This document shows positions 1 through 51,027 of a stretch of DNA of 51,027 nt, in pieces. The position numbers were made by a program, and so were the translations under genes. The notes beneath the pieces were generated by a model, which saw only the letters and a program-made list of their open reading frames with translations, did not search any database and had not been told where the DNA came from. Source of the stretch: Candidatus Aenigmatarchaeota archaeon (GTDB taxonomy: Archaea > Aenigmatarchaeota > Aenigmatarchaeia > CG10238-14); NCBI GenBank assembly GCA_044343545.1, contig JAWBZR010000004.1, positions 1-51,027 of the forward strand. The letters run 5' to 3'. Numbering within the stretch: position 1 is the first letter of the stretch; each line of letters starts with the position of its first letter.

Positions 1-2
1 GA

Positions 3-326
3 GCACTTATAGGCATAAAAAATCCTTACGTTGAATATAGATACAAAGGTTTCCTATCAAAATACGGTCATGTGTCTCCATCAACCCTCTCTCTATTTCA
101 ATGGATAGAAGGTTTATTTTATTGGATTTTCATACTAAACGTGGGGGTAGGCGTTTTTAATCTTTTTCCATTAAAACCTTTGGACGGAGGTTTGATGTTT
201 GAAGCCGTTTGCGAGCATTTTTTCAAGAAAAAAAGCAAGCGCATAACCACAATTGTTTCAGTAACACTTTTAATCTTGATATTGTTTAACATATTCGGTC
301 CGAGTCTCTTAAAATTAATTAGCTAA
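3..326 (+). CDS. Site-2 (M50 family) intramembrane metalloprotease, C-terminal part; 5' truncated by the window edge
   Basis: Frame is open from position 3; NLFPLKPLDGG matches the M50 NxxPxxxLDG motif, flanked by hydrophobic helices. Confidence 0.85.
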   Translation, partial: ALIGIKNPYVEYRYKGFLSKYGHVSPSTLSLFQWIEGLFYWIFILNVGVGVFNLFPLKPLDGGLMFEAVCEHFFKKKSKRITTIVSVTLLILILFNIFGPSLLKLIS

Positions 327-329
327 AAT

Positions 330-1172
330 TTATGTTGGCGGAGGCAAAGCGCTTATAGATGAAGTCGCACTTACCCAATATCTATAATTTTCTACATCAA
401 CCTGCACTGGTATGTTGTCCCAACCGTTTGCCAAATTCGCATTGATGGAGCAAGAAATTTGTTTGCTTTTACCCTGTATCAAGTTAACCGTCATGTAATT
501 GCAACTATTTTCTCTATTAGGCGTGACGACTCTAATATTGAGTTGGTTGTTTAGAAGACTTCCACCACCGACATTTTGTATATCAATCGTTACTCTTAGT
601 TGTGTAGAACCTGCTCTAACAACTTTTGACGGCGCGGAAAAGCTAATGCTTATAGGACCATCTGTGTATTTTTCCATCTTAACGCCAAGTTCATTTATTT
701 TGCTTTGTTGCTCACTTGGCGGAAAACTTTTTATATAGCTATCCGTGGCAACTTTAATGGTTGCGACAGCCGAAGTTGAATAAGTGTAATAAGCTCTCAT
801 TTCAAATTCTTGATTTTCTATGCCTGTTTTGTAAGAAGGAGCAGTCACGGTCCAAACAACTTCTGCTGATTCGGCTTCAGTTTTTCTTACAGGATCAGCA
901 GGCATGAGTATAGATGGAGGAGGGCTGACTAATTGAGGAGACCAATCACCCAAGCCATAAAGCTCTACGTTTATGTCTCTAACTTCAGAGCCGCCTACAT
1001 TTTTTAAAACAGCAATTATATCCGTGGTATCTCCTGCTTCCACTTGACTTATTACAGGACCAAAAGATTCTATTATCAATCCGTTTGTTCCTCCTCCGCC
1101 TTTACTAGTTTGCGTGCAGCCAGAAAGAGAGACAATTAAAACAAGAAACAAACAAGCAAAAATTTTTTTCAT
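330..1172 (-). CDS. Secreted/lipid-anchored surface protein with Ig-like (CARDB-like) domains
   Basis: Likely start MKKIFACLFLVLIVSLSGC (lipobox-like SGC) at ATG 1172; beta-rich body with LKNVGG and IQNVGG strands. Confidence 0.65.
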   Translation of the reverse strand: MKKIFACLFLVLIVSLSGCTQTSKGGGGTNGLIIESFGPVISQVEAGDTTDIIAVLKNVGGSEVRDINVELYGLGDWSPQLVSPPPSILMPADPVRKTEAESAEVVWTVTAPSYKTGIENQEFEMRAYYTYSTSAVATIKVATDSYIKSFPPSEQQSKINELGVKMEKYTDGPISISFSAPSKVVRAGSTQLRVTIDIQNVGGGSLLNNQLNIRVVTPNRENSCNYMTVNLIQGKSKQISCSINANLANGWDNIPVQVDVENYRYWVSATSSISALPPPT

Positions 1173-1263
1173 AAAAAATATTTCCATTTCCTTATTAATA
1201 TTGTTTTTGTTTTTGATGAAAAAGCGAAGAATTATTTTTAGAATTTTTCAATAATATTAAATT

Positions 1264-1776
1264 ATGGAATTTTTCGATGTTGTAGACAAAAGGCGATCTG
1301 TGAGAAAGTTTTTAAGCAGAAAAATAGAAGAAGAAAAGTTGATGAAAATTTTCCAAACCGCAAATCTTGCGCCATCGGCAGGTAACCTTCAATCATACGA
1401 AATCTTTTTTACGAGAGACGAGAAGAAAAAACAAATGTTGGCAAAAGCTTCCTATGGACAACATTTCATTAAAGATGCAGGTACAGTCTTGATATTTTTT
1501 GCAAACCCTCTTAAATCAATGCGCGTATATGGTCAAAGAGGAAAACTCTATGCAATTCAAGATGCAACTATTTCAGCAAGTTACGTTCAATTGGCTGCAA
1601 CAGCTTTGGATTTAGGAAGTGTTTGGATAGGAGCGTTTGACACAAAAGAAGTTTCAAGTATCGTTAAAGTATCAAATGGTTTGAAGCCAATAGCTTTGAT
1701 ACCAATAGGTTATCCGGCAGAAAAACCGAAAAGAAGAGAAAGGAGAACGATTGAGGATTTGGTTAAGGAGTTTTAA
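1264..1776 (+). CDS. Nitroreductase family protein
   Basis: RRSVRKF, APSAGNLQ and LGSVWIG motifs. Confidence 0.92.
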   Translation: MEFFDVVDKRRSVRKFLSRKIEEEKLMKIFQTANLAPSAGNLQSYEIFFTRDEKKKQMLAKASYGQHFIKDAGTVLIFFANPLKSMRVYGQRGKLYAIQDATISASYVQLAATALDLGSVWIGAFDTKEVSSIVKVSNGLKPIALIPIGYPAEKPKRRERRTIEDLVKEF

Positions 1777-1777
1777 T

Positions 1778-2977
1778 TTATTCAAACAAGGGTATTTTGA
1801 ATTTTTTGCTCTTTGCCTTTTCTTCCATTTCAATCTTTTTTGCATTGGCCTTTATTAGTTCTTCAGTTTTTTGCAAGCCTTTTGCATTATTTCCTATGCC
1901 ACACGTGTTTCCAACTCCTATTATCACTATTTTTCCTTTATTTTCCGTCCTTTCAATGGCTTCATAGACCAATTCAATAGCTTCACTTGAAGCATCTAAT
2001 ATAGGTTTTAACATCGGCATTATAGCTTCTTCTTGACCCATCTTTATTATTATCGAATCGAGAGGTATGGAATTTTTCACAGCAATTTCTTCTATTTCAT
2101 ATCTTTCAACGCCAATCCCGCCCATCGCCACACCAACACCCTCTGCAACTTCCCCCGTCTTTTCACCTTCTAACTTCGCGGCAGCGTCTATGGTTATTAT
2201 TTTGGCTATCTTTTCTTTTTCTGCAATTTTTGCCAAAACTTTCCCAGGATTTCCCGTTCTACCTCCAGGACCCTTGGCTTTTATTATTATCAAATCTTTA
2301 TTCTTGTATTTTTTCCTCGCCACAACCGTCTCTTCATCAGCTTCGTAAAACTTTTCTTCACCAATAAGTTTGGCGGCAACATAAGGACCTATACCATCAC
2401 CTATGGGCCAACCGTTTGCCAAGGCCTCCGTGCCTTTGAGAAGCGATTTTGCGATTTTTTCAATAAATGGAAGTTGAAGTTGTAACAAAAATATCAAGCT
2501 AAAATTCTTTGTCTTTTTTATAGTTTCGACGTAATGTCTGACAACCTTTCTTATCATGTTCAATTCTATAGCGCCAGACAAACCCATAACAATGTTTGCC
2601 TTTTCTTCTTCATCTGCATCAGGAGCTATTTGAGATACAAAATATTTGAATCTCTTTTTTTCAAGAGTTATTATGTGATCGTATTTCTTAACTAAACCAA
2701 AAGGGTCAAGGCTTACCGGAGGAATGGCATAAAATTCCAAAAATCTTTTTATGCTCCTTCTCGTTTTCTTGTCAACATTTTTCAATTTTTTCAAAACTTC
2801 ATTCTCAGCTTTTAGTGCTATTTTATCAAGTTGCAAAAGGCTTTGCTCGAGTTTAAACAAGGTTTGCTGTATCATTATTTTCGAATATAAAGAGAAAAAC
2901 AACAACAGTATAATAATATTTATTATTTGGTCAAACACACTTCCACTTTGACCACCTATAAACATCAACACAGCCAA
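1778..2977 (-). CDS. Conserved archaeal protein, DUF1512 family
   Basis: N-terminal TM helix; PIGDGIGP, GPGGRTG, IDAAAKLEGEKTGEVAEGVGVAMGG and IGVGNT motifs; start may be ATG 2965. Confidence 0.8.
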   Translation of the reverse strand: MAVLMFIGGQSGSVFDQIINIIILLLFFSLYSKIMIQQTLFKLEQSLLQLDKIALKAENEVLKKLKNVDKKTRRSIKRFLEFYAIPPVSLDPFGLVKKYDHIITLEKKRFKYFVSQIAPDADEEEKANIVMGLSGAIELNMIRKVVRHYVETIKKTKNFSLIFLLQLQLPFIEKIAKSLLKGTEALANGWPIGDGIGPYVAAKLIGEEKFYEADEETVVARKKYKNKDLIIIKAKGPGGRTGNPGKVLAKIAEKEKIAKIITIDAAAKLEGEKTGEVAEGVGVAMGGIGVERYEIEEIAVKNSIPLDSIIIKMGQEEAIMPMLKPILDASSEAIELVYEAIERTENKGKIVIIGVGNTCGIGNNAKGLQKTEELIKANAKKIEMEEKAKSKKFKIPLFE

Positions 2978-3063
2978 ATAAATGCACCTTCTTTCAAATT
3001 AGGTAAAATAACCTTATATAAATATATTGTTATTTTACAATAAAATTAAATGGTTGGTTTTAT

Positions 3064-3759
3064 ATGGAAAAAGGAAAAATTCTTACTGTCTTGTTTGCTG
3101 TTTTTATATTGGTTGCATTATTTCTGGCATCTCCAAGGGGCAAAAAATTTCTTGAAGAATCGAAGTTGAAAGATAAATTGAGTTTTATTGGAAACTTTTT
3201 CAAAAGCCTTAGTGGCAGATTAAGTTCAGTGAAACATACAAAATCGGAAAAAATAGATATGAAACTTAATAGCGTAAACAAGTTGTACTTGGATAAGCAA
3301 GAGTTTAGTTTAAGTAATTCACAAATTTTTATTAGTTTAAAGCCAGACTCAGCAGATCTTAATGGCATGTCTTTATCTTTCAAAGATCAAGTTCAAATTT
3401 CATCCTACAGTTTTAATGGCAATCTTGCTTATAATCAAGACAAAATAGTGTTGCAAGGAAAGGTAAATGATGTATGCATAGACAATCTTTGCTTCAACAA
3501 AACTGATATTTCCTTCAATCTTGTGGGTAAAGCAGAGAAATATAAAATAACCAATGCGAAGAAAAGTTTGCTTGCTTTTAATGAAATAACAGGTACTCTA
3601 AGTTGGTCTGGATTGAAAACACCCGCTACGCTAGAAAAGGATAAATTGGAATTGTACGATTTCGAAGGCAGCATAGAAGAAAAGAACAGCTTGGTTTACT
3701 TCGAAGGCAAGGTAGCTTACATGAAGTTGAATAACGTTCCCATAGGTATATCAACTTAA
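3064..3759 (+). CDS. Hypothetical membrane-anchored protein
   Basis: 231-aa ORF with an N-terminal hydrophobic helix and beta-rich remainder; TATA-like element upstream. Confidence 0.6.
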   Translation: MEKGKILTVLFAVFILVALFLASPRGKKFLEESKLKDKLSFIGNFFKSLSGRLSSVKHTKSEKIDMKLNSVNKLYLDKQEFSLSNSQIFISLKPDSADLNGMSLSFKDQVQISSYSFNGNLAYNQDKIVLQGKVNDVCIDNLCFNKTDISFNLVGKAEKYKITNAKKSLLAFNEITGTLSWSGLKTPATLEKDKLELYDFEGSIEEKNSLVYFEGKVAYMKLNNVPIGIST

Positions 3760-4838
3760 AAAGGCCTACCTTCTCTCCTCAGCCTCGAAAGTATAGAAAT
3801 ATTTCCCGCTTTGTTTATTAAATCCCAATAAAAATTTTCCAAATCTTCCAACCTTAACTTCGCCCTTTGATCCGCTTCTATTAATATGGCAGGTAATCCG
3901 TATGTTGCGTTACCACTCGTAGCTATCAAGAAGCTGGAAATTTTGTTAGCAATCTCAATAGCATCCTTGTTTGCTATAAAGTCGACCCTTAGAGGTCTGT
4001 CAAACTCTACAGTTCTCACATAAAAACTCATAAATTCATTTGCCTTTACACCAAATTCTCTTATTATTGGATGATGTTGCGGATCGCATGTGTAATTGAA
4101 TATGCAAGTTCTTTCCCCTTTTTTCAGCATATAATATAGTAGGTTACTGTCTCTTGACTTGCTTATTATTTCAACGCTTTCCTTGGGTAGTTTTTCCGGA
4201 ATCAAGCCAAAAATTCTTCTGATCAGTATGTCGCAAAATTTATTGCCTCTACTATCTTCCACCACCCCAGATACTATTGCATTTTTACTCTTTTCAAAAA
4301 ATTCCTTGTATTTTTTAATCAACATCTTATAAAATTTCCTCGCAAACTCATTTTCCGGCTTTGTAATGTAATGAGGTATAACCGAGCCATCTAGCAAGAT
4401 CATATCCGGCTCAAATTTTTCTACGCATTCTATCGCCGTTTCTATTTCCTTTATCTGTCTTATGAAATTGTAACAGTAAGCCAAGTCAATTTCTGAAAGG
4501 GCCTCTATTATAGTCCTTCTATCTGGCTCCGGAAAGCTCGAAGGATGATAGTCGATCTTTTCAAGTTTTTTGTTCTTGTAAACAAAATTCACACCAACTG
4601 CTCTATATACGAGCAAATCCAAGCCATGCAAGCTTGCTTTAATTATACCCCCATCTATTCCGACGATGTTGCCATCTCTAAATTCCTCATTAACCGGAAT
4701 TATGAGCTTTCTTTCAGGTATTTCTTCGTTTGGGTCTATAAAAATACTTTCATTTATTCTTCTCACTTCTTTGCTAACGATTTCCTTTACTTCTTCAACC
4801 TTTCTTAGCCTATTCACTATATGCTCAAATTGTTCCAT
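3756..4838 (-). CDS. nurA: NurA-family 5'-3' nuclease
   Basis: IVGIDGG, ILLDGS, GVVEDS and GLPAILIEADQRAK motifs of the NurA RNase H-like fold. Confidence 0.85.
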   Translation of the reverse strand: MEQFEHIVNRLRKVEEVKEIVSKEVRRINESIFIDPNEEIPERKLIIPVNEEFRDGNIVGIDGGIIKASLHGLDLLVYRAVGVNFVYKNKKLEKIDYHPSSFPEPDRRTIIEALSEIDLAYCYNFIRQIKEIETAIECVEKFEPDMILLDGSVIPHYITKPENEFARKFYKMLIKKYKEFFEKSKNAIVSGVVEDSRGNKFCDILIRRIFGLIPEKLPKESVEIISKSRDSNLLYYMLKKGERTCIFNYTCDPQHHPIIREFGVKANEFMSFYVRTVEFDRPLRVDFIANKDAIEIANKISSFLIATSGNATYGLPAILIEADQRAKLRLEDLENFYWDLINKAGNISILSRLRREGRPF

Positions 4839-4865
4839 AGAATTATTCTTTGGATTTTCAAGTAT

Positions 4866-5024
4866 TTAGCCATAAAACTTGAGTATAATTTCCAAAACAA
4901 TCAAAGCTATGCTAAAATAAATCACATATTCTGGCTTTATTTTTATACTCTCTTTTGGTTCTTCCGGATATCTTGCTATGCCAGCCATGCCACTAGGCAT
5001 TCTAACTTGATTCTTTTTCGTCAT
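4866..5024 (-). CDS. secG: Preprotein translocase subunit Sec61beta/SecG (52 aa; absent from the ORF track)
   Basis: Manual translation MTKKNQVRMPSGMAGIARYPEEPKESIKIKPEYVIYFSIALIVLEIILKFYG: typical AG-I-x-RY...KIxP followed by a single C-terminal TM helix. Confidence 0.88.
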   Translation of the reverse strand: MTKKNQVRMPSGMAGIARYPEEPKESIKIKPEYVIYFSIALIVLEIILKFYG

Positions 5025-5066
5025 CGTCACTCACTGCAATTAATATTGTGTAAATAAAAGTATAAA

Positions 5067-5318
5067 AAGGGTGTGTTGGCATAGCCCATCTTTTGTTCAA
5101 GATAGCATCCGTCTAAGCGCCAATGCTTGCATCTCATCGACCCTCCAGTCCGTTTCATCCTTTGTTGCCGGACGTCTTTTGCATTCATTCCATATCGGCA
5201 ACAAGGTCTCGTTTCTGAGACTGGAGAGGCAGCTCTCACCGCCTTTTAATCTCGATGGATGGAACTTCCTCACCTCTCTTTCGATGGAGAGGCGAAGCTA
5301 TCGTGCCAACTCACCCTT
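5067..5318 (-). ncRNA. rnpB: RNase P RNA, compact (~250 nt)
   Basis: Terminal P1 helix AAGGGUGAGUUGGC/GCCAACACACCCUU; conserved P4 strands GAGGAAGUUCCAUC and AACAAAAGAUGGGCUAU; internal GAAACG and GAUGCAAG; TTTATTAA box about 24 nt upstream. Confidence 0.9.
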
Positions 5319-5376
5319 GAAGTAAAATTTGTATGCAAATTTAATAAATTTTTTGATTCAAAACCAAGCAAAGACT

Positions 5377-5459
5377 AGCCTCAGGCGGGGATCGAACCCG
5401 CGACCTATCGCTTTCACTCCCTTACGAGGCGATCGCTCTACCAGCTGAGCTACTGAGGC
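5377..5459 (-). tRNA. tRNA-Thr(CGT) with a 10-nt insertion (intron) in the anticodon loop
   Basis: Acceptor GCCTCAG/CTGAGGC with discriminator U; D-arm GCTC/GAGC; anticodon stem ATCGC/GCGAT enclosing a 17-nt loop CTCGTAAGGGAGTGAAA; T-arm GCGGG-TTCGATC-CCCGC; no encoded CCA. Confidence 0.9.
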
Positions 5460-5524
5460 CTTAAAAGTTTAATAAATTCCAACTACATATAAATATAACA
5501 CTTTTGACTTTCTTGGGGTTTTTT

Positions 5525-6517
5525 ATGTCAATGCAGGAAACAATGTTTTGGACAAAGGAAGGTAAAAAATTAAGATGCAGCCTTTGCTCTTTTAGCTGTT
5601 TGATGGATAATGGCGAGATAGGAAGATGTAGGATGAGGTACAATGAAAAAGGCATTTTGAAAACAAAAAATTATGGCAAGATAAAAGATATGCAAAAATT
5701 TTCTATAGAAACACTTCCAATGTATCACTTTTATCCAGGTAATGATGTGATGCTCATATCAACGCTTGGCACTAATATCGAGTGGAAAACACCTTTCGAA
5801 GAAAAAACCAAAGGCAATAAAATCAAAGTAGAAAATCTCATAAAAGAAATAAATTCAAGCAAAACAAAGTTAATCGCCTTTAATGAAGGAGAACCAATTA
5901 TATCTTTTGAAACGGTTTTCAAGATAGTGAGGTTGGCTAAAAGGTACAACATAAAAACTATATTGATAACCAATGGGTTTATCAGTTCCGAGCCGATAAA
6001 AAAAATAGGAAAATATCTGGATGGAGCTTTGATAAAAATAATAGCCTCAGCTGATGAAAAATTTTATCGAGAGTATTTGAATGTGGAAGACACGCAACCT
6101 TTATTTGACACAATGAAAAATTTCAAAAAACATAGAGTGTTTGTCGAAGTGACGAATACGATAATTCCAGAAATTGGCGAGGATGAGCAAAGCCACGCAC
6201 ATCTCGTCGATTGGCTCATAAACAATTTAGATTCAAGTGTGCCATATCATTTGATAAAATTTGAACCTTTTGGTAAATTTGAAAATATCCCCGAAACACC
6301 GCCAGAATTGTTCGAAAAGTTTGTTTTTGAAGCGGAAAAGAGCGGTTTGAGGTACGTGTATGTTCAAGATCCTTCAGTTGCGGGATATAATACAACTTAT
6401 TGTTACAACTGTAGATATCCTCTCATAGAAAGATTGGGCAATGCAATAATGGAAAATAGATTAGATGGAGATAGGTGCCCTAGTTGCGGCTTTAAGATAA
6501 ATCTTTTAATAGAATAG
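5525..6517 (+). CDS. AmmeMemoRadiSam/PflX-like radical SAM homolog with a degenerate Fe-S motif
   Basis: N-terminal CSLCSFSC...GRCRMR, IETLPMYHFYPG, NEGEP, LITNGF, C-terminal CYNC...CPSC; the CxxxCxxC position reads TNIEWKTP. Confidence 0.8.
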   Translation: MSMQETMFWTKEGKKLRCSLCSFSCLMDNGEIGRCRMRYNEKGILKTKNYGKIKDMQKFSIETLPMYHFYPGNDVMLISTLGTNIEWKTPFEEKTKGNKIKVENLIKEINSSKTKLIAFNEGEPIISFETVFKIVRLAKRYNIKTILITNGFISSEPIKKIGKYLDGALIKIIASADEKFYREYLNVEDTQPLFDTMKNFKKHRVFVEVTNTIIPEIGEDEQSHAHLVDWLINNLDSSVPYHLIKFEPFGKFENIPETPPELFEKFVFEAEKSGLRYVYVQDPSVAGYNTTYCYNCRYPLIERLGNAIMENRLDGDRCPSCGFKINLLIE

Positions 6518-6548
6518 ATTTTATTTTAAAAAAGAAAAAAATATTTTT

Positions 6549-7436
6549 ATGGGCTTTTTGAAACGTTTCATTATCATAACATTATTGCTATTGCCACTAT
6601 GCTCATCTGAAACCATAGTTGATATGAATGTTAATATTTATTTGATGGATGGAGATGCACGAATAGACATGTTTTATTCTTCCAAGCTAAAATTTTTGGA
6701 AATGCCTGTTTTTGGTGAAATTTCTGAATTGAGATCTGAAAACGCTACGTGCACGATTGTTAGTAAAGTTCAAAAAACAATTCGATGCAATTCTGAAGAT
6801 AGTTTTATGATTTCTTTCAAACTTAAAAATGCGGTGAAACAAAAGGATGGTGTTTTCTTCTTTAGTTACGATATTCCAATTTTATATACTGCAAAAAAAA
6901 TAAATGTGATGTTAGAAATGCCTTTGGGATACGCCCTTTCCGACAAGGTGGTTTCACCCATTTCCCCTCCTAATACCGAGATTGGCACAGATGGTAGAAA
7001 AATATTTATAAGGTGGGAATTTAAAAATAAGGAAGCTGATGACATAATACCTTTGAGAGTTTATTTCGAGAAAACATCATCTTCTATTCAATCAAAATAT
7101 TATGGCATAATAGTTTCTGTAATTTCTTCATTATTGATAATTCTTTTAGTTCTTTATCTTCGTCTAATAAAAAGAAAACCAGAGTTGGTGCTTTCAGTTC
7201 TCAACGAAGCTGAAAGAATTATTGTGGAGATATTGCAAAATCAGCCAGGCGAGGAAATAGATCAAAACAAACTTGTTACCATTTCTGGTTTTTCCAAAGC
7301 TAAGGTTAGTAGGATTATTAAAAGTCTTGAAGAAAGAGGAGTGGTTGAGAGTATTAGGTATGGGAGAAAAAATAAAATAATTTTGAAGAAAAAGTTTGTG
7401 AAGGAGGCCACCGAACAATCTGAAAATAAAAATTGA
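6549..7436 (+). CDS. Membrane-anchored winged-helix transcriptional regulator (COG2512-like)
   Basis: Signal peptide, extracellular beta domain, TM helix, C-terminal wHTH (QNKLVTISGFSKAKVSRIIKSLEERGVV...GRKNKI). Confidence 0.8.
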   Translation: MGFLKRFIIITLLLLPLCSSETIVDMNVNIYLMDGDARIDMFYSSKLKFLEMPVFGEISELRSENATCTIVSKVQKTIRCNSEDSFMISFKLKNAVKQKDGVFFFSYDIPILYTAKKINVMLEMPLGYALSDKVVSPISPPNTEIGTDGRKIFIRWEFKNKEADDIIPLRVYFEKTSSSIQSKYYGIIVSVISSLLIILLVLYLRLIKRKPELVLSVLNEAERIIVEILQNQPGEEIDQNKLVTISGFSKAKVSRIIKSLEERGVVESIRYGRKNKIILKKKFVKEATEQSENKN

Positions 7437-7557
7437 ATTATTTTGACTTTTTAAGTTAATTAGAAAATTATTTTAGCTTTTGGAACAATTTTTTTGAGGA
7501 AAATTTGTTTTTTAACTTAAAATAATCTTTAAAAAACATAGAAAATTTTAATTAGAA

Positions 7558-7581
7558 ATTGTTTCACGCAATGTTTAAATA
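7558..7581 (+). promoter_or_regulatory. S-layer gene promoter: ATTGTTTCA element plus TATA box TTTAAATA
   Basis: TTTAAATA at 7574-7581; ATTGTTTCA at 7558-7566, also found before the TATA box at 32645. Confidence 0.5.
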
Positions 7582-7609
7582 CCTCTTTAGTCGATATATG
7601 TAACAGAAG

Positions 7610-7649
7610 AATAGGCTGTAGAGCCTATTTGCCACTTGAAAAAGTGGTA
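7610..7649 (+). promoter_or_regulatory. Tandem stem-loops in the S-layer mRNA leader
   Basis: AATAGGCT-GTAG-AGCCTATT (perfect 8 bp) directly followed by TGCCACTT-GAAA-AAGTGGTA (8 bp with one G-U, GNRA loop); GGTGA at 7661-7665. Confidence 0.7.
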
Positions 7650-7673
7650 AATAAATATAAGGTGAAATAAAAA

Positions 7674-9776
7674 ATGAAAGGAGAAAAAGTATTGGCAGCT
7701 TTGTTGACTGCAGTATTGCTATTAGCACCTTTGGCTTCAGCTGCAGTGACTTTGGGTGACTATCCAGCATTTTTGTTCAGAGACCACAACTTGAATGCAT
7801 ATGTTGTTGTGGGTTCAGCAGCCCAGCCTGCAGATGTTGTCGGTGCTGTTGACCTCGCAGTCAGACTTGCAGGCGAATCTTACGAGGAAGTTTCAGTTGC
7901 AGGCGAAACTGTAGTATCTGGTGGTACATCTGAAGATATACCACTAGGCGAAGCAATAGCAGCATCTGGTTATCTAGATGCAGTATTGAAACAATACAAG
8001 TTACCAGGCTTGAAGGAATCTTCAGTGTCATTCCAAGACGACAGCTATGATTATCATGAAGAAATCATAATTGCTGATAATCCAAGTTCGCCTTCAAGTC
8101 CAAGCGTGGAAACAGCTTTAACAACAAATGACTGGGACATGGGTTCCAATGTATATTTGTTGACAAACAAAAACTCTCTCAAATACAGGTTTGTATTTGA
8201 TGAAAACATAGATTTGACAAAAGTCACAAATGACGAACCTCTAGAAATAGAATTTTTAGGTAAAACATTAACAATAACAAAAGTAAATACAACATCTCAG
8301 GAAATTGTAGTGAGAGTCGGTGAAGAATATACATTAAATGTAGGCGATTCCGTGACAGTAGCAGGTAAAAAAGTAACATTAAGAAATGTAGGTTCTAGCG
8401 GAACAACAGCAGTTGTTGATGTAGACGGTGTTGTTTCAACAGTTGGAACAACACCAAAAACAGTTAATGGTTTAAAGATTCAAGTAAAGGAAACATTCTA
8501 TTCAGAAACATTGTCTGAAAGAATGGCAACATTATTAATAGGTACAGAGACTACAAAAACATATACACACGGCCAAGAATTCATAGGCGAAGATAAAAAC
8601 AATCCAAATTGGAAATGGGATCTATCTGGCTTGTCAGCATCACCCAAATATATAGGCATACAAAACGAGTTCGTCAGAGACTCTTATTCAAAGGGTCCTG
8701 CAACATTGGGTGGATGCTATGAATTCCCATACAGATATGCAAAAGTATGCCTAGAAAGATTAACAGTAAATGATTATGCAGAATATACATTCAAAGCAGA
8801 TACAGGAGTTGACCTATCCAATGCTGGTGGGTCAACAAACGAAAATGTGTTAACAATAACATCTAGCGCTAAGGAAGGTATCGTTTTGGGTTCAGTGAAG
8901 ACAGATACGGTGTATTTGAAATATAATACAACATCAAATGATGGTAAATTGTCAGTATATTACAAGGACTCAAACAACAAGGTTCAATATTATGGTGATG
9001 TAGCTAATGATACACTAGGTCAATTGAACTATAAAGATACAAAAGGTACAGATATGGTACTAAAAGTCCAAAATGCATTAACAACAGGATTTTATCTAGT
9101 GGTAGACGATTCCGTCTCTTCAAATGATTTAGTAATGAGATGGGCGGTATCGTCTAACAAGATAGACCATCTAGGTACAAATGCTGACCAAAAAGATTCC
9201 GATGAGTTGTGGTATGGTTCACAACAAATCGGTACAAAAGAGAAGGACCTAAGAGCAGAATACGGTTATATTGTAGTAACACCTTCAACAAACGGTGATA
9301 GAGACCAAGTAGTCTTGCGTGTTCCAGCAGACCAAGTAAAGGCTAAGGTAGTGGTATACGGTCCAGGCGGAACATCCTCAACAACTGAAGGAGGCAAGAT
9401 CAAGAAAGTAGTCCCAGTCACGACAACTGTAGCAAAGCTAGATACCGAAGTAGACCCTGCAACTGTTGACAAGCACCTCGTATTAGTAGGTGGTCCGGCT
9501 GTCAACAGATTAACAGCCCAAGCAATGGGTCTAAGCTTCCCAACATATGGTAGCTCCGGTTTGTTGCCATATGGTGAAGGAGAAGCTTATATAAGGGTCT
9601 ATGACGGTGTCTTCAAACCAGGACAAATCGTCGTTGTCGTAGCTGGCTGGGAAGCAGAGCAAACAAGAATGGCAACAAGTTTGTTGCAGCAGTACGACAC
9701 GTTTGCTGAGCAATTAGGTAGCAATACTGCAGTTAAGGTCACAAGTCTATCTGCAAGCGGTATAAGACCCGCTTAA
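7674..9776 (+). CDS. S-layer protein (S_layer_N/S_layer_C type)
   Basis: Signal peptide; N-terminal VVVGSAAQPADVVGAVDLA; C-terminal HLVLVGGPAVNRL and VVAGWEAEQTRMA; strong SD. Confidence 0.9.
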   Translation: MKGEKVLAALLTAVLLLAPLASAAVTLGDYPAFLFRDHNLNAYVVVGSAAQPADVVGAVDLAVRLAGESYEEVSVAGETVVSGGTSEDIPLGEAIAASGYLDAVLKQYKLPGLKESSVSFQDDSYDYHEEIIIADNPSSPSSPSVETALTTNDWDMGSNVYLLTNKNSLKYRFVFDENIDLTKVTNDEPLEIEFLGKTLTITKVNTTSQEIVVRVGEEYTLNVGDSVTVAGKKVTLRNVGSSGTTAVVDVDGVVSTVGTTPKTVNGLKIQVKETFYSETLSERMATLLIGTETTKTYTHGQEFIGEDKNNPNWKWDLSGLSASPKYIGIQNEFVRDSYSKGPATLGGCYEFPYRYAKVCLERLTVNDYAEYTFKADTGVDLSNAGGSTNENVLTITSSAKEGIVLGSVKTDTVYLKYNTTSNDGKLSVYYKDSNNKVQYYGDVANDTLGQLNYKDTKGTDMVLKVQNALTTGFYLVVDDSVSSNDLVMRWAVSSNKIDHLGTNADQKDSDELWYGSQQIGTKEKDLRAEYGYIVVTPSTNGDRDQVVLRVPADQVKAKVVVYGPGGTSSTTEGGKIKKVVPVTTTVAKLDTEVDPATVDKHLVLVGGPAVNRLTAQAMGLSFPTYGSSGLLPYGEGEAYIRVYDGVFKPGQIVVVVAGWEAEQTRMATSLLQQYDTFAEQLGSNTAVKVTSLSASGIRPA

Positions 9777-9791
9777 GTAGGATAGGCATCG

Positions 9792-10430
9792 TTGACCATA
9801 TTGGCCTTTTTTTCTTTTTATTTTATAATTTTGTGGATGTCGATTGTTATGAAAATAAGATTTAAACTCAAGACATTTTTTTCAACATTAACATTTCTGT
9901 TGATTTTATTCATCATAATGATTGCAATATTGCAGGTAATAATTTCTTTAAAGCCGGTAAAGTATATCAAATACAAAAACCTTGTTTTTGCTTTTAGAGA
10001 TGATGTGAGAAAGGCGGAAAAAATAAAAGTATATCCTAATGAGTATATTCTTGGCCAACAATTTTGGGATTACAAGATTCATAATATAACAATTCTTTTC
10101 AAGCCCGATGAAAATTACAACAAATACTACCAGTTGGCAGCTTTCGAGTTAACGTACAAGCTAACACAAATGTATATGACTCTTAGGCCTATAATAATCG
10201 AGAAGAATTTTTCAGCGCAGGAAATTCAAAGTTTTGAAAACATAACGAGGGAAGAAAATGTGCTCAAGATAGTGATAGTCCCACCAGAGCATTCTGATGA
10301 AACCGTCGTAAAGGTTGCGAGTAACAGAGTTTACATATACTGGAAATCACCGCGAGATTTAGATTTGGCTGTAATGAAAGTGATACTTTCCGCTTTGAAA
10401 TACAACGCCAATTATACTTTAATCACTTAA
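9792..10430 (+). CDS. Hypothetical membrane-anchored protein
   Basis: 212-aa ORF; true start probably later (MSIVMKIRF); one N-terminal TM helix and an alpha/beta domain. Confidence 0.55.
   Translation: MTILAFFSFYFIILWMSIVMKIRFKLKTFFSTLTFLLILFIIMIAILQVIISLKPVKYIKYKNLVFAFRDDVRKAEKIKVYPNEYILGQQFWDYKIHNITILFKPDENYNKYYQLAAFELTYKLTQMYMTLRPIIIEKNFSAQEIQSFENITREENVLKIVIVPPEHSDETVVKVASNRVYIYWKSPRDLDLAVMKVILSALKYNANYTLIT
9803..9825 (+). terminator. Possible T-rich terminator of the S-layer gene
   Basis: GGCCTTTTTTTCTTTTTATTTT about 27 nt after the stop codon. Confidence 0.35.
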
Positions 10431-11057
10431 AGCGCCGATTATTTCCTCTTTGCTAGTCAAACCAGAAAAAGTTTTGTTTTCAAAAACTATAAAAGGCGTT
10501 GTGGTTACATTATAGCTTTTTTTTATCGTGTCTATTATAGGCAAGCCAAGCCCAGCATCCAAAACGAATACTTTCATCCTTTCTTTGAAGATGTTGTCTC
10601 TTACATCATCCAATATCTTTCCTTGCTTTATACAATCATCACAAGGTATGGAATAAAAATAAAGCAAAATAAGACTATCATCTTTACATCTCTCCTTTAA
10701 ATAAACGTTAAGCATCCAAGCTCTTACAGATAAAAGCATGTATTGCTTTTTTGTTTCCATGAATTTGCTTTCATTTGATTCCAACTTTTCAAGTTCTTTG
10801 CCTATGTCCCACAGCCTCTTGTTTGTTTCGTCAACCATCATTTTTAAAGAGTTGCACGGAATTTTTTCGCCGAAATTACTAATGTAGAGATACTCTAATT
10901 GAGTGTTTTCTATGTTTTTTTCTATTTCTTTCAATCTCCTTTCAATACTTGCCTCGACATTTTTTTGCAACAATATTCCAGTGTATATGCCAAGCAAATA
11001 AAGAATCATTGAAAGAATTGCAGCAAACAAATAAGCTTTTTTGTACGCCGCTTTCAT
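10419..11057 (-). CDS. Membrane-anchored thioredoxin-fold protein
   Basis: N-terminal TM helix and coiled segment; YFYSIPCDDC (CxxC) and VTTTPFIVF (cis-Pro loop). Confidence 0.65.
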   Translation of the reverse strand: MKAAYKKAYLFAAILSMILYLLGIYTGILLQKNVEASIERRLKEIEKNIENTQLEYLYISNFGEKIPCNSLKMMVDETNKRLWDIGKELEKLESNESKFMETKKQYMLLSVRAWMLNVYLKERCKDDSLILLYFYSIPCDDCIKQGKILDDVRDNIFKERMKVFVLDAGLGLPIIDTIKKSYNVTTTPFIVFENKTFSGLTSKEEIIGALSD

Positions 11058-11109
11058 TCACTCACACTTTAAAAATTATAATTATAAAATTTTATATAAG
11101 TGGCTATCT

Positions 11110-12372
11110 ATGGAAATGGCTTTACTCAAAACTATTTGGACAGCCATAAACTCCACGAGTTTTTTCATATACAACCTGTTCTTCTTCCCTGTAGCTTTCT
11201 TTACCCTGTATTTTCTTATTGTTTGCATAATTTCGATTTTCATCAAAAACAATAATAGATACAAAGTAAGCCCGAAACAATGGCCATTCGTGACAATACA
11301 GATACCTACCTATAATGAATTAATTGCTTTAAGATGCGCGAAGAAGTGTTTGGAGTTTGACTATCCGAAAGATAGGTATGAAATAATAATAGGCGATGAT
11401 AGCGACAAGCCAGAAATATCAAAAAAAATCGATGAATTCGCTTCCGTCCATGGAATAAAAGTAACGAGGAGAGGAAGTAACAAGGGTTTCAAAGCAGGCA
11501 ATTTAAATCACATGTTAAAGTTTTCTAAAGGAGAAATAATTGTAATTTTCGATTCGGATTTTGTGCCGCAAAAAGATTTTTTGAAAAAAATAGTCAAACC
11601 GTTTTTGTTAGATAAAAAAGTAGGATGCGTTCAAGCAAGATGGTCTTTCATAAATGAAAAACAAAATCTTGTGACAAGGTTTGCATCTGCAATAGTCATG
11701 GTCTATCAAATGTTAATAGCGCCTATTAATAATGCCTTACAAGTTCCTCTCCTCTTCGGTTCCGGCCAGGCAATAAGAAAGGATTTAATAAAGAAGTTGG
11801 GGGGTTGGCAAGAATGGAGCTTGACAGAAGATGTTGAATTTTCTGTTAGAGTTTTAAAGGCAGGATACAAGATAGTTTACTTGCACGATTTAACGGTGAA
11901 AGGAGAAGTACCCTTTACGGTTAATGATTTGAAAAAACAACAAAGAAAGTGGGCTTATGGTAATTTTAACGCTTTCATAGATCATTGGAAATTTATATTG
12001 TTTGGTAAATTTTCTATACATCAAAAAACCATGCTAATAATGACATTAACCGGATACATTTCAAGTATATTTTTACTCATCTTCATTCTTTCAGGTCTCA
12101 TATATTTTTGGACGGGGGAGCCGATGCCTTTTAATTTTGTGAAATTTTCTAAGGAAACGTTAAAGTCGATATTAGCAAGCTCCGGCTTTTTGTTAGCAAT
12201 GATATTTGCATTGAAGAAACAGAAAAAAACCGATAGATTGTGGCAAATAATATTTGGGGCATTTACTGTCGGAATAATTGTCACGTTTGGCGTTGCTTCG
12301 GGCATATTAAATGCAATTCTAAGAAAGAGATTGAATTGGTATGTGATTCCAAAAAAAGGAAAGCTGAGATGA
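11110..12372 (+). CDS. Processive GT2 glycosyltransferase (cellulose synthase-like)
   Basis: QIPTYNE, GDDS, GFKAGNLN, IFDSDF, LTED and QQRKW motifs; TM helices at both ends; start moved to ATG 11110. Confidence 0.88.
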   Translation: MEMALLKTIWTAINSTSFFIYNLFFFPVAFFTLYFLIVCIISIFIKNNNRYKVSPKQWPFVTIQIPTYNELIALRCAKKCLEFDYPKDRYEIIIGDDSDKPEISKKIDEFASVHGIKVTRRGSNKGFKAGNLNHMLKFSKGEIIVIFDSDFVPQKDFLKKIVKPFLLDKKVGCVQARWSFINEKQNLVTRFASAIVMVYQMLIAPINNALQVPLLFGSGQAIRKDLIKKLGGWQEWSLTEDVEFSVRVLKAGYKIVYLHDLTVKGEVPFTVNDLKKQQRKWAYGNFNAFIDHWKFILFGKFSIHQKTMLIMTLTGYISSIFLLIFILSGLIYFWTGEPMPFNFVKFSKETLKSILASSGFLLAMIFALKKQKKTDRLWQIIFGAFTVGIIVTFGVASGILNAILRKRLNWYVIPKKGKLR

Positions 12373-12376
12373 GAAA

Positions 12377-13654
12377 ATGCTATATTATGTAGTGCTTGTG
12401 ATTTTATTCAGTGCATTATTTTTTCTTAACCTTTCTTGGATTTCTATATTTTTGTTTGCCAAGAGAAAAAAATACAATAAGAATTTTCAACCCTCAGTCT
12501 CAATATTAATTCCCGCATACAATGAAGAAAAGGTCATAGCAGATACGATAAAAAGCATACTCGTTTCTGATTATGAAAATGATATGGAAGTGATAGTGAT
12601 TAATGATGGCTCAACGGATAGAACTGAAAAAATAGTCAAAGAAATGCAAAAAAAAGATAAGAGAATAAAACTGTTAAAGACGAATCATGTCGGCAAGGCT
12701 CGTGCTTTAAACTATGGAGCGAAAAAGGCCAAGTATGATTATCTTGTGTTTTTAGATGCAGATTCTGTTGTCGACAAAAATGCGATAAAAGAAATAATAA
12801 AACCTTTACAATATAGAAACATAGCTGCCGCTTCCGGTGTCGTGAGAGCAAAGATCACAAAACATCCTTTAACTTGGTTTCAGGATTTTGAGTACATATT
12901 ATCTTCAGGTTGGAGATATTTGTGCTCGCTTATGAATGCAGTATCTGTTTTGCCAGGATTTTTTGCAACCAAAAAAAGCGTGTTTTTGAAAGTCGGTGGT
13001 TTTGAAGCGGATACTTTGACAGAGGATTTCGACATAACTTTGAGGTTCAAGAAATACGGATATGACGCGGTCGTGAGATTAGAAGCGGTTATGTATACAA
13101 CAGTACCAACGAAATTTAGTTCGTTAACGAAGCAAAGAATGAGATGGGGAAGGGGAAACTTGCAGGTATTGAGAAAGCATAAAGATATGTTATTTTCGAA
13201 AAAACACAAACTTTTAGGCTATTACATATTGCCAACCCACATGTTTTGGTACATCTTTTCATTGCTTTATTTGCCTTCAGTGTTTTATTGGATGCTCGGC
13301 GATTACTATAAATACTTCTTTTCAACCGGCAACCCTTTATCCAAGGATGCATTGCTTTTCTTTTTCAAGTGGTTTTGTTCTTATGGCATGTTCGATCTTA
13401 TTTACAAAGTCGTCACAGGTGTTTATGATCTTCACCCGTTATTGTTGATAACCATAGTAAATTATGTCGCGACAATTGTTTACAACATATTGTTATTCGC
13501 GACTATCGGAAGATTGAAGTTAGTTCATCTCTTTGCCTACATCTTCATATTCCCATATTATTTGCTAATTATTTTCATACAATTTTTGACAGTGATTTAC
13601 GAAGCTCTTTCTTTTTTTACAAGAAAAACTGTTGAAAATGTATGGAATAAGTGA
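12377..13654 (+). CDS. Processive GT2 glycosyltransferase (cellulose/PNAG synthase-like)
   Basis: LIPAYNEE, NDGSTD, FLDAD, LTEDFD and QRMRW motifs; C-terminal TM helices. Confidence 0.9.
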   Translation: MLYYVVLVILFSALFFLNLSWISIFLFAKRKKYNKNFQPSVSILIPAYNEEKVIADTIKSILVSDYENDMEVIVINDGSTDRTEKIVKEMQKKDKRIKLLKTNHVGKARALNYGAKKAKYDYLVFLDADSVVDKNAIKEIIKPLQYRNIAAASGVVRAKITKHPLTWFQDFEYILSSGWRYLCSLMNAVSVLPGFFATKKSVFLKVGGFEADTLTEDFDITLRFKKYGYDAVVRLEAVMYTTVPTKFSSLTKQRMRWGRGNLQVLRKHKDMLFSKKHKLLGYYILPTHMFWYIFSLLYLPSVFYWMLGDYYKYFFSTGNPLSKDALLFFFKWFCSYGMFDLIYKVVTGVYDLHPLLLITIVNYVATIVYNILLFATIGRLKLVHLFAYIFIFPYYLLIIFIQFLTVIYEALSFFTRKTVENVWNK

Positions 13655-13656
13655 AA

Positions 13657-13998
13657 TCAGAAGGGTTTTAACCTTCCTGTAATCTTATCAACTTTTTCTT
13701 CTTCAACAGGTCCTAAACCTAAAGCCGTTATAGTTCCGGGTTTTAATTCCGTCAATCCAGCATCTTTGACAAGAAATGAAGGAATTTTTTCTTTTTTTGC
13801 TTGCTCATATATTTTCAGAATTTCTTCCTCTCCATTTACGGCAAGCACAACCTTTTTGGAGCCAAAAAGCTTCCACTTTTCTCTCACATCCTTTTTAGTT
13901 AACTCGAAAGAATGAACAGCAGCGTGGCATGCTTGCGCGGCCGCCTTACCTTTGGACATTTTTAGATCTTTCCTCAAAACAATGACTTGTTTATACAT
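13657..13998 (-). CDS. pth2: Peptidyl-tRNA hydrolase, Pth2 type
   Basis: KQVIVLRKDLKMSKGKAAAQACHA and DAGLTELKPGTITALGLGP. Confidence 0.96.
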   Translation of the reverse strand: MYKQVIVLRKDLKMSKGKAAAQACHAAVHSFELTKKDVREKWKLFGSKKVVLAVNGEEEILKIYEQAKKEKIPSFLVKDAGLTELKPGTITALGLGPVEEEKVDKITGRLKPF

Positions 13999-14005
13999 TT
14001 CACAT

Positions 14006-14440
14006 CTATCCTATGTATCTAGTATCTCTTTGTTCACCCTCTCTCTTCATTACTACTGTTGGAAACATTAATGGCGGGGGAAGACTCATATTCTCCGCCA
14101 AATTTATCTCTATCGTCAAACACTTCCTTAAAAGAAAATTTTTTACTTCAACATCGACTTCTGGTAATATCTTTTTCTCTTTTTTCCAAACATTTAATGC
14201 TTCTAAAACATTTTTTCCTATGTACATGACATTACCCTCCAATCTCATTTCACCTATATCAGGCTCATATTTTGTAGAAAACTCGAAGGATATGTTTAAG
14301 GCGGCTTCTTTTTTCTTTATTCCAACGCTGGTTTTTTCCATGCCAACAATGTTGACAGTCGTGTTAATGTCTATTTTTTCTCTCATAACTTCTTTTTTTC
14401 TTGCGTTTATGCTTTTTAGATAGAAGCCTATTACAGGCAT
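14006..14440 (-). CDS. Conserved archaeal hypothetical protein (possibly SecB-like fold)
   Basis: MPVIGFYLKSINA...FEFSTKYEPDIGEMRLEGNVMY...LPPPLMFP resembles a widespread archaeal family; the fold is a guess. Confidence 0.55.
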   Translation of the reverse strand: MPVIGFYLKSINARKKEVMREKIDINTTVNIVGMEKTSVGIKKKEAALNISFEFSTKYEPDIGEMRLEGNVMYIGKNVLEALNVWKKEKKILPEVDVEVKNFLLRKCLTIEINLAENMSLPPPLMFPTVVMKREGEQRDTRYIG

Positions 14441-14474
14441 ATATTAATAGTTTGAAATAGAAAATTAAATTAAT

Positions 14475-14987
14475 ATGCCGAAAGCTTTGATAATAATATG
14501 TCCTAAGAATTTTAATGAAACAGAATTTCAAACGACGAAACAAGTCCTATCTCAAAAACTAAGCGTAGAGGTAGCATCGGTTATTAAAGAAGAATGTGTT
14601 GGCATGAAAGGTATGAAAGTGAAGCCAGATAAAACTGTTAGCGACGCTCTTAAAACAGAATACGATGTCATAGCAGTCATAGGCGGCTCAGGCTGCTTCG
14701 CTTTATCAGACTATCCCGAGGTGCTCGAGATAATCAGGAAGCATGTGGAAAAAGGAAAGATCGTTTCAGCCATTTGTCTGGCTCCGACCATATTAGCAAG
14801 AGCCGGCGTCTTGAAGAATACAATGGTGACAGTTTATCCGGCTGATTGGGCGATAAGTTTACTGAAGAACGAAGGCGCGCATTATTTGGAGAAAAATGTT
14901 GTTGTTGACGGCAACATAATCACGGCAAATGGCCCTGCAGCAGCCGAAGAGTTTGCTAAAACAATACTTAAAAAGTTTGAAACATAA
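14475..14987 (+). CDS. DJ-1/PfpI family protein (catalytic Cys present)
   Basis: FNETE, VIGGSG, SAICLAP and DGNIITANGP motifs. Confidence 0.92.
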   Translation: MPKALIIICPKNFNETEFQTTKQVLSQKLSVEVASVIKEECVGMKGMKVKPDKTVSDALKTEYDVIAVIGGSGCFALSDYPEVLEIIRKHVEKGKIVSAICLAPTILARAGVLKNTMVTVYPADWAISLLKNEGAHYLEKNVVVDGNIITANGPAAAEEFAKTILKKFET

Positions 14988-15012
14988 TATATCCATCAAA
15001 AAGGTGAACATT

Positions 15013-15543
15013 TTGAAGCTAATAGTTCCTACAGTTAACGGTTTCGAAGATATAGAATTAGTGACCGTCGTTAGCGTCCTAAGACGTGCGGGAATACAAG
15101 TGGATATAGTGGGATTAAATGCGAGCATGGCCGAAAGTAAAGGTAAAATAAAGATAATGGTCGATAAGAGATTTCAAGATGTTTCTATGAGGGAATACGA
15201 TGGAATAATATTAATTGGCGGTCCTGGCTATCTTGCCCTCGAAAAGATGGCGGTTTTGAATGATTACATAAAATCATTTGCGGCCCAAGGCAAGTTATTG
15301 GCGGCTATAGGTGAAGCCGTTGCCATACTCGCAAAAACCGGTTTGCTTGACAACAAAAAAGCTGTTATAGCTCCAGGAATGGAAAAACTCCTAGCCTATC
15401 CAAGAGACGCTCCTGTAATAGTGGATCAAAACATCATCACTTCTCAAGCACCCGGAACTGCGATGCAGTTTGCTTTGGCTATAGTGAAAAAATTAAAGGG
15501 AGATCAAGCAGCTTTGCAACTAAAAAGAGAGCTGGTGGCATGA
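15013..15543 (+). CDS. DJ-1/PfpI family paralog lacking the catalytic Cys
   Basis: GFEDIE, LIGGPG and IITSQAPG motifs; nucleophile elbow reads AAIGEA; TTG start after GGTGA at 15003. Confidence 0.85.
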   Translation: MKLIVPTVNGFEDIELVTVVSVLRRAGIQVDIVGLNASMAESKGKIKIMVDKRFQDVSMREYDGIILIGGPGYLALEKMAVLNDYIKSFAAQGKLLAAIGEAVAILAKTGLLDNKKAVIAPGMEKLLAYPRDAPVIVDQNIITSQAPGTAMQFALAIVKKLKGDQAALQLKRELVA

Positions 15544-15764
15544 GCGACTTAGCCAAAGAAATAATGAAGGTCATGAAAGAAAGGCAGGTTTCAAGCAAGT
15601 GGGAATTATTCAAAGAAATATCAAAAAATAAAAAAGTTTCCAAAAAAGATTTTGAAAAAACTCTGAATGATTTGATAGAAAAAAATTGTCTTAGAAGCAT
15701 ATATGGTGGAGACACGACTTTTGCTTTAACACAAAAAGGTGCTAGGGAGTTCAAATTAAAATAA
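15540..15764 (+). CDS. Small winged-helix protein
   Basis: 74 aa; ATGA overlap with the upstream gene; FEKTLNDLIEKNCL...TFALTQKG wing motif. Confidence 0.6.
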   Translation: MSDLAKEIMKVMKERQVSSKWELFKEISKNKKVSKKDFEKTLNDLIEKNCLRSIYGGDTTFALTQKGAREFKLK

Positions 15765-15785
15765 TTCTTGCTAATATTTTCTTAT

Positions 15786-15858
15786 AGCCCTGTGGTGTAG
15801 AGGTCAAGCACGCGAGGCTCTGGACCTCGAGACCCCAGTTCGAATCTGGGCAGGGCTA
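15786..15858 (+). tRNA. tRNA-Gln(CTG)
   Basis: AGCCCTG/CAGGGCT acceptor (A1-U72, typical of archaeal Gln); CGAGG-CTCTGGA-CCTCG anticodon arm; CCCAG-TTCGAAT-CTGGG T-arm; no encoded CCA. Confidence 0.95.
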
Positions 15859-15892
15859 TATTTTAATATTTTGTCCCCGAAAACAAATAGTA

Positions 15893-16516
15893 ATGTTTGA
15901 GGAGTTCATTTATCATTTATTAATCAAATATGGCTACATAGGGATATTTGCTTTAATGATTTTACAAACAATATTCGTCATAATCCCATCAGAAGCTGTA
16001 ATCACGCTTTCTGGCGCTTTAGGCTTGAATCAAAAAAATGTTATTATAGTAACATCTTTAGGTCTCATCATAGGCTCAATAATAGCTTTTTTTATTTCCA
16101 GATACTTTGGGAGAAGGTTTGTGAAAAGGTTAATTGGTGAAGAATTTGTAAGCGAGGTTGACGATTGGATAGAAAGGAATGGTACAAAAGCCATCTTAAT
16201 TGCAAGGTTAGTGCCACTAATACCGTTTGATTTGATAAGCTATGTTGCAGGCTTGACACGTATAGATTTCAAGAAATACTTGTTCGCAACAATTGCAGGA
16301 ATGATACCAAGAATAATTTTTTTGGTGTTTGTGGGAGATACGGCGAAAAGAATCTTGTCGATAATCGGAATGGGGGTGGATTTCATTTTACTTTTCGGTA
16401 TCATCGGCATAATTTTAATTATTTTTCTTGAAAGAAGAGGTTATTTGCGGGGGGTAAAATCTTTTGTTTTGAGAGGCATCATCAAGCGAAACAAATTTTA
16501 TAGAAAAAAACGATAA
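15893..16516 (+). CDS. DedA/TVP38 (VTT domain) membrane protein
   Basis: IPSE...SGALG, ISRYFGR and ARLVPLIPFDLISYVAGLT motifs. Confidence 0.9.
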   Translation: MFEEFIYHLLIKYGYIGIFALMILQTIFVIIPSEAVITLSGALGLNQKNVIIVTSLGLIIGSIIAFFISRYFGRRFVKRLIGEEFVSEVDDWIERNGTKAILIARLVPLIPFDLISYVAGLTRIDFKKYLFATIAGMIPRIIFLVFVGDTAKRILSIIGMGVDFILLFGIIGIILIIFLERRGYLRGVKSFVLRGIIKRNKFYRKKR

Positions 16517-16522
16517 AAGTAA

Positions 16523-17206
16523 ATGATGCGTCCAAAAGAATTATTGCAGTTAGCTGTAAAAGATGGAAGAAAAGCATTGAGAGAAGAAGAAATTAAAATC
16601 TTTCTCTCTCATTATGGGGTCAAAATTGCCGAAGGAAAGGTCGCGACAAATTTAAATGAAGCTTTAAAGATAGCAGGATCCATAGGCTATCCTGTGGTAC
16701 TAAAGCTAGTGTCAAAGGAAATAATTCACAAGACAGATGTTGGCGGAGTGTTTGTTGATATAAAGTCGCCAGAAGAATTATCCAAATGTTATGAAGAGTT
16801 GATAAGTAATGCAAGAAGGGCAGGTATAGCAATGCAGGGTGTTTTAGTCCAAAAAATGGTGAAAAGTATTTATGAAACTATAGTCGGAGGTAAAAGAGAC
16901 CCCGTTTTTGGTCCAATAGTTATGTTTGGAAGCGGCGGTATATACGTGGAAATATTTAAAGATGTCAGCTTCCGATTAGCACCCATAGATCAAAAGGAAG
17001 CAATGAAGATGATACAAGAAACTAAAGCCTTTTTAATATTAAAAGGTTTTAGGGGGAAGGCTGCTAACATCAAAGAAGTAGCTAAACTATTGGTTGTTTT
17101 GTCAAAAATTATGATAGAAAACCCGGAAATAGCAGAAATAGACATAAATCCTCTTTTAGTAGGAGAAGAAGCTGTAGCTGTTGATGCAAAAATTTTACTC
17201 GTTTAA
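16523..17206 (+). CDS. acdB: ADP-forming acetate/acyl-CoA ligase beta subunit (ATP-grasp)
   Basis: IGYPVVLKLVS...HKTDVGGV, RDPVFGPIVMFGSGGIYVE and EIDINPL motifs. Confidence 0.9.
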   Translation: MMRPKELLQLAVKDGRKALREEEIKIFLSHYGVKIAEGKVATNLNEALKIAGSIGYPVVLKLVSKEIIHKTDVGGVFVDIKSPEELSKCYEELISNARRAGIAMQGVLVQKMVKSIYETIVGGKRDPVFGPIVMFGSGGIYVEIFKDVSFRLAPIDQKEAMKMIQETKAFLILKGFRGKAANIKEVAKLLVVLSKIMIENPEIAEIDINPLLVGEEAVAVDAKILLV

Positions 17207-17271
17207 CATAGCCGGACCTTGCTAATATCCAGAAATTTTTATAAGCAAAAAACAAAATAATAAAATATTAT

Positions 17272-17646
17272 ATGGTAGGACTTGAGCTGTTTTTATCTTC
17301 TAAAAAATCCTTATTTAAACAATTAAGAATCAAAATAGATAGTTTTTTCAAGGAAAATATAAGATCGCCCTTTTCTTGGTCAAACATATTATGGGACCCT
17401 TATGTGGAAGATGATATACCTGAAAAAAGCTTGAGATTTGCAAAAATAATCACAGCTTTGTTAGCTCTATCAAAGCTTGTAAACGCTATAATTCTTGGCG
17501 TTTGTTTGGCTGTAGACGGATTATATTCTTTTTATAGAGACAGGTTTGAGTTAAAAATCACAAAATCTTGGGAACAGGATGTACCAAAAATAGCCAGGAT
17601 GATGTTAGGAATTTTGATTACACTCAATTTTGTTAACTTAATTTAA
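17272..17646 (+). CDS. Hypothetical membrane protein
   Basis: 124-aa ORF with hydrophobic segments; no family recognised. Confidence 0.45.
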   Translation: MVGLELFLSSKKSLFKQLRIKIDSFFKENIRSPFSWSNILWDPYVEDDIPEKSLRFAKIITALLALSKLVNAIILGVCLAVDGLYSFYRDRFELKITKSWEQDVPKIARMMLGILITLNFVNLI

Positions 17647-18162
17647 AGTCTCTACAACAATCTCACACTGCACTGGCAATTTCGTAGAAGATCTCCTCAA
17701 AGCCTCTTTTGCTATCTCAACATGCTCTTTGTTCACCTTTATAAGCATCAAATCCTCTCCAGAATAAATGATTACAGCCCTTCCTTTAGGTTTTCCAAAA
17801 GCTTTTCTCATACCCATAGAGAATCTATCTGCACCGGCACCAGTTGCGAGAGAGTGTTCTCTTAAAATCTGATGCGGATATTTTAATATTTTCATGAAAA
17901 AACCATCTTTACCTAACTTTTTTTCTATGTATTTATTCGCCACAACTCTTGCAGCTTCCATTGCATTTTCCCTTATTTGTACAGAACCTTTCACTCTTAA
18001 AAGAACTTTTGTGTCAAATTCTTTATCTTTAGCACCCATCTCAAATATATGAATTCTTGGATATGGTACACCAACTACATAACTCTTTTTCGGAACTCTT
18101 TGTGAAACTCTTGTCCAAGGTCTTTTTATTCTTCTTACACATCTTCCTGGTCTCAATGCCAT
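17638..18162 (-). CDS. rpl10e: 50S ribosomal protein uL16 (L10e)
   Basis: LRPGRC and HQILREHSLATGAGADRFSMGMRKAFGKPKG. Confidence 0.97.
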   Translation of the reverse strand: MALRPGRCVRRIKRPWTRVSQRVPKKSYVVGVPYPRIHIFEMGAKDKEFDTKVLLRVKGSVQIRENAMEAARVVANKYIEKKLGKDGFFMKILKYPHQILREHSLATGAGADRFSMGMRKAFGKPKGRAVIIYSGEDLMLIKVNKEHVEIAKEALRRSSTKLPVQCEIVVETLN

Positions 18163-18213
18163 AAAATCTACCCTTAGTAAATGATATTTATAATTTTTAA
18201 ATGTTTTTGCATA

Positions 18214-18534
18214 TTAACTTATTTTTGCACCATTCTCTATAAACCTTTCAGGCTTCAACAATACTACCTTATCATTATATGTAGCTGCCAATATCATGCC
18301 TTCAGAAACTTCTCCCATTATCTTTGCATGTTGAAGGTTGGTGACGAAAACGAACTGCTTTCCTTCCAATTCTTCTGGCTTGTAAAAATTTTTTATTCCT
18401 GAAACTATTTGCCTCGTCTCACTTCCAAAATTAACCTTTAGCTTATAAAGATTCTTAGAACCTTTTATTTCTTCTATCTTTTCTACAGTCCCAATTTTCA
18501 TTTCGACTTTCTTGAATTCGTCTATAGAAATCAT
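18214..18534 (-). CDS. Free-standing tRNA-binding OB domain (Trbp111/EMAP II, MetRS C-terminal-like)
   Basis: ISIDEFKKVEMKIG, RQIVSGIK and VTNLQHAKIMGEVSEGMILAA. Confidence 0.92.
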   Translation of the reverse strand: MISIDEFKKVEMKIGTVEKIEEIKGSKNLYKLKVNFGSETRQIVSGIKNFYKPEELEGKQFVFVTNLQHAKIMGEVSEGMILAATYNDKVVLLKPERFIENGAKIS

Positions 18535-18621
18535 TAGAAATATTTAGTTTTGTAAAATATTTATTGGTTGTTTTCAAACATCATAAAAAATCGGAGCAAT
18601 CAAAGTTTCTAATTAACTAAA

Positions 18622-19149
18622 TTAATTATTGTAGGGTATATAAACAGTTGCAGGATATGGGTTTCTCGAGCCTATTATATGTCCGTTTTTTGTTCTTGGC
18701 GGATTATATTTTTTAACATTGCCTCTTATACCATCTTCATGTAAAACATCAATTATCGCACACCCATTTTTAATTTTTATCGCAGAACCTCTATCATGAC
18801 ATGTGAATTTTCCTTCGGTGCCATCGGGAAAATAAACAACAAATATAGTTCCAAAAGGATATTCTGGAGGACAAGCAGCATATGCTGTAGCGGTTTCAGG
18901 GTTCCATGCATATAATAATTTTCCTTTTTCGATAATTTTTGTTCCATCTGCTGTTGTCGAACAAGGAGGATAACAATTTATTCCTCCCCTTAATGGATTG
19001 TAATATACAATGTTAACACATGTTTGTTGAGTTCTGGAGGGTCTATTAGTTTGTTGATCATTTTTATAATTTCTTCCACATGATAAAATACCGACCCCGA
19101 TAATAAAAAGAAAACCGAGAAGCAAAATTTCACCAACATTTTTGCCCAT
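18622..19149 (-). CDS. Putative lipoprotein with a 3D (MltA-like) domain
   Basis: Signal ending GILSC; AACPPEYPFGT...CHDRGSAIK...IIDVL matches the 3D consensus AVDPxxIPLGT...EDTGGAIKG..IDVY. Confidence 0.65.
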   Translation of the reverse strand: MGKNVGEILLLGFLFIIGVGILSCGRNYKNDQQTNRPSRTQQTCVNIVYYNPLRGGINCYPPCSTTADGTKIIEKGKLLYAWNPETATAYAACPPEYPFGTIFVVYFPDGTEGKFTCHDRGSAIKIKNGCAIIDVLHEDGIRGNVKKYNPPRTKNGHIIGSRNPYPATVYIPYNN

Positions 19150-19182
19150 GTATTTCAAAAAAAACATTAAACTTTTTATCTT

Positions 19183-20676
19183 TTACTTTAAAAACTTGAA
19201 AATCATTTCAGATTTTATTTTACCTTTAACTTCTTCGTTTAGAGATTTGAAATTTATCTTTTCGACGCCTATTAATTTCAGCGCCCTTTCCGATGAATGT
19301 GGAATGAAAGGATATAATAAAATCCACAAGTTTTTAGTCAATTGAAGCGATGTTCTCAAACTCTTTTCACATCTTTTTTTATCTTCCTTTATAGTTTCCC
19401 AAGGCTTCTCTTCTTGAAAGTACTTGTTTATTTTGTCAGATAAATTAATCAAGCTTATTAACGCTTCATTAAGTTTATAGTTTTCCATAAGATTCAAATA
19501 TCTTTTAAATTCATTCTCAAATAACTCAACCATATTTTCTTCTAACGTAGCATCAGGTACTTTACCGTCAAAATTTTTTTCTATAAAAGACGTCACTCTA
19601 TAAAACAAGTTTGAAATCTTGGCAACTAGTTCATTGTTTACCCTTTCTATTAACATCTTTTCCGAAAAATCACCGTCAGCAAATACAGGCATATCTCTCA
19701 TTAAATAATATCTTAATTCATCAACACCATACTTTTTAATCATCTCGAACGGATCTATCACATTACCTAGAGATTTACTCATCTTTTTACCTTCAACGTT
19801 TACATATCCATGAACAAATATAGATTTTGGTAAATCTAGCTTAGCTGATAGAAGCATTGCAGGCCAATAAATAGCATGAAATCTCACAATACCTTTTCCA
19901 ATAACATGCATGTCGGCAGGCCAAAATTTTTTGAATTTTTCTTCATCTCTCCCAAACCCTATGGCTGTTATGTAATTGGCGAGAGCATCAAACCACACGT
20001 ATATTATTTGGCTTTCATCTCCAGGAACAGGTATACCCCAACCTTTCATCCTTTCTTTCGGCCTTGACACGCTAAAATCTTCCAAACCCCCCTCAATGAA
20101 GCTCAATACTTCATTTTTTCTTGCTTCCGGAATTATCTTTATCTTTTCCTTTTCGATTATTTCCAATAACTCACTTTCATATCTTGATAATCTAAAAAAG
20201 TAATTTTCCTCTTCCACCAATTCCGGCTTTTTCAAATGCTCTGGACATAAACCATCTACCAGGTCTTTTTCTGTCAAAAAAGCCTCACAACCAACACAAT
20301 ATAAACCAGAGTATTTTTTCTTATAGATATCTCCATTTTCTTTACATAACTCCCACAATTTTTTTACTCCAACCCAATGCCTTTTCACATCCGTAGTTCT
20401 TATGAAATCATTGTTTGATATACATAACTTTTTTGTCAAGTCTTCGAAGAGTGCAGCATTCTTGTCGACAAGTTCTTTCACATTAATTCCGATTTTTTCT
20501 GCAGCCAAAGCATTTTTTTGTGCATTTTCATCTGTTCCTGTCAAGAAAAATACATTTTTTTCTAACATTCTATTGAATCTTGCAATGACATCTGTTTGCA
20601 CGAGCTCTAAAGCAAAACCTATGTGAGGTGATGAATTGACGTAAGGAATTGCCGTGGTTATGTAAAATTTATTCAT
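19183..20676 (-). CDS. metG: Methionyl-tRNA synthetase (no C-terminal tRNA-binding domain; single Zn knuckle)
   Basis: FYITTAIPYVN, HIGF, GTDEN, CVGC...CPEH, YVWFDAL and KMSKS motifs. Confidence 0.97.
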   Translation of the reverse strand: MNKFYITTAIPYVNSSPHIGFALELVQTDVIARFNRMLEKNVFFLTGTDENAQKNALAAEKIGINVKELVDKNAALFEDLTKKLCISNNDFIRTTDVKRHWVGVKKLWELCKENGDIYKKKYSGLYCVGCEAFLTEKDLVDGLCPEHLKKPELVEEENYFFRLSRYESELLEIIEKEKIKIIPEARKNEVLSFIEGGLEDFSVSRPKERMKGWGIPVPGDESQIIYVWFDALANYITAIGFGRDEEKFKKFWPADMHVIGKGIVRFHAIYWPAMLLSAKLDLPKSIFVHGYVNVEGKKMSKSLGNVIDPFEMIKKYGVDELRYYLMRDMPVFADGDFSEKMLIERVNNELVAKISNLFYRVTSFIEKNFDGKVPDATLEENMVELFENEFKRYLNLMENYKLNEALISLINLSDKINKYFQEEKPWETIKEDKKRCEKSLRTSLQLTKNLWILLYPFIPHSSERALKLIGVEKINFKSLNEEVKGKIKSEMIFKFLK

Positions 20677-20734
20677 TTTTCCACCCAATTTCAATTTAAC
20701 AAAAATTAATAATTTAAAAATTTAATTTTAGTTA

Positions 20735-21562
20735 ATGCAAAAAATATTTCTTGGCCCTGGAGGAAATTGTATTTCTGCAAAGGATAAAACCACTATAGGT
20801 TCCTTTAAGCAATTGAAATATTTAGGATTAAATTGTCAAGAAATAGAATTTGTGAGATCTATTTATTTGAATGAAAAAACCGCAAAAGAGGTTAGCACAG
20901 CATCAAGTGAGATGAAAATAAAATTGTCGATACATGCTCCATATTTTATAAACTTGGCATCTGAAAAAACTAAAACCATAGAAAACAGCAAGAGATTGAT
21001 ATTGGCTTGCGCTCGCATAGCAGAAATTTTAAATGCAAACATGGTTGTCATTCATTCAGGCTATTACATAAAAAACGACAAGGAAAAAACTTATTCGCTA
21101 ATAAAAGAAGCATATTTGGATTTGATAGATAAAATGAATCAAGAAGGAATAAAAAATGTTAGTTTAGCTCTGGAGACGATGGGAAAAAATTCTCAGTTTG
21201 GTTCTTTGGAAGAAATAATTCAAATGTGCAAAGAAGTTAAAGGTCTTTTACCTTGCATAGATTGGGCGCATATATATGTGAGAAATAACGGAAAAATAGA
21301 TTACGGAGAGATATTTGACAAGTTGGAAAATTTAAAACTTGATCATATACATTCTCATTTTGAAGGCGTGAAATATAATGTAAAAGAAAAAAAGTTTGTT
21401 GACGTCCATACACCTTTAGATTCACATCCACCCTTCGAGCCTTTGGCGAAAGAAATTTTGAAAAGAAAAACCAACATAACAATAATATCAGAATCTCCTA
21501 TATTGGAGTTGGATAGTTTGAAAATGAAGAAAGTTTTTGAAAAATTAGGTTATAAATTCTGA
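20735..21562 (+). CDS. Endonuclease IV-like TIM-barrel protein (AP endonuclease family 2)
   Basis: SIHAPYFINL, VIHSGY, LETMGK, CIDWAH, HSHF and ISESP motifs. Confidence 0.88.
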   Translation: MQKIFLGPGGNCISAKDKTTIGSFKQLKYLGLNCQEIEFVRSIYLNEKTAKEVSTASSEMKIKLSIHAPYFINLASEKTKTIENSKRLILACARIAEILNANMVVIHSGYYIKNDKEKTYSLIKEAYLDLIDKMNQEGIKNVSLALETMGKNSQFGSLEEIIQMCKEVKGLLPCIDWAHIYVRNNGKIDYGEIFDKLENLKLDHIHSHFEGVKYNVKEKKFVDVHTPLDSHPPFEPLAKEILKRKTNITIISESPILELDSLKMKKVFEKLGYKF

Positions 21563-21580
21563 AAAATTTACTTCACGAAC

Positions 21581-22012
21581 TCATATGTCTAAAACAACTC
21601 TTGCTTTCCATCCATTTTTTGTTTCTTCTATCTTAAACTTGTGTAGTGTGACAGCTTTTACATCAACCAATAATTCATGTCTTTCAGGATCAATTTTTTC
21701 ACCAAAGCACTCACACTTGACTTTCCACTTTCCGTTAATGGGCAATATTTGAATATCAAATCTACTAAACAAAAGTCGTTCCACATCTTTTATCAACACT
21801 AATTCAGAAAGAAAATTAAACAAAAGCATCTCTATATTTTCAGCTTCTTTTTCAAAATAATATCTTTCTGTTGGTTTTAATTTTCTCGAATCTTTTATTT
21901 GAACATCAGTTAAGGCATGTCCAGCCGATTCAAACAATTCTTTTAGCGTTCTTCCAGTAGCTTCAAATTCAACATCTGCAATAGAAACATCTTCAAAAAA
22001 TTTGTATGCCAT
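21581..22012 (-). CDS. Archease
   Basis: DVSIADVEFEATG and DVKAVTLH...VVLDI motifs. Confidence 0.93.
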   Translation of the reverse strand: MAYKFFEDVSIADVEFEATGRTLKELFESAGHALTDVQIKDSRKLKPTERYYFEKEAENIEMLLFNFLSELVLIKDVERLLFSRFDIQILPINGKWKVKCECFGEKIDPERHELLVDVKAVTLHKFKIEETKNGWKARVVLDI

Positions 22013-22037
22013 AAAAAATCACATTATATTTAATTCA

Positions 22038-22349
22038 TTAAAAAGCTTTTAATTTTTTGACAAATCTTTTGTACCATTCAAATTCGTCATAATTTACCAA
22101 ATGAAGCTCAAAAGGTGTAAAAATGCCAATCTTCTTCCAAATCATAGCTTTTATTTTACTTCTTTCAGAAATTTTTTTAGGCATATTTTTTGAAACTATC
22201 AAAATATCAATATCGCTTGTTGGCAAATACTTGCCTTCAACAAAAGAGCCAAAAAGATAAAATTCAGCCTGCTTCAATTCTTTCAGACAAATTTTTTTTA
22301 TATCTTTTAAACTTTTCATCCATTTTTTTAGGTCATAATCTCTTTTCAT
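22038..22349 (-). CDS. Minimal nucleotidyltransferase (MNT)
   Basis: YLFGSFVEG...SDIDILIV and FELHLV motifs; start overlaps the HEPN gene stop. Confidence 0.9.
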   Translation of the reverse strand: MKRDYDLKKWMKSLKDIKKICLKELKQAEFYLFGSFVEGKYLPTSDIDILIVSKNMPKKISERSKIKAMIWKKIGIFTPFELHLVNYDEFEWYKRFVKKLKAF

Positions 22350-22725
22350 ATTTCTCAACCAAATTTTTTATTTTTTCAGAAAAATCAATCATTCTTTCAA
22401 CTTCTTCTTTTAAGAATTCTATTGGCAAGTATCTGGCACCTATGTAAGCACTCTCAAGGTCACCTATAATTTCTATATTGCTTTTCATTATTTTTTCAAA
22501 ATCTTTTATATATTTTGAAATTTCTTTAAACAAAAACTTCAATGAATGTGTTTTTGGATAATCGCCTTTTTTTTGAAAAATTAAATATTTCAAAAAAAGT
22601 TGCACAGATTGTTCCAAACTGAAAGCTGCTAGATCAAACTTTCCTTCCTTAAAATTTCTTTTACCATTTTCCAAAAAATCTATTGCTCTTTTCTTTAAGA
22701 ACAAGGCATTTTCAAAAACAGACAT
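22333..22725 (-). CDS. HEPN domain protein
   Basis: FDLAAFSLEQSVQLFLK, PKTHSL and YIGARY motifs. Confidence 0.9.
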   Translation of the reverse strand: MSVFENALFLKKRAIDFLENGKRNFKEGKFDLAAFSLEQSVQLFLKYLIFQKKGDYPKTHSLKFLFKEISKYIKDFEKIMKSNIEIIGDLESAYIGARYLPIEFLKEEVERMIDFSEKIKNLVEKYEKRL

Positions 22726-22758
22726 GATTATTTTATTGCTTTAAACAGTTTAATTCTT

Positions 22759-24243
22759 TTATCCCTTTATATTAGCTATAGGTCTCAATTTCAAAACCTT
22801 TAGGCTTATTCCAGCTTTATGCATAGATTCAACAACTTCGTTTATATCCTTATAAGCTTCACCAGCTTCTTCTGCCAAGCCAGACATCGTTGTCGCTTTA
22901 ACATATATTCCTTTTTCAAGCATTTTCTTTTGCAAAACTTCTCCTCTGAACATATGTTTAGCTTTTGTTCTACTCATAGTTCTTCCACTACCATGTAGAG
23001 TTGTGCCAAAAGTTTCTTCTTCTGCTTTTCTAGTTCCAACACATAAAAAACTTCCTGTTTCCATGCTTCCACCAACAATAACGGGTTGGCCAGTTTTCTT
23101 ATATATATCAGATAACTCGCTATTGCCTGGGCCAAAGGATCTAGTGGCACCCTTTCGATGAACTATAAATTTCTTTTTTCCGCCATTCCATACATGCTCT
23201 TCCAATTTTGCTGTATTGTGAGCCACGTCATAAATTATTTCCATTTCTAATTCTTCAGCCGACTTGTTGAAAATTTTTTCAAAAGCCCTTCTAATTTGAT
23301 ATGTTATTAATTGCCTATTCACAAAAGCAAAGTTGATTCCACAACCCATTGCGCCCAAAAAATCTTGACCTTCTTGCGATTCAAAAGGCGCGCAGGCTAA
23401 CTGCTGATCCGGCACATTTATCTTGTATTTTTTCATGGCTTTAATGAATATAGATAAATAGTCAGTGCAAATTTGATGACCAAAACCACGACTACCGCAA
23501 TGCACCATTATACAAATCTGGTCTTTTTCAGTTGCCAAACCCCATCTTCTTGCTATTTCTTCATCAAAAACTTTATCTATTACTTGTATTTCTAAGTAAT
23601 GGTTTCCCGAACCCAAAGTTCCTATTTGGCTTTTACCTCTGTTATAAGCTTCTCTACTAACCTTGGAAAAATCAGCGTAATTTACCCCACCTCTTTCTTC
23701 TATTCTTTCCAAATCTTCTTTCCAACCATAGCCATTTTCAATAGCCCACTTAACTCCTGTCTCGACAATTTCTTTAAATTTACTTTCGGGTATGTTGGCA
23801 ATCTCTTTCGGTTCTTGATAGGCAGTTGCACCAACACCAGCAGGAACCATCTTGAAGAGCAGGTCTGTCAATTCTTTTATTTTTGGTTTAACTTGCTCTA
23901 ATGTTAAATTAGTTTTTATTAGCCTCATCCCACAATTTTGATCAAAACCAATAGCTCCAGGAGAGATTATTCCTTCTTTCAAGTCAAAAGCCCCGCACCA
24001 ACCGACAGGCACGCCATAGCCCGCATGACCATCACTAAAAACGAAAGAATATTTTTGAATTCCTGGTAACATGGCAGCATTAGCTGCTTGCTCAAAAACT
24101 TCCAAGTCCATTTCATCTAATAGCTTTTTTGTTGCATAAATTCTAACAGGAACACGCATACCTTGCTTAAAGCTATTAGACACTTCCCAAACAACGTCAG
24201 ATATTTGTTTGAATTCCGGTTTCCTCAAACTATTAACCGTCAT
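22759..24243 (-). CDS. rtcB: RtcB tRNA-splicing/RNA repair ligase
   Basis: DGHAGYG, GFDQNCG, GSGNHY, HCGSRG, HRKGATR and HGSGR motifs; GGTGA before ATG 24243. Confidence 0.97.
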   Translation of the reverse strand: MTVNSLRKPEFKQISDVVWEVSNSFKQGMRVPVRIYATKKLLDEMDLEVFEQAANAAMLPGIQKYSFVFSDGHAGYGVPVGWCGAFDLKEGIISPGAIGFDQNCGMRLIKTNLTLEQVKPKIKELTDLLFKMVPAGVGATAYQEPKEIANIPESKFKEIVETGVKWAIENGYGWKEDLERIEERGGVNYADFSKVSREAYNRGKSQIGTLGSGNHYLEIQVIDKVFDEEIARRWGLATEKDQICIMVHCGSRGFGHQICTDYLSIFIKAMKKYKINVPDQQLACAPFESQEGQDFLGAMGCGINFAFVNRQLITYQIRRAFEKIFNKSAEELEMEIIYDVAHNTAKLEEHVWNGGKKKFIVHRKGATRSFGPGNSELSDIYKKTGQPVIVGGSMETGSFLCVGTRKAEEETFGTTLHGSGRTMSRTKAKHMFRGEVLQKKMLEKGIYVKATTMSGLAEEAGEAYKDINEVVESMHKAGISLKVLKLRPIANIKG

Positions 24244-24255
24244 AAAGCTCACCAA

Positions 24256-24555
24256 TCATGAAAACAATGCCTCTGATATTTTTTTCTTATCATTCCATAC
24301 CTTTATATATTTATTCCCGTCTTCTTTCGATTTTAATAGCAATTCTCTTCCTTTTGTTTTTGTTGGTATTATGTAAAATTCTTTCACAGAACCATCTTCA
24401 TATTTCAAGCATATCTTTTTCTTTCCATTCTCTAAGGGTTGGAAATTCTCAACATCCCTATAATCGTACAAGACAAATATACCTCTTCCCAAAAGGTTTC
24501 TTACTTCTATTTGTCCTTTCTTGTTTTTCGTCAAAACCTCGGGCGGATACTCCAT
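24256..24555 (-). CDS. Hypothetical protein upstream of rtcB
   Basis: 99-aa ORF ending 12 nt before the rtcB start; no family recognised. Confidence 0.6.
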   Translation of the reverse strand: MEYPPEVLTKNKKGQIEVRNLLGRGIFVLYDYRDVENFQPLENGKKKICLKYEDGSVKEFYIIPTKTKGRELLLKSKEDGNKYIKVWNDKKKISEALFS

Positions 24556-24591
24556 AAAAATAAATTATATCATTATCAAAATATAAGTGAA

Positions 24592-25209
24592 ATGGACAAA
24601 AATGAGAAGTTGATAATGGTTGTCGACAGAGATAAGCTATTTGCCGAAAAATATTTTAACGGTTTTTTAGAAGCCAACGAGTTTGATTACGAAAAAGTCA
24701 TTTTAAAGAACTATTATTTTGTCAAGAGAGGTTTGGCCGAAAAAGATTATAGCAAAAAACAGCCGATAGCTTACGTCATTATAATAAAACAGGGAAAAAT
24801 ATTTGCTTATCAAAGGGCACCTTCCACGAAAGAGCATGGCGATGAAAGATTGCAACACAAGTGGTCTTGGGGATTAGGTGGTCACATCGAAAAAATGGAT
24901 GAAAAAGAGGATCCAATAAAACATAGCATGTTAAGAGAGTTAAAGGAAGAAGTTGGTTTGATTAATCCTAACGTAACTTTGGTTGGCTACATAAATGACG
25001 ATTCGGATGACGTGGGTAAGGTGCATTTCGGTCTACTTTATTTCGCGGAAGCAGCTCAAGATATAAAACCAGTTTCAGCAGAACTTAAACAAGGAAGCTT
25101 TTTTTCACTTTCCCAGATTGAAGATATAGCCAAAAGAGAGCAAGTGGAGAGTTGGTCAAAGATAGCTTTATTAGCATTAAAACTATATTTTCATAAGCTT
25201 TATTCTTAA
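24592..25209 (+). CDS. NUDIX-family phosphoesterase (COG4112-like)
   Basis: KQPIAYV, GLGGHIE...LRELKEEVG Nudix box, INDDSDDVGKVHFG; start moved to ATG 24592. Confidence 0.85.
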   Translation: MDKNEKLIMVVDRDKLFAEKYFNGFLEANEFDYEKVILKNYYFVKRGLAEKDYSKKQPIAYVIIIKQGKIFAYQRAPSTKEHGDERLQHKWSWGLGGHIEKMDEKEDPIKHSMLRELKEEVGLINPNVTLVGYINDDSDDVGKVHFGLLYFAEAAQDIKPVSAELKQGSFFSLSQIEDIAKREQVESWSKIALLALKLYFHKLYS

Positions 25210-25247
25210 TATATTAAAGGAAAACAATAAATTATCAGGTGAGTTAA

Positions 25248-25532
25248 ATGCCAGTATCTACGGCACCTTATAAAAGAGAGTATTTGCACACGAAGAGGAG
25301 AGGTAGAGAGGCAACTATAATCTGCGGCATTTGCGGAAAGAAAGTGCCAAGATGGAAGACTTTCGAAACAAAAAAAGGATTCAAAATAACAGACCCCACA
25401 ATTCTTCAACAAGTGGACAAGCGATTGCTTCACTTGAATCAAGAAACACTAAAGCTATGTCCAAGTTGTGCAAGATTTCATCATGTAGTTAAAAAAGGAA
25501 AGTCTGTAAGAAAAAAGCATATGAAGGTTTGA
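25248..25532 (+). CDS. rps26e: 30S ribosomal protein eS26-like
   Basis: RRGR...CGICGKKVPRWK...DP...CPSCARFHHVVK: two CxxC pairs with eS26 spacing; basic. Confidence 0.72.
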   Translation: MPVSTAPYKREYLHTKRRGREATIICGICGKKVPRWKTFETKKGFKITDPTILQQVDKRLLHLNQETLKLCPSCARFHHVVKKGKSVRKKHMKV

Positions 25533-25533
25533 G

Positions 25534-27399
25534 ATGTCTGAAAAATATTCAACTTTGCAAGATTTACCTAATTTTTCTATGGAATACGCTCAAGAGTTTG
25601 TGGAATTTCCATCATCAGACGATATAACTTCAGTTGATGTCAGATACCCGTTAATCAAATCGTTCGCATACGCTCACATAAAATGGAATCCTGATATTCA
25701 GCAACTCGTGTATTACTTGGAAGAGCCTAAACTTACAAACGAAGAAAAGAAAATGCTAACAGCTATTACCGATGAGCTGGTGGATGCCATAGAAGTTGGC
25801 GTTAATGCAATAAAGGATAAGTTTAGAGCCGAGCAATACTTGCAATCTCAAGTAATAAAGATCATAGAGCATTTGAACATCTCACTTACAAAAGATCAAT
25901 TCATAAAAATAATGTATTACATTTACAGGGATTTTATAGGGCTTAACAAGATAGAGCCCATTTTGAAGGATCCGTGGGTAGAAGATATAGGTTGCGATGG
26001 TTTAAATATTCCTATATATGTAGTTCATCGAAAATACGGTTCGATCCAGACTAACGTAAAGTTTGAGGATTTGGCAGAATTGAGAGATTTTGTTATAAAA
26101 TTGGCAGAAAAGTGTGGAAGATATATAAGCTATGCCGAGCCGATACTAGATGGAACGTTGCCTGATGGAAGCAGAATAAATGCCAGCTTGGCAGGTGATG
26201 TCACAACTCGAGGACCAACATTTAGCATAAGAAAGTTTTCTGAAAGACCCTACTCTCCAGTTGAGCTCATAGAATTTAACACTTTGTCAAGCGACATGAT
26301 GGCTTTTTTGTGGTATTTGGTGGAGAATGGTGCTTCGATATTAATCGCGGGAGGAGTGGCTACCGGAAAAACAACTTTTCTCAATTCCATTAGCATGTTC
26401 ATTCCACCCGAAGCGAAGATTGTGAGTATAGAAGATACGAGAGAACTGAAGTTGCCTCACGAGCATTGGATACCAGCTGTAGCTAGATTGGGTTTTGGAA
26501 TGTCTTTGCCTACAGGAGAAAAATACGGTGAAATCACTTTATTTGATCTTCTCAAAAGCTCTTTCAGGCAAAACCCTGACTATGTGATAGTAGGAGAGGT
26601 TAGAGGAAAGGAAGCTTATGTTCTTTTTCAAGGAATTTCTTCCGGTCATCCGTCATTGACAACGTTTCATGCAGGCAACATAGACACTGTTATTAAGAGA
26701 TTGACAACACCACCCATCGAGCTCTCTCCTTCTTTGGTCGAGTCCTTAGATGCGGTTGTGATAATGTCTCACGCAAGAGAAAAAGGAAAATCTGCGAGAA
26801 GGGTGAAAGAAATAGAAGAAATAAAATCAATAGATCCCGAAACATTGAAGGTCGTTACCAATAGGGTTGCTGAGTGGGATCCTGCAAGTGATAAGTTCAG
26901 GTTTTATGGCAATAGTCTATCCATCGAAAAAATCTGTCATTTCAAAGGAATACAGATAGAAGAAGCATGGAAAGAGATAGCAAGAAGAAAATCCGTGCTT
27001 GAATGGATGTTGAATAATGGAATAAAGGATTATGAAAAGGTTACGGCCATAATAAATGAATATTACAAAAACCCAGAGAAAGTTTTGGAGAGAGTGGGGA
27101 AGATATCCGAGTTGCAATTGAGCGAGCCTAAAACAGTCGAAATAGCGGTTAAAGAGGAAAGACCGATAAAGGTAGTGGTAGAGCAGTTATTAAGCCAAGA
27201 GCCCGTAAAACCCTTAATTCAGCCGATAATACAAGTGCCAATAGAGGAAAAAAAGCCAAAGGAAAGAAAGACGGAAGATGAAATACTAGAAAGAGAGAGT
27301 TTCGAAATGGCAAACAAAGAAATACAACATCTTTTACAAAAAGAAACCAAGAGGAAAAAAATTGAAAAGATTTTTGGTTACAAAATAATTTCAGAATAG
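25534..27399 (+). CDS. Type IV pilus assembly ATPase (FlaI/TadA/VirB11 family)
   Basis: Walker A GGVATGKTT, Asp box IEDTREL, Walker B VIVGEVRG, His box GHPSLTTFHA. Confidence 0.95.
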   Translation: MSEKYSTLQDLPNFSMEYAQEFVEFPSSDDITSVDVRYPLIKSFAYAHIKWNPDIQQLVYYLEEPKLTNEEKKMLTAITDELVDAIEVGVNAIKDKFRAEQYLQSQVIKIIEHLNISLTKDQFIKIMYYIYRDFIGLNKIEPILKDPWVEDIGCDGLNIPIYVVHRKYGSIQTNVKFEDLAELRDFVIKLAEKCGRYISYAEPILDGTLPDGSRINASLAGDVTTRGPTFSIRKFSERPYSPVELIEFNTLSSDMMAFLWYLVENGASILIAGGVATGKTTFLNSISMFIPPEAKIVSIEDTRELKLPHEHWIPAVARLGFGMSLPTGEKYGEITLFDLLKSSFRQNPDYVIVGEVRGKEAYVLFQGISSGHPSLTTFHAGNIDTVIKRLTTPPIELSPSLVESLDAVVIMSHAREKGKSARRVKEIEEIKSIDPETLKVVTNRVAEWDPASDKFRFYGNSLSIEKICHFKGIQIEEAWKEIARRKSVLEWMLNNGIKDYEKVTAIINEYYKNPEKVLERVGKISELQLSEPKTVEIAVKEERPIKVVVEQLLSQEPVKPLIQPIIQVPIEEKKPKERKTEDEILERESFEMANKEIQHLLQKETKRKKIEKIFGYKIISE

Positions 27400-27467
27400 T
27401 TTATTATTGTTTAATAATTTTTTTCGGAGTGGAAAGTATTTTACTTCCAAACTAAAAATAAAGTTTA

Positions 27468-28343
27468 ATGGCAAATGCTTATGAAAAATTGGCTTTATCT
27501 ATGGCAGGCTGGTTTGTAAATAGTTTTCCAGAAATATTCAAACCTATTAACAAGGAATTACAAAGAGCAGGAATAAATAGACCAAAAAAAGTTTACGATT
27601 CAATCATCGTCTTTAATAGCATGATAGCATACGTGATTTCTTTTATCTTCATTTCATTGTTTTTTGTGTTTTTCAATTTCAAGTCATTTTCTTTTATAAT
27701 TTACATAATTTTCTTGCCTCTTTTGGTTGCAATCATAACCTTCCTCATAGGCTATTTTTACCCGATTCAACGCTCAGCTTCAAGGAGGGCAAAAATAGAA
27801 ACAAACCTGCCATTTGTCATAGCACATATGGGAGCCATCGCTTCCTCTGGTATACCACCTTCAGCAATCTTTAGGTTGTTATCCAAATTCAAGGAATACG
27901 ATGTTCTGGCCGAAGAAATGGGTAAAATAGTTACCAACATAGAAGTTTTTGGTTTGGACCCAGTGAGTGCAATAAAAGAGGTAGCCAAAAGAACGCCATC
28001 AGAAAAATTCAAACAATTGCTGCTAGGCCTTGCGAGCACAATAGAAAGTGGCGGAAGTATAAAAACGTATCTTAAAAACATGAGCGAGCAAACACTTTTT
28101 CATTGGAGAATGAAAAGAGAAAAATATTTACAGCAACTTTCTACTTCAGCAGAATTTTACACAGGTATTTTGATTGCAGCACCTCTCTTTCTCATAAGTT
28201 TATTTTCGATAATGAACATGATAGAGCCCAGTTTGGGCGGAATGGGTATATTGCAACTGATGAAATTGAGCATTTACATCCTCATCCCAATATTAAACAT
28301 AATGTTTTTGATCTTCCTCACAACGACCCAGGTGGAAATATGA
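27468..28343 (+). CDS. Type IV pilus membrane platform protein (TadC/FlaJ-like, T2SSF)
   Basis: IETNLPFVIAHMGAIASSG and RTPSEKFKQLL...ESGG motifs; TM helices. Confidence 0.92.
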   Translation: MANAYEKLALSMAGWFVNSFPEIFKPINKELQRAGINRPKKVYDSIIVFNSMIAYVISFIFISLFFVFFNFKSFSFIIYIIFLPLLVAIITFLIGYFYPIQRSASRRAKIETNLPFVIAHMGAIASSGIPPSAIFRLLSKFKEYDVLAEEMGKIVTNIEVFGLDPVSAIKEVAKRTPSEKFKQLLLGLASTIESGGSIKTYLKNMSEQTLFHWRMKREKYLQQLSTSAEFYTGILIAAPLFLISLFSIMNMIEPSLGGMGILQLMKLSIYILIPILNIMFLIFLTTTQVEI

Positions 28344-29164
28344 ATAAATTTTTCACCATATTAGCAATATCTGGTTTTATAATAGCCTTATTATTGGCAA
28401 TGATTTCATATTTTGTTCTGAGAGAATATGCGCAGCTATCCTCAACAATATTCATAATTGCATTATTGATTTTCTTTTCACCTCTCATAATTTCAAAGTA
28501 CTCGGAAAGCGTGAGGATAAGATCCATAGAAGACCAATTCCCTCAATTTATGAATGACATAGTGGAAGCGGTGAGGTCAGGAATGAGCTTGCCTCAAGCA
28601 ATAAACTTGATATCAAAAAATGATTATGGAAGCTTGACGCCATACGTGAAAAAATTAAATGCCCAATTAGAGTGGGGAGTTCCTTTCACGAAAGCATTCA
28701 GTAGATTCGCAAAATATACGAAATCAAAGCTCATAGCAAGAATAGCAGCTACAATAATAGAAAGTCACGAGTATGGCGGAGACCTTACAGACGTTTTCGA
28801 GTCTATAAGCAATACGACTATAGAAATAGAAAGGTTGAGGGAAGAAAGAAAGCTTTATTTGAATTCTCAAATAGTTTCTGGTTACGTGATTTTCTTTGTG
28901 TTTCTTGCAGTGATGATAGGTTTGCAAAAATATCTCGTCCCGACACTTGCAGAAGTATCTATAAAGCAACTCATGGGCGAAAAGGTGGAAGTCGGTAAGT
29001 TAGGCTTAGAATACAAGACAATATTCAGAAACCTTATTATTATTCAAGGTCTCTTTGCGGGCTTGATAATAGGAAAGATGAGCGAAGGTGAAATAATAAA
29101 CGGTATAAAACACAGTCTATTTATGATAATTTTTGGATTTTTGATATTTTCCATAGCTACGTGA
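28340..29164 (+). CDS. Type IV pilus membrane platform protein (TadC/FlaJ-like, second copy)
   Basis: IEDQFPQF...VRSGMSL, EWGVPF and YGGDLTDV motifs; start moved to ATG 28340 (ATGA overlap). Confidence 0.92.
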   Translation: MNKFFTILAISGFIIALLLAMISYFVLREYAQLSSTIFIIALLIFFSPLIISKYSESVRIRSIEDQFPQFMNDIVEAVRSGMSLPQAINLISKNDYGSLTPYVKKLNAQLEWGVPFTKAFSRFAKYTKSKLIARIAATIIESHEYGGDLTDVFESISNTTIEIERLREERKLYLNSQIVSGYVIFFVFLAVMIGLQKYLVPTLAEVSIKQLMGEKVEVGKLGLEYKTIFRNLIIIQGLFAGLIIGKMSEGEIINGIKHSLFMIIFGFLIFSIAT

Positions 29165-29603
29165 CTATATCTATTTCGCTTGAAGTGACTTGACTATAAA
29201 CGTTGGAACAATTTGTCTTCACCCTTATGAAATCGTAAGATGAGGTGGAAAGGTTAAAGGAAAAGACCTCCATTTCCCCTGGCTGTAATGTCATATTTTC
29301 ATCCAAGACAATCTTACTTGCATTTAACAAAAAAATTTCTACATCTATGTCACCCAACGTCACCAAATCACTATTTCTAATATATCCAATAATCATTCCG
29401 TTAGTTTGGTTATACTTTACATTTTCAAGAGCAATTCCCGCATTGCTGCAAATAACTTTTTTTGAGCTCTGCTCTTCAACATTTTTCATAACACCTTTTA
29501 TAAAATTGTTGTACCACACCGAAAATATGCCTGCAATTGCTAATGTAGCAGCTATTACAAGTATAGCACTTAGAAATGCAGAAATTCCTTTCATGCTATT
29601 CAC
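29157..29603 (-). CDS. Archaeal type IV pilin
   Basis: Class III signal MKG/ISAFLSAILVIAATLAIAG. Confidence 0.85.
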   Translation of the reverse strand: MNSMKGISAFLSAILVIAATLAIAGIFSVWYNNFIKGVMKNVEEQSSKKVICSNAGIALENVKYNQTNGMIIGYIRNSDLVTLGDIDVEIFLLNASKIVLDENMTLQPGEMEVFSFNLSTSSYDFIRVKTNCSNVYSQVTSSEIDIVT

Positions 29604-30024
29604 TTGAGCATGTAAACTCCTTATATACTCCAGGACAAGTTGTTCTTATTTGAAATGAAACAAAACCAGGATCTATTTCTCCTTGACTAAAAGGCAGCAA
29701 TTGATTCGCGGGAAGTTTTAAGGAAAGCTTAAATTGTTTAAGGTTATTATCTGGATAAAACACGTAAAGCGAATCTAAAACCAGATCCTGTGTTGCTTGA
29801 CTTTCCAATATAAAACTTATTTCCTTCCTTTCAGCATTATATTTGCATGGCGTGAAAAGATTGAATCTAGCATTCAAGCAAGATATATCGGACGTAGCGT
29901 TTGATGTTTCCGAAACTTTCTTTTCAACAAAACTTCCTGCCCAAAAAGACAAGATTCCGGCTATAGCCATCGTTGTTGCTATTAAAATAACAGAAGCAAC
30001 TATAGGACTGAGCGCTTTGCTCAT
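29596..30024 (-). CDS. Archaeal type IV pilin
   Basis: Class III signal SKA/LSPIVASVILIATTMAIAG. Confidence 0.88.
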   Translation of the reverse strand: MSKALSPIVASVILIATTMAIAGILSFWAGSFVEKKVSETSNATSDISCLNARFNLFTPCKYNAERKEISFILESQATQDLVLDSLYVFYPDNNLKQFKLSLKLPANQLLPFSQGEIDPGFVSFQIRTTCPGVYKEFTCSSE

Positions 30025-30098
30025 GAAAAAAATATCTATTTTTCCAAATAATAAACTTTGCTGGTGACTTTTAAAATAGAAAATCTAATTTTTGAATT

Positions 30099-30518
30099 AT
30101 GAAGGCAAGCATTGTGTCGTTCGCCATCATCATTTCTCTATCTTTTTTGTTGCTTTCAGCATTCATTCTCGTCTCTTACAAGTATTATTTTAATTATGAA
30201 AAAAATGTGGAGCAGAGAACTGCAAATTATATAGCATTCAGTCTTCTTTCAGAAATAGCAGAGTTGCATCAAAATTGCATGGTTAACGAAAGTTATGAAA
30301 AAAAGTTACTGGAGAAAAAGGTTATCTTGCCAGAAAAGTTATCGTCGAAAAACTACAAAGTAATATTTATGCAAGATAAATTGATGATAAGTGTTTCAGA
30401 CAAAAGCTACGAATTCAAGCTACCAAAAATTCAAGCAATTTTAGAGGGAAAGATTTACGGTGGAGAAGCAAAAATCGTTTGCAATAGCTCCGCAGGAAAG
30501 ATAACGATTTCTACTTAA
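30099..30518 (+). CDS. Putative minor pilin-like protein
   Basis: MKA/SIVSF followed by a long hydrophobic-amphipathic helix; adjacent to the pilin genes. Confidence 0.4.
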   Translation: MKASIVSFAIIISLSFLLLSAFILVSYKYYFNYEKNVEQRTANYIAFSLLSEIAELHQNCMVNESYEKKLLEKKVILPEKLSSKNYKVIFMQDKLMISVSDKSYEFKLPKIQAILEGKIYGGEAKIVCNSSAGKITIST

Positions 30519-30564
30519 TCAAATATTTAAATATATACTATGATATTTGTAAAGTTAAACGGGT

Positions 30565-30939
30565 GTGGCGAGAATGTCAAAGCGCACCGGGCCAACGAAT
30601 CCATTGCTCAAGCAATTAATAGAAGATTTGAAAAGGTCAGGACATCAACTTCGCAGCCCATTTTTGTTGGCCATAGCCGAAAAGCTCAACAAGCCAAGAA
30701 GACAAAGAATTGAGGTCAATTTAGCGGATATCAATAGAAATTCGAAGGACGGCGATGTCATAATTGTTCCGGGTGTGGTTCTAGGCTACGGAGAGCTAAA
30801 CAAAAAAGTTACCATAAGTGCTTGGAAGTTTTCCAAACCTGCTCTGGAAAAAATCAAAAAAAGTAATAGCACAGCTTTAAGCATACAAGAGTTGGTCAAG
30901 TTGAATCCGCGAGGGAGCGGTGTAAAGATAATGTGTTGA
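30565..30939 (+). CDS. rpl18e: 50S ribosomal protein eL18
   Basis: KRTGPTNP, PRRQRIEVNL and VPGVVLGYG motifs. Confidence 0.95.
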   Translation: MARMSKRTGPTNPLLKQLIEDLKRSGHQLRSPFLLAIAEKLNKPRRQRIEVNLADINRNSKDGDVIIVPGVVLGYGELNKKVTISAWKFSKPALEKIKKSNSTALSIQELVKLNPRGSGVKIMC

Positions 30940-30945
30940 TGCCGT

Positions 30946-31368
30946 ATGAAAGTATATGATGCTACGGGTAAAGTGCTCGGAAGATTAGCAAGTCACGTGG
31001 CAAAGGAAGCCATACGAGGGGAAACAATCCACATAATAAATTGTGAAAAGGCTATTCTTGTGGGAAATCCTACATTCATCAAGGAAAAATACTTGAATAG
31101 GATAAAAAGAGGCGATCCGAATCACGGACCTTTCTTTCCTAGAACGCCTTTGGGTATAGTGAAAAGGGCTATAAGAGGAATGATAAAGTATAAGAAAACT
31201 CTAGGCAAGAAGGCTTTTAAAAGGATAAAAGTGTGGGTGGGTGTTCCTGATATGTTGAAAAACGTTCCGGTAGAAAAGGATAACATAAAAAACATTGATA
31301 TGATAAAAACAAAATATATTACTGTGGGAGAACTCTCCATATCTCTTGGAGCCAAAAAGAGATGGTGA
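30946..31368 (+). CDS. rpl13: 50S ribosomal protein uL13
   Basis: DATGKVLGRLAS and GPFFPRTP...RAIRGMI motifs. Confidence 0.96.
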   Translation: MKVYDATGKVLGRLASHVAKEAIRGETIHIINCEKAILVGNPTFIKEKYLNRIKRGDPNHGPFFPRTPLGIVKRAIRGMIKYKKTLGKKAFKRIKVWVGVPDMLKNVPVEKDNIKNIDMIKTKYITVGELSISLGAKKRW

Positions 31369-31373
31369 AATAG

Positions 31374-31781
31374 ATGAAGGAAATAGTTTTTGCGACGGGT
31401 AAAAGGAAAACAAGCGTTGCAAGGGTAAGATTAAAGGCAGGGGAAGGTAGAGTTACCATAAATGACATTCCTTTGGATTTATATGAGCCTGAATATCATA
31501 GGTTGAGAATAAGAGAAGTGTTTTTGCTGGCAGATGGAGCGGCAAACAAGTATGACATTAAGGTGAACGTTAAGGGTGGAGGTGTTTCGTCACAAGCAGA
31601 AGCCATCAGGCAGGCTATTGCAAAAGCTTTGGTGGAAGCAACGAAAGACGAAAACTTGAAAAGAAAATTTTTGGAGTATGATAGAAATCTGTTAGTTTAC
31701 GACCCAAGAAGAACTGAGCCGCATAAACCTTCACGCTCAAAGGCTGGAAGTAGAAGACATAAACAAAGAAGCAAGAGATGA
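31374..31781 (+). CDS. rps9: 30S ribosomal protein uS9
   Basis: GKRKTSVAR, VKGGGVSSQAEAIRQAIAK and YDRNLLVYDPRR motifs. Confidence 0.97.
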   Translation: MKEIVFATGKRKTSVARVRLKAGEGRVTINDIPLDLYEPEYHRLRIREVFLLADGAANKYDIKVNVKGGGVSSQAEAIRQAIAKALVEATKDENLKRKFLEYDRNLLVYDPRRTEPHKPSRSKAGSRRHKQRSKR

Positions 31782-31814
31782 AAGCTTAATTTTTTCAAAT
31801 TCCTTACAATTTTT

Positions 31815-32618
31815 ATGAAATGGCTGAAAATTTTGTTTCTTCTTTTCACGTTACGTTCAGCACTTTCCTTGGATATAGAGCTATATTCAATTGATTTTTA
31901 CATTCAGCCAGATATGAGTGTGAGGGAGGAAATAAAAATCGTGTTTTCGAGTCCTATAAGTGAAAGAAACATAACTCACACTATTACGAGCCAAATTAGC
32001 GATATATCTGCCAATAATACTTTCGAGTTATTGAAGGTCACTTTCAAAAATGGAAAGATCACAATATTTTTACCTAACCAAACAAAAGAAGTTTACCTAT
32101 CCTTTAAGACAAGCGATTTGGTATATGATTATAATGGAGGCAAGGAATTTCTAGTCTACGTTTCTCCACCCGAAGCCAATAAGACTAAATTCAAGGTTTG
32201 GTTGCCGAAGGGTTATGTAATGTTTAAAGGAAGTATGATGCCGCAAGGTAAAGTAGGGAGTGACGGAGAAAAAATATTTGTTTCTTGGGAGGGTAAGGGA
32301 GACACGACATTAATGGTGAGATTTTATCAACCATCAGGAAGCAAGTTGGAATTACTCTTGGCACTGTTGCTTGCCTTGACAGCCATCATTTTAATAATAA
32401 AATCTCTAAAAAGCGAAGATTATTTGCTAGGATTCAGCAACGATGAGGTAAAAGTAATAGAAGCAATAAGAGAGAAAAAAATTGTTTACCAGAATAAGCT
32501 AGAAAGAGAGTTAGGTTTTTCTAGAGTGAAAATGACAAGGATAGTTAAAAAGTTGGAAGAAAAGGGTTTAATCAAAAAAGAAAAAATCGGCAGGACTAAC
32601 AAGCTAACATGGGTATAA
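31815..32618 (+). CDS. Membrane-anchored winged-helix regulator (COG2512-like), paralog of 6549-7436
   Basis: Signal peptide; GSDGEKIFVSW (cf. GTDGRKIFIRW); TM helix; YQNKLERELGFSRVKMTRIVKKLEEKGLI...GRTNKL. Confidence 0.8.
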   Translation: MKWLKILFLLFTLRSALSLDIELYSIDFYIQPDMSVREEIKIVFSSPISERNITHTITSQISDISANNTFELLKVTFKNGKITIFLPNQTKEVYLSFKTSDLVYDYNGGKEFLVYVSPPEANKTKFKVWLPKGYVMFKGSMMPQGKVGSDGEKIFVSWEGKGDTTLMVRFYQPSGSKLELLLALLLALTAIILIIKSLKSEDYLLGFSNDEVKVIEAIREKKIVYQNKLERELGFSRVKMTRIVKKLEEKGLIKKEKIGRTNKLTWV

Positions 32619-32664
32619 AATGTTTCACAATTGTTTCAAGAAACTTTTAATATCCTGAAACAAT
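32619..32664 (+). promoter_or_regulatory. Promoter with repeated (A/T)TGTTTCA elements around TATA box TTTTAATA
   Basis: AATGTTTCA 32619-27, ATTGTTTCA 32630-38, TATA 32645-52, inverted copy TGAAACAAT 32656-64. Confidence 0.55.
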
Positions 32665-32687
32665 AAAAATTACTGTGGTGATGCGAA

Positions 32688-33506
32688 ATGAAAAAGTATT
32701 TAATAGCACTTGCTTTGCTGATATCAATAGCAATAGTAGTTGCTGAAGAAGTAGGTCTGCAGGGATTTGGAAAGCCAGAAATAGCAAGGATTGCAACAGT
32801 AGGTAAGGGTTTAGCAATATCTACGACAGATAACTTTGAATTTTACATCATTAAAGTCGGTATGATGAAAGTAAAGTTGACATATGAAAAACAAAACATA
32901 ACAAAGGATGTTGGTTTGCTATGGGTAGACGACCAAAAATATCAATTAAAAGACATAAACATAACTCAAGACGCGGCAACAGCAAACATTTATTTGAATA
33001 ACACTCATGTAGGGTCTTTAAATCTCGTACTCGTCAAGAAAGGCGAAACATTCGTGTGGGTAGGAAAGATGACGATCGACAAAGTAGAATACAACGTCTA
33101 CATAGTTGAAGGAAAAAGGGGCTTCCACAAAAACGAAATCCTTTTAAGAGTTAGAGAGTGTGGTGATGAAGATGAGAATTGCAAAGAGATAGCAAAAGGG
33201 ATAGGCAACAGGTTTTGCGAAAAAATAAACACCACGTCATGCAGAGAAAAAATAGCAGAATTTTGCGAGCAAAATCAGGAAGACCCAAGATGTGTGGCAA
33301 TTATGAAGAGCTTTTGCATTAACAACACAGAAGATATGAGATGCAGGGGTATAATGACAGAGTTTTGCAAAAGAAATCCAACAGATGCTATATGCTCTCA
33401 TTGCCAAGATAACCCGGAAGTGTGCGGCTTGCAAGTAAAAGCAAAAATAAATGAAAAAGTTAGAGAAAGGATTCAGGAAATGCAAAAAAAGGTGAAAGGT
33501 AGATGA
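32688..33506 (+). CDS. Secreted protein with a beta-rich domain and C-terminal Cys-rich helical repeats
   Basis: Signal peptide; repeats of FC-x7-8-C at about 17-aa periodicity. Confidence 0.7.
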   Translation: MKKYLIALALLISIAIVVAEEVGLQGFGKPEIARIATVGKGLAISTTDNFEFYIIKVGMMKVKLTYEKQNITKDVGLLWVDDQKYQLKDINITQDAATANIYLNNTHVGSLNLVLVKKGETFVWVGKMTIDKVEYNVYIVEGKRGFHKNEILLRVRECGDEDENCKEIAKGIGNRFCEKINTTSCREKIAEFCEQNQEDPRCVAIMKSFCINNTEDMRCRGIMTEFCKRNPTDAICSHCQDNPEVCGLQVKAKINEKVRERIQEMQKKVKGR

Positions 33507-33718
33507 AGCTAACAATTTTTGTAGCTATTTTGCTTTTACTTCTCTCCGCCTTTTTGTTTTGGAGACACTATAATAGGGAAAGCAAGCTCGGGGAAACGAT
33601 TCAAACGCAAAGCACCTCAGAGATTGAGCAAAATATAGAGCGAACGATCGAAAATGAAGTAGACCAAGCGGTTGAAGGCATTTCAGATGCAGATATAGAA
33701 GCAGCCATCTTGGGCTGA
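33503..33718 (+). CDS. Small membrane-anchored hypothetical protein
   Basis: ATGA overlap with the upstream gene; N-terminal TM helix and acidic tail. Confidence 0.6.
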   Translation: MKLTIFVAILLLLLSAFLFWRHYNRESKLGETIQTQSTSEIEQNIERTIENEVDQAVEGISDADIEAAILG

Positions 33719-33752
33719 GTTTTAAATTTTTTTAACTTTATTTTTTTATTTT
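33719..33752 (+). terminator. T-rich terminator/promoter spacer
   Basis: Several T-runs directly after the stop codon. Confidence 0.35.
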
Positions 33753-34493
33753 ATGGAAACCAAAAGACTTAACTATATCAAGGCAAACATAGCTGATATT
33801 ATAAATTCTCGTTTTGTAAGAAAGGATGGCCTGGAGCCAAGTTATGTTTTAAGTGATATAGGAATGAAAATTTCCAAAGCTAAAATAGTAGGTTCAGTCA
33901 TAGACAAGTTCATGAGCGAAGACGGAAATTATTCCACCTTGACGATAAACGATGATACAGGAAGTATAAGATGCAAGTTATTCAAAGAAAATGCCGGTAT
34001 TGTTGATAATATAAACATAGGAGATTTTGTTGTTGTTGTGGGTAAGGTGAGAGAGTATGCCGACGAAATCTACATAGTTCCAAATTTTGTGAGAAAATTG
34101 GAAAATAAAAACTTTTTCATACTTCACAAATTGGAAGCATTGAAAGATCTCATAGAGCAAAAAAAATTGTTTGAAATAGTGTATTCGCAGAAAGAAAACT
34201 TTTCAGATCTTGAAGAATTGAAAAATTTCGCAATAAGAGAATATATGTTGGAGCCAGAAAGGATCGAAAGCATAATGGAGGCTATAAGTTTGAGGGAAGA
34301 TAAAATCGAAAGAGATTATAAATCTTTAATAATCGAAAAAATAAGAGAATTGGATGAGGGTAGAGGAGTCGAACTATCAAAGCTCACGCAAGAACTTAAT
34401 GTGCCAGTAGAAATCTTGAGCGACACCATAAACGAGCTTTTGTCTGATGGAATATGCTTCGAACCTTTACCTGGCTTGATAAAGTTGGTGTAA
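33753..34493 (+). CDS. Replication protein A small subunit-like (RPA32: OB fold plus C-terminal wHTH)
   Basis: KAKIVGSVIDKF...DDTGSIRCKLF...VVGKVREY and C-terminal GICFEPLPGLIKLV. Confidence 0.85.
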   Translation: METKRLNYIKANIADIINSRFVRKDGLEPSYVLSDIGMKISKAKIVGSVIDKFMSEDGNYSTLTINDDTGSIRCKLFKENAGIVDNINIGDFVVVVGKVREYADEIYIVPNFVRKLENKNFFILHKLEALKDLIEQKKLFEIVYSQKENFSDLEELKNFAIREYMLEPERIESIMEAISLREDKIERDYKSLIIEKIRELDEGRGVELSKLTQELNVPVEILSDTINELLSDGICFEPLPGLIKLV

Positions 34494-34497
34494 ATGC

Positions 34498-34908
34498 ATG
34501 AAAGATTATATGCAAATGCTTGAAGAAGCGCTAAATAAATTATCCGAAGAGAAAAAATTAGATGTGAGATTTGAAATACCAAAACCATCTGTATTTATTT
34601 CTGGAAATAGAACATACATCAATAATTTTGTTGAAATTGCCAATACCATAAGGAGAAAGCCAGAGCATTTGTTAAAATTCTTGTCAAGAGAATTGGCATC
34701 TCCAGGTTTTTTAGAAGGCGGAAGGGCGATTTTTCAAGGAAGAATAATGGAGAGTCTTGTAGAAAGGAAGCTTGAATCTTATTATAAAGAATTTTTATAT
34801 TGCTCTGAATGCAAAAAACCAGATACTCAAATAATAAAGCAAGACAGGGTTTGGATATTAAAGTGTGAGGCTTGTGGGGCAAAGACGCCTGTCAGGCAAA
34901 TAAAATAG
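34498..34908 (+). CDS. eif2b: Translation initiation factor aIF-2 beta
   Basis: RFEIPK...NFVEIANTIRRKPEHLLKFLSRELASPG and CSECKKPDT...CEACGA motifs. Confidence 0.96.
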   Translation: MKDYMQMLEEALNKLSEEKKLDVRFEIPKPSVFISGNRTYINNFVEIANTIRRKPEHLLKFLSRELASPGFLEGGRAIFQGRIMESLVERKLESYYKEFLYCSECKKPDTQIIKQDRVWILKCEACGAKTPVRQIK

Positions 34909-34944
34909 AATGCTTTTAATTTAAAAAAACAAATTTTAAAAATT

Positions 34945-36450
34945 ATGAAAAAATTTTTACCCTTGTTTTTATTGCTCTTTAGTTTAGCCCTCTCTCAGAA
35001 TGCCGAAGATTTTAATATCACAGTTGAAACCAATGTTACCACGGAAATCGAAAAAAATGAGAATGCCGATTTAAAACCATATTATTTTATTGGCGAAGCC
35101 ATCAGTATGAATTCAGCAATCATAAACATAATGAACGAATCTTATGATTACATCGTTTCAAACATCACCGAAAATTTTACCGTCAATTTAACGCCTGGAT
35201 ATTATTATTTAGAAGTTTTTTTGCCAGACGGAAATAAAATCACCCATCCCTTCACGGTCATTCAACCGGAAATAGACGTCGCTCCGAGAATTTTATTTGT
35301 TAACGAAACTTTGAAAATTTTTGTAAGAGATTATGTCGGAAAAAACTTTCATATCCAATTGGCGGAAAACGTTTACGATTTTGTTAACTTGAATGAGACA
35401 TCAACATTTTCCTTGATTATTGAAAACAGCGGCAACTATACTCTTTATGTCAATAACGAAAGTTTTGAAATTCAAGTCTTGCCACGCCTGCCGGAAAAGA
35501 AAAGCGTCAAGTTAAATCTAAGTTTAAACAATTATGCCTATAAAAATCAGAAAATAGATTTCAATATCAGCGGCGATCCTAACACGACTTTTAATCTCAG
35601 CATAATATTGAATGATAACATGGTAATGCAGTTGATGGATAAAACAAGCGAGGAAGGTTTATATTTTGGTAATCTTTATTTTGAAGAGGAAGGCAGTTAC
35701 ACTGTAATTTTTAGTTATGAAAGCGAAATCGAAGTGTATAACTTGACAGTTTTAAAGTATCCACAAAACTTTACCATCCTAAATTTATATGATTTTTACG
35801 AAAAAAATGTAACCTTCACGTTGAAAGGCCCGCCCTTGACGCAATTTTATTTATATTTTACATCTAAAAACTTCACCAAAGTATATTTTTTACAAACTAG
35901 CGAAGAAGGTTCATACGAATTTGAGGACGAGTTTGAAAAAGGTGAATACGAGCTCTCCTTGATAGTGGAAGATGAAACGGTTCTCAGCAAAACAATATAT
36001 GTGAACACAACAAGAGAAGTTGCTGCGGAAGATTTTTTGAATGACACAATTTTGCATTTGAATGAGGATGTTTTATCCAATGAAACGGCGTTTATCTTGA
36101 AGGGTAGAAACATAACGTTTGATTGCAACGGGCATAAAATAGAAGCCAACATCAGCATAGAAGTAAATGATGCCGAGGACGTGGAGATAAAAAGTTGCAT
36201 AATCGAGAATAGTTACATTGCAATTTTTATCGAAAATTCCAAAAACGTGAAGGTGAGAAACATTAAAACCATCAATAATTTGAACGGAGTTATAGTTAAA
36301 AATTCAGAAAATGTAACGATTTCTGATAGTGATCTCAGCGATAACGAATTTTACGGCCTTTTATTTTTTAATGTAAAGAACCCAAACGTTGAAAATACCA
36401 ATGTAACGACCAAAACAAACGTTGAGATGATTGTAAGATTGAAAGATTAA
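34945..36450 (+). CDS. Secreted sequon-rich surface protein with Ig-like repeats and a short C-terminal beta-helix
   Basis: Signal peptide; many N-x-S/T sequons; ITFDCNGHKI followed by NosD/pectin-lyase-type IxIxNSxNVxI repeats. Confidence 0.7.
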   Translation: MKKFLPLFLLLFSLALSQNAEDFNITVETNVTTEIEKNENADLKPYYFIGEAISMNSAIINIMNESYDYIVSNITENFTVNLTPGYYYLEVFLPDGNKITHPFTVIQPEIDVAPRILFVNETLKIFVRDYVGKNFHIQLAENVYDFVNLNETSTFSLIIENSGNYTLYVNNESFEIQVLPRLPEKKSVKLNLSLNNYAYKNQKIDFNISGDPNTTFNLSIILNDNMVMQLMDKTSEEGLYFGNLYFEEEGSYTVIFSYESEIEVYNLTVLKYPQNFTILNLYDFYEKNVTFTLKGPPLTQFYLYFTSKNFTKVYFLQTSEEGSYEFEDEFEKGEYELSLIVEDETVLSKTIYVNTTREVAAEDFLNDTILHLNEDVLSNETAFILKGRNITFDCNGHKIEANISIEVNDAEDVEIKSCIIENSYIAIFIENSKNVKVRNIKTINNLNGVIVKNSENVTISDSDLSDNEFYGLLFFNVKNPNVENTNVTTKTNVEMIVRLKD

Positions 36451-36474
36451 ATTTTCACAAAATATAAAAAAATC

Positions 36475-37731
36475 ATGAAACGCATCATGATAATAGCTAT
36501 GGTTTTGCTCTTAATCCCTGTGGTAATAGCAATACAATGCTTTTTAAGGACAAATAGCTGTGAAAGCGGAGAGATTTGCTTATTTTCTAGGTATCAACAA
36601 GATAATAGCCATGTCGGCAATTGCTCCGCATATAGCTTGCTAACGTGTTGCTCAGACCCATTTTTAAGGAAGGCTGAAGTCAAAACATCTTGCGGCTTGG
36701 GCGAAAATGGTACCATAGCAATGTTTAACTACACTAATGCACATGCAGAAATTTTCGAGGCAAACAATTATCCCTACAAAGTTTGCGTGAGTTGTCCTTG
36801 GACGTGCACTTTAAGGACGAATTGTCTATCAGATGAATATAACTTGGCTTCGTTAAATGCAAGTACAAACTCTCATATAGCAACGCCAAACTATTACGCG
36901 AATCAAGTTTGTTGCAAAAGAGAATCCACACCACCCAATTATTCCAACTTGGGTCAAAACTCAACTGTTGTAGCTTTCGGAGGTTCGGTGAAAATTTACG
37001 CATATTGGCAAGATGAAGCTAATTTGTCTTACGTGATTTTGTCTACAAACGAAACAGGCACGTGGGAAAATAAAACAGCTTATAATTCACCTTTGAAAGT
37101 GGATGCGAATAATGGTTGGAGTAACTTCACTTGGCAGAACACTTCGGTTTACGGTGGAACTACTGTGGCATGGAAATTGTACGCCAATGATACGTGTGGC
37201 AATTGGAGAGAAACTGGAATAAATTTTTTTACCATCGAGCAAATACTTTCATTTCAAATTTCCCCAAAATTAATGGAGGGCATATTTTTTACAAATTTGA
37301 ATGGTTCGAAATACAACAAGCAAGAAAATATTGACATAGGTATATGGAACAATGCCACGTGGAATTACAACAACACGCCTCAACCTGGAGATAAAAAGAC
37401 ACTTTATTGGATTTATAATTCTGGTAACACCCTTCAAGATTTTTGTTTGAAAGCGAACACAAACCTCTTATGCAGTATAGGAGATTGCACTGGAAATTAC
37501 ATATCTGCAAACAATATTGCTTGGCAAAACTCGACAATAAATAGTGAGACATATCCAAATTTCGATACTTCGAAAAGGCTTGATACGTCTTACGTCAAGA
37601 TTGCAACAAACGTTCAACCTCAACAATACGTGTACTTTAGATTTTGGCTTTTTGGCGAGCCCTACAAGCCATCAGGCATTTACAATACTACCTTTTCCGT
37701 CAAAAACGTTTTGGCCGGACAAAGCTGCTAA
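36475..37731 (+). CDS. Secreted protein: three Cys-rich N(S/A)H repeats, an Ig-like domain and a C-terminal pilin-like domain (putative tip adhesin)
   Basis: Signal peptide; C-terminal ~165 aa aligns by eye with 47534-48154 and 49334-49975. Confidence 0.7.
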   Translation: MKRIMIIAMVLLLIPVVIAIQCFLRTNSCESGEICLFSRYQQDNSHVGNCSAYSLLTCCSDPFLRKAEVKTSCGLGENGTIAMFNYTNAHAEIFEANNYPYKVCVSCPWTCTLRTNCLSDEYNLASLNASTNSHIATPNYYANQVCCKRESTPPNYSNLGQNSTVVAFGGSVKIYAYWQDEANLSYVILSTNETGTWENKTAYNSPLKVDANNGWSNFTWQNTSVYGGTTVAWKLYANDTCGNWRETGINFFTIEQILSFQISPKLMEGIFFTNLNGSKYNKQENIDIGIWNNATWNYNNTPQPGDKKTLYWIYNSGNTLQDFCLKANTNLLCSIGDCTGNYISANNIAWQNSTINSETYPNFDTSKRLDTSYVKIATNVQPQQYVYFRFWLFGEPYKPSGIYNTTFSVKNVLAGQSC

Positions 37732-38889
37732 TTTTTTTTCAAATATTTGCTTTATTTCCTCATTTTGATAATAATCCCAAACGTTGGTGAGCCATTCAAA
37801 TGTCTTTTTAAGTAACGATTCCATTTCTCCATCCCACGCATTTTTTTGAATCATCTTGCTCCTAAGCAAATCTATTTGATTAATTGTTTGCAGTATCTCT
37901 TCTCTATCGAAACTCAAGTTTAGCATGTTAATTAACCGGAGAAACTTTATTTGATAGTTATAGCTTTCCAATCCCGAAGGTATACTTGCTTTTAAAGAAT
38001 TTGTTAAAGAGGCGACTTCGCTTATTACATTCATCAATTTTTGTTTTTCACTTTCCACATCCTTTTTTGCTTCTAATTTTGTCTGCTCTATGAAGGTTTT
38101 TAATTCATTCAAATAGTTTTTGTTCAATTCTTGAACATTCTTTTTGACCATTTCTTCTAAAAGTTTCTGTGCCGCGTCTTTTTCTATCATCTTTGTAACT
38201 TTGATGCTTATACCGTCTAGCATTTTGACTATGTCTATAGTCATGTCATCAAGCTTTTGTATTTTCGATTTAACATTTTCGACATCTTTCATCTTGCTTT
38301 CTAGCTCAGCAAATATGGTTTCTACTTTTCCCGCCAATCTATCTACGTAAAGCTTTGTATCATCTATCATTTGTATTTTTTCATGAAGCTTGTTATACAT
38401 GGAAATCAAATTATCCAAGCTTTTTATTTTTTCAAGAACTATCCTCAAAGATTGATTGTCTCTTTTCAAAACGGCAACCAAACTTTTCAATGCTTCCAAG
38501 TCAGCTTGAAGCCTTGTAATTTCGGCCTCTTTTTTTTGTAATTCCTTTGAAAATTTTTCTGGTTGTATTTGCTCAACTGCATCAATAGTTTTTTCTATCT
38601 TCGCCTCTAACGAGCTGAATCTTTTATCTAATTCCAAAAAAGATGATCTCAACTCTCCTATTTCTTCGGAAATTCTCGAAATTCTTTCGTTAATGTCATC
38701 TTTTATATCTTCAAAAGCAGAAAACTTTCCTTCCAACTTTTCAACTCTCAATAGCAAATCTATGTTATTTATTTCTGTTTGCTTTTTTTCCTGCAAAACC
38801 TTTTTTTCCTCTTCAACCTTTTGGACAGGAATTTCTTTTATCACGCCATACCTTTCTTTTAATTCTTCCTTTTTTTTGGGTACAATCAT
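37672..38889 (-). CDS. Cytoplasmic long coiled-coil protein
   Basis: Heptad-rich Glu/Lys/Leu sequence; no signal peptide or TM helix; ATGA overlap with the giant ATPase gene. Confidence 0.75.
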   Translation of the reverse strand: MIVPKKKEELKERYGVIKEIPVQKVEEEKKVLQEKKQTEINNIDLLLRVEKLEGKFSAFEDIKDDINERISRISEEIGELRSSFLELDKRFSSLEAKIEKTIDAVEQIQPEKFSKELQKKEAEITRLQADLEALKSLVAVLKRDNQSLRIVLEKIKSLDNLISMYNKLHEKIQMIDDTKLYVDRLAGKVETIFAELESKMKDVENVKSKIQKLDDMTIDIVKMLDGISIKVTKMIEKDAAQKLLEEMVKKNVQELNKNYLNELKTFIEQTKLEAKKDVESEKQKLMNVISEVASLTNSLKASIPSGLESYNYQIKFLRLINMLNLSFDREEILQTINQIDLLRSKMIQKNAWDGEMESLLKKTFEWLTNVWDYYQNEEIKQIFEKKLAALSGQNVFDGKGSIVNA

Positions 38890-41800
38890 TTACTCAACCC
38901 CAACTTTTTTTCTAAAGATTCTATGTATATTTCCGCAACTCTAAACATACCTTTCTTCAGCTTCTCTTTGGCTAATTTCAATTCTATCTTTAAATCAAAC
39001 ACATCCTTTCCTTCTCTTTCCAATCTCTCTATTTCCTGTTCTATTTTTTCGATTCTGGAATTATATTCTTTATACATTTGCATTTCCTGTTCGCTTATTT
39101 TATGAGGCATGTGCTTTGGTGGCTTGAAAGCGACGAACCAAGGCAAGCCTTTATTGTATTTTGGATTCTGAATCATACCTATACCTACTTCTTCTTTCGC
39201 AACTCTTCTTGCATACTCTAACCCATACTTCTTTTCGATTCTTTGAAGATCGCCTAAACTTTTTGTGTGCATTTGTATTTCTGTGAGCACGTTACCTTTT
39301 ATGGCTTCCTTAAAGTCTGACAAAACTTGAGAAACCATTATCAAGCCGATGCCCCACTTTCTAAATTCCCTGCATGCCCTTTCCAAAGCAATGTAGCCAC
39401 CTTTACCTCCATATTTTTCTAACAATCTATGAACCTCATCAAAAACTATTATGAGTCTTGGTTTCGTCGTTTCTTCCCAACTTTCACTGAATATAGAATT
39501 TATGATATTCGTTACAGCCTCATCATACTCGCCAGGCTTTAATTTGTTTAAAACAAACACGGTAATTTCTCCAGGATTCATGTATTTCTTTAAATCTATC
39601 TTTGCTTTGGGGTTCGTCATCTCATAAATATTACCTGGATATGATTTTGTATCATCTAAACTCATTCCGTGTTTCTTGTAATACTTTAACACATTTTCAT
39701 CTTTGCATGGTTTTACAAATCCTGTCCATTGAGCTGTTGGGTCGAAAACGACAACAGGTAGTTTTTTATCGAGAAGTTCCTCAGCAAAAACACTTGCAGT
39801 CACAGACTTTCCTGCTCCTGTCGAGCCAGCAATTATTACGTGTGTCATTAAATCTACAGAATCAAAAGTAGCTTTAACATCAGTTTCAGCTATCTTTCCA
39901 ATAGTTAAATCGCCTTTCGGCAACAAATTGAAATCTACTGGAAAGATGTATTTGAATTTCGATTTCTTCCACTTTTGATATCTTCTCACAGTCAAAACTA
40001 GTGCAACTATGCCTAATAATGAAGCGAAGACAATAAGAGCGTATCTTATAGTTTTTGCATTAATTATACTCAAAGCCACTTCAAAACTATCTATGGATGA
40101 GAGAATTTCATCATCATAACTTGCATTAACCATAACATAATACTTGCCACTTGATATGTTTGCAGGTAAACGTACATACTTTATAGCTTGATAAGGCGTC
40201 TTTACATAATTTATTTCATAAGCTTCATAAATCACATCTCCTCCCTTTATGGGTTTTATTGTGTAATTCATTTGCGAAAGAAATTCTTTTTTTTGGCCTA
40301 AACTAAATATGCTTACTTCGAAAGCTAAAGTTTCGTTCGGTTTCAAATTCTTTGTTATCACTTTAACTGTCAATTGAACTTCTTGTATATCTTTGCTCAC
40401 AAAAACAGTGACAGGCAATCTCTCCTTTCTTCCCGATGCAGAAACAACTATTTCGCCTGTATAAGTTCCACTTTCCATGTTTTCCGGAACTATCAACTCT
40501 ATGCTTATTTCTTTTTCTTTGTTAGAAGAAACTAACACGTTTCTTTCTTTCACCGTTAATATCTTTGAAACAATTCCATTTATCGAAATCTCTGCTTGCA
40601 ATGGTTGAGATGCGAGATTTGAAAGCCACAAAACATATCCTCTTTTCGTTCCAGGGCGCACATAATCTGTTGTAAGGTTCGTTTTCACGCTAAAACCTAA
40701 CATGCAATCTTGAGGACAGGAAAATGGATTTTCATCAGCATCGCAAACACCATTTCCGCATTTGCTTGTGTAAGATCCGCCTATACCACCACCTCCGCTT
40801 CCACTCGTTTGAGGACCAGCCAAACCACTTCCACATTCTCCGCAATCTTGAACGCAATTGACACAAGATTCGCCCATTCCGCAAATGCTGTTACCGCAGA
40901 TCTCTGCCTCGAATGCATAATATGCGGAAGCATTGTCTTGAATGGTGAAAATTTTGTGTTTTTCCGCATCCAAACTCGAGTTTACCTGAATCCATCCAGA
41001 TTTGCAAGTGCCGTTCCAATCACTGCACTTGTAAATCACCAAGGCCGGAGCATAATCTATTTCCATCAATTTTTTGGAGTAATCAAAGTAAATTGTGATG
41101 TTGGAATACGCAAAGTTCGTTGATATATACAATCCACCTACTTCATGCCTCCACGGGACAGGAGGATTGAGCAAAGAAAGCGGAATGGCCGAAATGTTTA
41201 ACGGGTTTGTTATGTTATCAGCAAGTTGTCTTTCTGCGGTTAGAGTGGCATTCAAGTTATTGAATATCAAGAAATGCCTTTGACCGATATCATCATCTAT
41301 TTCTGCTTTCAAATCATAGTTTCTTTTGTGTAACGTCATATTATGAAAGCCTGAAGGGTACGTGAAATTGTGTACCACTATTTGTGTGCCAGGCCTATAA
41401 AAAGTGAATCTTTTGGGATAGTTTGTTTCAGCGTAAAGTTGTATAGGCAAGTAAACTTCAAACCACGCTGTAACATTTGTTGTGAAGTTAGACGTATCAT
41501 TAGCAAACAAAAACACATCATAATCGCCAACTTCATTTAAATTTGTAAAGTTTATTTCCCATATAGTTTGTCTTTTATCAGGTGTTTTATTGCTTAAAAC
41601 GATTTCTTGCTCACTCCCATCAGGATATTTAACTAAACCCCAAACAGCATCTACACCATACCAATCGCTTACATCTACATTCAGCTTGACATCACCACCT
41701 TTTAACGTTGAATTTATGGTAATGTTGTTTATTTTTGGCGGCATAGTATCTACTTCTATTATCAAGATATCTGCAAAGTCTTGAGCAACAGAAACGTTGA

Positions 41801-44800
41801 ATTTTCTATACTCATCCAATTCTTGATCGCTTATATTACACAATATTTTATACCAACCCTCAGGGACTTCTTCGGGAGATGAAATATTCCACGTATAATT
41901 CACTCTTCCTGTGGGATAGATCGTGTTCAGCTCAGCCAATATGCTCTGATTGCCTTCATAAACCTTTACTATACTTACCTTATAACCATCCAGCTTGATA
42001 TTCGTGGTGTTAGCATCGCTAACTTCACAAACTATATCTATTTTCCTCAAGGTTTCTGTTCTATTGTAAGTTCCGTTTATCGGATGTATCATCTTGACGC
42101 TCGACCATCCGTATATGTCGATGCTTCTGTTACTCGAGCCAAATTCATAAACATTCCCGTAAGCCTTCAATGATAGTAACAACTTTCCTGGATTGCATTC
42201 CACCCGCCAACTTGTATTACCTTCATTTAATGTTGTTTGGTATGGCAAATAACCATTAGTGGTGCAATTTAATATCCAAATTGTGTCGTAATTTTCTGTT
42301 GGAGCGCCGCAAGAATCTGATATTGAAAAGGACAAGTTCATTTCGTTGCCCTTGTGATATATTTCGTTAGGTTGAGGAGATAAAATGTTTGCGTTTAACC
42401 TATCCTTTAAATAGATTTGATTTTGATCCGAACTTTTATTATACAAATAATAATCATTTGCATTTCCACTCAAGCTCACATTTAAATTGTAAGCACCCAA
42501 TTCATACGAGCAATCTGGTATGAATCTCACAAGGCAAATTCCGTTAGATTGCGTTTGATTCGCGCCTATAACGGTTTGATTCAAGTAAAAGGAGCAAACA
42601 TAGCCAGATTGATTTATTGTTTTGCCAAATTCATCATATATTTTTGCTTCTAAAATCTTTTGTTGATTTCTTGTGATATTGCTTTTCATACTTTCGGTTA
42701 AGTTTACGTTTATTTTCCCGTAAATCCCAATTGTGAAATTTTCGCTGATACTATCATTGTAATAACTATCATTGTAAACTCCCACTTTCCACCATCTTAA
42801 CCCAGGTATGTAAGATGAGTTTGGAATAAGCTCGTATTTGCAATGACCTGAAGAATTGCTCACAGCATCATAGTGCATCCAATGAGTATCGTTAAAACTA
42901 ACAAAGAATCTACATTTAACGTTACCTATACTTTCATTAATCACAGTATCGTTTATTAATGCGACCAGCCGCACGCTTTCAGTTCTGTTAACCGATGCAC
43001 CCATCCCTTCTATCGCTATTGCTTGCGTAGTGTGCTTACTCACATTAGGAGCATAATAAATCGAGTGAACAAACCAATCGTGATATTCTACGTTTTCGTC
43101 AAAATCCTTGAGTTGAATGGACAGCAAATTAAAACCAGTCCAAGAAATGTTACTTTCAAGCACGAAACTTACTTCCTCTCCAATATTGGTGTTTCCTGTA
43201 GAGTTTGTCTCATTTATGCAGTACCATTCAGCAGATGAAACATTAACCTTGTTTAAGTCAAAAGTATGTGTAAGATTTAAGCAAATTCTCACGCTAACAT
43301 TGTTTCCTTCAGCATCGCTTATATTGAATTTAACGGTAAAATTTTTTCCCCAAAAATCTTCTGCTGGAGTTATTGAAAAATTAAATGCAACGGGAGGATT
43401 ATTGGCAGAGCCTGATAATTCGTAAAGCACGAAGCTTCTGTTAGTATGTGGTTGCTTCCAAGAAAAGAAATCTATCTTACCATCACCATTTGTGTCTTGT
43501 TTACAAACGTAAAACTCATCATCACCTATCATTATTTTTGTGTATGTTGGATTTGACGTGTTGCAATTCGTCTGGCTGTTTGGAGGAGTGATATCATAAA
43601 ATACATTGTTGCCAAACCAGTCAACTTCAAGTTTAGAGTTGCCCGTAATATAGTTATCATCCAAGCTAGCATTCAAACTCACATTAAAGAATATTTGCGT
43701 CGTGACATTCCATACAGTCACATTCCTTTTCCAAAAACCATACTCTGAAACACCATCGCTTTCATTGTAAAAAATTGGTATAGATTTGCTCATAGTATCG
43801 TCCCACAGATAATCAAAAGTGGCGTTTGCCGAAATTTGCCTGAAGCTAATGTTACAAACTTTCCTTCCATCTATGATAACAACTTGGTATCTTTTTCCAT
43901 TGAAATCACAAACGAAAGCATCTTGATCTATTGTGATGTAATTGAAAGCCACTTCGTGAGCGGGAGGCTTCAAGTAACTTATGTTTTTTATTTGGTTACC
44001 AACACTTTCATTTCCTCTTATTTCAGCAATTCTTGACCAATATGGCGAGATGGTTACAGTAAAAATATCTGAAATGTTGTAGGAGTAAGTGATGTTTAAA
44101 GACGAAACTTTTAAAATACCTGCATAGTCAGAATGAAAAACTATAGGCACTGAGCAAAGACCATTTTCATCCCCTTCGCACGTGTTCAAATAAATTTGGA
44201 AAGCAGTATTATTTGTTACTATATCTTGCGTTCTGAATTTTCCTGGATAGAACCATTCTCTCACCCCATCATTGCCTATATCTACGTAAAGATTTGTGGG
44301 AAAATATTCAAAATTTAATATATAAAGCGTGTTCGTCGCAGGTATTATCGTGCCAGCAACTACTTCATTACCTATATCGTTAGTTAAATTGCCTATACCT
44401 ATCCCTTTGACATCATTTTCAGTCTTGTATTTCCAAACAAGAGAACCCGTTGCGTTTACTACATAAACATTATCATCATCACTTCCGAAAACTATTTCCC
44501 TCCCCTCATATTCACTCGTCACTTCACTTATTTTTATTTTATTTATCGCATAAGTGCTGAAAGAAGTGGAAAACAATATGTTGAGATTGTTATCCAGCAA
44601 GTATATTGTTCCGTTTGTCAATGCCACGGCAATTTCATCATAGCCATAACCATCTATATTACTTACATGTACATCCTTCAAGTTTCCTATGCTTCTCGAT
44701 GACTTTAAATCGCCAGTAGAATTTATGATGTAAATGTTAGAGCTTGTAACCGCAACTATTTCTTTTCCTTGATCATCACCTAAATCTCCAGCACTAACAC

Positions 44801-45482
44801 CTTCAAATGGCAAAGAAGTGGAAAACGACCAAATTTCGTTTAGATTGTTATCAAGCAAGTAAAGTTTATCTGACGCAACAATTATTTCATCAAAAGGATT
44901 ACTCGTGTTAATATCACTTATTTCTATTTCCTTTATATCATAGTTCATATTTTTGGTGCTCAACAAATTTCCGGTAGAATTTAAAACATATATTATTCTT
45001 GTACTTGCTGCAGCAACTATTTCCATCCCCCTATCGCTACTTAGATTGCCTGCCGAAACTGCAGGAACAGAGGCAGCTATGCTGTAATTCCAAATTTGAA
45101 AGCCACTTGAATTTAATAATTTCAAGTTTTGCTCAGAACCCGTGACACCAACCAAGATTTCATCCCATTCGTTATCTTCAATTATATTGCCTACAAAAAG
45201 ATCAAGAACTTGTTGTTGCGTTGATGTAATTATAGGTTTGGATATTCCTTCTATTTTTATCAAACTATCCAAAATAGTGGAGTTTTTTGGTATGTTTATC
45301 CAAACTGTTTTTTCTTCGTTGGAATTGAACACAATTTCTTTGCTTGTCGAAGAATCATTAAGTTGGTAATTGGAAAAGTTGAACGTAGGATTATTCAAGT
45401 CAAAAATAAATGTGTGCTGTTGCACGGCAAGAACGATATCGAAGCAAGAAAAGACGGCTAGGAAAAAAATCAATCTTTTCAT
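38886..45482 (-). CDS. Giant single-pass protein: extracellular FG-GAP-like beta-propeller, Ig-like and Cys-rich repeats fused to a cytoplasmic HerA/FtsK-type (DUF87-like) ATPase
   Basis: Signal MKRLIFF...; (D/E)G-x-x-EI(V/I)(V/A) propeller repeats; CGNxxC...CxxDC twice; TM at about 40045-39990; THVIIAGSTGAGKS, VVVFDPTAQW, IIVFDEVH and REFRKWGIGLIMVSQ. Confidence 0.88.
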   Translation of the reverse strand: MKRLIFFLAVFSCFDIVLAVQQHTFIFDLNNPTFNFSNYQLNDSSTSKEIVFNSNEEKTVWINIPKNSTILDSLIKIEGISKPIITSTQQQVLDLFVGNIIEDNEWDEILVGVTGSEQNLKLLNSSGFQIWNYSIAASVPAVSAGNLSSDRGMEIVAAASTRIIYVLNSTGNLLSTKNMNYDIKEIEISDINTSNPFDEIIVASDKLYLLDNNLNEIWSFSTSLPFEGVSAGDLGDDQGKEIVAVTSSNIYIINSTGDLKSSRSIGNLKDVHVSNIDGYGYDEIAVALTNGTIYLLDNNLNILFSTSFSTYAINKIKISEVTSEYEGREIVFGSDDDNVYVVNATGSLVWKYKTENDVKGIGIGNLTNDIGNEVVAGTIIPATNTLYILNFEYFPTNLYVDIGNDGVREWFYPGKFRTQDIVTNNTAFQIYLNTCEGDENGLCSVPIVFHSDYAGILKVSSLNITYSYNISDIFTVTISPYWSRIAEIRGNESVGNQIKNISYLKPPAHEVAFNYITIDQDAFVCDFNGKRYQVVIIDGRKVCNISFRQISANATFDYLWDDTMSKSIPIFYNESDGVSEYGFWKRNVTVWNVTTQIFFNVSLNASLDDNYITGNSKLEVDWFGNNVFYDITPPNSQTNCNTSNPTYTKIMIGDDEFYVCKQDTNGDGKIDFFSWKQPHTNRSFVLYELSGSANNPPVAFNFSITPAEDFWGKNFTVKFNISDAEGNNVSVRICLNLTHTFDLNKVNVSSAEWYCINETNSTGNTNIGEEVSFVLESNISWTGFNLLSIQLKDFDENVEYHDWFVHSIYYAPNVSKHTTQAIAIEGMGASVNRTESVRLVALINDTVINESIGNVKCRFFVSFNDTHWMHYDAVSNSSGHCKYELIPNSSYIPGLRWWKVGVYNDSYYNDSISENFTIGIYGKINVNLTESMKSNITRNQQKILEAKIYDEFGKTINQSGYVCSFYLNQTVIGANQTQSNGICLVRFIPDCSYELGAYNLNVSLSGNANDYYLYNKSSDQNQIYLKDRLNANILSPQPNEIYHKGNEMNLSFSISDSCGAPTENYDTIWILNCTTNGYLPYQTTLNEGNTSWRVECNPGKLLLSLKAYGNVYEFGSSNRSIDIYGWSSVKMIHPINGTYNRTETLRKIDIVCEVSDANTTNIKLDGYKVSIVKVYEGNQSILAELNTIYPTGRVNYTWNISSPEEVPEGWYKILCNISDQELDEYRKFNVSVAQDFADILIIEVDTMPPKINNITINSTLKGGDVKLNVDVSDWYGVDAVWGLVKYPDGSEQEIVLSNKTPDKRQTIWEINFTNLNEVGDYDVFLFANDTSNFTTNVTAWFEVYLPIQLYAETNYPKRFTFYRPGTQIVVHNFTYPSGFHNMTLHKRNYDLKAEIDDDIGQRHFLIFNNLNATLTAERQLADNITNPLNISAIPLSLLNPPVPWRHEVGGLYISTNFAYSNITIYFDYSKKLMEIDYAPALVIYKCSDWNGTCKSGWIQVNSSLDAEKHKIFTIQDNASAYYAFEAEICGNSICGMGESCVNCVQDCGECGSGLAGPQTSGSGGGGIGGSYTSKCGNGVCDADENPFSCPQDCMLGFSVKTNLTTDYVRPGTKRGYVLWLSNLASQPLQAEISINGIVSKILTVKERNVLVSSNKEKEISIELIVPENMESGTYTGEIVVSASGRKERLPVTVFVSKDIQEVQLTVKVITKNLKPNETLAFEVSIFSLGQKKEFLSQMNYTIKPIKGGDVIYEAYEINYVKTPYQAIKYVRLPANISSGKYYVMVNASYDDEILSSIDSFEVALSIINAKTIRYALIVFASLLGIVALVLTVRRYQKWKKSKFKYIFPVDFNLLPKGDLTIGKIAETDVKATFDSVDLMTHVIIAGSTGAGKSVTASVFAEELLDKKLPVVVFDPTAQWTGFVKPCKDENVLKYYKKHGMSLDDTKSYPGNIYEMTNPKAKIDLKKYMNPGEITVFVLNKLKPGEYDEAVTNIINSIFSESWEETTKPRLIIVFDEVHRLLEKYGGKGGYIALERACREFRKWGIGLIMVSQVLSDFKEAIKGNVLTEIQMHTKSLGDLQRIEKKYGLEYARRVAKEEVGIGMIQNPKYNKGLPWFVAFKPPKHMPHKISEQEMQMYKEYNSRIEKIEQEIERLEREGKDVFDLKIELKLAKEKLKKGMFRVAEIYIESLEKKLGLSK

Positions 45483-45523
45483 TTCAATGCTCATAAAATC
45501 TATTATTGATTTTATAATTAAAT

Positions 45524-47497
45524 TTATGGAGTGCCTCCCAACCTTTCTTTTATTTCTTTCAACCTTTCTTCAACCTTTCTCTCTTTTTGTTTCTTATAAG
45601 CTACATACGCCAAATATATCGCCAATAGCAAAATTATTATCATTATAAAAAGCTCGAGCAATGACAAAGACACGTATTTTATCAAGATATTTATTTTCGG
45701 GCAAAAGTTCTTGTAATCTTTCATTTCAATAGAAACTTCAACACTTTCTTTTGCATCTCTTACTGCTTTCATGAAAGGAGGGAGTGCAAATATCTTTACC
45801 TTATAATATCTTCCTTTCATCAATATGTTCGCCTTTTCCATCAAGATTTCATAATCTTCTATTACTTTCAGAAATAACTCTTGCGATTTTTTGTAATCTT
45901 CTTTTTTCATGTATTCCTCGGCTAATGCAAATATATTGTTTGCTTCATCCATTTGCATTTTCAAGGAGGAAATATCCAAACAATTAAGTAATAAAATCTC
46001 GCTGGAATTTTTTTTAAGCATCTTCGCTTTTTCGTAAAGCATCAACGTCAAGTTCCTTTCATCGGTGGACAACCAAAAAATCAATCTTTCCTCATTGCTT
46101 TCTACTTCATTAACGGCTTTGACATTAACCTGATAAACGCCTTCCTTGGCATTTAATGAAGGTTTTATGAAAACCAAGAAACTTTTTTCTTCACCTACTT
46201 TCAGCTTGTCAATTTTGTAAGGTGTAATGTAGATCCATTCATTTGGCACTCCATCCACTTTTAATTTTATGCTTGACAGCTCCTTTTCGCCTGTATTTTT
46301 CACCTTTACTTCAAAGCTGCTTATGTTGCCTACAACACCCCCTATCTTGTATTTGTTCGCCTTTATCTCCAGCTTTTTGATTTCTATCTTCATTTGAGGA
46401 AAAGTTTCTCCACCTGAAATGGGTTGAGCGGGTTGTTTACATTCGATCAAATTAAATGTATCATAAGAAGAAATGTTTACTTTCCAATTTTCTGAAGTCA
46501 CATCCAAAATGGTGTGAAACGTGTACAACCCGCTATCAGCATTAGGCAAATTTAAGCTCACTATTTTTTCTAAATTATCTACAACAGCTATAGTTTCTTT
46601 TTTTTGAGCGTATGCATTGCTACCTTGTTGAACAATATAAGTAAGGTTTACATCCATCATACCTGGCGGAAACATTTTTAACACGTTTATTTTCGCTTTT
46701 ACTTCCCCTCCCTTACACGATTCTTTATATTGCGGAAGCACCTCGGTTTGCACGTCAAAAATAGCACTTGTCTGCACGTGAATCTTTACAGGTATATTCA
46801 AGACGACTTCATTATTTATATATGCCGCAATGTTGCCTTCATAATCTCCAGGCAAAGTATTCCAAGGCAAATCTATAAATATCAGAACTCTCGTGTAATT
46901 CCACGTTTCTGGGCTCAAATAAACAGGATTTTGTGAAAAATATATCCAATCTTTTATCTCCCCACTTTTGTTAAGAGTTACAGTTACACCATTGCACGCA
47001 AACATAAGCCACAGATAAAGATCTTTATTTATAAAATCTCCAGGAAAAACGGTTTCTTCTATGAAAGAAGGCGATGATACTAAAGTACCATATGATTGCT
47101 TTATTCTAAAGCTTGTTTGATTTCTAATGGTCATTCCGCTATAATTCAAATCTATAATCACGTGATACATTCCAGCAATATCACTATCTTTAACCTCTCT
47201 CAAAAAATAGTAGACTCTCTTTTCCAAAGGATTTATAGGTTGATCGTTCCAACTAACATTGTCATAAATTTCCAAATATTGATTCAATATGGTTTTGCTG
47301 AGGTTGAATAAGGTAGGTAAGTTTCCTACATTATTAACTTCTGATGTTATGTTGATTGTTTCGTTAGGGCAATAAGCTAAGGAAGACAGCTTGAAATCAA
47401 AAAGAAGATTGGGTTTGGCAGTCACGGACGAATTCATTATGACTTGGGCCGAGCATATAGGAAGCGAGATTAATAAAAATATCAACAGCAATCGCAT
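45524..47497 (-). CDS. Secreted multi-Ig protein with a helical stalk and C-terminal TM anchor
   Basis: Signal peptide followed by QVIMNSSV; CARDB/NEW3-like VNNVGN and VKNTGE domains; C-terminal TM helix and basic tail. Confidence 0.75.
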   Translation of the reverse strand: MRLLLIFLLISLPICSAQVIMNSSVTAKPNLLFDFKLSSLAYCPNETINITSEVNNVGNLPTLFNLSKTILNQYLEIYDNVSWNDQPINPLEKRVYYFLREVKDSDIAGMYHVIIDLNYSGMTIRNQTSFRIKQSYGTLVSSPSFIEETVFPGDFINKDLYLWLMFACNGVTVTLNKSGEIKDWIYFSQNPVYLSPETWNYTRVLIFIDLPWNTLPGDYEGNIAAYINNEVVLNIPVKIHVQTSAIFDVQTEVLPQYKESCKGGEVKAKINVLKMFPPGMMDVNLTYIVQQGSNAYAQKKETIAVVDNLEKIVSLNLPNADSGLYTFHTILDVTSENWKVNISSYDTFNLIECKQPAQPISGGETFPQMKIEIKKLEIKANKYKIGGVVGNISSFEVKVKNTGEKELSSIKLKVDGVPNEWIYITPYKIDKLKVGEEKSFLVFIKPSLNAKEGVYQVNVKAVNEVESNEERLIFWLSTDERNLTLMLYEKAKMLKKNSSEILLLNCLDISSLKMQMDEANNIFALAEEYMKKEDYKKSQELFLKVIEDYEILMEKANILMKGRYYKVKIFALPPFMKAVRDAKESVEVSIEMKDYKNFCPKINILIKYVSLSLLELFIMIIILLLAIYLAYVAYKKQKERKVEERLKEIKERLGGTP

Positions 47498-47520
47498 AAT
47501 TATTTTCTTATGATTCAGAA

Positions 47521-47530
47521 TTAATATTAA
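47521..47530. promoter_or_regulatory. Palindromic bidirectional TATA element TTAATATTAA
   Basis: Centre lies about 28-30 nt from ATG 47497 (-) and from in-frame GTG 47555 (+). Confidence 0.5.
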
Positions 47531-47533
47531 AGT

Positions 47534-48154
47534 ATGTCAAGAGAATTATTTAATGTGAAGGCAGAAAGGATATTGTTGATGTTCATTGTTTTTTGTCTTT
47601 TCTTGAAAGTGAATGAATCGGCAGACTTCATTTCTATCATGAACAGTTCTCTTGTACCCTATAACTTTTACTACATACAAACAAGTGCCGAGCTTTCCAA
47701 GGGAATATTATTCACGAATTCTACCGGCTCTGAAGAAAACAAGCAGTATCCTTTAATAGCAGGAAGTTGGGCCAACAACGCGATATGGAATTACAACAAG
47801 TCTAGCGGAAAAACAGAATATTGGGTGTTTGTTTATGTTATGGGAGTGGAATTGGATTTGTGTCACAATGCGAAGAATCATTTGTGTTCCACTCAAAATT
47901 GTAGCGGGCCTAACAACTATTTGATAGATATCAAGAATGCGAGATGGAGCATTTCGCTTCAGAATGATCTGGAAAATCCATCCCTAGCAGATTCCATTAG
48001 CTTTTCTCTTCAGCCTGAAAAATTTGCGACGAAAATAGGTTCGCCAACGACAATCTATTTTAGATATTGGCTTGACGTCCCGCCAAATTCTTCTGCAGCA
48101 AGCTATAACACTACCTATCAGATAACGAGTGTGGTGAGTGGATATGAATGCTAA
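47534..48154 (+). CDS. Secreted pilin-like subunit (paralog family A)
   Basis: Signal peptide; ISIMNSSL, GILFTNSTG, NNAIWNY, YFRYWLDVPPN and YNTTYQI; ends in Cys; start may be GTG 47555. Confidence 0.7.
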   Translation: MSRELFNVKAERILLMFIVFCLFLKVNESADFISIMNSSLVPYNFYYIQTSAELSKGILFTNSTGSEENKQYPLIAGSWANNAIWNYNKSSGKTEYWVFVYVMGVELDLCHNAKNHLCSTQNCSGPNNYLIDIKNARWSISLQNDLENPSLADSISFSLQPEKFATKIGSPTTIYFRYWLDVPPNSSAASYNTTYQITSVVSGYEC

Positions 48155-48650
48155 GCTTTTGCTTTTACTTTTAATTCCGATTTGTGCCTCAAAAACGTTG
48201 GGTGTATTTCCAACAAATGAAACTGTGGTAATAAACCCTTTCACAACACTCAATTTTGCATTTTATCTTCTCAATCCTTCTGATGAAGACGTTTATTTAA
48301 CTATAAATTTGTCGTGTGTTTGCAACAAGGAAATATATCAATATGCAGATGTATATCCTAAGCAAATCATCGTAGAAAAAAACACTACATTGTTGAACCC
48401 CAAACCAGTTTTGGTGAGAATAAAAAATCCTTTATTCTTGGAAAAGAAATTCAAAGGTGTAAAATTTATTCAGCCTATATTCGGTCAAAAGCAGCTTAGT
48501 TGCAGACTATCTGCAGTGTCGGAAGGACAAACTTCTTTAACAATTACATCTCAGTTGAATGCGAAACTAGTAGGAATAAATCCATTGAAATTATTCGCGT
48601 TAATCTTTCTATTATCATTTCTTCTTGCCATCTTTCTTCTTAGAGCTTAA
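48138..48650 (+). CDS. Membrane-anchored Ig-fold chaperone-like protein (paralog family B)
   Basis: Signal peptide; LGVFP...FYLLNPS; C-terminal TM helix; aligns with 48615-49319. Confidence 0.6.
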   Translation: MDMNAKLLLLLLIPICASKTLGVFPTNETVVINPFTTLNFAFYLLNPSDEDVYLTINLSCVCNKEIYQYADVYPKQIIVEKNTTLLNPKPVLVRIKNPLFLEKKFKGVKFIQPIFGQKQLSCRLSAVSEGQTSLTITSQLNAKLVGINPLKLFALIFLLSFLLAIFLLRA

Positions 48651-49319
48651 TTTCTTGTAAACAAATATCGTCGTTAATATCACCAGCAAGCAAAGGATTA
48701 TAAAGCTAGATAAAGGCATGCCCCTTGCATTCACTTCCAAGCTTGAACCAACGGAAGGGGTGACCCCCATACTTCCAAAACTAGAAGCATAAACGTCAGC
48801 AACTATCAAGCCCGTCAGCTTTTTTTCGCCTATGAACAAGCTATAGTACGGAAGAGTGAAACTGCCACCGTATTTTTTATTAAAAATTTTTATGAAAAAA
48901 TTTATCGCCTCTGGCGTGTATATTTTCAAGCTATTTTTGATTAAAAATTTTGGAGCAAAGATGATTTTTACGCTGGGTGCCTTTTCACCAAAAGAATTTG
49001 GTTGGATCGTGACATCATCCTTGTCAAAAACAAAAAACGATTTATGATCTATGGTTCTCTCTGCAACTTTTTTTCCAAATATTCTTACTTCTTTTGTGCA
49101 ATCCTTGCATTCGAAATATACCCTTGCTTTTATTTCATATATAGATGGATTTATCAATCTAATTGTGGTCACGTAATAATCAAAAACACTTCCTGATAAA
49201 TTTATGGAATAAGTGCTTATACCTATACCAACACCCTCGCTTGCTTCAGCTTGATAAAACCAAAAGAAAAAAAATAATATGATGAAGCAATACTTAAATA
49301 AAATTATTTTTTCTTTCAT
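48615..49319 (-). CDS. Membrane-anchored Ig-fold chaperone-like protein (paralog family B)
   Basis: Signal peptide; IGIS...IRLINPS and FIGEKKL; C-terminal TM helix and Lys tail. Confidence 0.6.
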   Translation of the reverse strand: MKEKIILFKYCFIILFFFFWFYQAEASEGVGIGISTYSINLSGSVFDYYVTTIRLINPSIYEIKARVYFECKDCTKEVRIFGKKVAERTIDHKSFFVFDKDDVTIQPNSFGEKAPSVKIIFAPKFLIKNSLKIYTPEAINFFIKIFNKKYGGSFTLPYYSLFIGEKKLTGLIVADVYASSFGSMGVTPSVGSSLEVNARGMPLSSFIILCLLVILTTIFVYKKLSSKKKDGKKK

Positions 49320-49333
49320 TTAACATAACCTTT

Positions 49334-49975
49334 TCAACAATTGCAGGTTCCAAACGATTGTGAGATTTCTACCGCTCTTATCTTGAAAGTATTGTTGTAA
49401 ACTCCTGAAGGTGCATTGTTTGGCCTGGGATCTATCCAGTATCTCATGTATATATAGCTACCAGGCGCCAAATTTCCCGCTATTAATTGATATGTATCTA
49501 TATCAGGAAAATAATAGTTGCTGTTGGGTGGAGAGTGAGTGGCGAATGTAGCAGTCGTACCATTTGCCCAACCAACGCCTCCATCAGTTGTGTAATTAAC
49601 GTAAAGCATGTCCACATCTTTAGCACAATCACCGCTGCTACATTTTAAGTTGTCGCACGCGCAGTGTGCTATTTTAATGTTAATCGTGTTTCCTGAACAT
49701 GCTTGAGCACTGTATACCGTACCACCTGATGCGCCCCAATAATTGCCCGTAGCATTGTTAAGTACAAGCATATTTGTTATAGGATATTGCACTCCAATAG
49801 TTGTGGTATTTGTAAAGAATATACCAGCCGAATAGTTGCCGGATAATTGAACACAAATAGGTTGCTGTATGCTAGCATTCATTATTGAAGTATACTCTTG
49901 TTGCCCACCTGTAACTGTTAGAGCTAGACATGCTATTAAGATGGCGATAGGAATTAGCAAATAATTTTCATTCAT
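49334..49975 (-). CDS. Secreted pilin-like subunit (paralog family A)
   Basis: Signal peptide; TSIMNASI, GIFFTNTT, NNATGNY, YMRYWIDPRPNNAPSGVYNNTFKI; ends GTCNC. Confidence 0.7.
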   Translation of the reverse strand: MNENYLLIPIAILIACLALTVTGGQQEYTSIMNASIQQPICVQLSGNYSAGIFFTNTTTIGVQYPITNMLVLNNATGNYWGASGGTVYSAQACSGNTINIKIAHCACDNLKCSSGDCAKDVDMLYVNYTTDGGVGWANGTTATFATHSPPNSNYYFPDIDTYQLIAGNLAPGSYIYMRYWIDPRPNNAPSGVYNNTFKIRAVEISQSFGTCNC

Positions 49976-50074
49976 AAATCTATTTATGGTATTAATTATT
50001 ATAAAAAATTTTGCCTGGTGGAAAATTATTTTAAAAAATTATTTTAATTAAATCCTAAAAGCAAAATAATAATT

Positions 50075-51027
50075 ATGAGAAAAATTTTGTTAGTGATATT
50101 TATCTTGTTTTCATTACCTATCATCAATGCCCAAACCCAATCACATCCTTTGAGCCAAATCACTCCAATAGATACGCATCTTAACATGAACAATTACAAC
50201 ATCATTAAAGTGAACAATTTAGGTGTAAACACCGCCTTGCCAAATAAAACAGTTGATATAGTTGGTGATCTGCAAGCAAGTGGAACTATTTTTGGAAATA
50301 TAATAAAAGTTGGAGGAGGGTTCGAGGGCAATGGTTTAACAATAGATCAATATGGTAATATATTGACAAAAGGTAACTTGACTTATTCTGGATACACTTA
50401 TATAATCGATACACTTCGTTTCAACGGAACTGCTGAAGTGCCTTTTGGTGTTAAGGGTGGTTATATATTTCCTGGAACATGTAATACCGGTGTTAATTGT
50501 TTGCAATCAAATTATTATTTCTATGTCGAATCCGGTAGAATAAAAGCAAATTCGGAATTTGAAGCAACGCAACTTTATGATGCAGGTAATAGAGTATTGA
50601 CTGGTTTAATAGGGGGAGGCGGTATTACAGTTAGCGGAGCAGCGCCAACACCCATAGTTTCTATAAATTATAATACAGACTTTCTTGGTTGGCAAAACTT
50701 GACATCCTATCCACCTGCTTGCCCGGCAGGACAATTCATAAGACAATTAGGTGATACAATAGTTTGCGAAACACCTGGTGTAGGTCCTGGTGGCGTAACA
50801 GGCTCTGGAACTGCTGGTTATATACCTATGTGGAATGGCACTCAAAGCATAAATAACTCTATAATTTATCAGTCAGGAAGTAATGTTGGAATTGGAACTA
50901 CTTCACCAATTAAAAAATTAGATGTAGTTGGAGATGTGAACGCAACTACGGCTGTTTATTCAGCTCAAGGATATTATGTCGGGACTACGCAGGTTATTGA
51001 TAGCTCAAGAAATGTTAATGCAGCAAG
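50075..51027 (+). CDS. Secreted phage-tail-fibre-like beta-repeat protein; 3' truncated (absent from the ORF track)
   Basis: Manual translation is open to the window end: MRKILLVIFILFSLPIINAQ..., CPAGQFIRQLGDTIVC, GSGTAGYIPMWNG, GSNVGIGTTSPIKKLDVVGDV. Confidence 0.75.
   Translation, partial: MRKILLVIFILFSLPIINAQTQSHPLSQITPIDTHLNMNNYNIIKVNNLGVNTALPNKTVDIVGDLQASGTIFGNIIKVGGGFEGNGLTIDQYGNILTKGNLTYSGYTYIIDTLRFNGTAEVPFGVKGGYIFPGTCNTGVNCLQSNYYFYVESGRIKANSEFEATQLYDAGNRVLTGLIGGGGITVSGAAPTPIVSINYNTDFLGWQNLTSYPPACPAGQFIRQLGDTIVCETPGVGPGGVTGSGTAGYIPMWNGTQSINNSIIYQSGSNVGIGTTSPIKKLDVVGDVNATTAVYSAQGYYVGTTQVIDSSRNVNAA

Follow-up and report, generated by a model that had tools for sequence, protein, structure and literature searches.

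The locus described here raises the question of whether a giant gene, in which a surface adhesin is fused through one membrane helix to a HerA/FtsK-type ATPase, encodes a new one-gene machine for contact and transfer, as the original prediction had it. We have found that its product, P0001, comes from an Aenigmatarchaeota archaeon and belongs to the SPEARE family of DPANN surface proteins, so that it is one more SPEARE protein and not a new machine. Its arm together with the predicted contact-ring mechanism outlined below is, taken as a whole, our best explanation, with a probability of about 0.8. The window, i.e. the whole stretch of DNA analysed, comprises 51,027 nucleotides and comes from hot-spring metagenomes. 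The gene lies in it as follows:

38886..45494, minus strand: whole SPEARE-type gene P0001 (2202 aa), ORF intact, no stops

The span 38886-45482 proposed earlier was right as to the intact ORF, although the ORF itself reaches 45494; position 45482 is the second Met (Met5, MKRLIFF...), a plausible true start. Many Aenigmatarchaeota assemblies contain full-length orthologs of ~2200 aa, and the closest relatives are all Aenigmatarchaeota MAGs, which agrees with the DPANN-type archaeon expected as the source. The part of the protein up to the membrane consists of these features:

45423..45494, minus strand: N-terminal Sec-type signal peptide, residues 1 to ~24, MSIEMKRLIFFLAVFSCFDIVLAVQQ
44295..45212, minus strand: seven-bladed beta-propeller head, residues ~95-400
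41625..44294, minus strand: variable, sequon-rich middle ectodomain, residues ~401-1290, no family assignment
40044..41624, minus strand: conserved membrane-proximal stalk, residues ~1291-1817
40833-40898: Cys module CGNSICGMGESCVNCVQDCGEC in the stalk
40704-40760: Cys module CGNGVCDADENPFSCPQDC in the stalk
39987..40043, minus strand: single TM helix, residues 1818-1836 (hydropathy score 2.62), next to the basic cluster RRYQKWKKSKFK

Apart from the signal peptide, which is hydrophobic over residues 8-26, P0001 has no hydrophobic helix other than the TM helix. The C-terminus is placed in the cytoplasm because RRYQKWKKSKFK follows this helix (positive-inside rule). By composition, 27.5 N-x-S/T sequons would be expected in the 1820-aa ectodomain, which contains 85; in the 352-aa cytoplasmic part 1 would be expected and none occurs. 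Of the 33 Cys residues, 31 lie outside. Sequons, Cys distribution and the positive-inside cluster agree on the N-out/C-in topology predicted from the sequence. The signal peptide, the dozens of sequons over ~1800 aa and the single helix separating a large outer region from an inner ATPase had thus been read correctly. In nearly all of 248 relatives the TM helix lies ~57 aa ahead of Walker A. It is also the segment least conserved with respect to orthologs (4-43% identity, as against 67-89% in the motor).

The propeller repeats noted earlier were confirmed as seven blades spaced by 42-45 aa with the pattern x-G-D/N-...-D/E-E-I-V-x (residues 101-382, window positions 44349-45194). Pfam Beta-prop_CGLA matched them above its cut-off (E 1.3e-13), and Beta-prop_ACSF4 and PQQ_2 below theirs. 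Beyond the propeller extend ~1,400 sequon-rich residues. The middle ectodomain, 32-65% identical to that of orthologs, gave no Pfam match at E <= 0.1, and no Laminin_G match was obtained at this threshold anywhere in the ectodomain. The stalk comprises the two Cys-rich modules (40704-40898), found where they had been announced, a Gly-rich linker and two domains of Ig-like type. The Ig-like character is suggested by sub-threshold DUF4625 and WxLIP_PGBD profiles near the membrane and by the alignment with the stalk of the SPEARE protein NAR1_1133, whereas the claimed repetition was not recovered, self-BLAST of P0001 giving no significant internal sequence repeats.

The SPEARE family was described in 2019 (PMC6642349), with an Aenigmarchaeota homolog already listed (Hamm 2019), and re-analysed in 2023 (PMC10266531). 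Its domain order is signal peptide, propeller, Ig-like region, TM helix, ATPase and helical tip (PMC10266531). Most of the P0001 chain lies outside the cytoplasm, and its one TM helix is close to the C-terminus. The cytoplasmic region that follows is homologous to the conserved intracellular region of NAR1_1133, and the ectodomain has adhesion-type domains, namely a clear propeller and a stalk assigned as Ig-like by weak matches and the NAR1_1133 alignment. By BLASTP against the NAR1_1133 sequence (Fig. S18, PMC6642349 supplement), residues 1800-2202 of P0001 are 41% identical to its C-terminus over 360 aa (E 4e-98), and residues 1200-2202 align collinearly with 28% identity over 957 aa (E 2e-108), including the membrane-proximal ectodomain, so that the likeness reaches beyond the P-loop. 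The architecture is therefore not new by sequence or domain order. The idea of contact combined with uptake or injection is likewise one that the literature holds already, since host binding with a role in transfer or secretion was proposed in both SPEARE papers (PMC6642349; PMC10266531).

The cytoplasmic part consists of a motor and a tail:

39099..39974, minus strand: HerA-clade RecA-type ATPase, residues ~1841-2132 (Pfam, AF2, Foldseek, motifs)
39804-39830: Walker A AGSTGAGKS
39726-39743: DPTAQW
39429-39452: Walker B IIVFDEVH
39327-39371: REFRKWGIGLIMVSQ motif with the REFRKWG trans-acting Arg/Lys pair
38889..39098, minus strand: C-terminal three-helix tail, residues ~2133-2202 (AF2 model)

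All the ATPase motifs that had been named, REFRKWG-x-SQ included, were located in the motor and are invariant across 58 loci. The motor matched Pfam DUF87 (E 5e-12) and HerA_C (E 1.6e-8). A profile search of the PDB placed HerA 4d2i first (1e-14) and FtsK only at 2e-3. For the cytoplasmic part, AF2 gave a model (pLDDT 91.5) whose best Foldseek match was the same HerA structure (E 9e-13), with HerA structures at the top, FtsK at rank 34, TcpA at rank 40 and VirB4 absent from the top 50. R2045/K2046 of P0001, invariant in the 58 loci, align with R466/K467 of TkoHerA, which act in trans and are required for hydrolysis (PMC12977600). From its sequence and modelled fold, the motor is assigned to the HerA clade and to neither VirB4/TraG nor ResIII.

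It is, more precisely, a stripped-down HerA consisting of the RecA-type core with the DUF87/HerA motifs and the trans Arg/Lys pair, plus a C-terminal helical tail. Where TkoHerA has 122 residues forming the four-helix-bundle insertion, P0001 has 37, and the ~85-residue region with the DNA-contacting Q262, T325, R328 and K332, part of the four-helix-bundle grip on dsDNA (PMC12977600), falls in alignment gaps without a P0001 counterpart. P0001 has neither a HAS barrel nor the four-helix-bundle domain, and no NurA neighbour was found among the neighbourhood loci. The ~57 aa between TM helix and Walker A bear out the earlier view of a HerA/FtsK-superfamily motor lacking the barrel. NCBIfam HerA models gave 26-39 bits against cut-offs of 800-970. 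The tail, seen before as helical, ends the AF2 model in three helices (model residues 305-330, 336-350 and 354-367) and is conserved across the family (ELKLAKDKLKxGxFRMAEIYI) and in NAR1_1133.

Two neighbours on the same strand deserve attention:

37672..38889, minus strand: cytoplasmic coiled-coil partner P0002 (405 aa), its ATG overlapping the giant gene's stop codon (ATGA)
45524..47497, minus strand: upstream single-pass surface protein P0003 (657 aa) with signal peptide, NEW3/CARDB and C-terminal TM helix

Of 81 distinct loci, 70 had a P0002 homolog downstream of the giant gene, and in 63 of these 70 it stood at position +1. Such an overlapping and conserved gene contradicts the description of a one-gene machine. 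P0002 is soluble, translationally coupled and made together with the giant gene. It is 43% and 31% identical to the partners at loci L001 and L003, respectively. Its AF2 model combines long helices with a compact helical domain at the C-terminus, and no cytoskeletal fold could be recognised in it. The partner is not mentioned in the two SPEARE papers (PMC6642349; PMC10266531). P0003 (Pfam NPCBM_assoc, 1.6e-6) is a clade-specific, co-oriented neighbour that shares 36% identity with the upstream gene of L001; its family was found at 16 loci, directly upstream in 6 of them, and BLASTP detected no similarity between P0003 and P0001. Polytopic membrane proteins occurred within four genes at 14 of 61 loci and were of heterogeneous kinds, so that no conserved polytopic channel partner emerged within this distance.

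In P0001, a Sec-exported, heavily N-glycosylated arm with a propeller head, a variable middle and a Cys-rich/Ig-like stalk is held by one plain membrane helix to the cytoplasmic HerA-clade ATPase. In the mechanism that we propose, P0001 would form a ring oligomer, most likely a hexamer, as the trans-acting Arg/Lys pair is conserved. Lying flat against the cytoplasmic face of the membrane, the ring would gather about six arms into a single contact organelle that binds another cell. ATP consumed by the ring, with the coiled-coil partner taking part, would then power or gate what happens where the cells touch. Our leading guess, at somewhat less than even odds and in line with the SPEARE papers, is that a polymer (nucleic acid or protein) would be moved between cells. 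Next, with a slightly lower chance, comes a role other than transport, in which the adhesin would be clustered in a regulated way or anchored to a scaffold of coiled coils. A pore of six TM helices is doubtful, because the TM helix is poorly conserved, no conserved polytopic partner was found, and the motor does not have the four-helix bundle by which HerA grips dsDNA.

The clustering alternative may be pictured as a motor-anchored adhesin without transport that works inside-out in the manner of an integrin, whose ring clusters six arms and couples them to the coiled-coil scaffold, ATP switching assembly, avidity or tension. In its favour, the single universal partner is a soluble coiled-coil protein, the TM helix acts as a plain anchor below a seven-bladed propeller head on a stalk, no conserved channel protein lies nearby, the motor is without the DNA-gripping bundle and the HAS barrel of HerA, and the ectodomain varies from ~60 to ~7500 aa among relatives on an almost constant motor. 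However, the translocase-type active site is fully conserved, with 55-89% identity across phyla, which would be a heavy cost for a mere hub, and the partner does not have a recognisable cytoskeletal fold. To our knowledge, moreover, the superfamily members that are tethered to a membrane and have been characterised (FtsK, VirD4, CedB/CedD) all move polymers, and this too speaks against an adhesin without transport, which we regard as having roughly the chance of the clustering just described.

Less likely still, though conceivable, is that the SPEARE motor and its near-obligatory coiled-coil partner might form the core of an undescribed envelope machine of archaea with a task other than pumping DNA. 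A minimal HerA-clade ring without both substrate-handling domains of HerA, hung from an anchor helix that is not conserved, would act on the coiled-coil protein and would build, tension or release a scaffold under the contact site, resulting in an integrin-like, ATP-driven control of adhesion. Relatives of P0001 form 356 clusters at 50% identity (E < 1e-30) and are encoded by at least 566 stretches in GTDB species-representative genomes. Among the carriers are Hydrothermarchaeota, where the gene sits on a 1.9-Mb contig, and MAGs with the labels Methanosarcinales or Halobacteria. We know of no episymbionts in these lineages, which speaks against the contact-ring mechanism proposed above. If the envelope machine were real, a module that extends past DPANN into Hydrothermarchaeota and Methanosarcinales-labelled MAGs would be a general device of archaea for cell-cell contact and not a symbiont weapon.

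It is improbable that P0001 is a component of a type IV secretion system, with a VirB4/TraG-like ATPase and the giant protein serving as a 'straw' that injects effectors into the host (PMC10266531). The superfamily is the same, weak NCBIfam TraC (24.6 bits), TraD and TraB matches were obtained, AAA_10 or T4SS-DNA_transf matches are precomputed in a few relatives, and the 'paired' subfamily carries a second ATPase gene after the giant one. All the scores are, however, far under the cut-offs (TraC 24.6 versus 567, TraD 16 versus 366), HerA is ahead of every conjugation ATPase by both sequence and fold, and the downstream 'second ATPase' found elsewhere is no VirB4 but a SPEARE-motor paralog that carries an ectodomain itself. 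P0001 had no Pfam CagE_TrbE_VirB match, and Pfam revealed nothing like VirB3, VirB6, VirB8, CedA or a pilin among the neighbours, either in the window or at the sampled loci. A VirB4 or VirD4-TraG identity was rejected on the sub-cut-off model scores and the absence of VirB4 from the Foldseek top 50.

A role in DNA import and degradation, as a type III restriction enzyme that cuts incoming host DNA (Hamm 2019), has very little probability. It derives from Pfam ResIII, which matched residues 1883-2027 (E 0.0014) and is precomputed in several relatives, but the 19 bits are below the 22.5-bit cut-off and cover the P-loop core only, the protein has neither a nuclease nor a helicase C-terminal domain, and the fold and motifs (DPxxxW and the Arg/Lys pair of REFRKWG) are of HerA type. 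The identity with a type III restriction Res subunit was discarded on the score and fold, and this reading was also rejected in the 2023 re-analysis (PMC10266531). A chimeric assembly, with two distinct genes (adhesin and ATPase) spliced together at the TM helix, is refuted, its chance being negligible, since contigs from four samples in two studies cross the junction (a 45.5-kb contig of depth 29.5 with one mismatch, and contigs from three further samples, including the second study, over 39772-40311 without mismatch) and hundreds of independent assemblies carry the same fusion with constant TM-to-Walker-A spacing.

Among known systems, HerA (Sulfolobus 4d2i; T. kodakarensis HerA-NurA 9x1l/9x1m) is the best match of the P0001 motor by profile and fold. 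Walker A and B are alike, DPxGxY of HerA corresponds to DPTAQW and AREGRKFG...SQ to CREFRKWG...SQ, and both proteins have a C-terminal helical extension. P0001 differs by its membrane anchor and ectodomain, by the domains and the NurA neighbour that it does not have, and by its low NCBIfam scores. Some HerA-clade rings, those of the Sir2-HerA and DUF4297-HerA defence systems, are scaffolds and not pumps according to PDB titles, a further point against the proposed mechanism.

CedD and CedB are, like P0001, archaeal membrane-tethered ATPases of the HerA/FtsK superfamily at cell-cell contacts (PMC11823120). CedD is the best NCBIfam match of P0001 (E 8e-15). It has an N-terminal TM helix and no ectodomain, works with CedA, CedA1 and CedA2, and belongs to a system restricted to Thermoproteota (PMC11823120); none of these three partners was found in the neighbourhoods scanned. 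With 54.5 bits against a cut-off of 600 and no conserved polytopic neighbour, a CedD identity was rejected. FtsK/SpoIIIE and Streptomyces TraB share with P0001 the ring-ATPase superfamily and a motor at the inner membrane face. In these pumps several TM helices are combined with DNA-recognition domains, and FtsK/SpoIIIE is marked by a multi-pass N-terminal membrane domain and a gamma domain, whereas P0001 has one unconserved TM helix, no such domain and only the helical tail past the motor. With Pfam FtsK_SpoIIIE also under its cut-off (15.8 bits versus 24), an FtsK/SpoIIIE identity was dismissed.

The closest comparison is that with the SPEARE examples NAR1_1133 (5,998 aa, Ca. Nanohaloarchaeum antarcticus), that of Ca. 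Nanopetramus SG9 and SVXNc_0300 (9,409 aa). P0001, with its 2,202 aa, is much smaller than these halophile proteins, comes from hot-spring Aenigmatarchaeota, and has no laminin-G, serine-protease or toxin-like region detected by Pfam; laminin-G was given as a feature of the halophile examples (Hamm 2019) but does not appear in the 2023 re-analysis (PMC10266531). In the nanohaloarchaeal examples the gene directly downstream encodes another ATPase from this family (PMC10266531). Tandem pairs form a clade separate from the 'single' clade into which P0001 falls, with the coiled-coil partner in that place instead. The missing laminin-G domain and the missing second ATPase gene are the two points that speak against SPEARE membership. 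In all of them, P0001 included, a Sec signal, one or more propellers, an adhesion/Ig-like region, one TM helix, a P-loop ATPase and a helical tip follow one another, the weak ResIII match that gave the family its name recurs in P0001, and the stalk, TM helix, motor and tail are homologous to those of NAR1_1133.

The window, with a G+C content of about 35%, is archaeal, as follows from its archaeal RNase P RNA. This RNA (5071-5314, 103.8 bits) adjoins a tRNA-Thr(CGU) at 5376-5460, which at 85 nt is above the usual length. The giant gene and the segments that determine the topology of its product are as follows.

38886-45494, minus strand: the giant gene, an unbroken ORF of 2202 aa
Residues 8-26, minus strand: signal peptide, a hydrophobic N-terminal stretch
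39987-40043 (residues 1818-1836), minus strand: TM helix, the sole further hydrophobic helix, followed by the basic run RRYQKWKKSKFK

The 1820 aa preceding the TM helix contain 85 N-x-S/T sequons (27.5 expected), whereas the 352 aa following it contain none, and 31 of the 33 cysteines lie on the outer side. Such a distribution is expected of an N-out/C-in glycoprotein. Seven repeats spaced by 42-45 aa (residues 101-382) match beta-propeller profiles (Beta-prop_CGLA, E 1.3e-13, Pfam). All features which the original prediction had listed for this gene were found in their places, and the two CGNxxC...CxxDC modules, Walker A, DPTAQW, Walker B and the REFRKWG...SQ motif could be assigned to exact positions in the protein. 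The proposed Ig-like repeats were borne out to the extent of sub-threshold profile matches and homology to the SPEARE stalk, although self-BLAST detected no internal sequence repeats in the protein.

A chimeric join at the TM helix was not found. A 45.5-kb contig from the best-matching hot-spring run spans 38600-41600 with one mismatch, and the junction is crossed with no mismatch by short contigs from three further samples, of which one belongs to a second study. An assembly artefact was ruled out by these contigs and, more decisively, by the wide recurrence of the same fusion in other genomes, including DPANN MAGs. When 5.8 billion proteins were searched with the C-terminal 403 residues, 447 relatives came up; nearly all measure 1,300-3,800 aa and belong to MAGs of Aenigmatarchaeota or DPANN. 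Scanned exhaustively with HMMER, 1.84 billion cluster representatives gave 356 clusters at E < 1e-30, which range from 356 to 7,878 aa and carry the ATPase at the C-terminus or close to it; a hydrophobic helix precedes Walker A by a median of 57 residues (248 of the cluster proteins). In GTDB species-representative genomes, relatives are encoded by at least 566 stretches.

The SPEARE proteins of Nanohaloarchaeota are giant and mostly extracytoplasmic; they cross the membrane once, by a TM helix close to the C-terminus, and have a conserved part in the cytoplasm, and relatives are known in Aenigmarchaeota, Woesearchaeota, Micrarchaeota and Altiarchaeales (Hamm et al. 2019, PMC6642349). In a re-analysis of 2023 the domains follow one another as a Sec signal, an Ig-like domain, two PQQ-like beta-propellers, tandem Ig-like domains, TM, a cytosolic ATPase and a tip of coiled-coil type (PMC10266531). 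Residues 1800-2202 of the window protein share 41% identity over 360 aa (E 4e-98) with NAR1_1133, the type SPEARE protein, whose sequence was taken as printed in the supplement of PMC6642349. Residues 1200-2202 align collinearly with it over 957 aa (E 2e-108), so that the conserved core comprises stalk, TM helix, motor and tail and extends beyond the P-loop. By these alignments the giant gene is a member of the SPEARE family. The observation and architecture in the original prediction are confirmed and its interpretation is supported in part, but the family was already known: the gene represents no new architecture and adds a member to a family of proposed function. The SPEARE accessions cited by Hamm et al. 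(2019) were neither among the homologs of a Nanohaloarchaea-labelled MAG seed nor in two cluster look-ups. The family is not described by Makarova et al. (2014, PMC4158269), and our literature search found nothing specific on Aenigmarchaeota DUF87 proteins or HerA-type surface proteins.

The motor, the cytoplasmic ATPase domain, matched DUF87 (the HerA central domain) and HerA_C in Pfam, and the top NCBIfam match was CedD, followed by HerA, all far under the cut-offs. A profile of 18 family motors hit Sulfolobus HerA (4d2i) at 1e-14, while FtsK reached no better than 2e-3. For a confident AlphaFold2 model that drew on 58 motors of the relatives' loci (pLDDT 91.5, pTM 0.89), the best PDB matches were HerA structures, with FtsK, STIV2 B204 and TcpA at ranks 34, 36 and 40, respectively. 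By profile and fold the motor is therefore of the HerA clade. We aligned it with T. kodakarensis HerA (TkoHerA), using the residue roles from PMC12977600. TkoHerA R466 and K467 reach the ATP of the neighbouring subunit and are required for hydrolysis (PMC12977600). Their counterparts R2045 and K2046 (in REFRKWG) are invariant across the family, which speaks for a ring-forming enzyme whose active sites lie between subunits. In contrast, a stretch of 122 residues in TkoHerA is reduced to 37 in the window protein; the missing segment corresponds to the place of Q262, T325, R328 and K332, the DNA-contacting residues in and around the TkoHerA four-helix-bundle domain (PMC12977600), and the HAS barrel is likewise missing. 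With the catalytic pair kept and both of these elements lost, the SPEARE motor is, as judged from the alignment, a minimal HerA core with a three-helix tail.

The neighbours of the giant gene include the following.

37672-38889: partner gene (405 aa) for a predicted soluble coiled-coil protein, in ATGA overlap with the giant gene's stop codon
45524-47497: upstream single-pass surface protein, 657 aa
47534-48154 (plus strand), 49334-49975 (minus strand) and 36475-37731 (plus strand): three secreted paralogs forming one cluster, no Pfam match
48138-49319: signal/TM proteins of 170 and 234 aa

The coiled-coil partner is the sole near-universal neighbour of the SPEARE gene. Clustering of the relatives' loci placed it in 70 of 81 distinct loci, in 63 of them at position +1. 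Homologs follow the ATPase gene in locus L001 (43% identity, E 5e-55) and the distant 1,389-aa DPANN version in L003 (31%, E 1e-29). The published accounts of SPEARE proteins (PMC6642349, PMC10266531) do not mention it. Its AF2 model (pLDDT 78) consists of three long helices, one more helix and, at the C-terminus, a compact helical domain. The model had no PDB match (best E 0.8), and Pfam assigned 61 partner homologs to generic coiled-coil families only; neither comparison indicated an ESCRT-III/PspA-like or cytoskeletal fold. In one subclade (L021, L027, L032, L040, L041 and L075) an additional gene (255-336 aa, unassigned by Pfam) separates the ATPase gene from the partner; L079 has a same-sized gene after the ATPase, and no partner was found there.

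Other neighbours are less widespread. The 657-aa surface protein family occurs in 16 loci; its BLASTP comparison with the giant protein gave E 0.82, so that the sequences reveal no 'tandem Ig stalk module' common to both. A ParA/MinD-like ATPase gene lies a few genes downstream in eight loci (L001:16524-17279 and seven others; +2 in 6/8), and none was found near the window's SPEARE copy. The small secreted-protein family recurs by SPEARE genes in seven loci; its three paralogs and the 170-aa and 234-aa proteins make up a clade-specific accessory set. No recurrent polytopic partner emerged from a crude hydropathy scan, the polytopic proteins within four genes (14/61 loci) being heterogeneous. 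Three metatranscriptomes of the same study gave 0 reads in a 3-5% subsample, a depth that says nothing on expression either way.

Among the ~2,200-aa orthologs, identity is 67-89% in the motor, 27-66% in the ectodomain and only 4-43% in the TM helix. The helix therefore looks like a plain anchor, and by this measure a channel function is unlikely. In a maximum-likelihood tree, 87 motors fell into two groups. In the 'paired' clade, giant and short SPEARE-type copies occur in tandem (L003:1-12170, the place of L054; L048, L051, L067, L072, L077, L081, L083), with a giant copy of 12,127 aa in the source record of L003 and short copies of 550-1,400 aa. Pair members fall together or near each other, often as mutual nearest relatives, which suggests concerted evolution or repeated duplication. 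The 'single' clade, mostly of Aenigmatarchaeota, contains the window protein with hot-spring Aenigmatarchaeota (L004-L007), and Hydrothermarchaeota motors nest within it (L032, on a 1.9-Mb contig of Ca. Hydrothermarchaeum profundi; L065; L076). The motor and coiled-coil module was also present in MAGs labelled Methanosarcinales (L026, L072, L077, L083) and Halobacteria (L074), so the family is not confined to DPANN. The Heimdallarchaeota-labelled L010, a 3.4-kb contig, carries a motor sister to Aenigmatarchaeota L018 (support 100/99); the contig was probably mis-binned, and an Asgard copy is less likely. Further contigs of greater depth in the same runs from the hot spring align solely with the best-conserved motor motifs (39426-39446, 39562-39600, 39705-39749); several different SPEARE-type genes thus coexist in this community.

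The results support a glycosylated arm that is exported, one anchor helix and, in the cytoplasm, a HerA-clade ATPase whose ring-type catalytic residues are intact, together with a translationally coupled coiled-coil partner. A hexameric ring of motors would lie flat under the membrane, since only ~20 residues separate the TM helix from the first core strand in the AF2 model, and would gather some six arms in a single contact structure. Contact-dependent polymer movement ranks first as the use of ATP, with a probability of roughly 35-40%: superfamily behaviour, membrane tethering as in FtsK, VirD4 and CedD, and DPANN auxotrophy speak for it, but the TM helix is unconserved, no channel partner was seen and HerA's DNA-gripping domain is lost. 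The conserved partner could instead serve ATP-controlled clustering or anchoring with no transport, a reading that ranks second and only somewhat lower. Type IV secretion is improbable: the published 'VirB4/TraG-like' label and the proposed role in host binding and effector secretion (PMC10266531) point to it, but the label is unsupported beyond the superfamily level, VirB4 was absent from the top 50 folds, and Pfam found no secretion-system component among the window's neighbours or recurrent neighbours elsewhere. Restriction is hardly credible, the published 'type III restriction enzyme' label being likewise unsupported beyond the superfamily level, with HerA matching best.

Among the candidate tools with which the tiny DPANN archaea may attach to and exploit other cells, SPEARE proteins stand out most. 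For the halophile examples, a laminin-G domain and, directly downstream, a second ATPase gene have been reported, whereas the window protein has no such domain according to Pfam and its gene no such neighbour. It is a compact member (2.2 kaa) from a thermophile, whose proteins are often easier to handle, and the motor with its tail, with or without the partner, provides concrete constructs for biochemistry and cryo-EM. The comparison with known systems narrows the options: the motor is a HerA core stripped down but still equipped for ring-type catalysis, the anchor helix is unlikely to act as a channel, and the real conserved partner is a coiled-coil protein of the cytoplasm.

What the first reader, a model, noticed from the sequence alone, without database searches (positions are those of the whole stretch)
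47534..49975. Three paralogous secreted subunits with a shared fold signature and invariant terminal Cys: candidate donor-strand pilins
Seen: 49334-49975, 47534-48154 and the C-terminus of 36475-37731 share GI(F/L)FTN, NNA(T/I)(W/G)NY, A-x3-4-C-x4-C (ACDNLKCSSGDC, AKNHLCSTQNC, ANTNLLCSIGDC) and Y(F/M)R(Y/F)W(L/I)...Y-N-x-T-(F/Y)-x-(I/V). All three end in Cys (GTCNC, GYEC, GQSC). Known: chaperone-usher pilins, WxL proteins and TasA-like/archaeal bundling pilins are Ig-like subunits ending in a G-x-Y-x-x-T-type strand, and several of them polymerise by donor-strand complementation. Inference: this is a new polymerising subunit family, possibly locked by disulfides.
Basis: partly seen in the sequence, partly recalled or inferred. 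Interest (0 to 1): 0.8.

Follow-up and report, generated by a model that had tools for sequence, protein, structure and literature searches.

The report
Archaeal pilin-like subunits with tethered chaperones
Three related secreted proteins of a hot-spring Aenigmarchaeota (DPANN) archaeon fold like bacterial chaperone-usher pilins and sit beside membrane-tethered PapD-like proteins, a tip-adhesin-like protein and a membrane anchor, so they probably build an undescribed adhesive surface fibre, although polymerisation has not been shown.

Summary
The three ORFs are true paralogues (BLASTP 2e-13 to 2e-23). All the quoted motifs are present, and all three end in Cys.

They belong to an unnamed archaeal family:
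- It has 191 clusters at 50% identity.
- It has no Pfam, NCBIfam or PDB sequence match.
- The domain occurs alone (about 180-230 aa) or at the extreme C-terminus of long surface proteins.

An AlphaFold2 model of the 213-aa subunit (pLDDT 91.5) retrieves mainly donor-strand pilins, including CfaB, CupE, PapE, Csu, Fim, Caf1, the Sulfolobus thread and CanA. The scores are weak (best E 7.7e-3).

The genes next to each subunit encode homologous proteins with a C-terminal membrane anchor. The model of one of them (pLDDT 86.4) retrieves PapD-like/ASH/MSP domains and true pilus chaperones (E 2.5e-5 to 1e-3).

A module of adhesin, subunit, small anchored protein and membrane anchor recurs in all six distant loci examined. 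The subunits and the anchor share an N-terminal h-M-N-x-S/T-[IVL] segment, which the tip-like long proteins lack.

Best reading (about 0.55): an usher-less, chaperone-assisted donor-strand fibre. It would be an archaeal counterpart of the CPR Pam and Gram-positive WxL/Elr pili described in 2026.

The terminal Cys pairs by covariation with a Cys on a core strand. This suggests an intramolecular staple rather than an inter-subunit lock. No multimer model could be run.

The parts
49334..49975 (-). A1, a 213-aa pilin-like subunit and the likely major subunit. It has a signal peptide (aa 1-~24), an N-terminal extension, an Ig-like core (aa 42-203) and a Cys tail.
   Evidence: ORF. It has 51 close homologues at 40-80% identity in Aenigmarchaeota. 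AF2 pLDDT is 91.5. The top Foldseek PDB hits are donor-strand pilins.
49868..49885 (-). A1 residues 31-36, IMNASI: the conserved core of the N-terminal extension and the candidate donor strand. It contains an N-glycosylation sequon.
   Evidence: Translation. It is the most conserved N-terminal segment, yet in the monomer model it is coil with lower pLDDT (64-78).
47534..48154 (+). A2, a 206-aa paralogous pilin-like subunit. The IMNSSL motif lies at 47636-47653.
   Evidence: Orthologues occupy the same position in L001-L005.
37183..37731 (+). The C-terminal A domain of the 418-aa protein (gene 36475-37731). This is the candidate tip adhesin: Cys-rich N-terminal repeats, a middle Ig-like domain and an acceptor pilin-like domain. 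It lacks the M-N-x-S/T motif.
48615..49319 (-). B1, 234 aa: signal peptide, PapD-like/ASH-like beta-sandwich ectodomain, C-terminal TM helix and a Lys-rich tail. It is the candidate membrane-tethered chaperone for A1.
   Evidence: AF2 pLDDT is 86.4. Foldseek PDB gave 49 hits at E <= 1e-3: CEP192 PapD-like 2.5e-5, FaeE 1.7e-4, Caf1M, CfaA, FimC, and WxLIP 4.1e-4. No Pfam hit.
48138..48650 (+). B2, 170 aa, a shorter homologue of B1 with a signal peptide and C-terminal TM helix. It is translationally overlapped with A2.
   Evidence: hhalign of B1 vs B2 families gives 94.8%, E 5.5e-8; HMM cross-hits.
45524..47497 (-). A 657-aa protein with a signal peptide, an N-terminal IMNSSV segment (47423-47440), CARDB/NEW3-type Ig domains and a C-terminal TM helix. 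It is the candidate base or terminator that anchors the fibre.
   Evidence: Pfam NPCBM_assoc 1.6e-6 and CARDB 1.9e-4. The N-terminal motif is conserved in orthologues and in distant loci.
38886..45494 (-). A 2202-aa surface protein (beta-propeller and Ig repeats) fused through one TM helix to a HerA/DUF87 ATPase. It is linked to the module only in Aenigmarchaeota; its role is unknown.
   Evidence: Pfam Beta-prop_CGLA 1.3e-13, DUF87 5.1e-12. Synteny holds in L001-L005. It is absent from the distant loci L006-L010 and L012.

Best explanation
The three paralogues are subunits of an usher-less, chaperone-assisted donor-strand surface fibre.

Inferred pathway:
1. A1 and A2 are exported by Sec. They are cleaved after a conserved (I/V)-(T/S)-(G/A) site and N-glycosylated.
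2. Each is an Ig-like, pilin-like domain whose last element is the strand G-x-Y-N-x-T-F-x-I-x-A-V. No strand follows it.
3. The short tail after that strand is stapled to a core strand by the conserved disulfide that uses the terminal Cys.
4. At the outer face of the membrane each subunit is held by its own neighbouring gene product. B1 or B2 is a PapD-like beta-sandwich tethered by a C-terminal TM helix, and it would complement the open edge.
5. The roughly 16-residue N-terminal extension of the next subunit (core h-M-N-[A/V]-[S/T]-[I/V]) then replaces the chaperone strand.
6. The 418-aa protein has the acceptor domain but not the N-terminal motif, and carries Cys-rich N-terminal domains. It would be the distal adhesin.
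7. The 657-aa protein has the N-terminal motif, Ig stalk domains and a TM helix. It would terminate the fibre and anchor it.

What is shown: paralogy, family extent, domain architecture, conserved synteny, predicted folds and their best structural neighbours, Cys covariation, and motif distribution.

What is inferred: signal cleavage, glycosylation, strand donation, the chaperone role, the order of subunits, and polymer formation.
For: (1) Fold. The AF2 model of A1 has pLDDT 91.5 and pTM 0.79. About 36 of its top 50 PDB neighbours are donor-strand pilus subunits: CfaB prob 0.98, CupE, PapE, Csu, FimF/G/A/I, Caf1, PapH, Saci_0406 thread and CanA.

(2) Partner. The AF2 model of B1 has pLDDT 86.4. 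It has 49 PDB neighbours at E <= 1e-3. These are dominated by the PapD-like superfamily (ASH, MSP) and by 21 entries of real pilus chaperones (FaeE, Caf1M, CfaA, FimC), plus WxLIP. B2 is homologous to B1. Each subunit gene is directly followed by a B gene.

(3) Architecture. The domain is either stand-alone or the last domain of proteins of 280-2108 aa, ending 0-5 residues from the C-terminus. There are about 40 clusters of the latter kind.

(4) Motif. N-x-S/T-h lies in the N-terminal extension in 117 of 144 stand-alone members. It is present in only 8 of 29 long proteins, against a background of 22%. The same segment directly follows the signal peptide of the anchor protein in the window, L001, L004, L007 and L009.

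(5) Strand character. Odd positions -19 to -7 are alternately hydrophobic, which is a strand-like pattern. Yet residues 23-41 are coil with lower pLDDT in the monomer model.

(6) Synteny. The A1-B1/B2-A2-anchor-giant order holds in five Aenigmarchaeota loci. The module of adhesin with C-terminal A domain, stand-alone A, small signal+TM protein and TM anchor is present in 6 of 6 distant loci, including a Methanomethylicota MAG.

(7) Precedent. Membrane-anchored chaperones, tips carrying a C-terminal pilin domain, and anchored terminators are reported for CPR Pam pili (PMC13278184) and WxL/Elr pili (10.64898/2026.10.17.759780).
Against: - Foldseek scores for the subunit are weak (best E 7.7e-3, TM 0.3-0.5, large rmsd). 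Ig-like folds cross-match easily.
- No multimer prediction was possible and no coordinates were available, so an open groove was not demonstrated.
- The conserved core of the putative donor segment is only about 5-7 residues long.
- The 418-aa protein keeps a degenerate version of the same region (INFFTI). A cis A/A' strand is therefore possible.
- The small anchored proteins of the distant loci show no detectable sequence homology to B1/B2.
- Signal-peptide cleavage was not tested. A roughly 290-aa subclass has a cytoplasmic domain and a TM helix before the A domain, so some members may stay membrane-bound.
- There is no expression evidence.
Confidence: 0.55

Rival explanations
1. Non-polymerising surface display. 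The A domain would be a docking module that binds one-to-one to the membrane-tethered B protein or to the anchor. Short (A1, A2) and long (418-aa) glycoproteins would then be held on the cell surface as individual complexes, as WxL domains were thought to work before 2026.
For: The A domain is always C-terminal on long proteins. The B proteins are membrane-anchored and encoded next to A. WxLIP is among the structural neighbours of B1. No polymer evidence exists.
Against: This does not explain why the stand-alone members and the anchor share a conserved N-terminal segment that the long proteins lack. The best structural neighbours of A are polymerising pilins. The WxL system, the model for this reading, is now reported to be a donor-strand pilus.
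Confidence: 0.22
2. Self-contained lectin-like or CBM-like glycoprotein domains of the cell envelope. The N-terminal segment would be a cis A/A' strand and a glycosylation site. The neighbouring Ig-like membrane proteins would be unrelated surface proteins.
For: CBM32 and F17-G lectin domains are among the Foldseek hits. The monomer model is confident throughout the core. A degenerate N-terminal segment is kept in the 418-aa protein.
Against: The four-part gene module is conserved across distant archaeal lineages. B1 has a PapD-like fold. Pilins outnumber lectins and CBMs among the hits for A1.
Confidence: 0.13
3. A fibre locked covalently by inter-subunit disulfides through the terminal Cys.
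For: The terminal or near-terminal Cys is nearly universal: 177 of 184 covered members have one. Covariation cannot tell intra-subunit from inter-subunit pairing.
Against: The partner Cys lies on a core strand (103/105/107), in a position that would neighbour the last strand in an Ig-type sheet. This placement is inferred from the strand order, not read from coordinates. In 69 clusters these two are the only Cys. The tail is ordered at pLDDT 85-94 in the monomer model.
Confidence: 0.1

Closest known systems
Pam pili of Candidate Phyla Radiation bacteria (PamA/B pilins, PamC/D chaperones, PamT tip, PamR terminator; bioRxiv preprint, PMC13278184)
   Same: A single-membrane organism with no usher. 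PapD-like chaperones are held in the membrane by a C-terminal TM helix. There are two pilin paralogues and two chaperone paralogues in one locus. A membrane-anchored terminator is predicted to insert its N-terminus into the last pilin. The pilins carry paired cysteines.
   Different: There is no sequence similarity. Pam pilins have two domains (a nine-strand sandwich, a linker and a truncated Ig), whereas A1 and A2 have one. Pam is reported only in CPR bacteria, and this system is archaeal. Pam is solved by cryo-EM, while everything here is predicted.
WxL/Elr pilus of Enterococcus faecalis and other Bacillota (ElrD/ElrC pilins, ElrE DUF916/DUF3324 chaperone, ElrA tip, ElrB base; bioRxiv 10.64898/2026.10.17.759780)
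   Same: A membrane-anchored chaperone. The pilin domain occurs stand-alone or as the most C-terminal domain of modular adhesins. The N-terminal donor strand is about 15 residues with a small-x-[V/I] pattern. A base subunit carries a donor strand. WxLIP is a structural neighbour of B1 (E 4.1e-4).
   Different: There is no Pfam WxL, DUF916 or DUF3324 match. Anchoring would be by a TM helix, not by sortase/LPxTG. The preprint reports that system as confined to Bacillota.
Classical and archaic chaperone-usher pili (Fim, Pap, CFA/I, Csu, CupE, Caf1)
   Same: These are the best structural neighbours of both A1 (pilins) and B1 (chaperones). The C-terminal strand has a G-x-Y motif. The tip adhesin combines a variable N-terminal domain with a C-terminal pilin domain.
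   Different: There is no outer membrane and no usher. The chaperone is tethered, not soluble, and has about one PapD-like domain plus a beta-hairpin extension instead of two Ig domains. There is no sequence similarity, and the subunits carry many N-glycosylation sequons.
Archaeal donor-strand filaments: Sulfolobus threads (Saci_0406), bundling pili (AbpA, TasA-like), Pyrodictium cannulae (CanA), haloarchaeal tafi
   Same: Archaeal, Sec- or Tat-exported, glycosylated beta-sandwich subunits joined by an N-terminal donor strand. Saci_0406 (E 0.044) and CanA (E 0.27) appear among the Foldseek hits.
   Different: No sequence match to any of them. For those filaments no chaperone has been identified: the thread gene cluster gave none, and cannulae are described as chaperone-free. 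Here a PapD-like partner is encoded beside each subunit.

Membership tests
Chaperone-usher pilins (Pfam Fimbrial and related families) | Sequence match to a fimbrial/pilin profile | tested here: not met
   No Pfam or NCBIfam family at E <= 0.1 for A1, A2 or the 418-aa protein. None among the 103 family members scanned. No PDB sequence hit with either of two profiles.
Chaperone-usher pilins | Incomplete Ig-like fold ending in strand F, with an acceptor groove | tested here: inconclusive
   The top Foldseek hits are CU pilins (CfaB prob 0.98), but E >= 7.7e-3 and TM is 0.3-0.5. The chain ends about 10 residues after the last strand.
Chaperone-usher pilins | N-terminal donor strand inserted into the neighbouring subunit | not testable with these tools
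Indirect support comes from a conserved, alternating, poorly ordered N-terminal extension. That extension is enriched in stand-alone members and in the anchor.
Chaperone-usher systems | PapD-like chaperone encoded in the locus | tested here: met
   This is met at the fold level only. The B1 model has 49 PDB neighbours at E <= 1e-3, including FaeE, Caf1M, CfaA and FimC. There is no PapD_N/PapD_C Pfam hit.
Chaperone-usher systems | Outer-membrane usher | tested here: not met
   No Usher family hit in any neighbour. Archaea of this kind have a single membrane (general knowledge).
WxL/Elr pilus system | WxL domain in the pilins and DUF916/DUF3324 in the chaperone | tested here: not met
   No such Pfam hits. 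There is only a structural hit of B1 to WxLIP 9i1y at E 4.1e-4.
WxL/Elr pilus system | Sortase/LPxTG base subunit | tested here: not met
   The candidate base (657 aa) ends in a TM helix and a basic tail, not LPxTG.
CPR Pam pilus system | C-terminally TM-anchored PapD-like chaperones beside the pilin genes | tested here: met
   B1 and B2 each have a signal peptide, a beta-sandwich ectodomain and a C-terminal TM helix, compared with the description in PMC13278184.
CPR Pam pilus system | Two-domain pilin (N-terminal nine-strand sandwich, linker strand, truncated Ig) | tested here: not met
   A1 is a single domain of about 170 residues.
TasA / archaeal bundling pilin (Peptidase_M73) and Saci_0406 threads | Sequence membership | tested here: not met
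   No Pfam hit. No PDB sequence hit at E <= 10 other than chance ribosomal matches. Foldseek gives 7pnb at only E 0.044.

The most novel reading that the evidence does not exclude
Archaea possess their own chaperone-guided, usher-less donor-strand pilus pathway. A membrane-tethered PapD-like protein would prime a disulfide-stapled, N-glycosylated pilin. The fibre would be capped by modular adhesins that carry the same domain at their C-terminus, and it would end in a TM-anchored subunit that supplies only a donor strand. The pathway would be widespread in DPANN archaea and reach Methanomethylicota and Thermoplasmata MAGs. It would provide the first archaeal pilus chaperone and could be the main host-attachment organelle of these symbionts.
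Probability: 0.45. Interest if true: 0.85.

Novelty: new variant of a known kind. Interest (0 to 1): 0.7.

Why it matters
All archaeal donor-strand filaments solved so far (threads, bundling pili, cannulae, tafi) lack an identified assembly factor. The two chaperone-guided, usher-less systems described in 2026 are reported as confined to CPR bacteria and to Bacillota.

A PapD-like tethered chaperone encoded next to each pilin-like gene in archaea would extend that assembly logic to the third domain. It would also name a concrete, testable attachment apparatus for uncultured DPANN symbionts, whose host contact is poorly understood. Finally, it would define a sequence family of at least 191 clusters that no database annotates.

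Tried and rejected
- **Sequence libraries.** Pfam and NCBIfam scans of all locus proteins found nothing for families A and B. PDB sequence searches with two profiles gave nothing meaningful.
- **Viral structures.** The BFVD fold search gave no convincing hit, so a viral origin was not pursued.
- **Distant small anchored proteins.** Profile-profile tests against B1/B2 matched only the TM helix or were not significant. They are treated as positional analogues only.
- **Expression.** Three metatranscriptomes from the same hot-spring study gave zero reads on 34000-51027, with about 3-5% of each run sampled.
- **Tip proteins and the N-terminal region.** I tested whether long tip-like proteins always start at profile position about 42. 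They do not: starts range from 13 to 90. I therefore used the narrower N-x-S/T-h motif test.
- **Class III (type IV pilin) signal peptide.** Rejected, because the hydrophobic stretch precedes the conserved (I/V)(T/S)(G/A) site rather than following it.
Full report
**Observation.**
They are clearly paralogous. BLASTP gives 2e-13 for A1/A2, 2e-23 for A2/418 and 3e-17 for A1/418, and the three-way alignment has 36 invariant columns. Every quoted motif is present, and the C-termini read GTCNC, GYEC and GQSC. In the 418-aa protein the homologous part is residues about 237-418. An HMM scan of all six frames finds exactly three members of this family (A) in the window.

**Organism and family.**
- The window has about 35% G+C. 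Named close homologues of A1 come from Candidatus Aenigmarchaeota MAGs, and DNA runs holding the locus are hot-spring metagenomes.
- A1 has 51 close relatives at 40-80% identity, all 195-229 aa long.
- A profile search of 1.84 billion representatives finds 191 clusters at E <= 1e-3.
- Named members come from Aenigmarchaeota, a 'Micrarchaeota' MAG, a Thermoplasmata MAG and a Methanomethylicota/Verstraetearchaeota MAG.
- No Pfam or NCBIfam family matches A1, A2, the 418-aa protein or any of 103 family members. Two family profiles find no meaningful sequence match in the PDB. The family is therefore unnamed.

**Architecture.**
The domain occurs in two forms. About 150 clusters are stand-alone proteins of 180-230 aa. 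About 40 clusters have it as the very last domain of proteins of 280-2108 aa, ending 0-5 residues from the C-terminus. This is the pattern seen for pilins and tip adhesins in chaperone-usher pili, and for the WxL pilus adhesins.

**Fold of the subunit.**
AlphaFold2 with a 53-sequence alignment gives pLDDT 91.5 and pTM 0.79. The model has these parts:
- an N-terminal helix (residues 4-22);
- a coil of lower confidence (residues 23-41, pLDDT 64-78);
- a beta core from residue 42 to 203;
- a short ordered tail.

Foldseek against the PDB returns no hit below E 1e-3, but about 36 of the top 50 are donor-strand pilus subunits. They include CfaB (E 7.7e-3, prob 0.98), CupE, PapE, Csu, FimF/G/A/I, Caf1, PapH, the Sulfolobus thread Saci_0406 and CanA. 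The remainder are CBM32, F17-G lectin domains and a few others. The viral library gives nothing convincing. The similarity is consistent in kind but weak in score.

**Fold of the neighbours.**
- Each subunit gene is followed by a gene for a small protein with a signal peptide and a C-terminal TM helix with a basic tail. These are B1 (48615-49319(-), 234 aa) and B2 (48138-48650(+), 170 aa).
- B1 and B2 are homologous (hhalign 94.8%, E 5.5e-8).
- The B1 model (pLDDT 86.4) has 49 PDB neighbours at E <= 1e-3.
- The top hits are PapD-like/ASH domains of CEP192, OCRL and HYDIN, and MSP domains.
- There are also 21 entries of genuine pilus chaperones (FaeE, Caf1M, CfaA, FimC), plus WxLIP.

Two independent models from adjacent genes therefore point to the two halves of a chaperone-pilin pair.

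**N-terminal segment.**
Across 142 stand-alone members the hydrophobic stretch is followed by (I/V)-(T/S)-(G/A). This fits the -3/-1 rule for signal peptidase I, although it was not tested with a predictor. An extension of about 16 residues comes next, with the conserved core [M/S]-N-[A/V]-[S/T]-[I/V]. Then comes the first core strand. Odd positions from -19 to -7 are alternately hydrophobic.

The N-x-S/T-h core is present in 117 of 144 stand-alone members but in only 8 of 29 long proteins. The long-protein rate equals the 22% background.

The same segment sits directly after the signal peptide of the 657-aa protein (45524-47497(-)), which has CARDB/NEW3 domains and a C-terminal TM helix. It reads IMNSSV there, against IMNASI and IMNSSL in A1 and A2. 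It also follows the signal peptide of that protein's counterparts in L001, L004, L007 and L009.

So the segment is shared by the repeating subunits and the anchored protein, is missing from the tip-like proteins, and is poorly ordered in the monomer model. That is what a donor strand would look like. This remains an inference. The 418-aa protein keeps a degenerate version (INFFTI), so a cis strand is not excluded.

**Cysteines.**
In nearly all of the 184 clusters whose core is covered, the Cys count is even. The commonest pattern (69 clusters) has exactly two Cys: one at core position 103 and one at the C-terminus.
- The group of A2 and the 418-aa protein adds the C112-C117 loop pair.
- The A1 group uses C105/C107 with C211/C213 and adds the covarying C41-C94 pair.

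Overall, 177 of 184 have a Cys within five residues of the end. The invariant terminal Cys is therefore half of a conserved disulfide to the strand at 100-106. Because the tail is confidently ordered in the monomer model, I read it as an intramolecular staple behind the last strand. Covariation cannot formally exclude an inter-subunit bond.

**Synteny.**
- In five Aenigmarchaeota loci the order is A1-B1 / B2-A2 / 657-type anchor / giant HerA-fused surface protein. A sixth locus, L011, from a MAG labelled Micrarchaeota, is cut after A1-B1/B2.
- In six of six distant loci (L006-L010, L012) the stand-alone subunit is preceded by a larger protein that ends in the A domain.
- In those loci it is followed by a small signal+TM protein. 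Then comes an anchor of about 380-650 aa that starts with a signal peptide. A C-terminal TM helix is visible in four of the six; L007 shows none in its last 70 residues and L008 is cut.
- The distant small proteins are not detectably homologous to B1/B2, so their equivalence is positional only.
- The giant HerA protein is absent from the distant loci. It is therefore an Aenigmarchaeota-specific addition and not part of the core.

**Mechanism proposed.**
The locus encodes a Sec-exported, glycosylated fibre assembled at the outer face of the single membrane by tethered PapD-like chaperones through donor-strand exchange.
- The 418-aa protein would be the tip.
- A1 would be the shaft, possibly with A2. 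A1 is the more conserved of the two, which suggests it is the major subunit.
- The 657-aa protein would be the base and terminator.

This is the logic reported in 2026 for the CPR Pam pilus and for the Gram-positive WxL/Elr pilus. The published archaeal donor-strand filaments have no identified chaperone. My confidence in the fibre model is about 0.55. The main rivals are a non-polymerising display module (0.22) and a self-contained lectin-like domain (0.13).

**Limits.**
- No multimer could be predicted and no coordinates could be inspected.
- The genome-wide search tool was shut.
- Three metatranscriptomes gave no reads.
- Earlier AI notes of this scan report similar modules in other DPANN genomes. 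I treat these as leads, not evidence. What I re-tested here is listed separately.

**Verdict.**
This is a new variant of a known kind, with interest 0.7.

Noticed in passing
P0086, P0094, P0100, P0104, P0110, P0112, P0123, P0142, P0143, P0157, P0191: A subclass of about 270-300 aa carries a roughly 100-aa Lys/Glu-rich, coiled-coil-like N-terminal (presumably cytoplasmic) domain. This is followed by a TM helix, the ITG(F/Y)A site and the A domain. These could be membrane-anchored base subunits, or evidence that the helix is not always cleaved.
   Followed up: partly
L007:10680-11432(-), L008:4404-5183(-): A ParA/MinD-type ATPase gene sits on the opposite strand inside the module of two distant loci, between the pilin-like gene and the small anchored protein.
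   Followed up: no
window 48615-48650, 48138-48154 and 47498-47533: The convergent B1 and B2 genes overlap by 36 nt at their 3' ends. The A2 stop overlaps the B2 start by 17 nt. A2 and the 657-aa gene diverge from an intergenic gap of only 36 bp.
   Followed up: no
window 38886-45494(-) and 37672-38889(-): The giant beta-propeller/Ig surface protein fused to a HerA/DUF87 ATPase, and the coiled-coil protein coupled to it, accompany the module only in Aenigmarchaeota loci. They are absent from the six distant loci.
   Followed up: partly
window 36940-37180 (418-aa protein, aa ~155-235); L010:7071-7964; P0197: The middle domain of the 418-aa protein (W-x-N-x-T ... Y-A-N-D-T-x-G-N) recurs just before the A domain in short adhesin-like proteins of other lineages.
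   Followed up: no
L010:1815-3269, 5752-7092; L012:2118-3491, 4106-5575: Radical SAM and B12-binding radical SAM genes lie a few kb upstream of the module in two unrelated distant loci. This may be coincidence or a link to a modification step.
   Followed up: no
window 50075-51025(+): An ORF that runs off the window end has a signal peptide and Gly-rich repeats. It is not part of the conserved synteny in L001-L005.
   Followed up: no
L001:1-1744: Type IV pilus genes (T2SSE ATPase and two T2SSF) lie about 8 kb from the module in one related genome. They are separated from it by replication-factor genes and are not conserved in L003.
   Followed up: no
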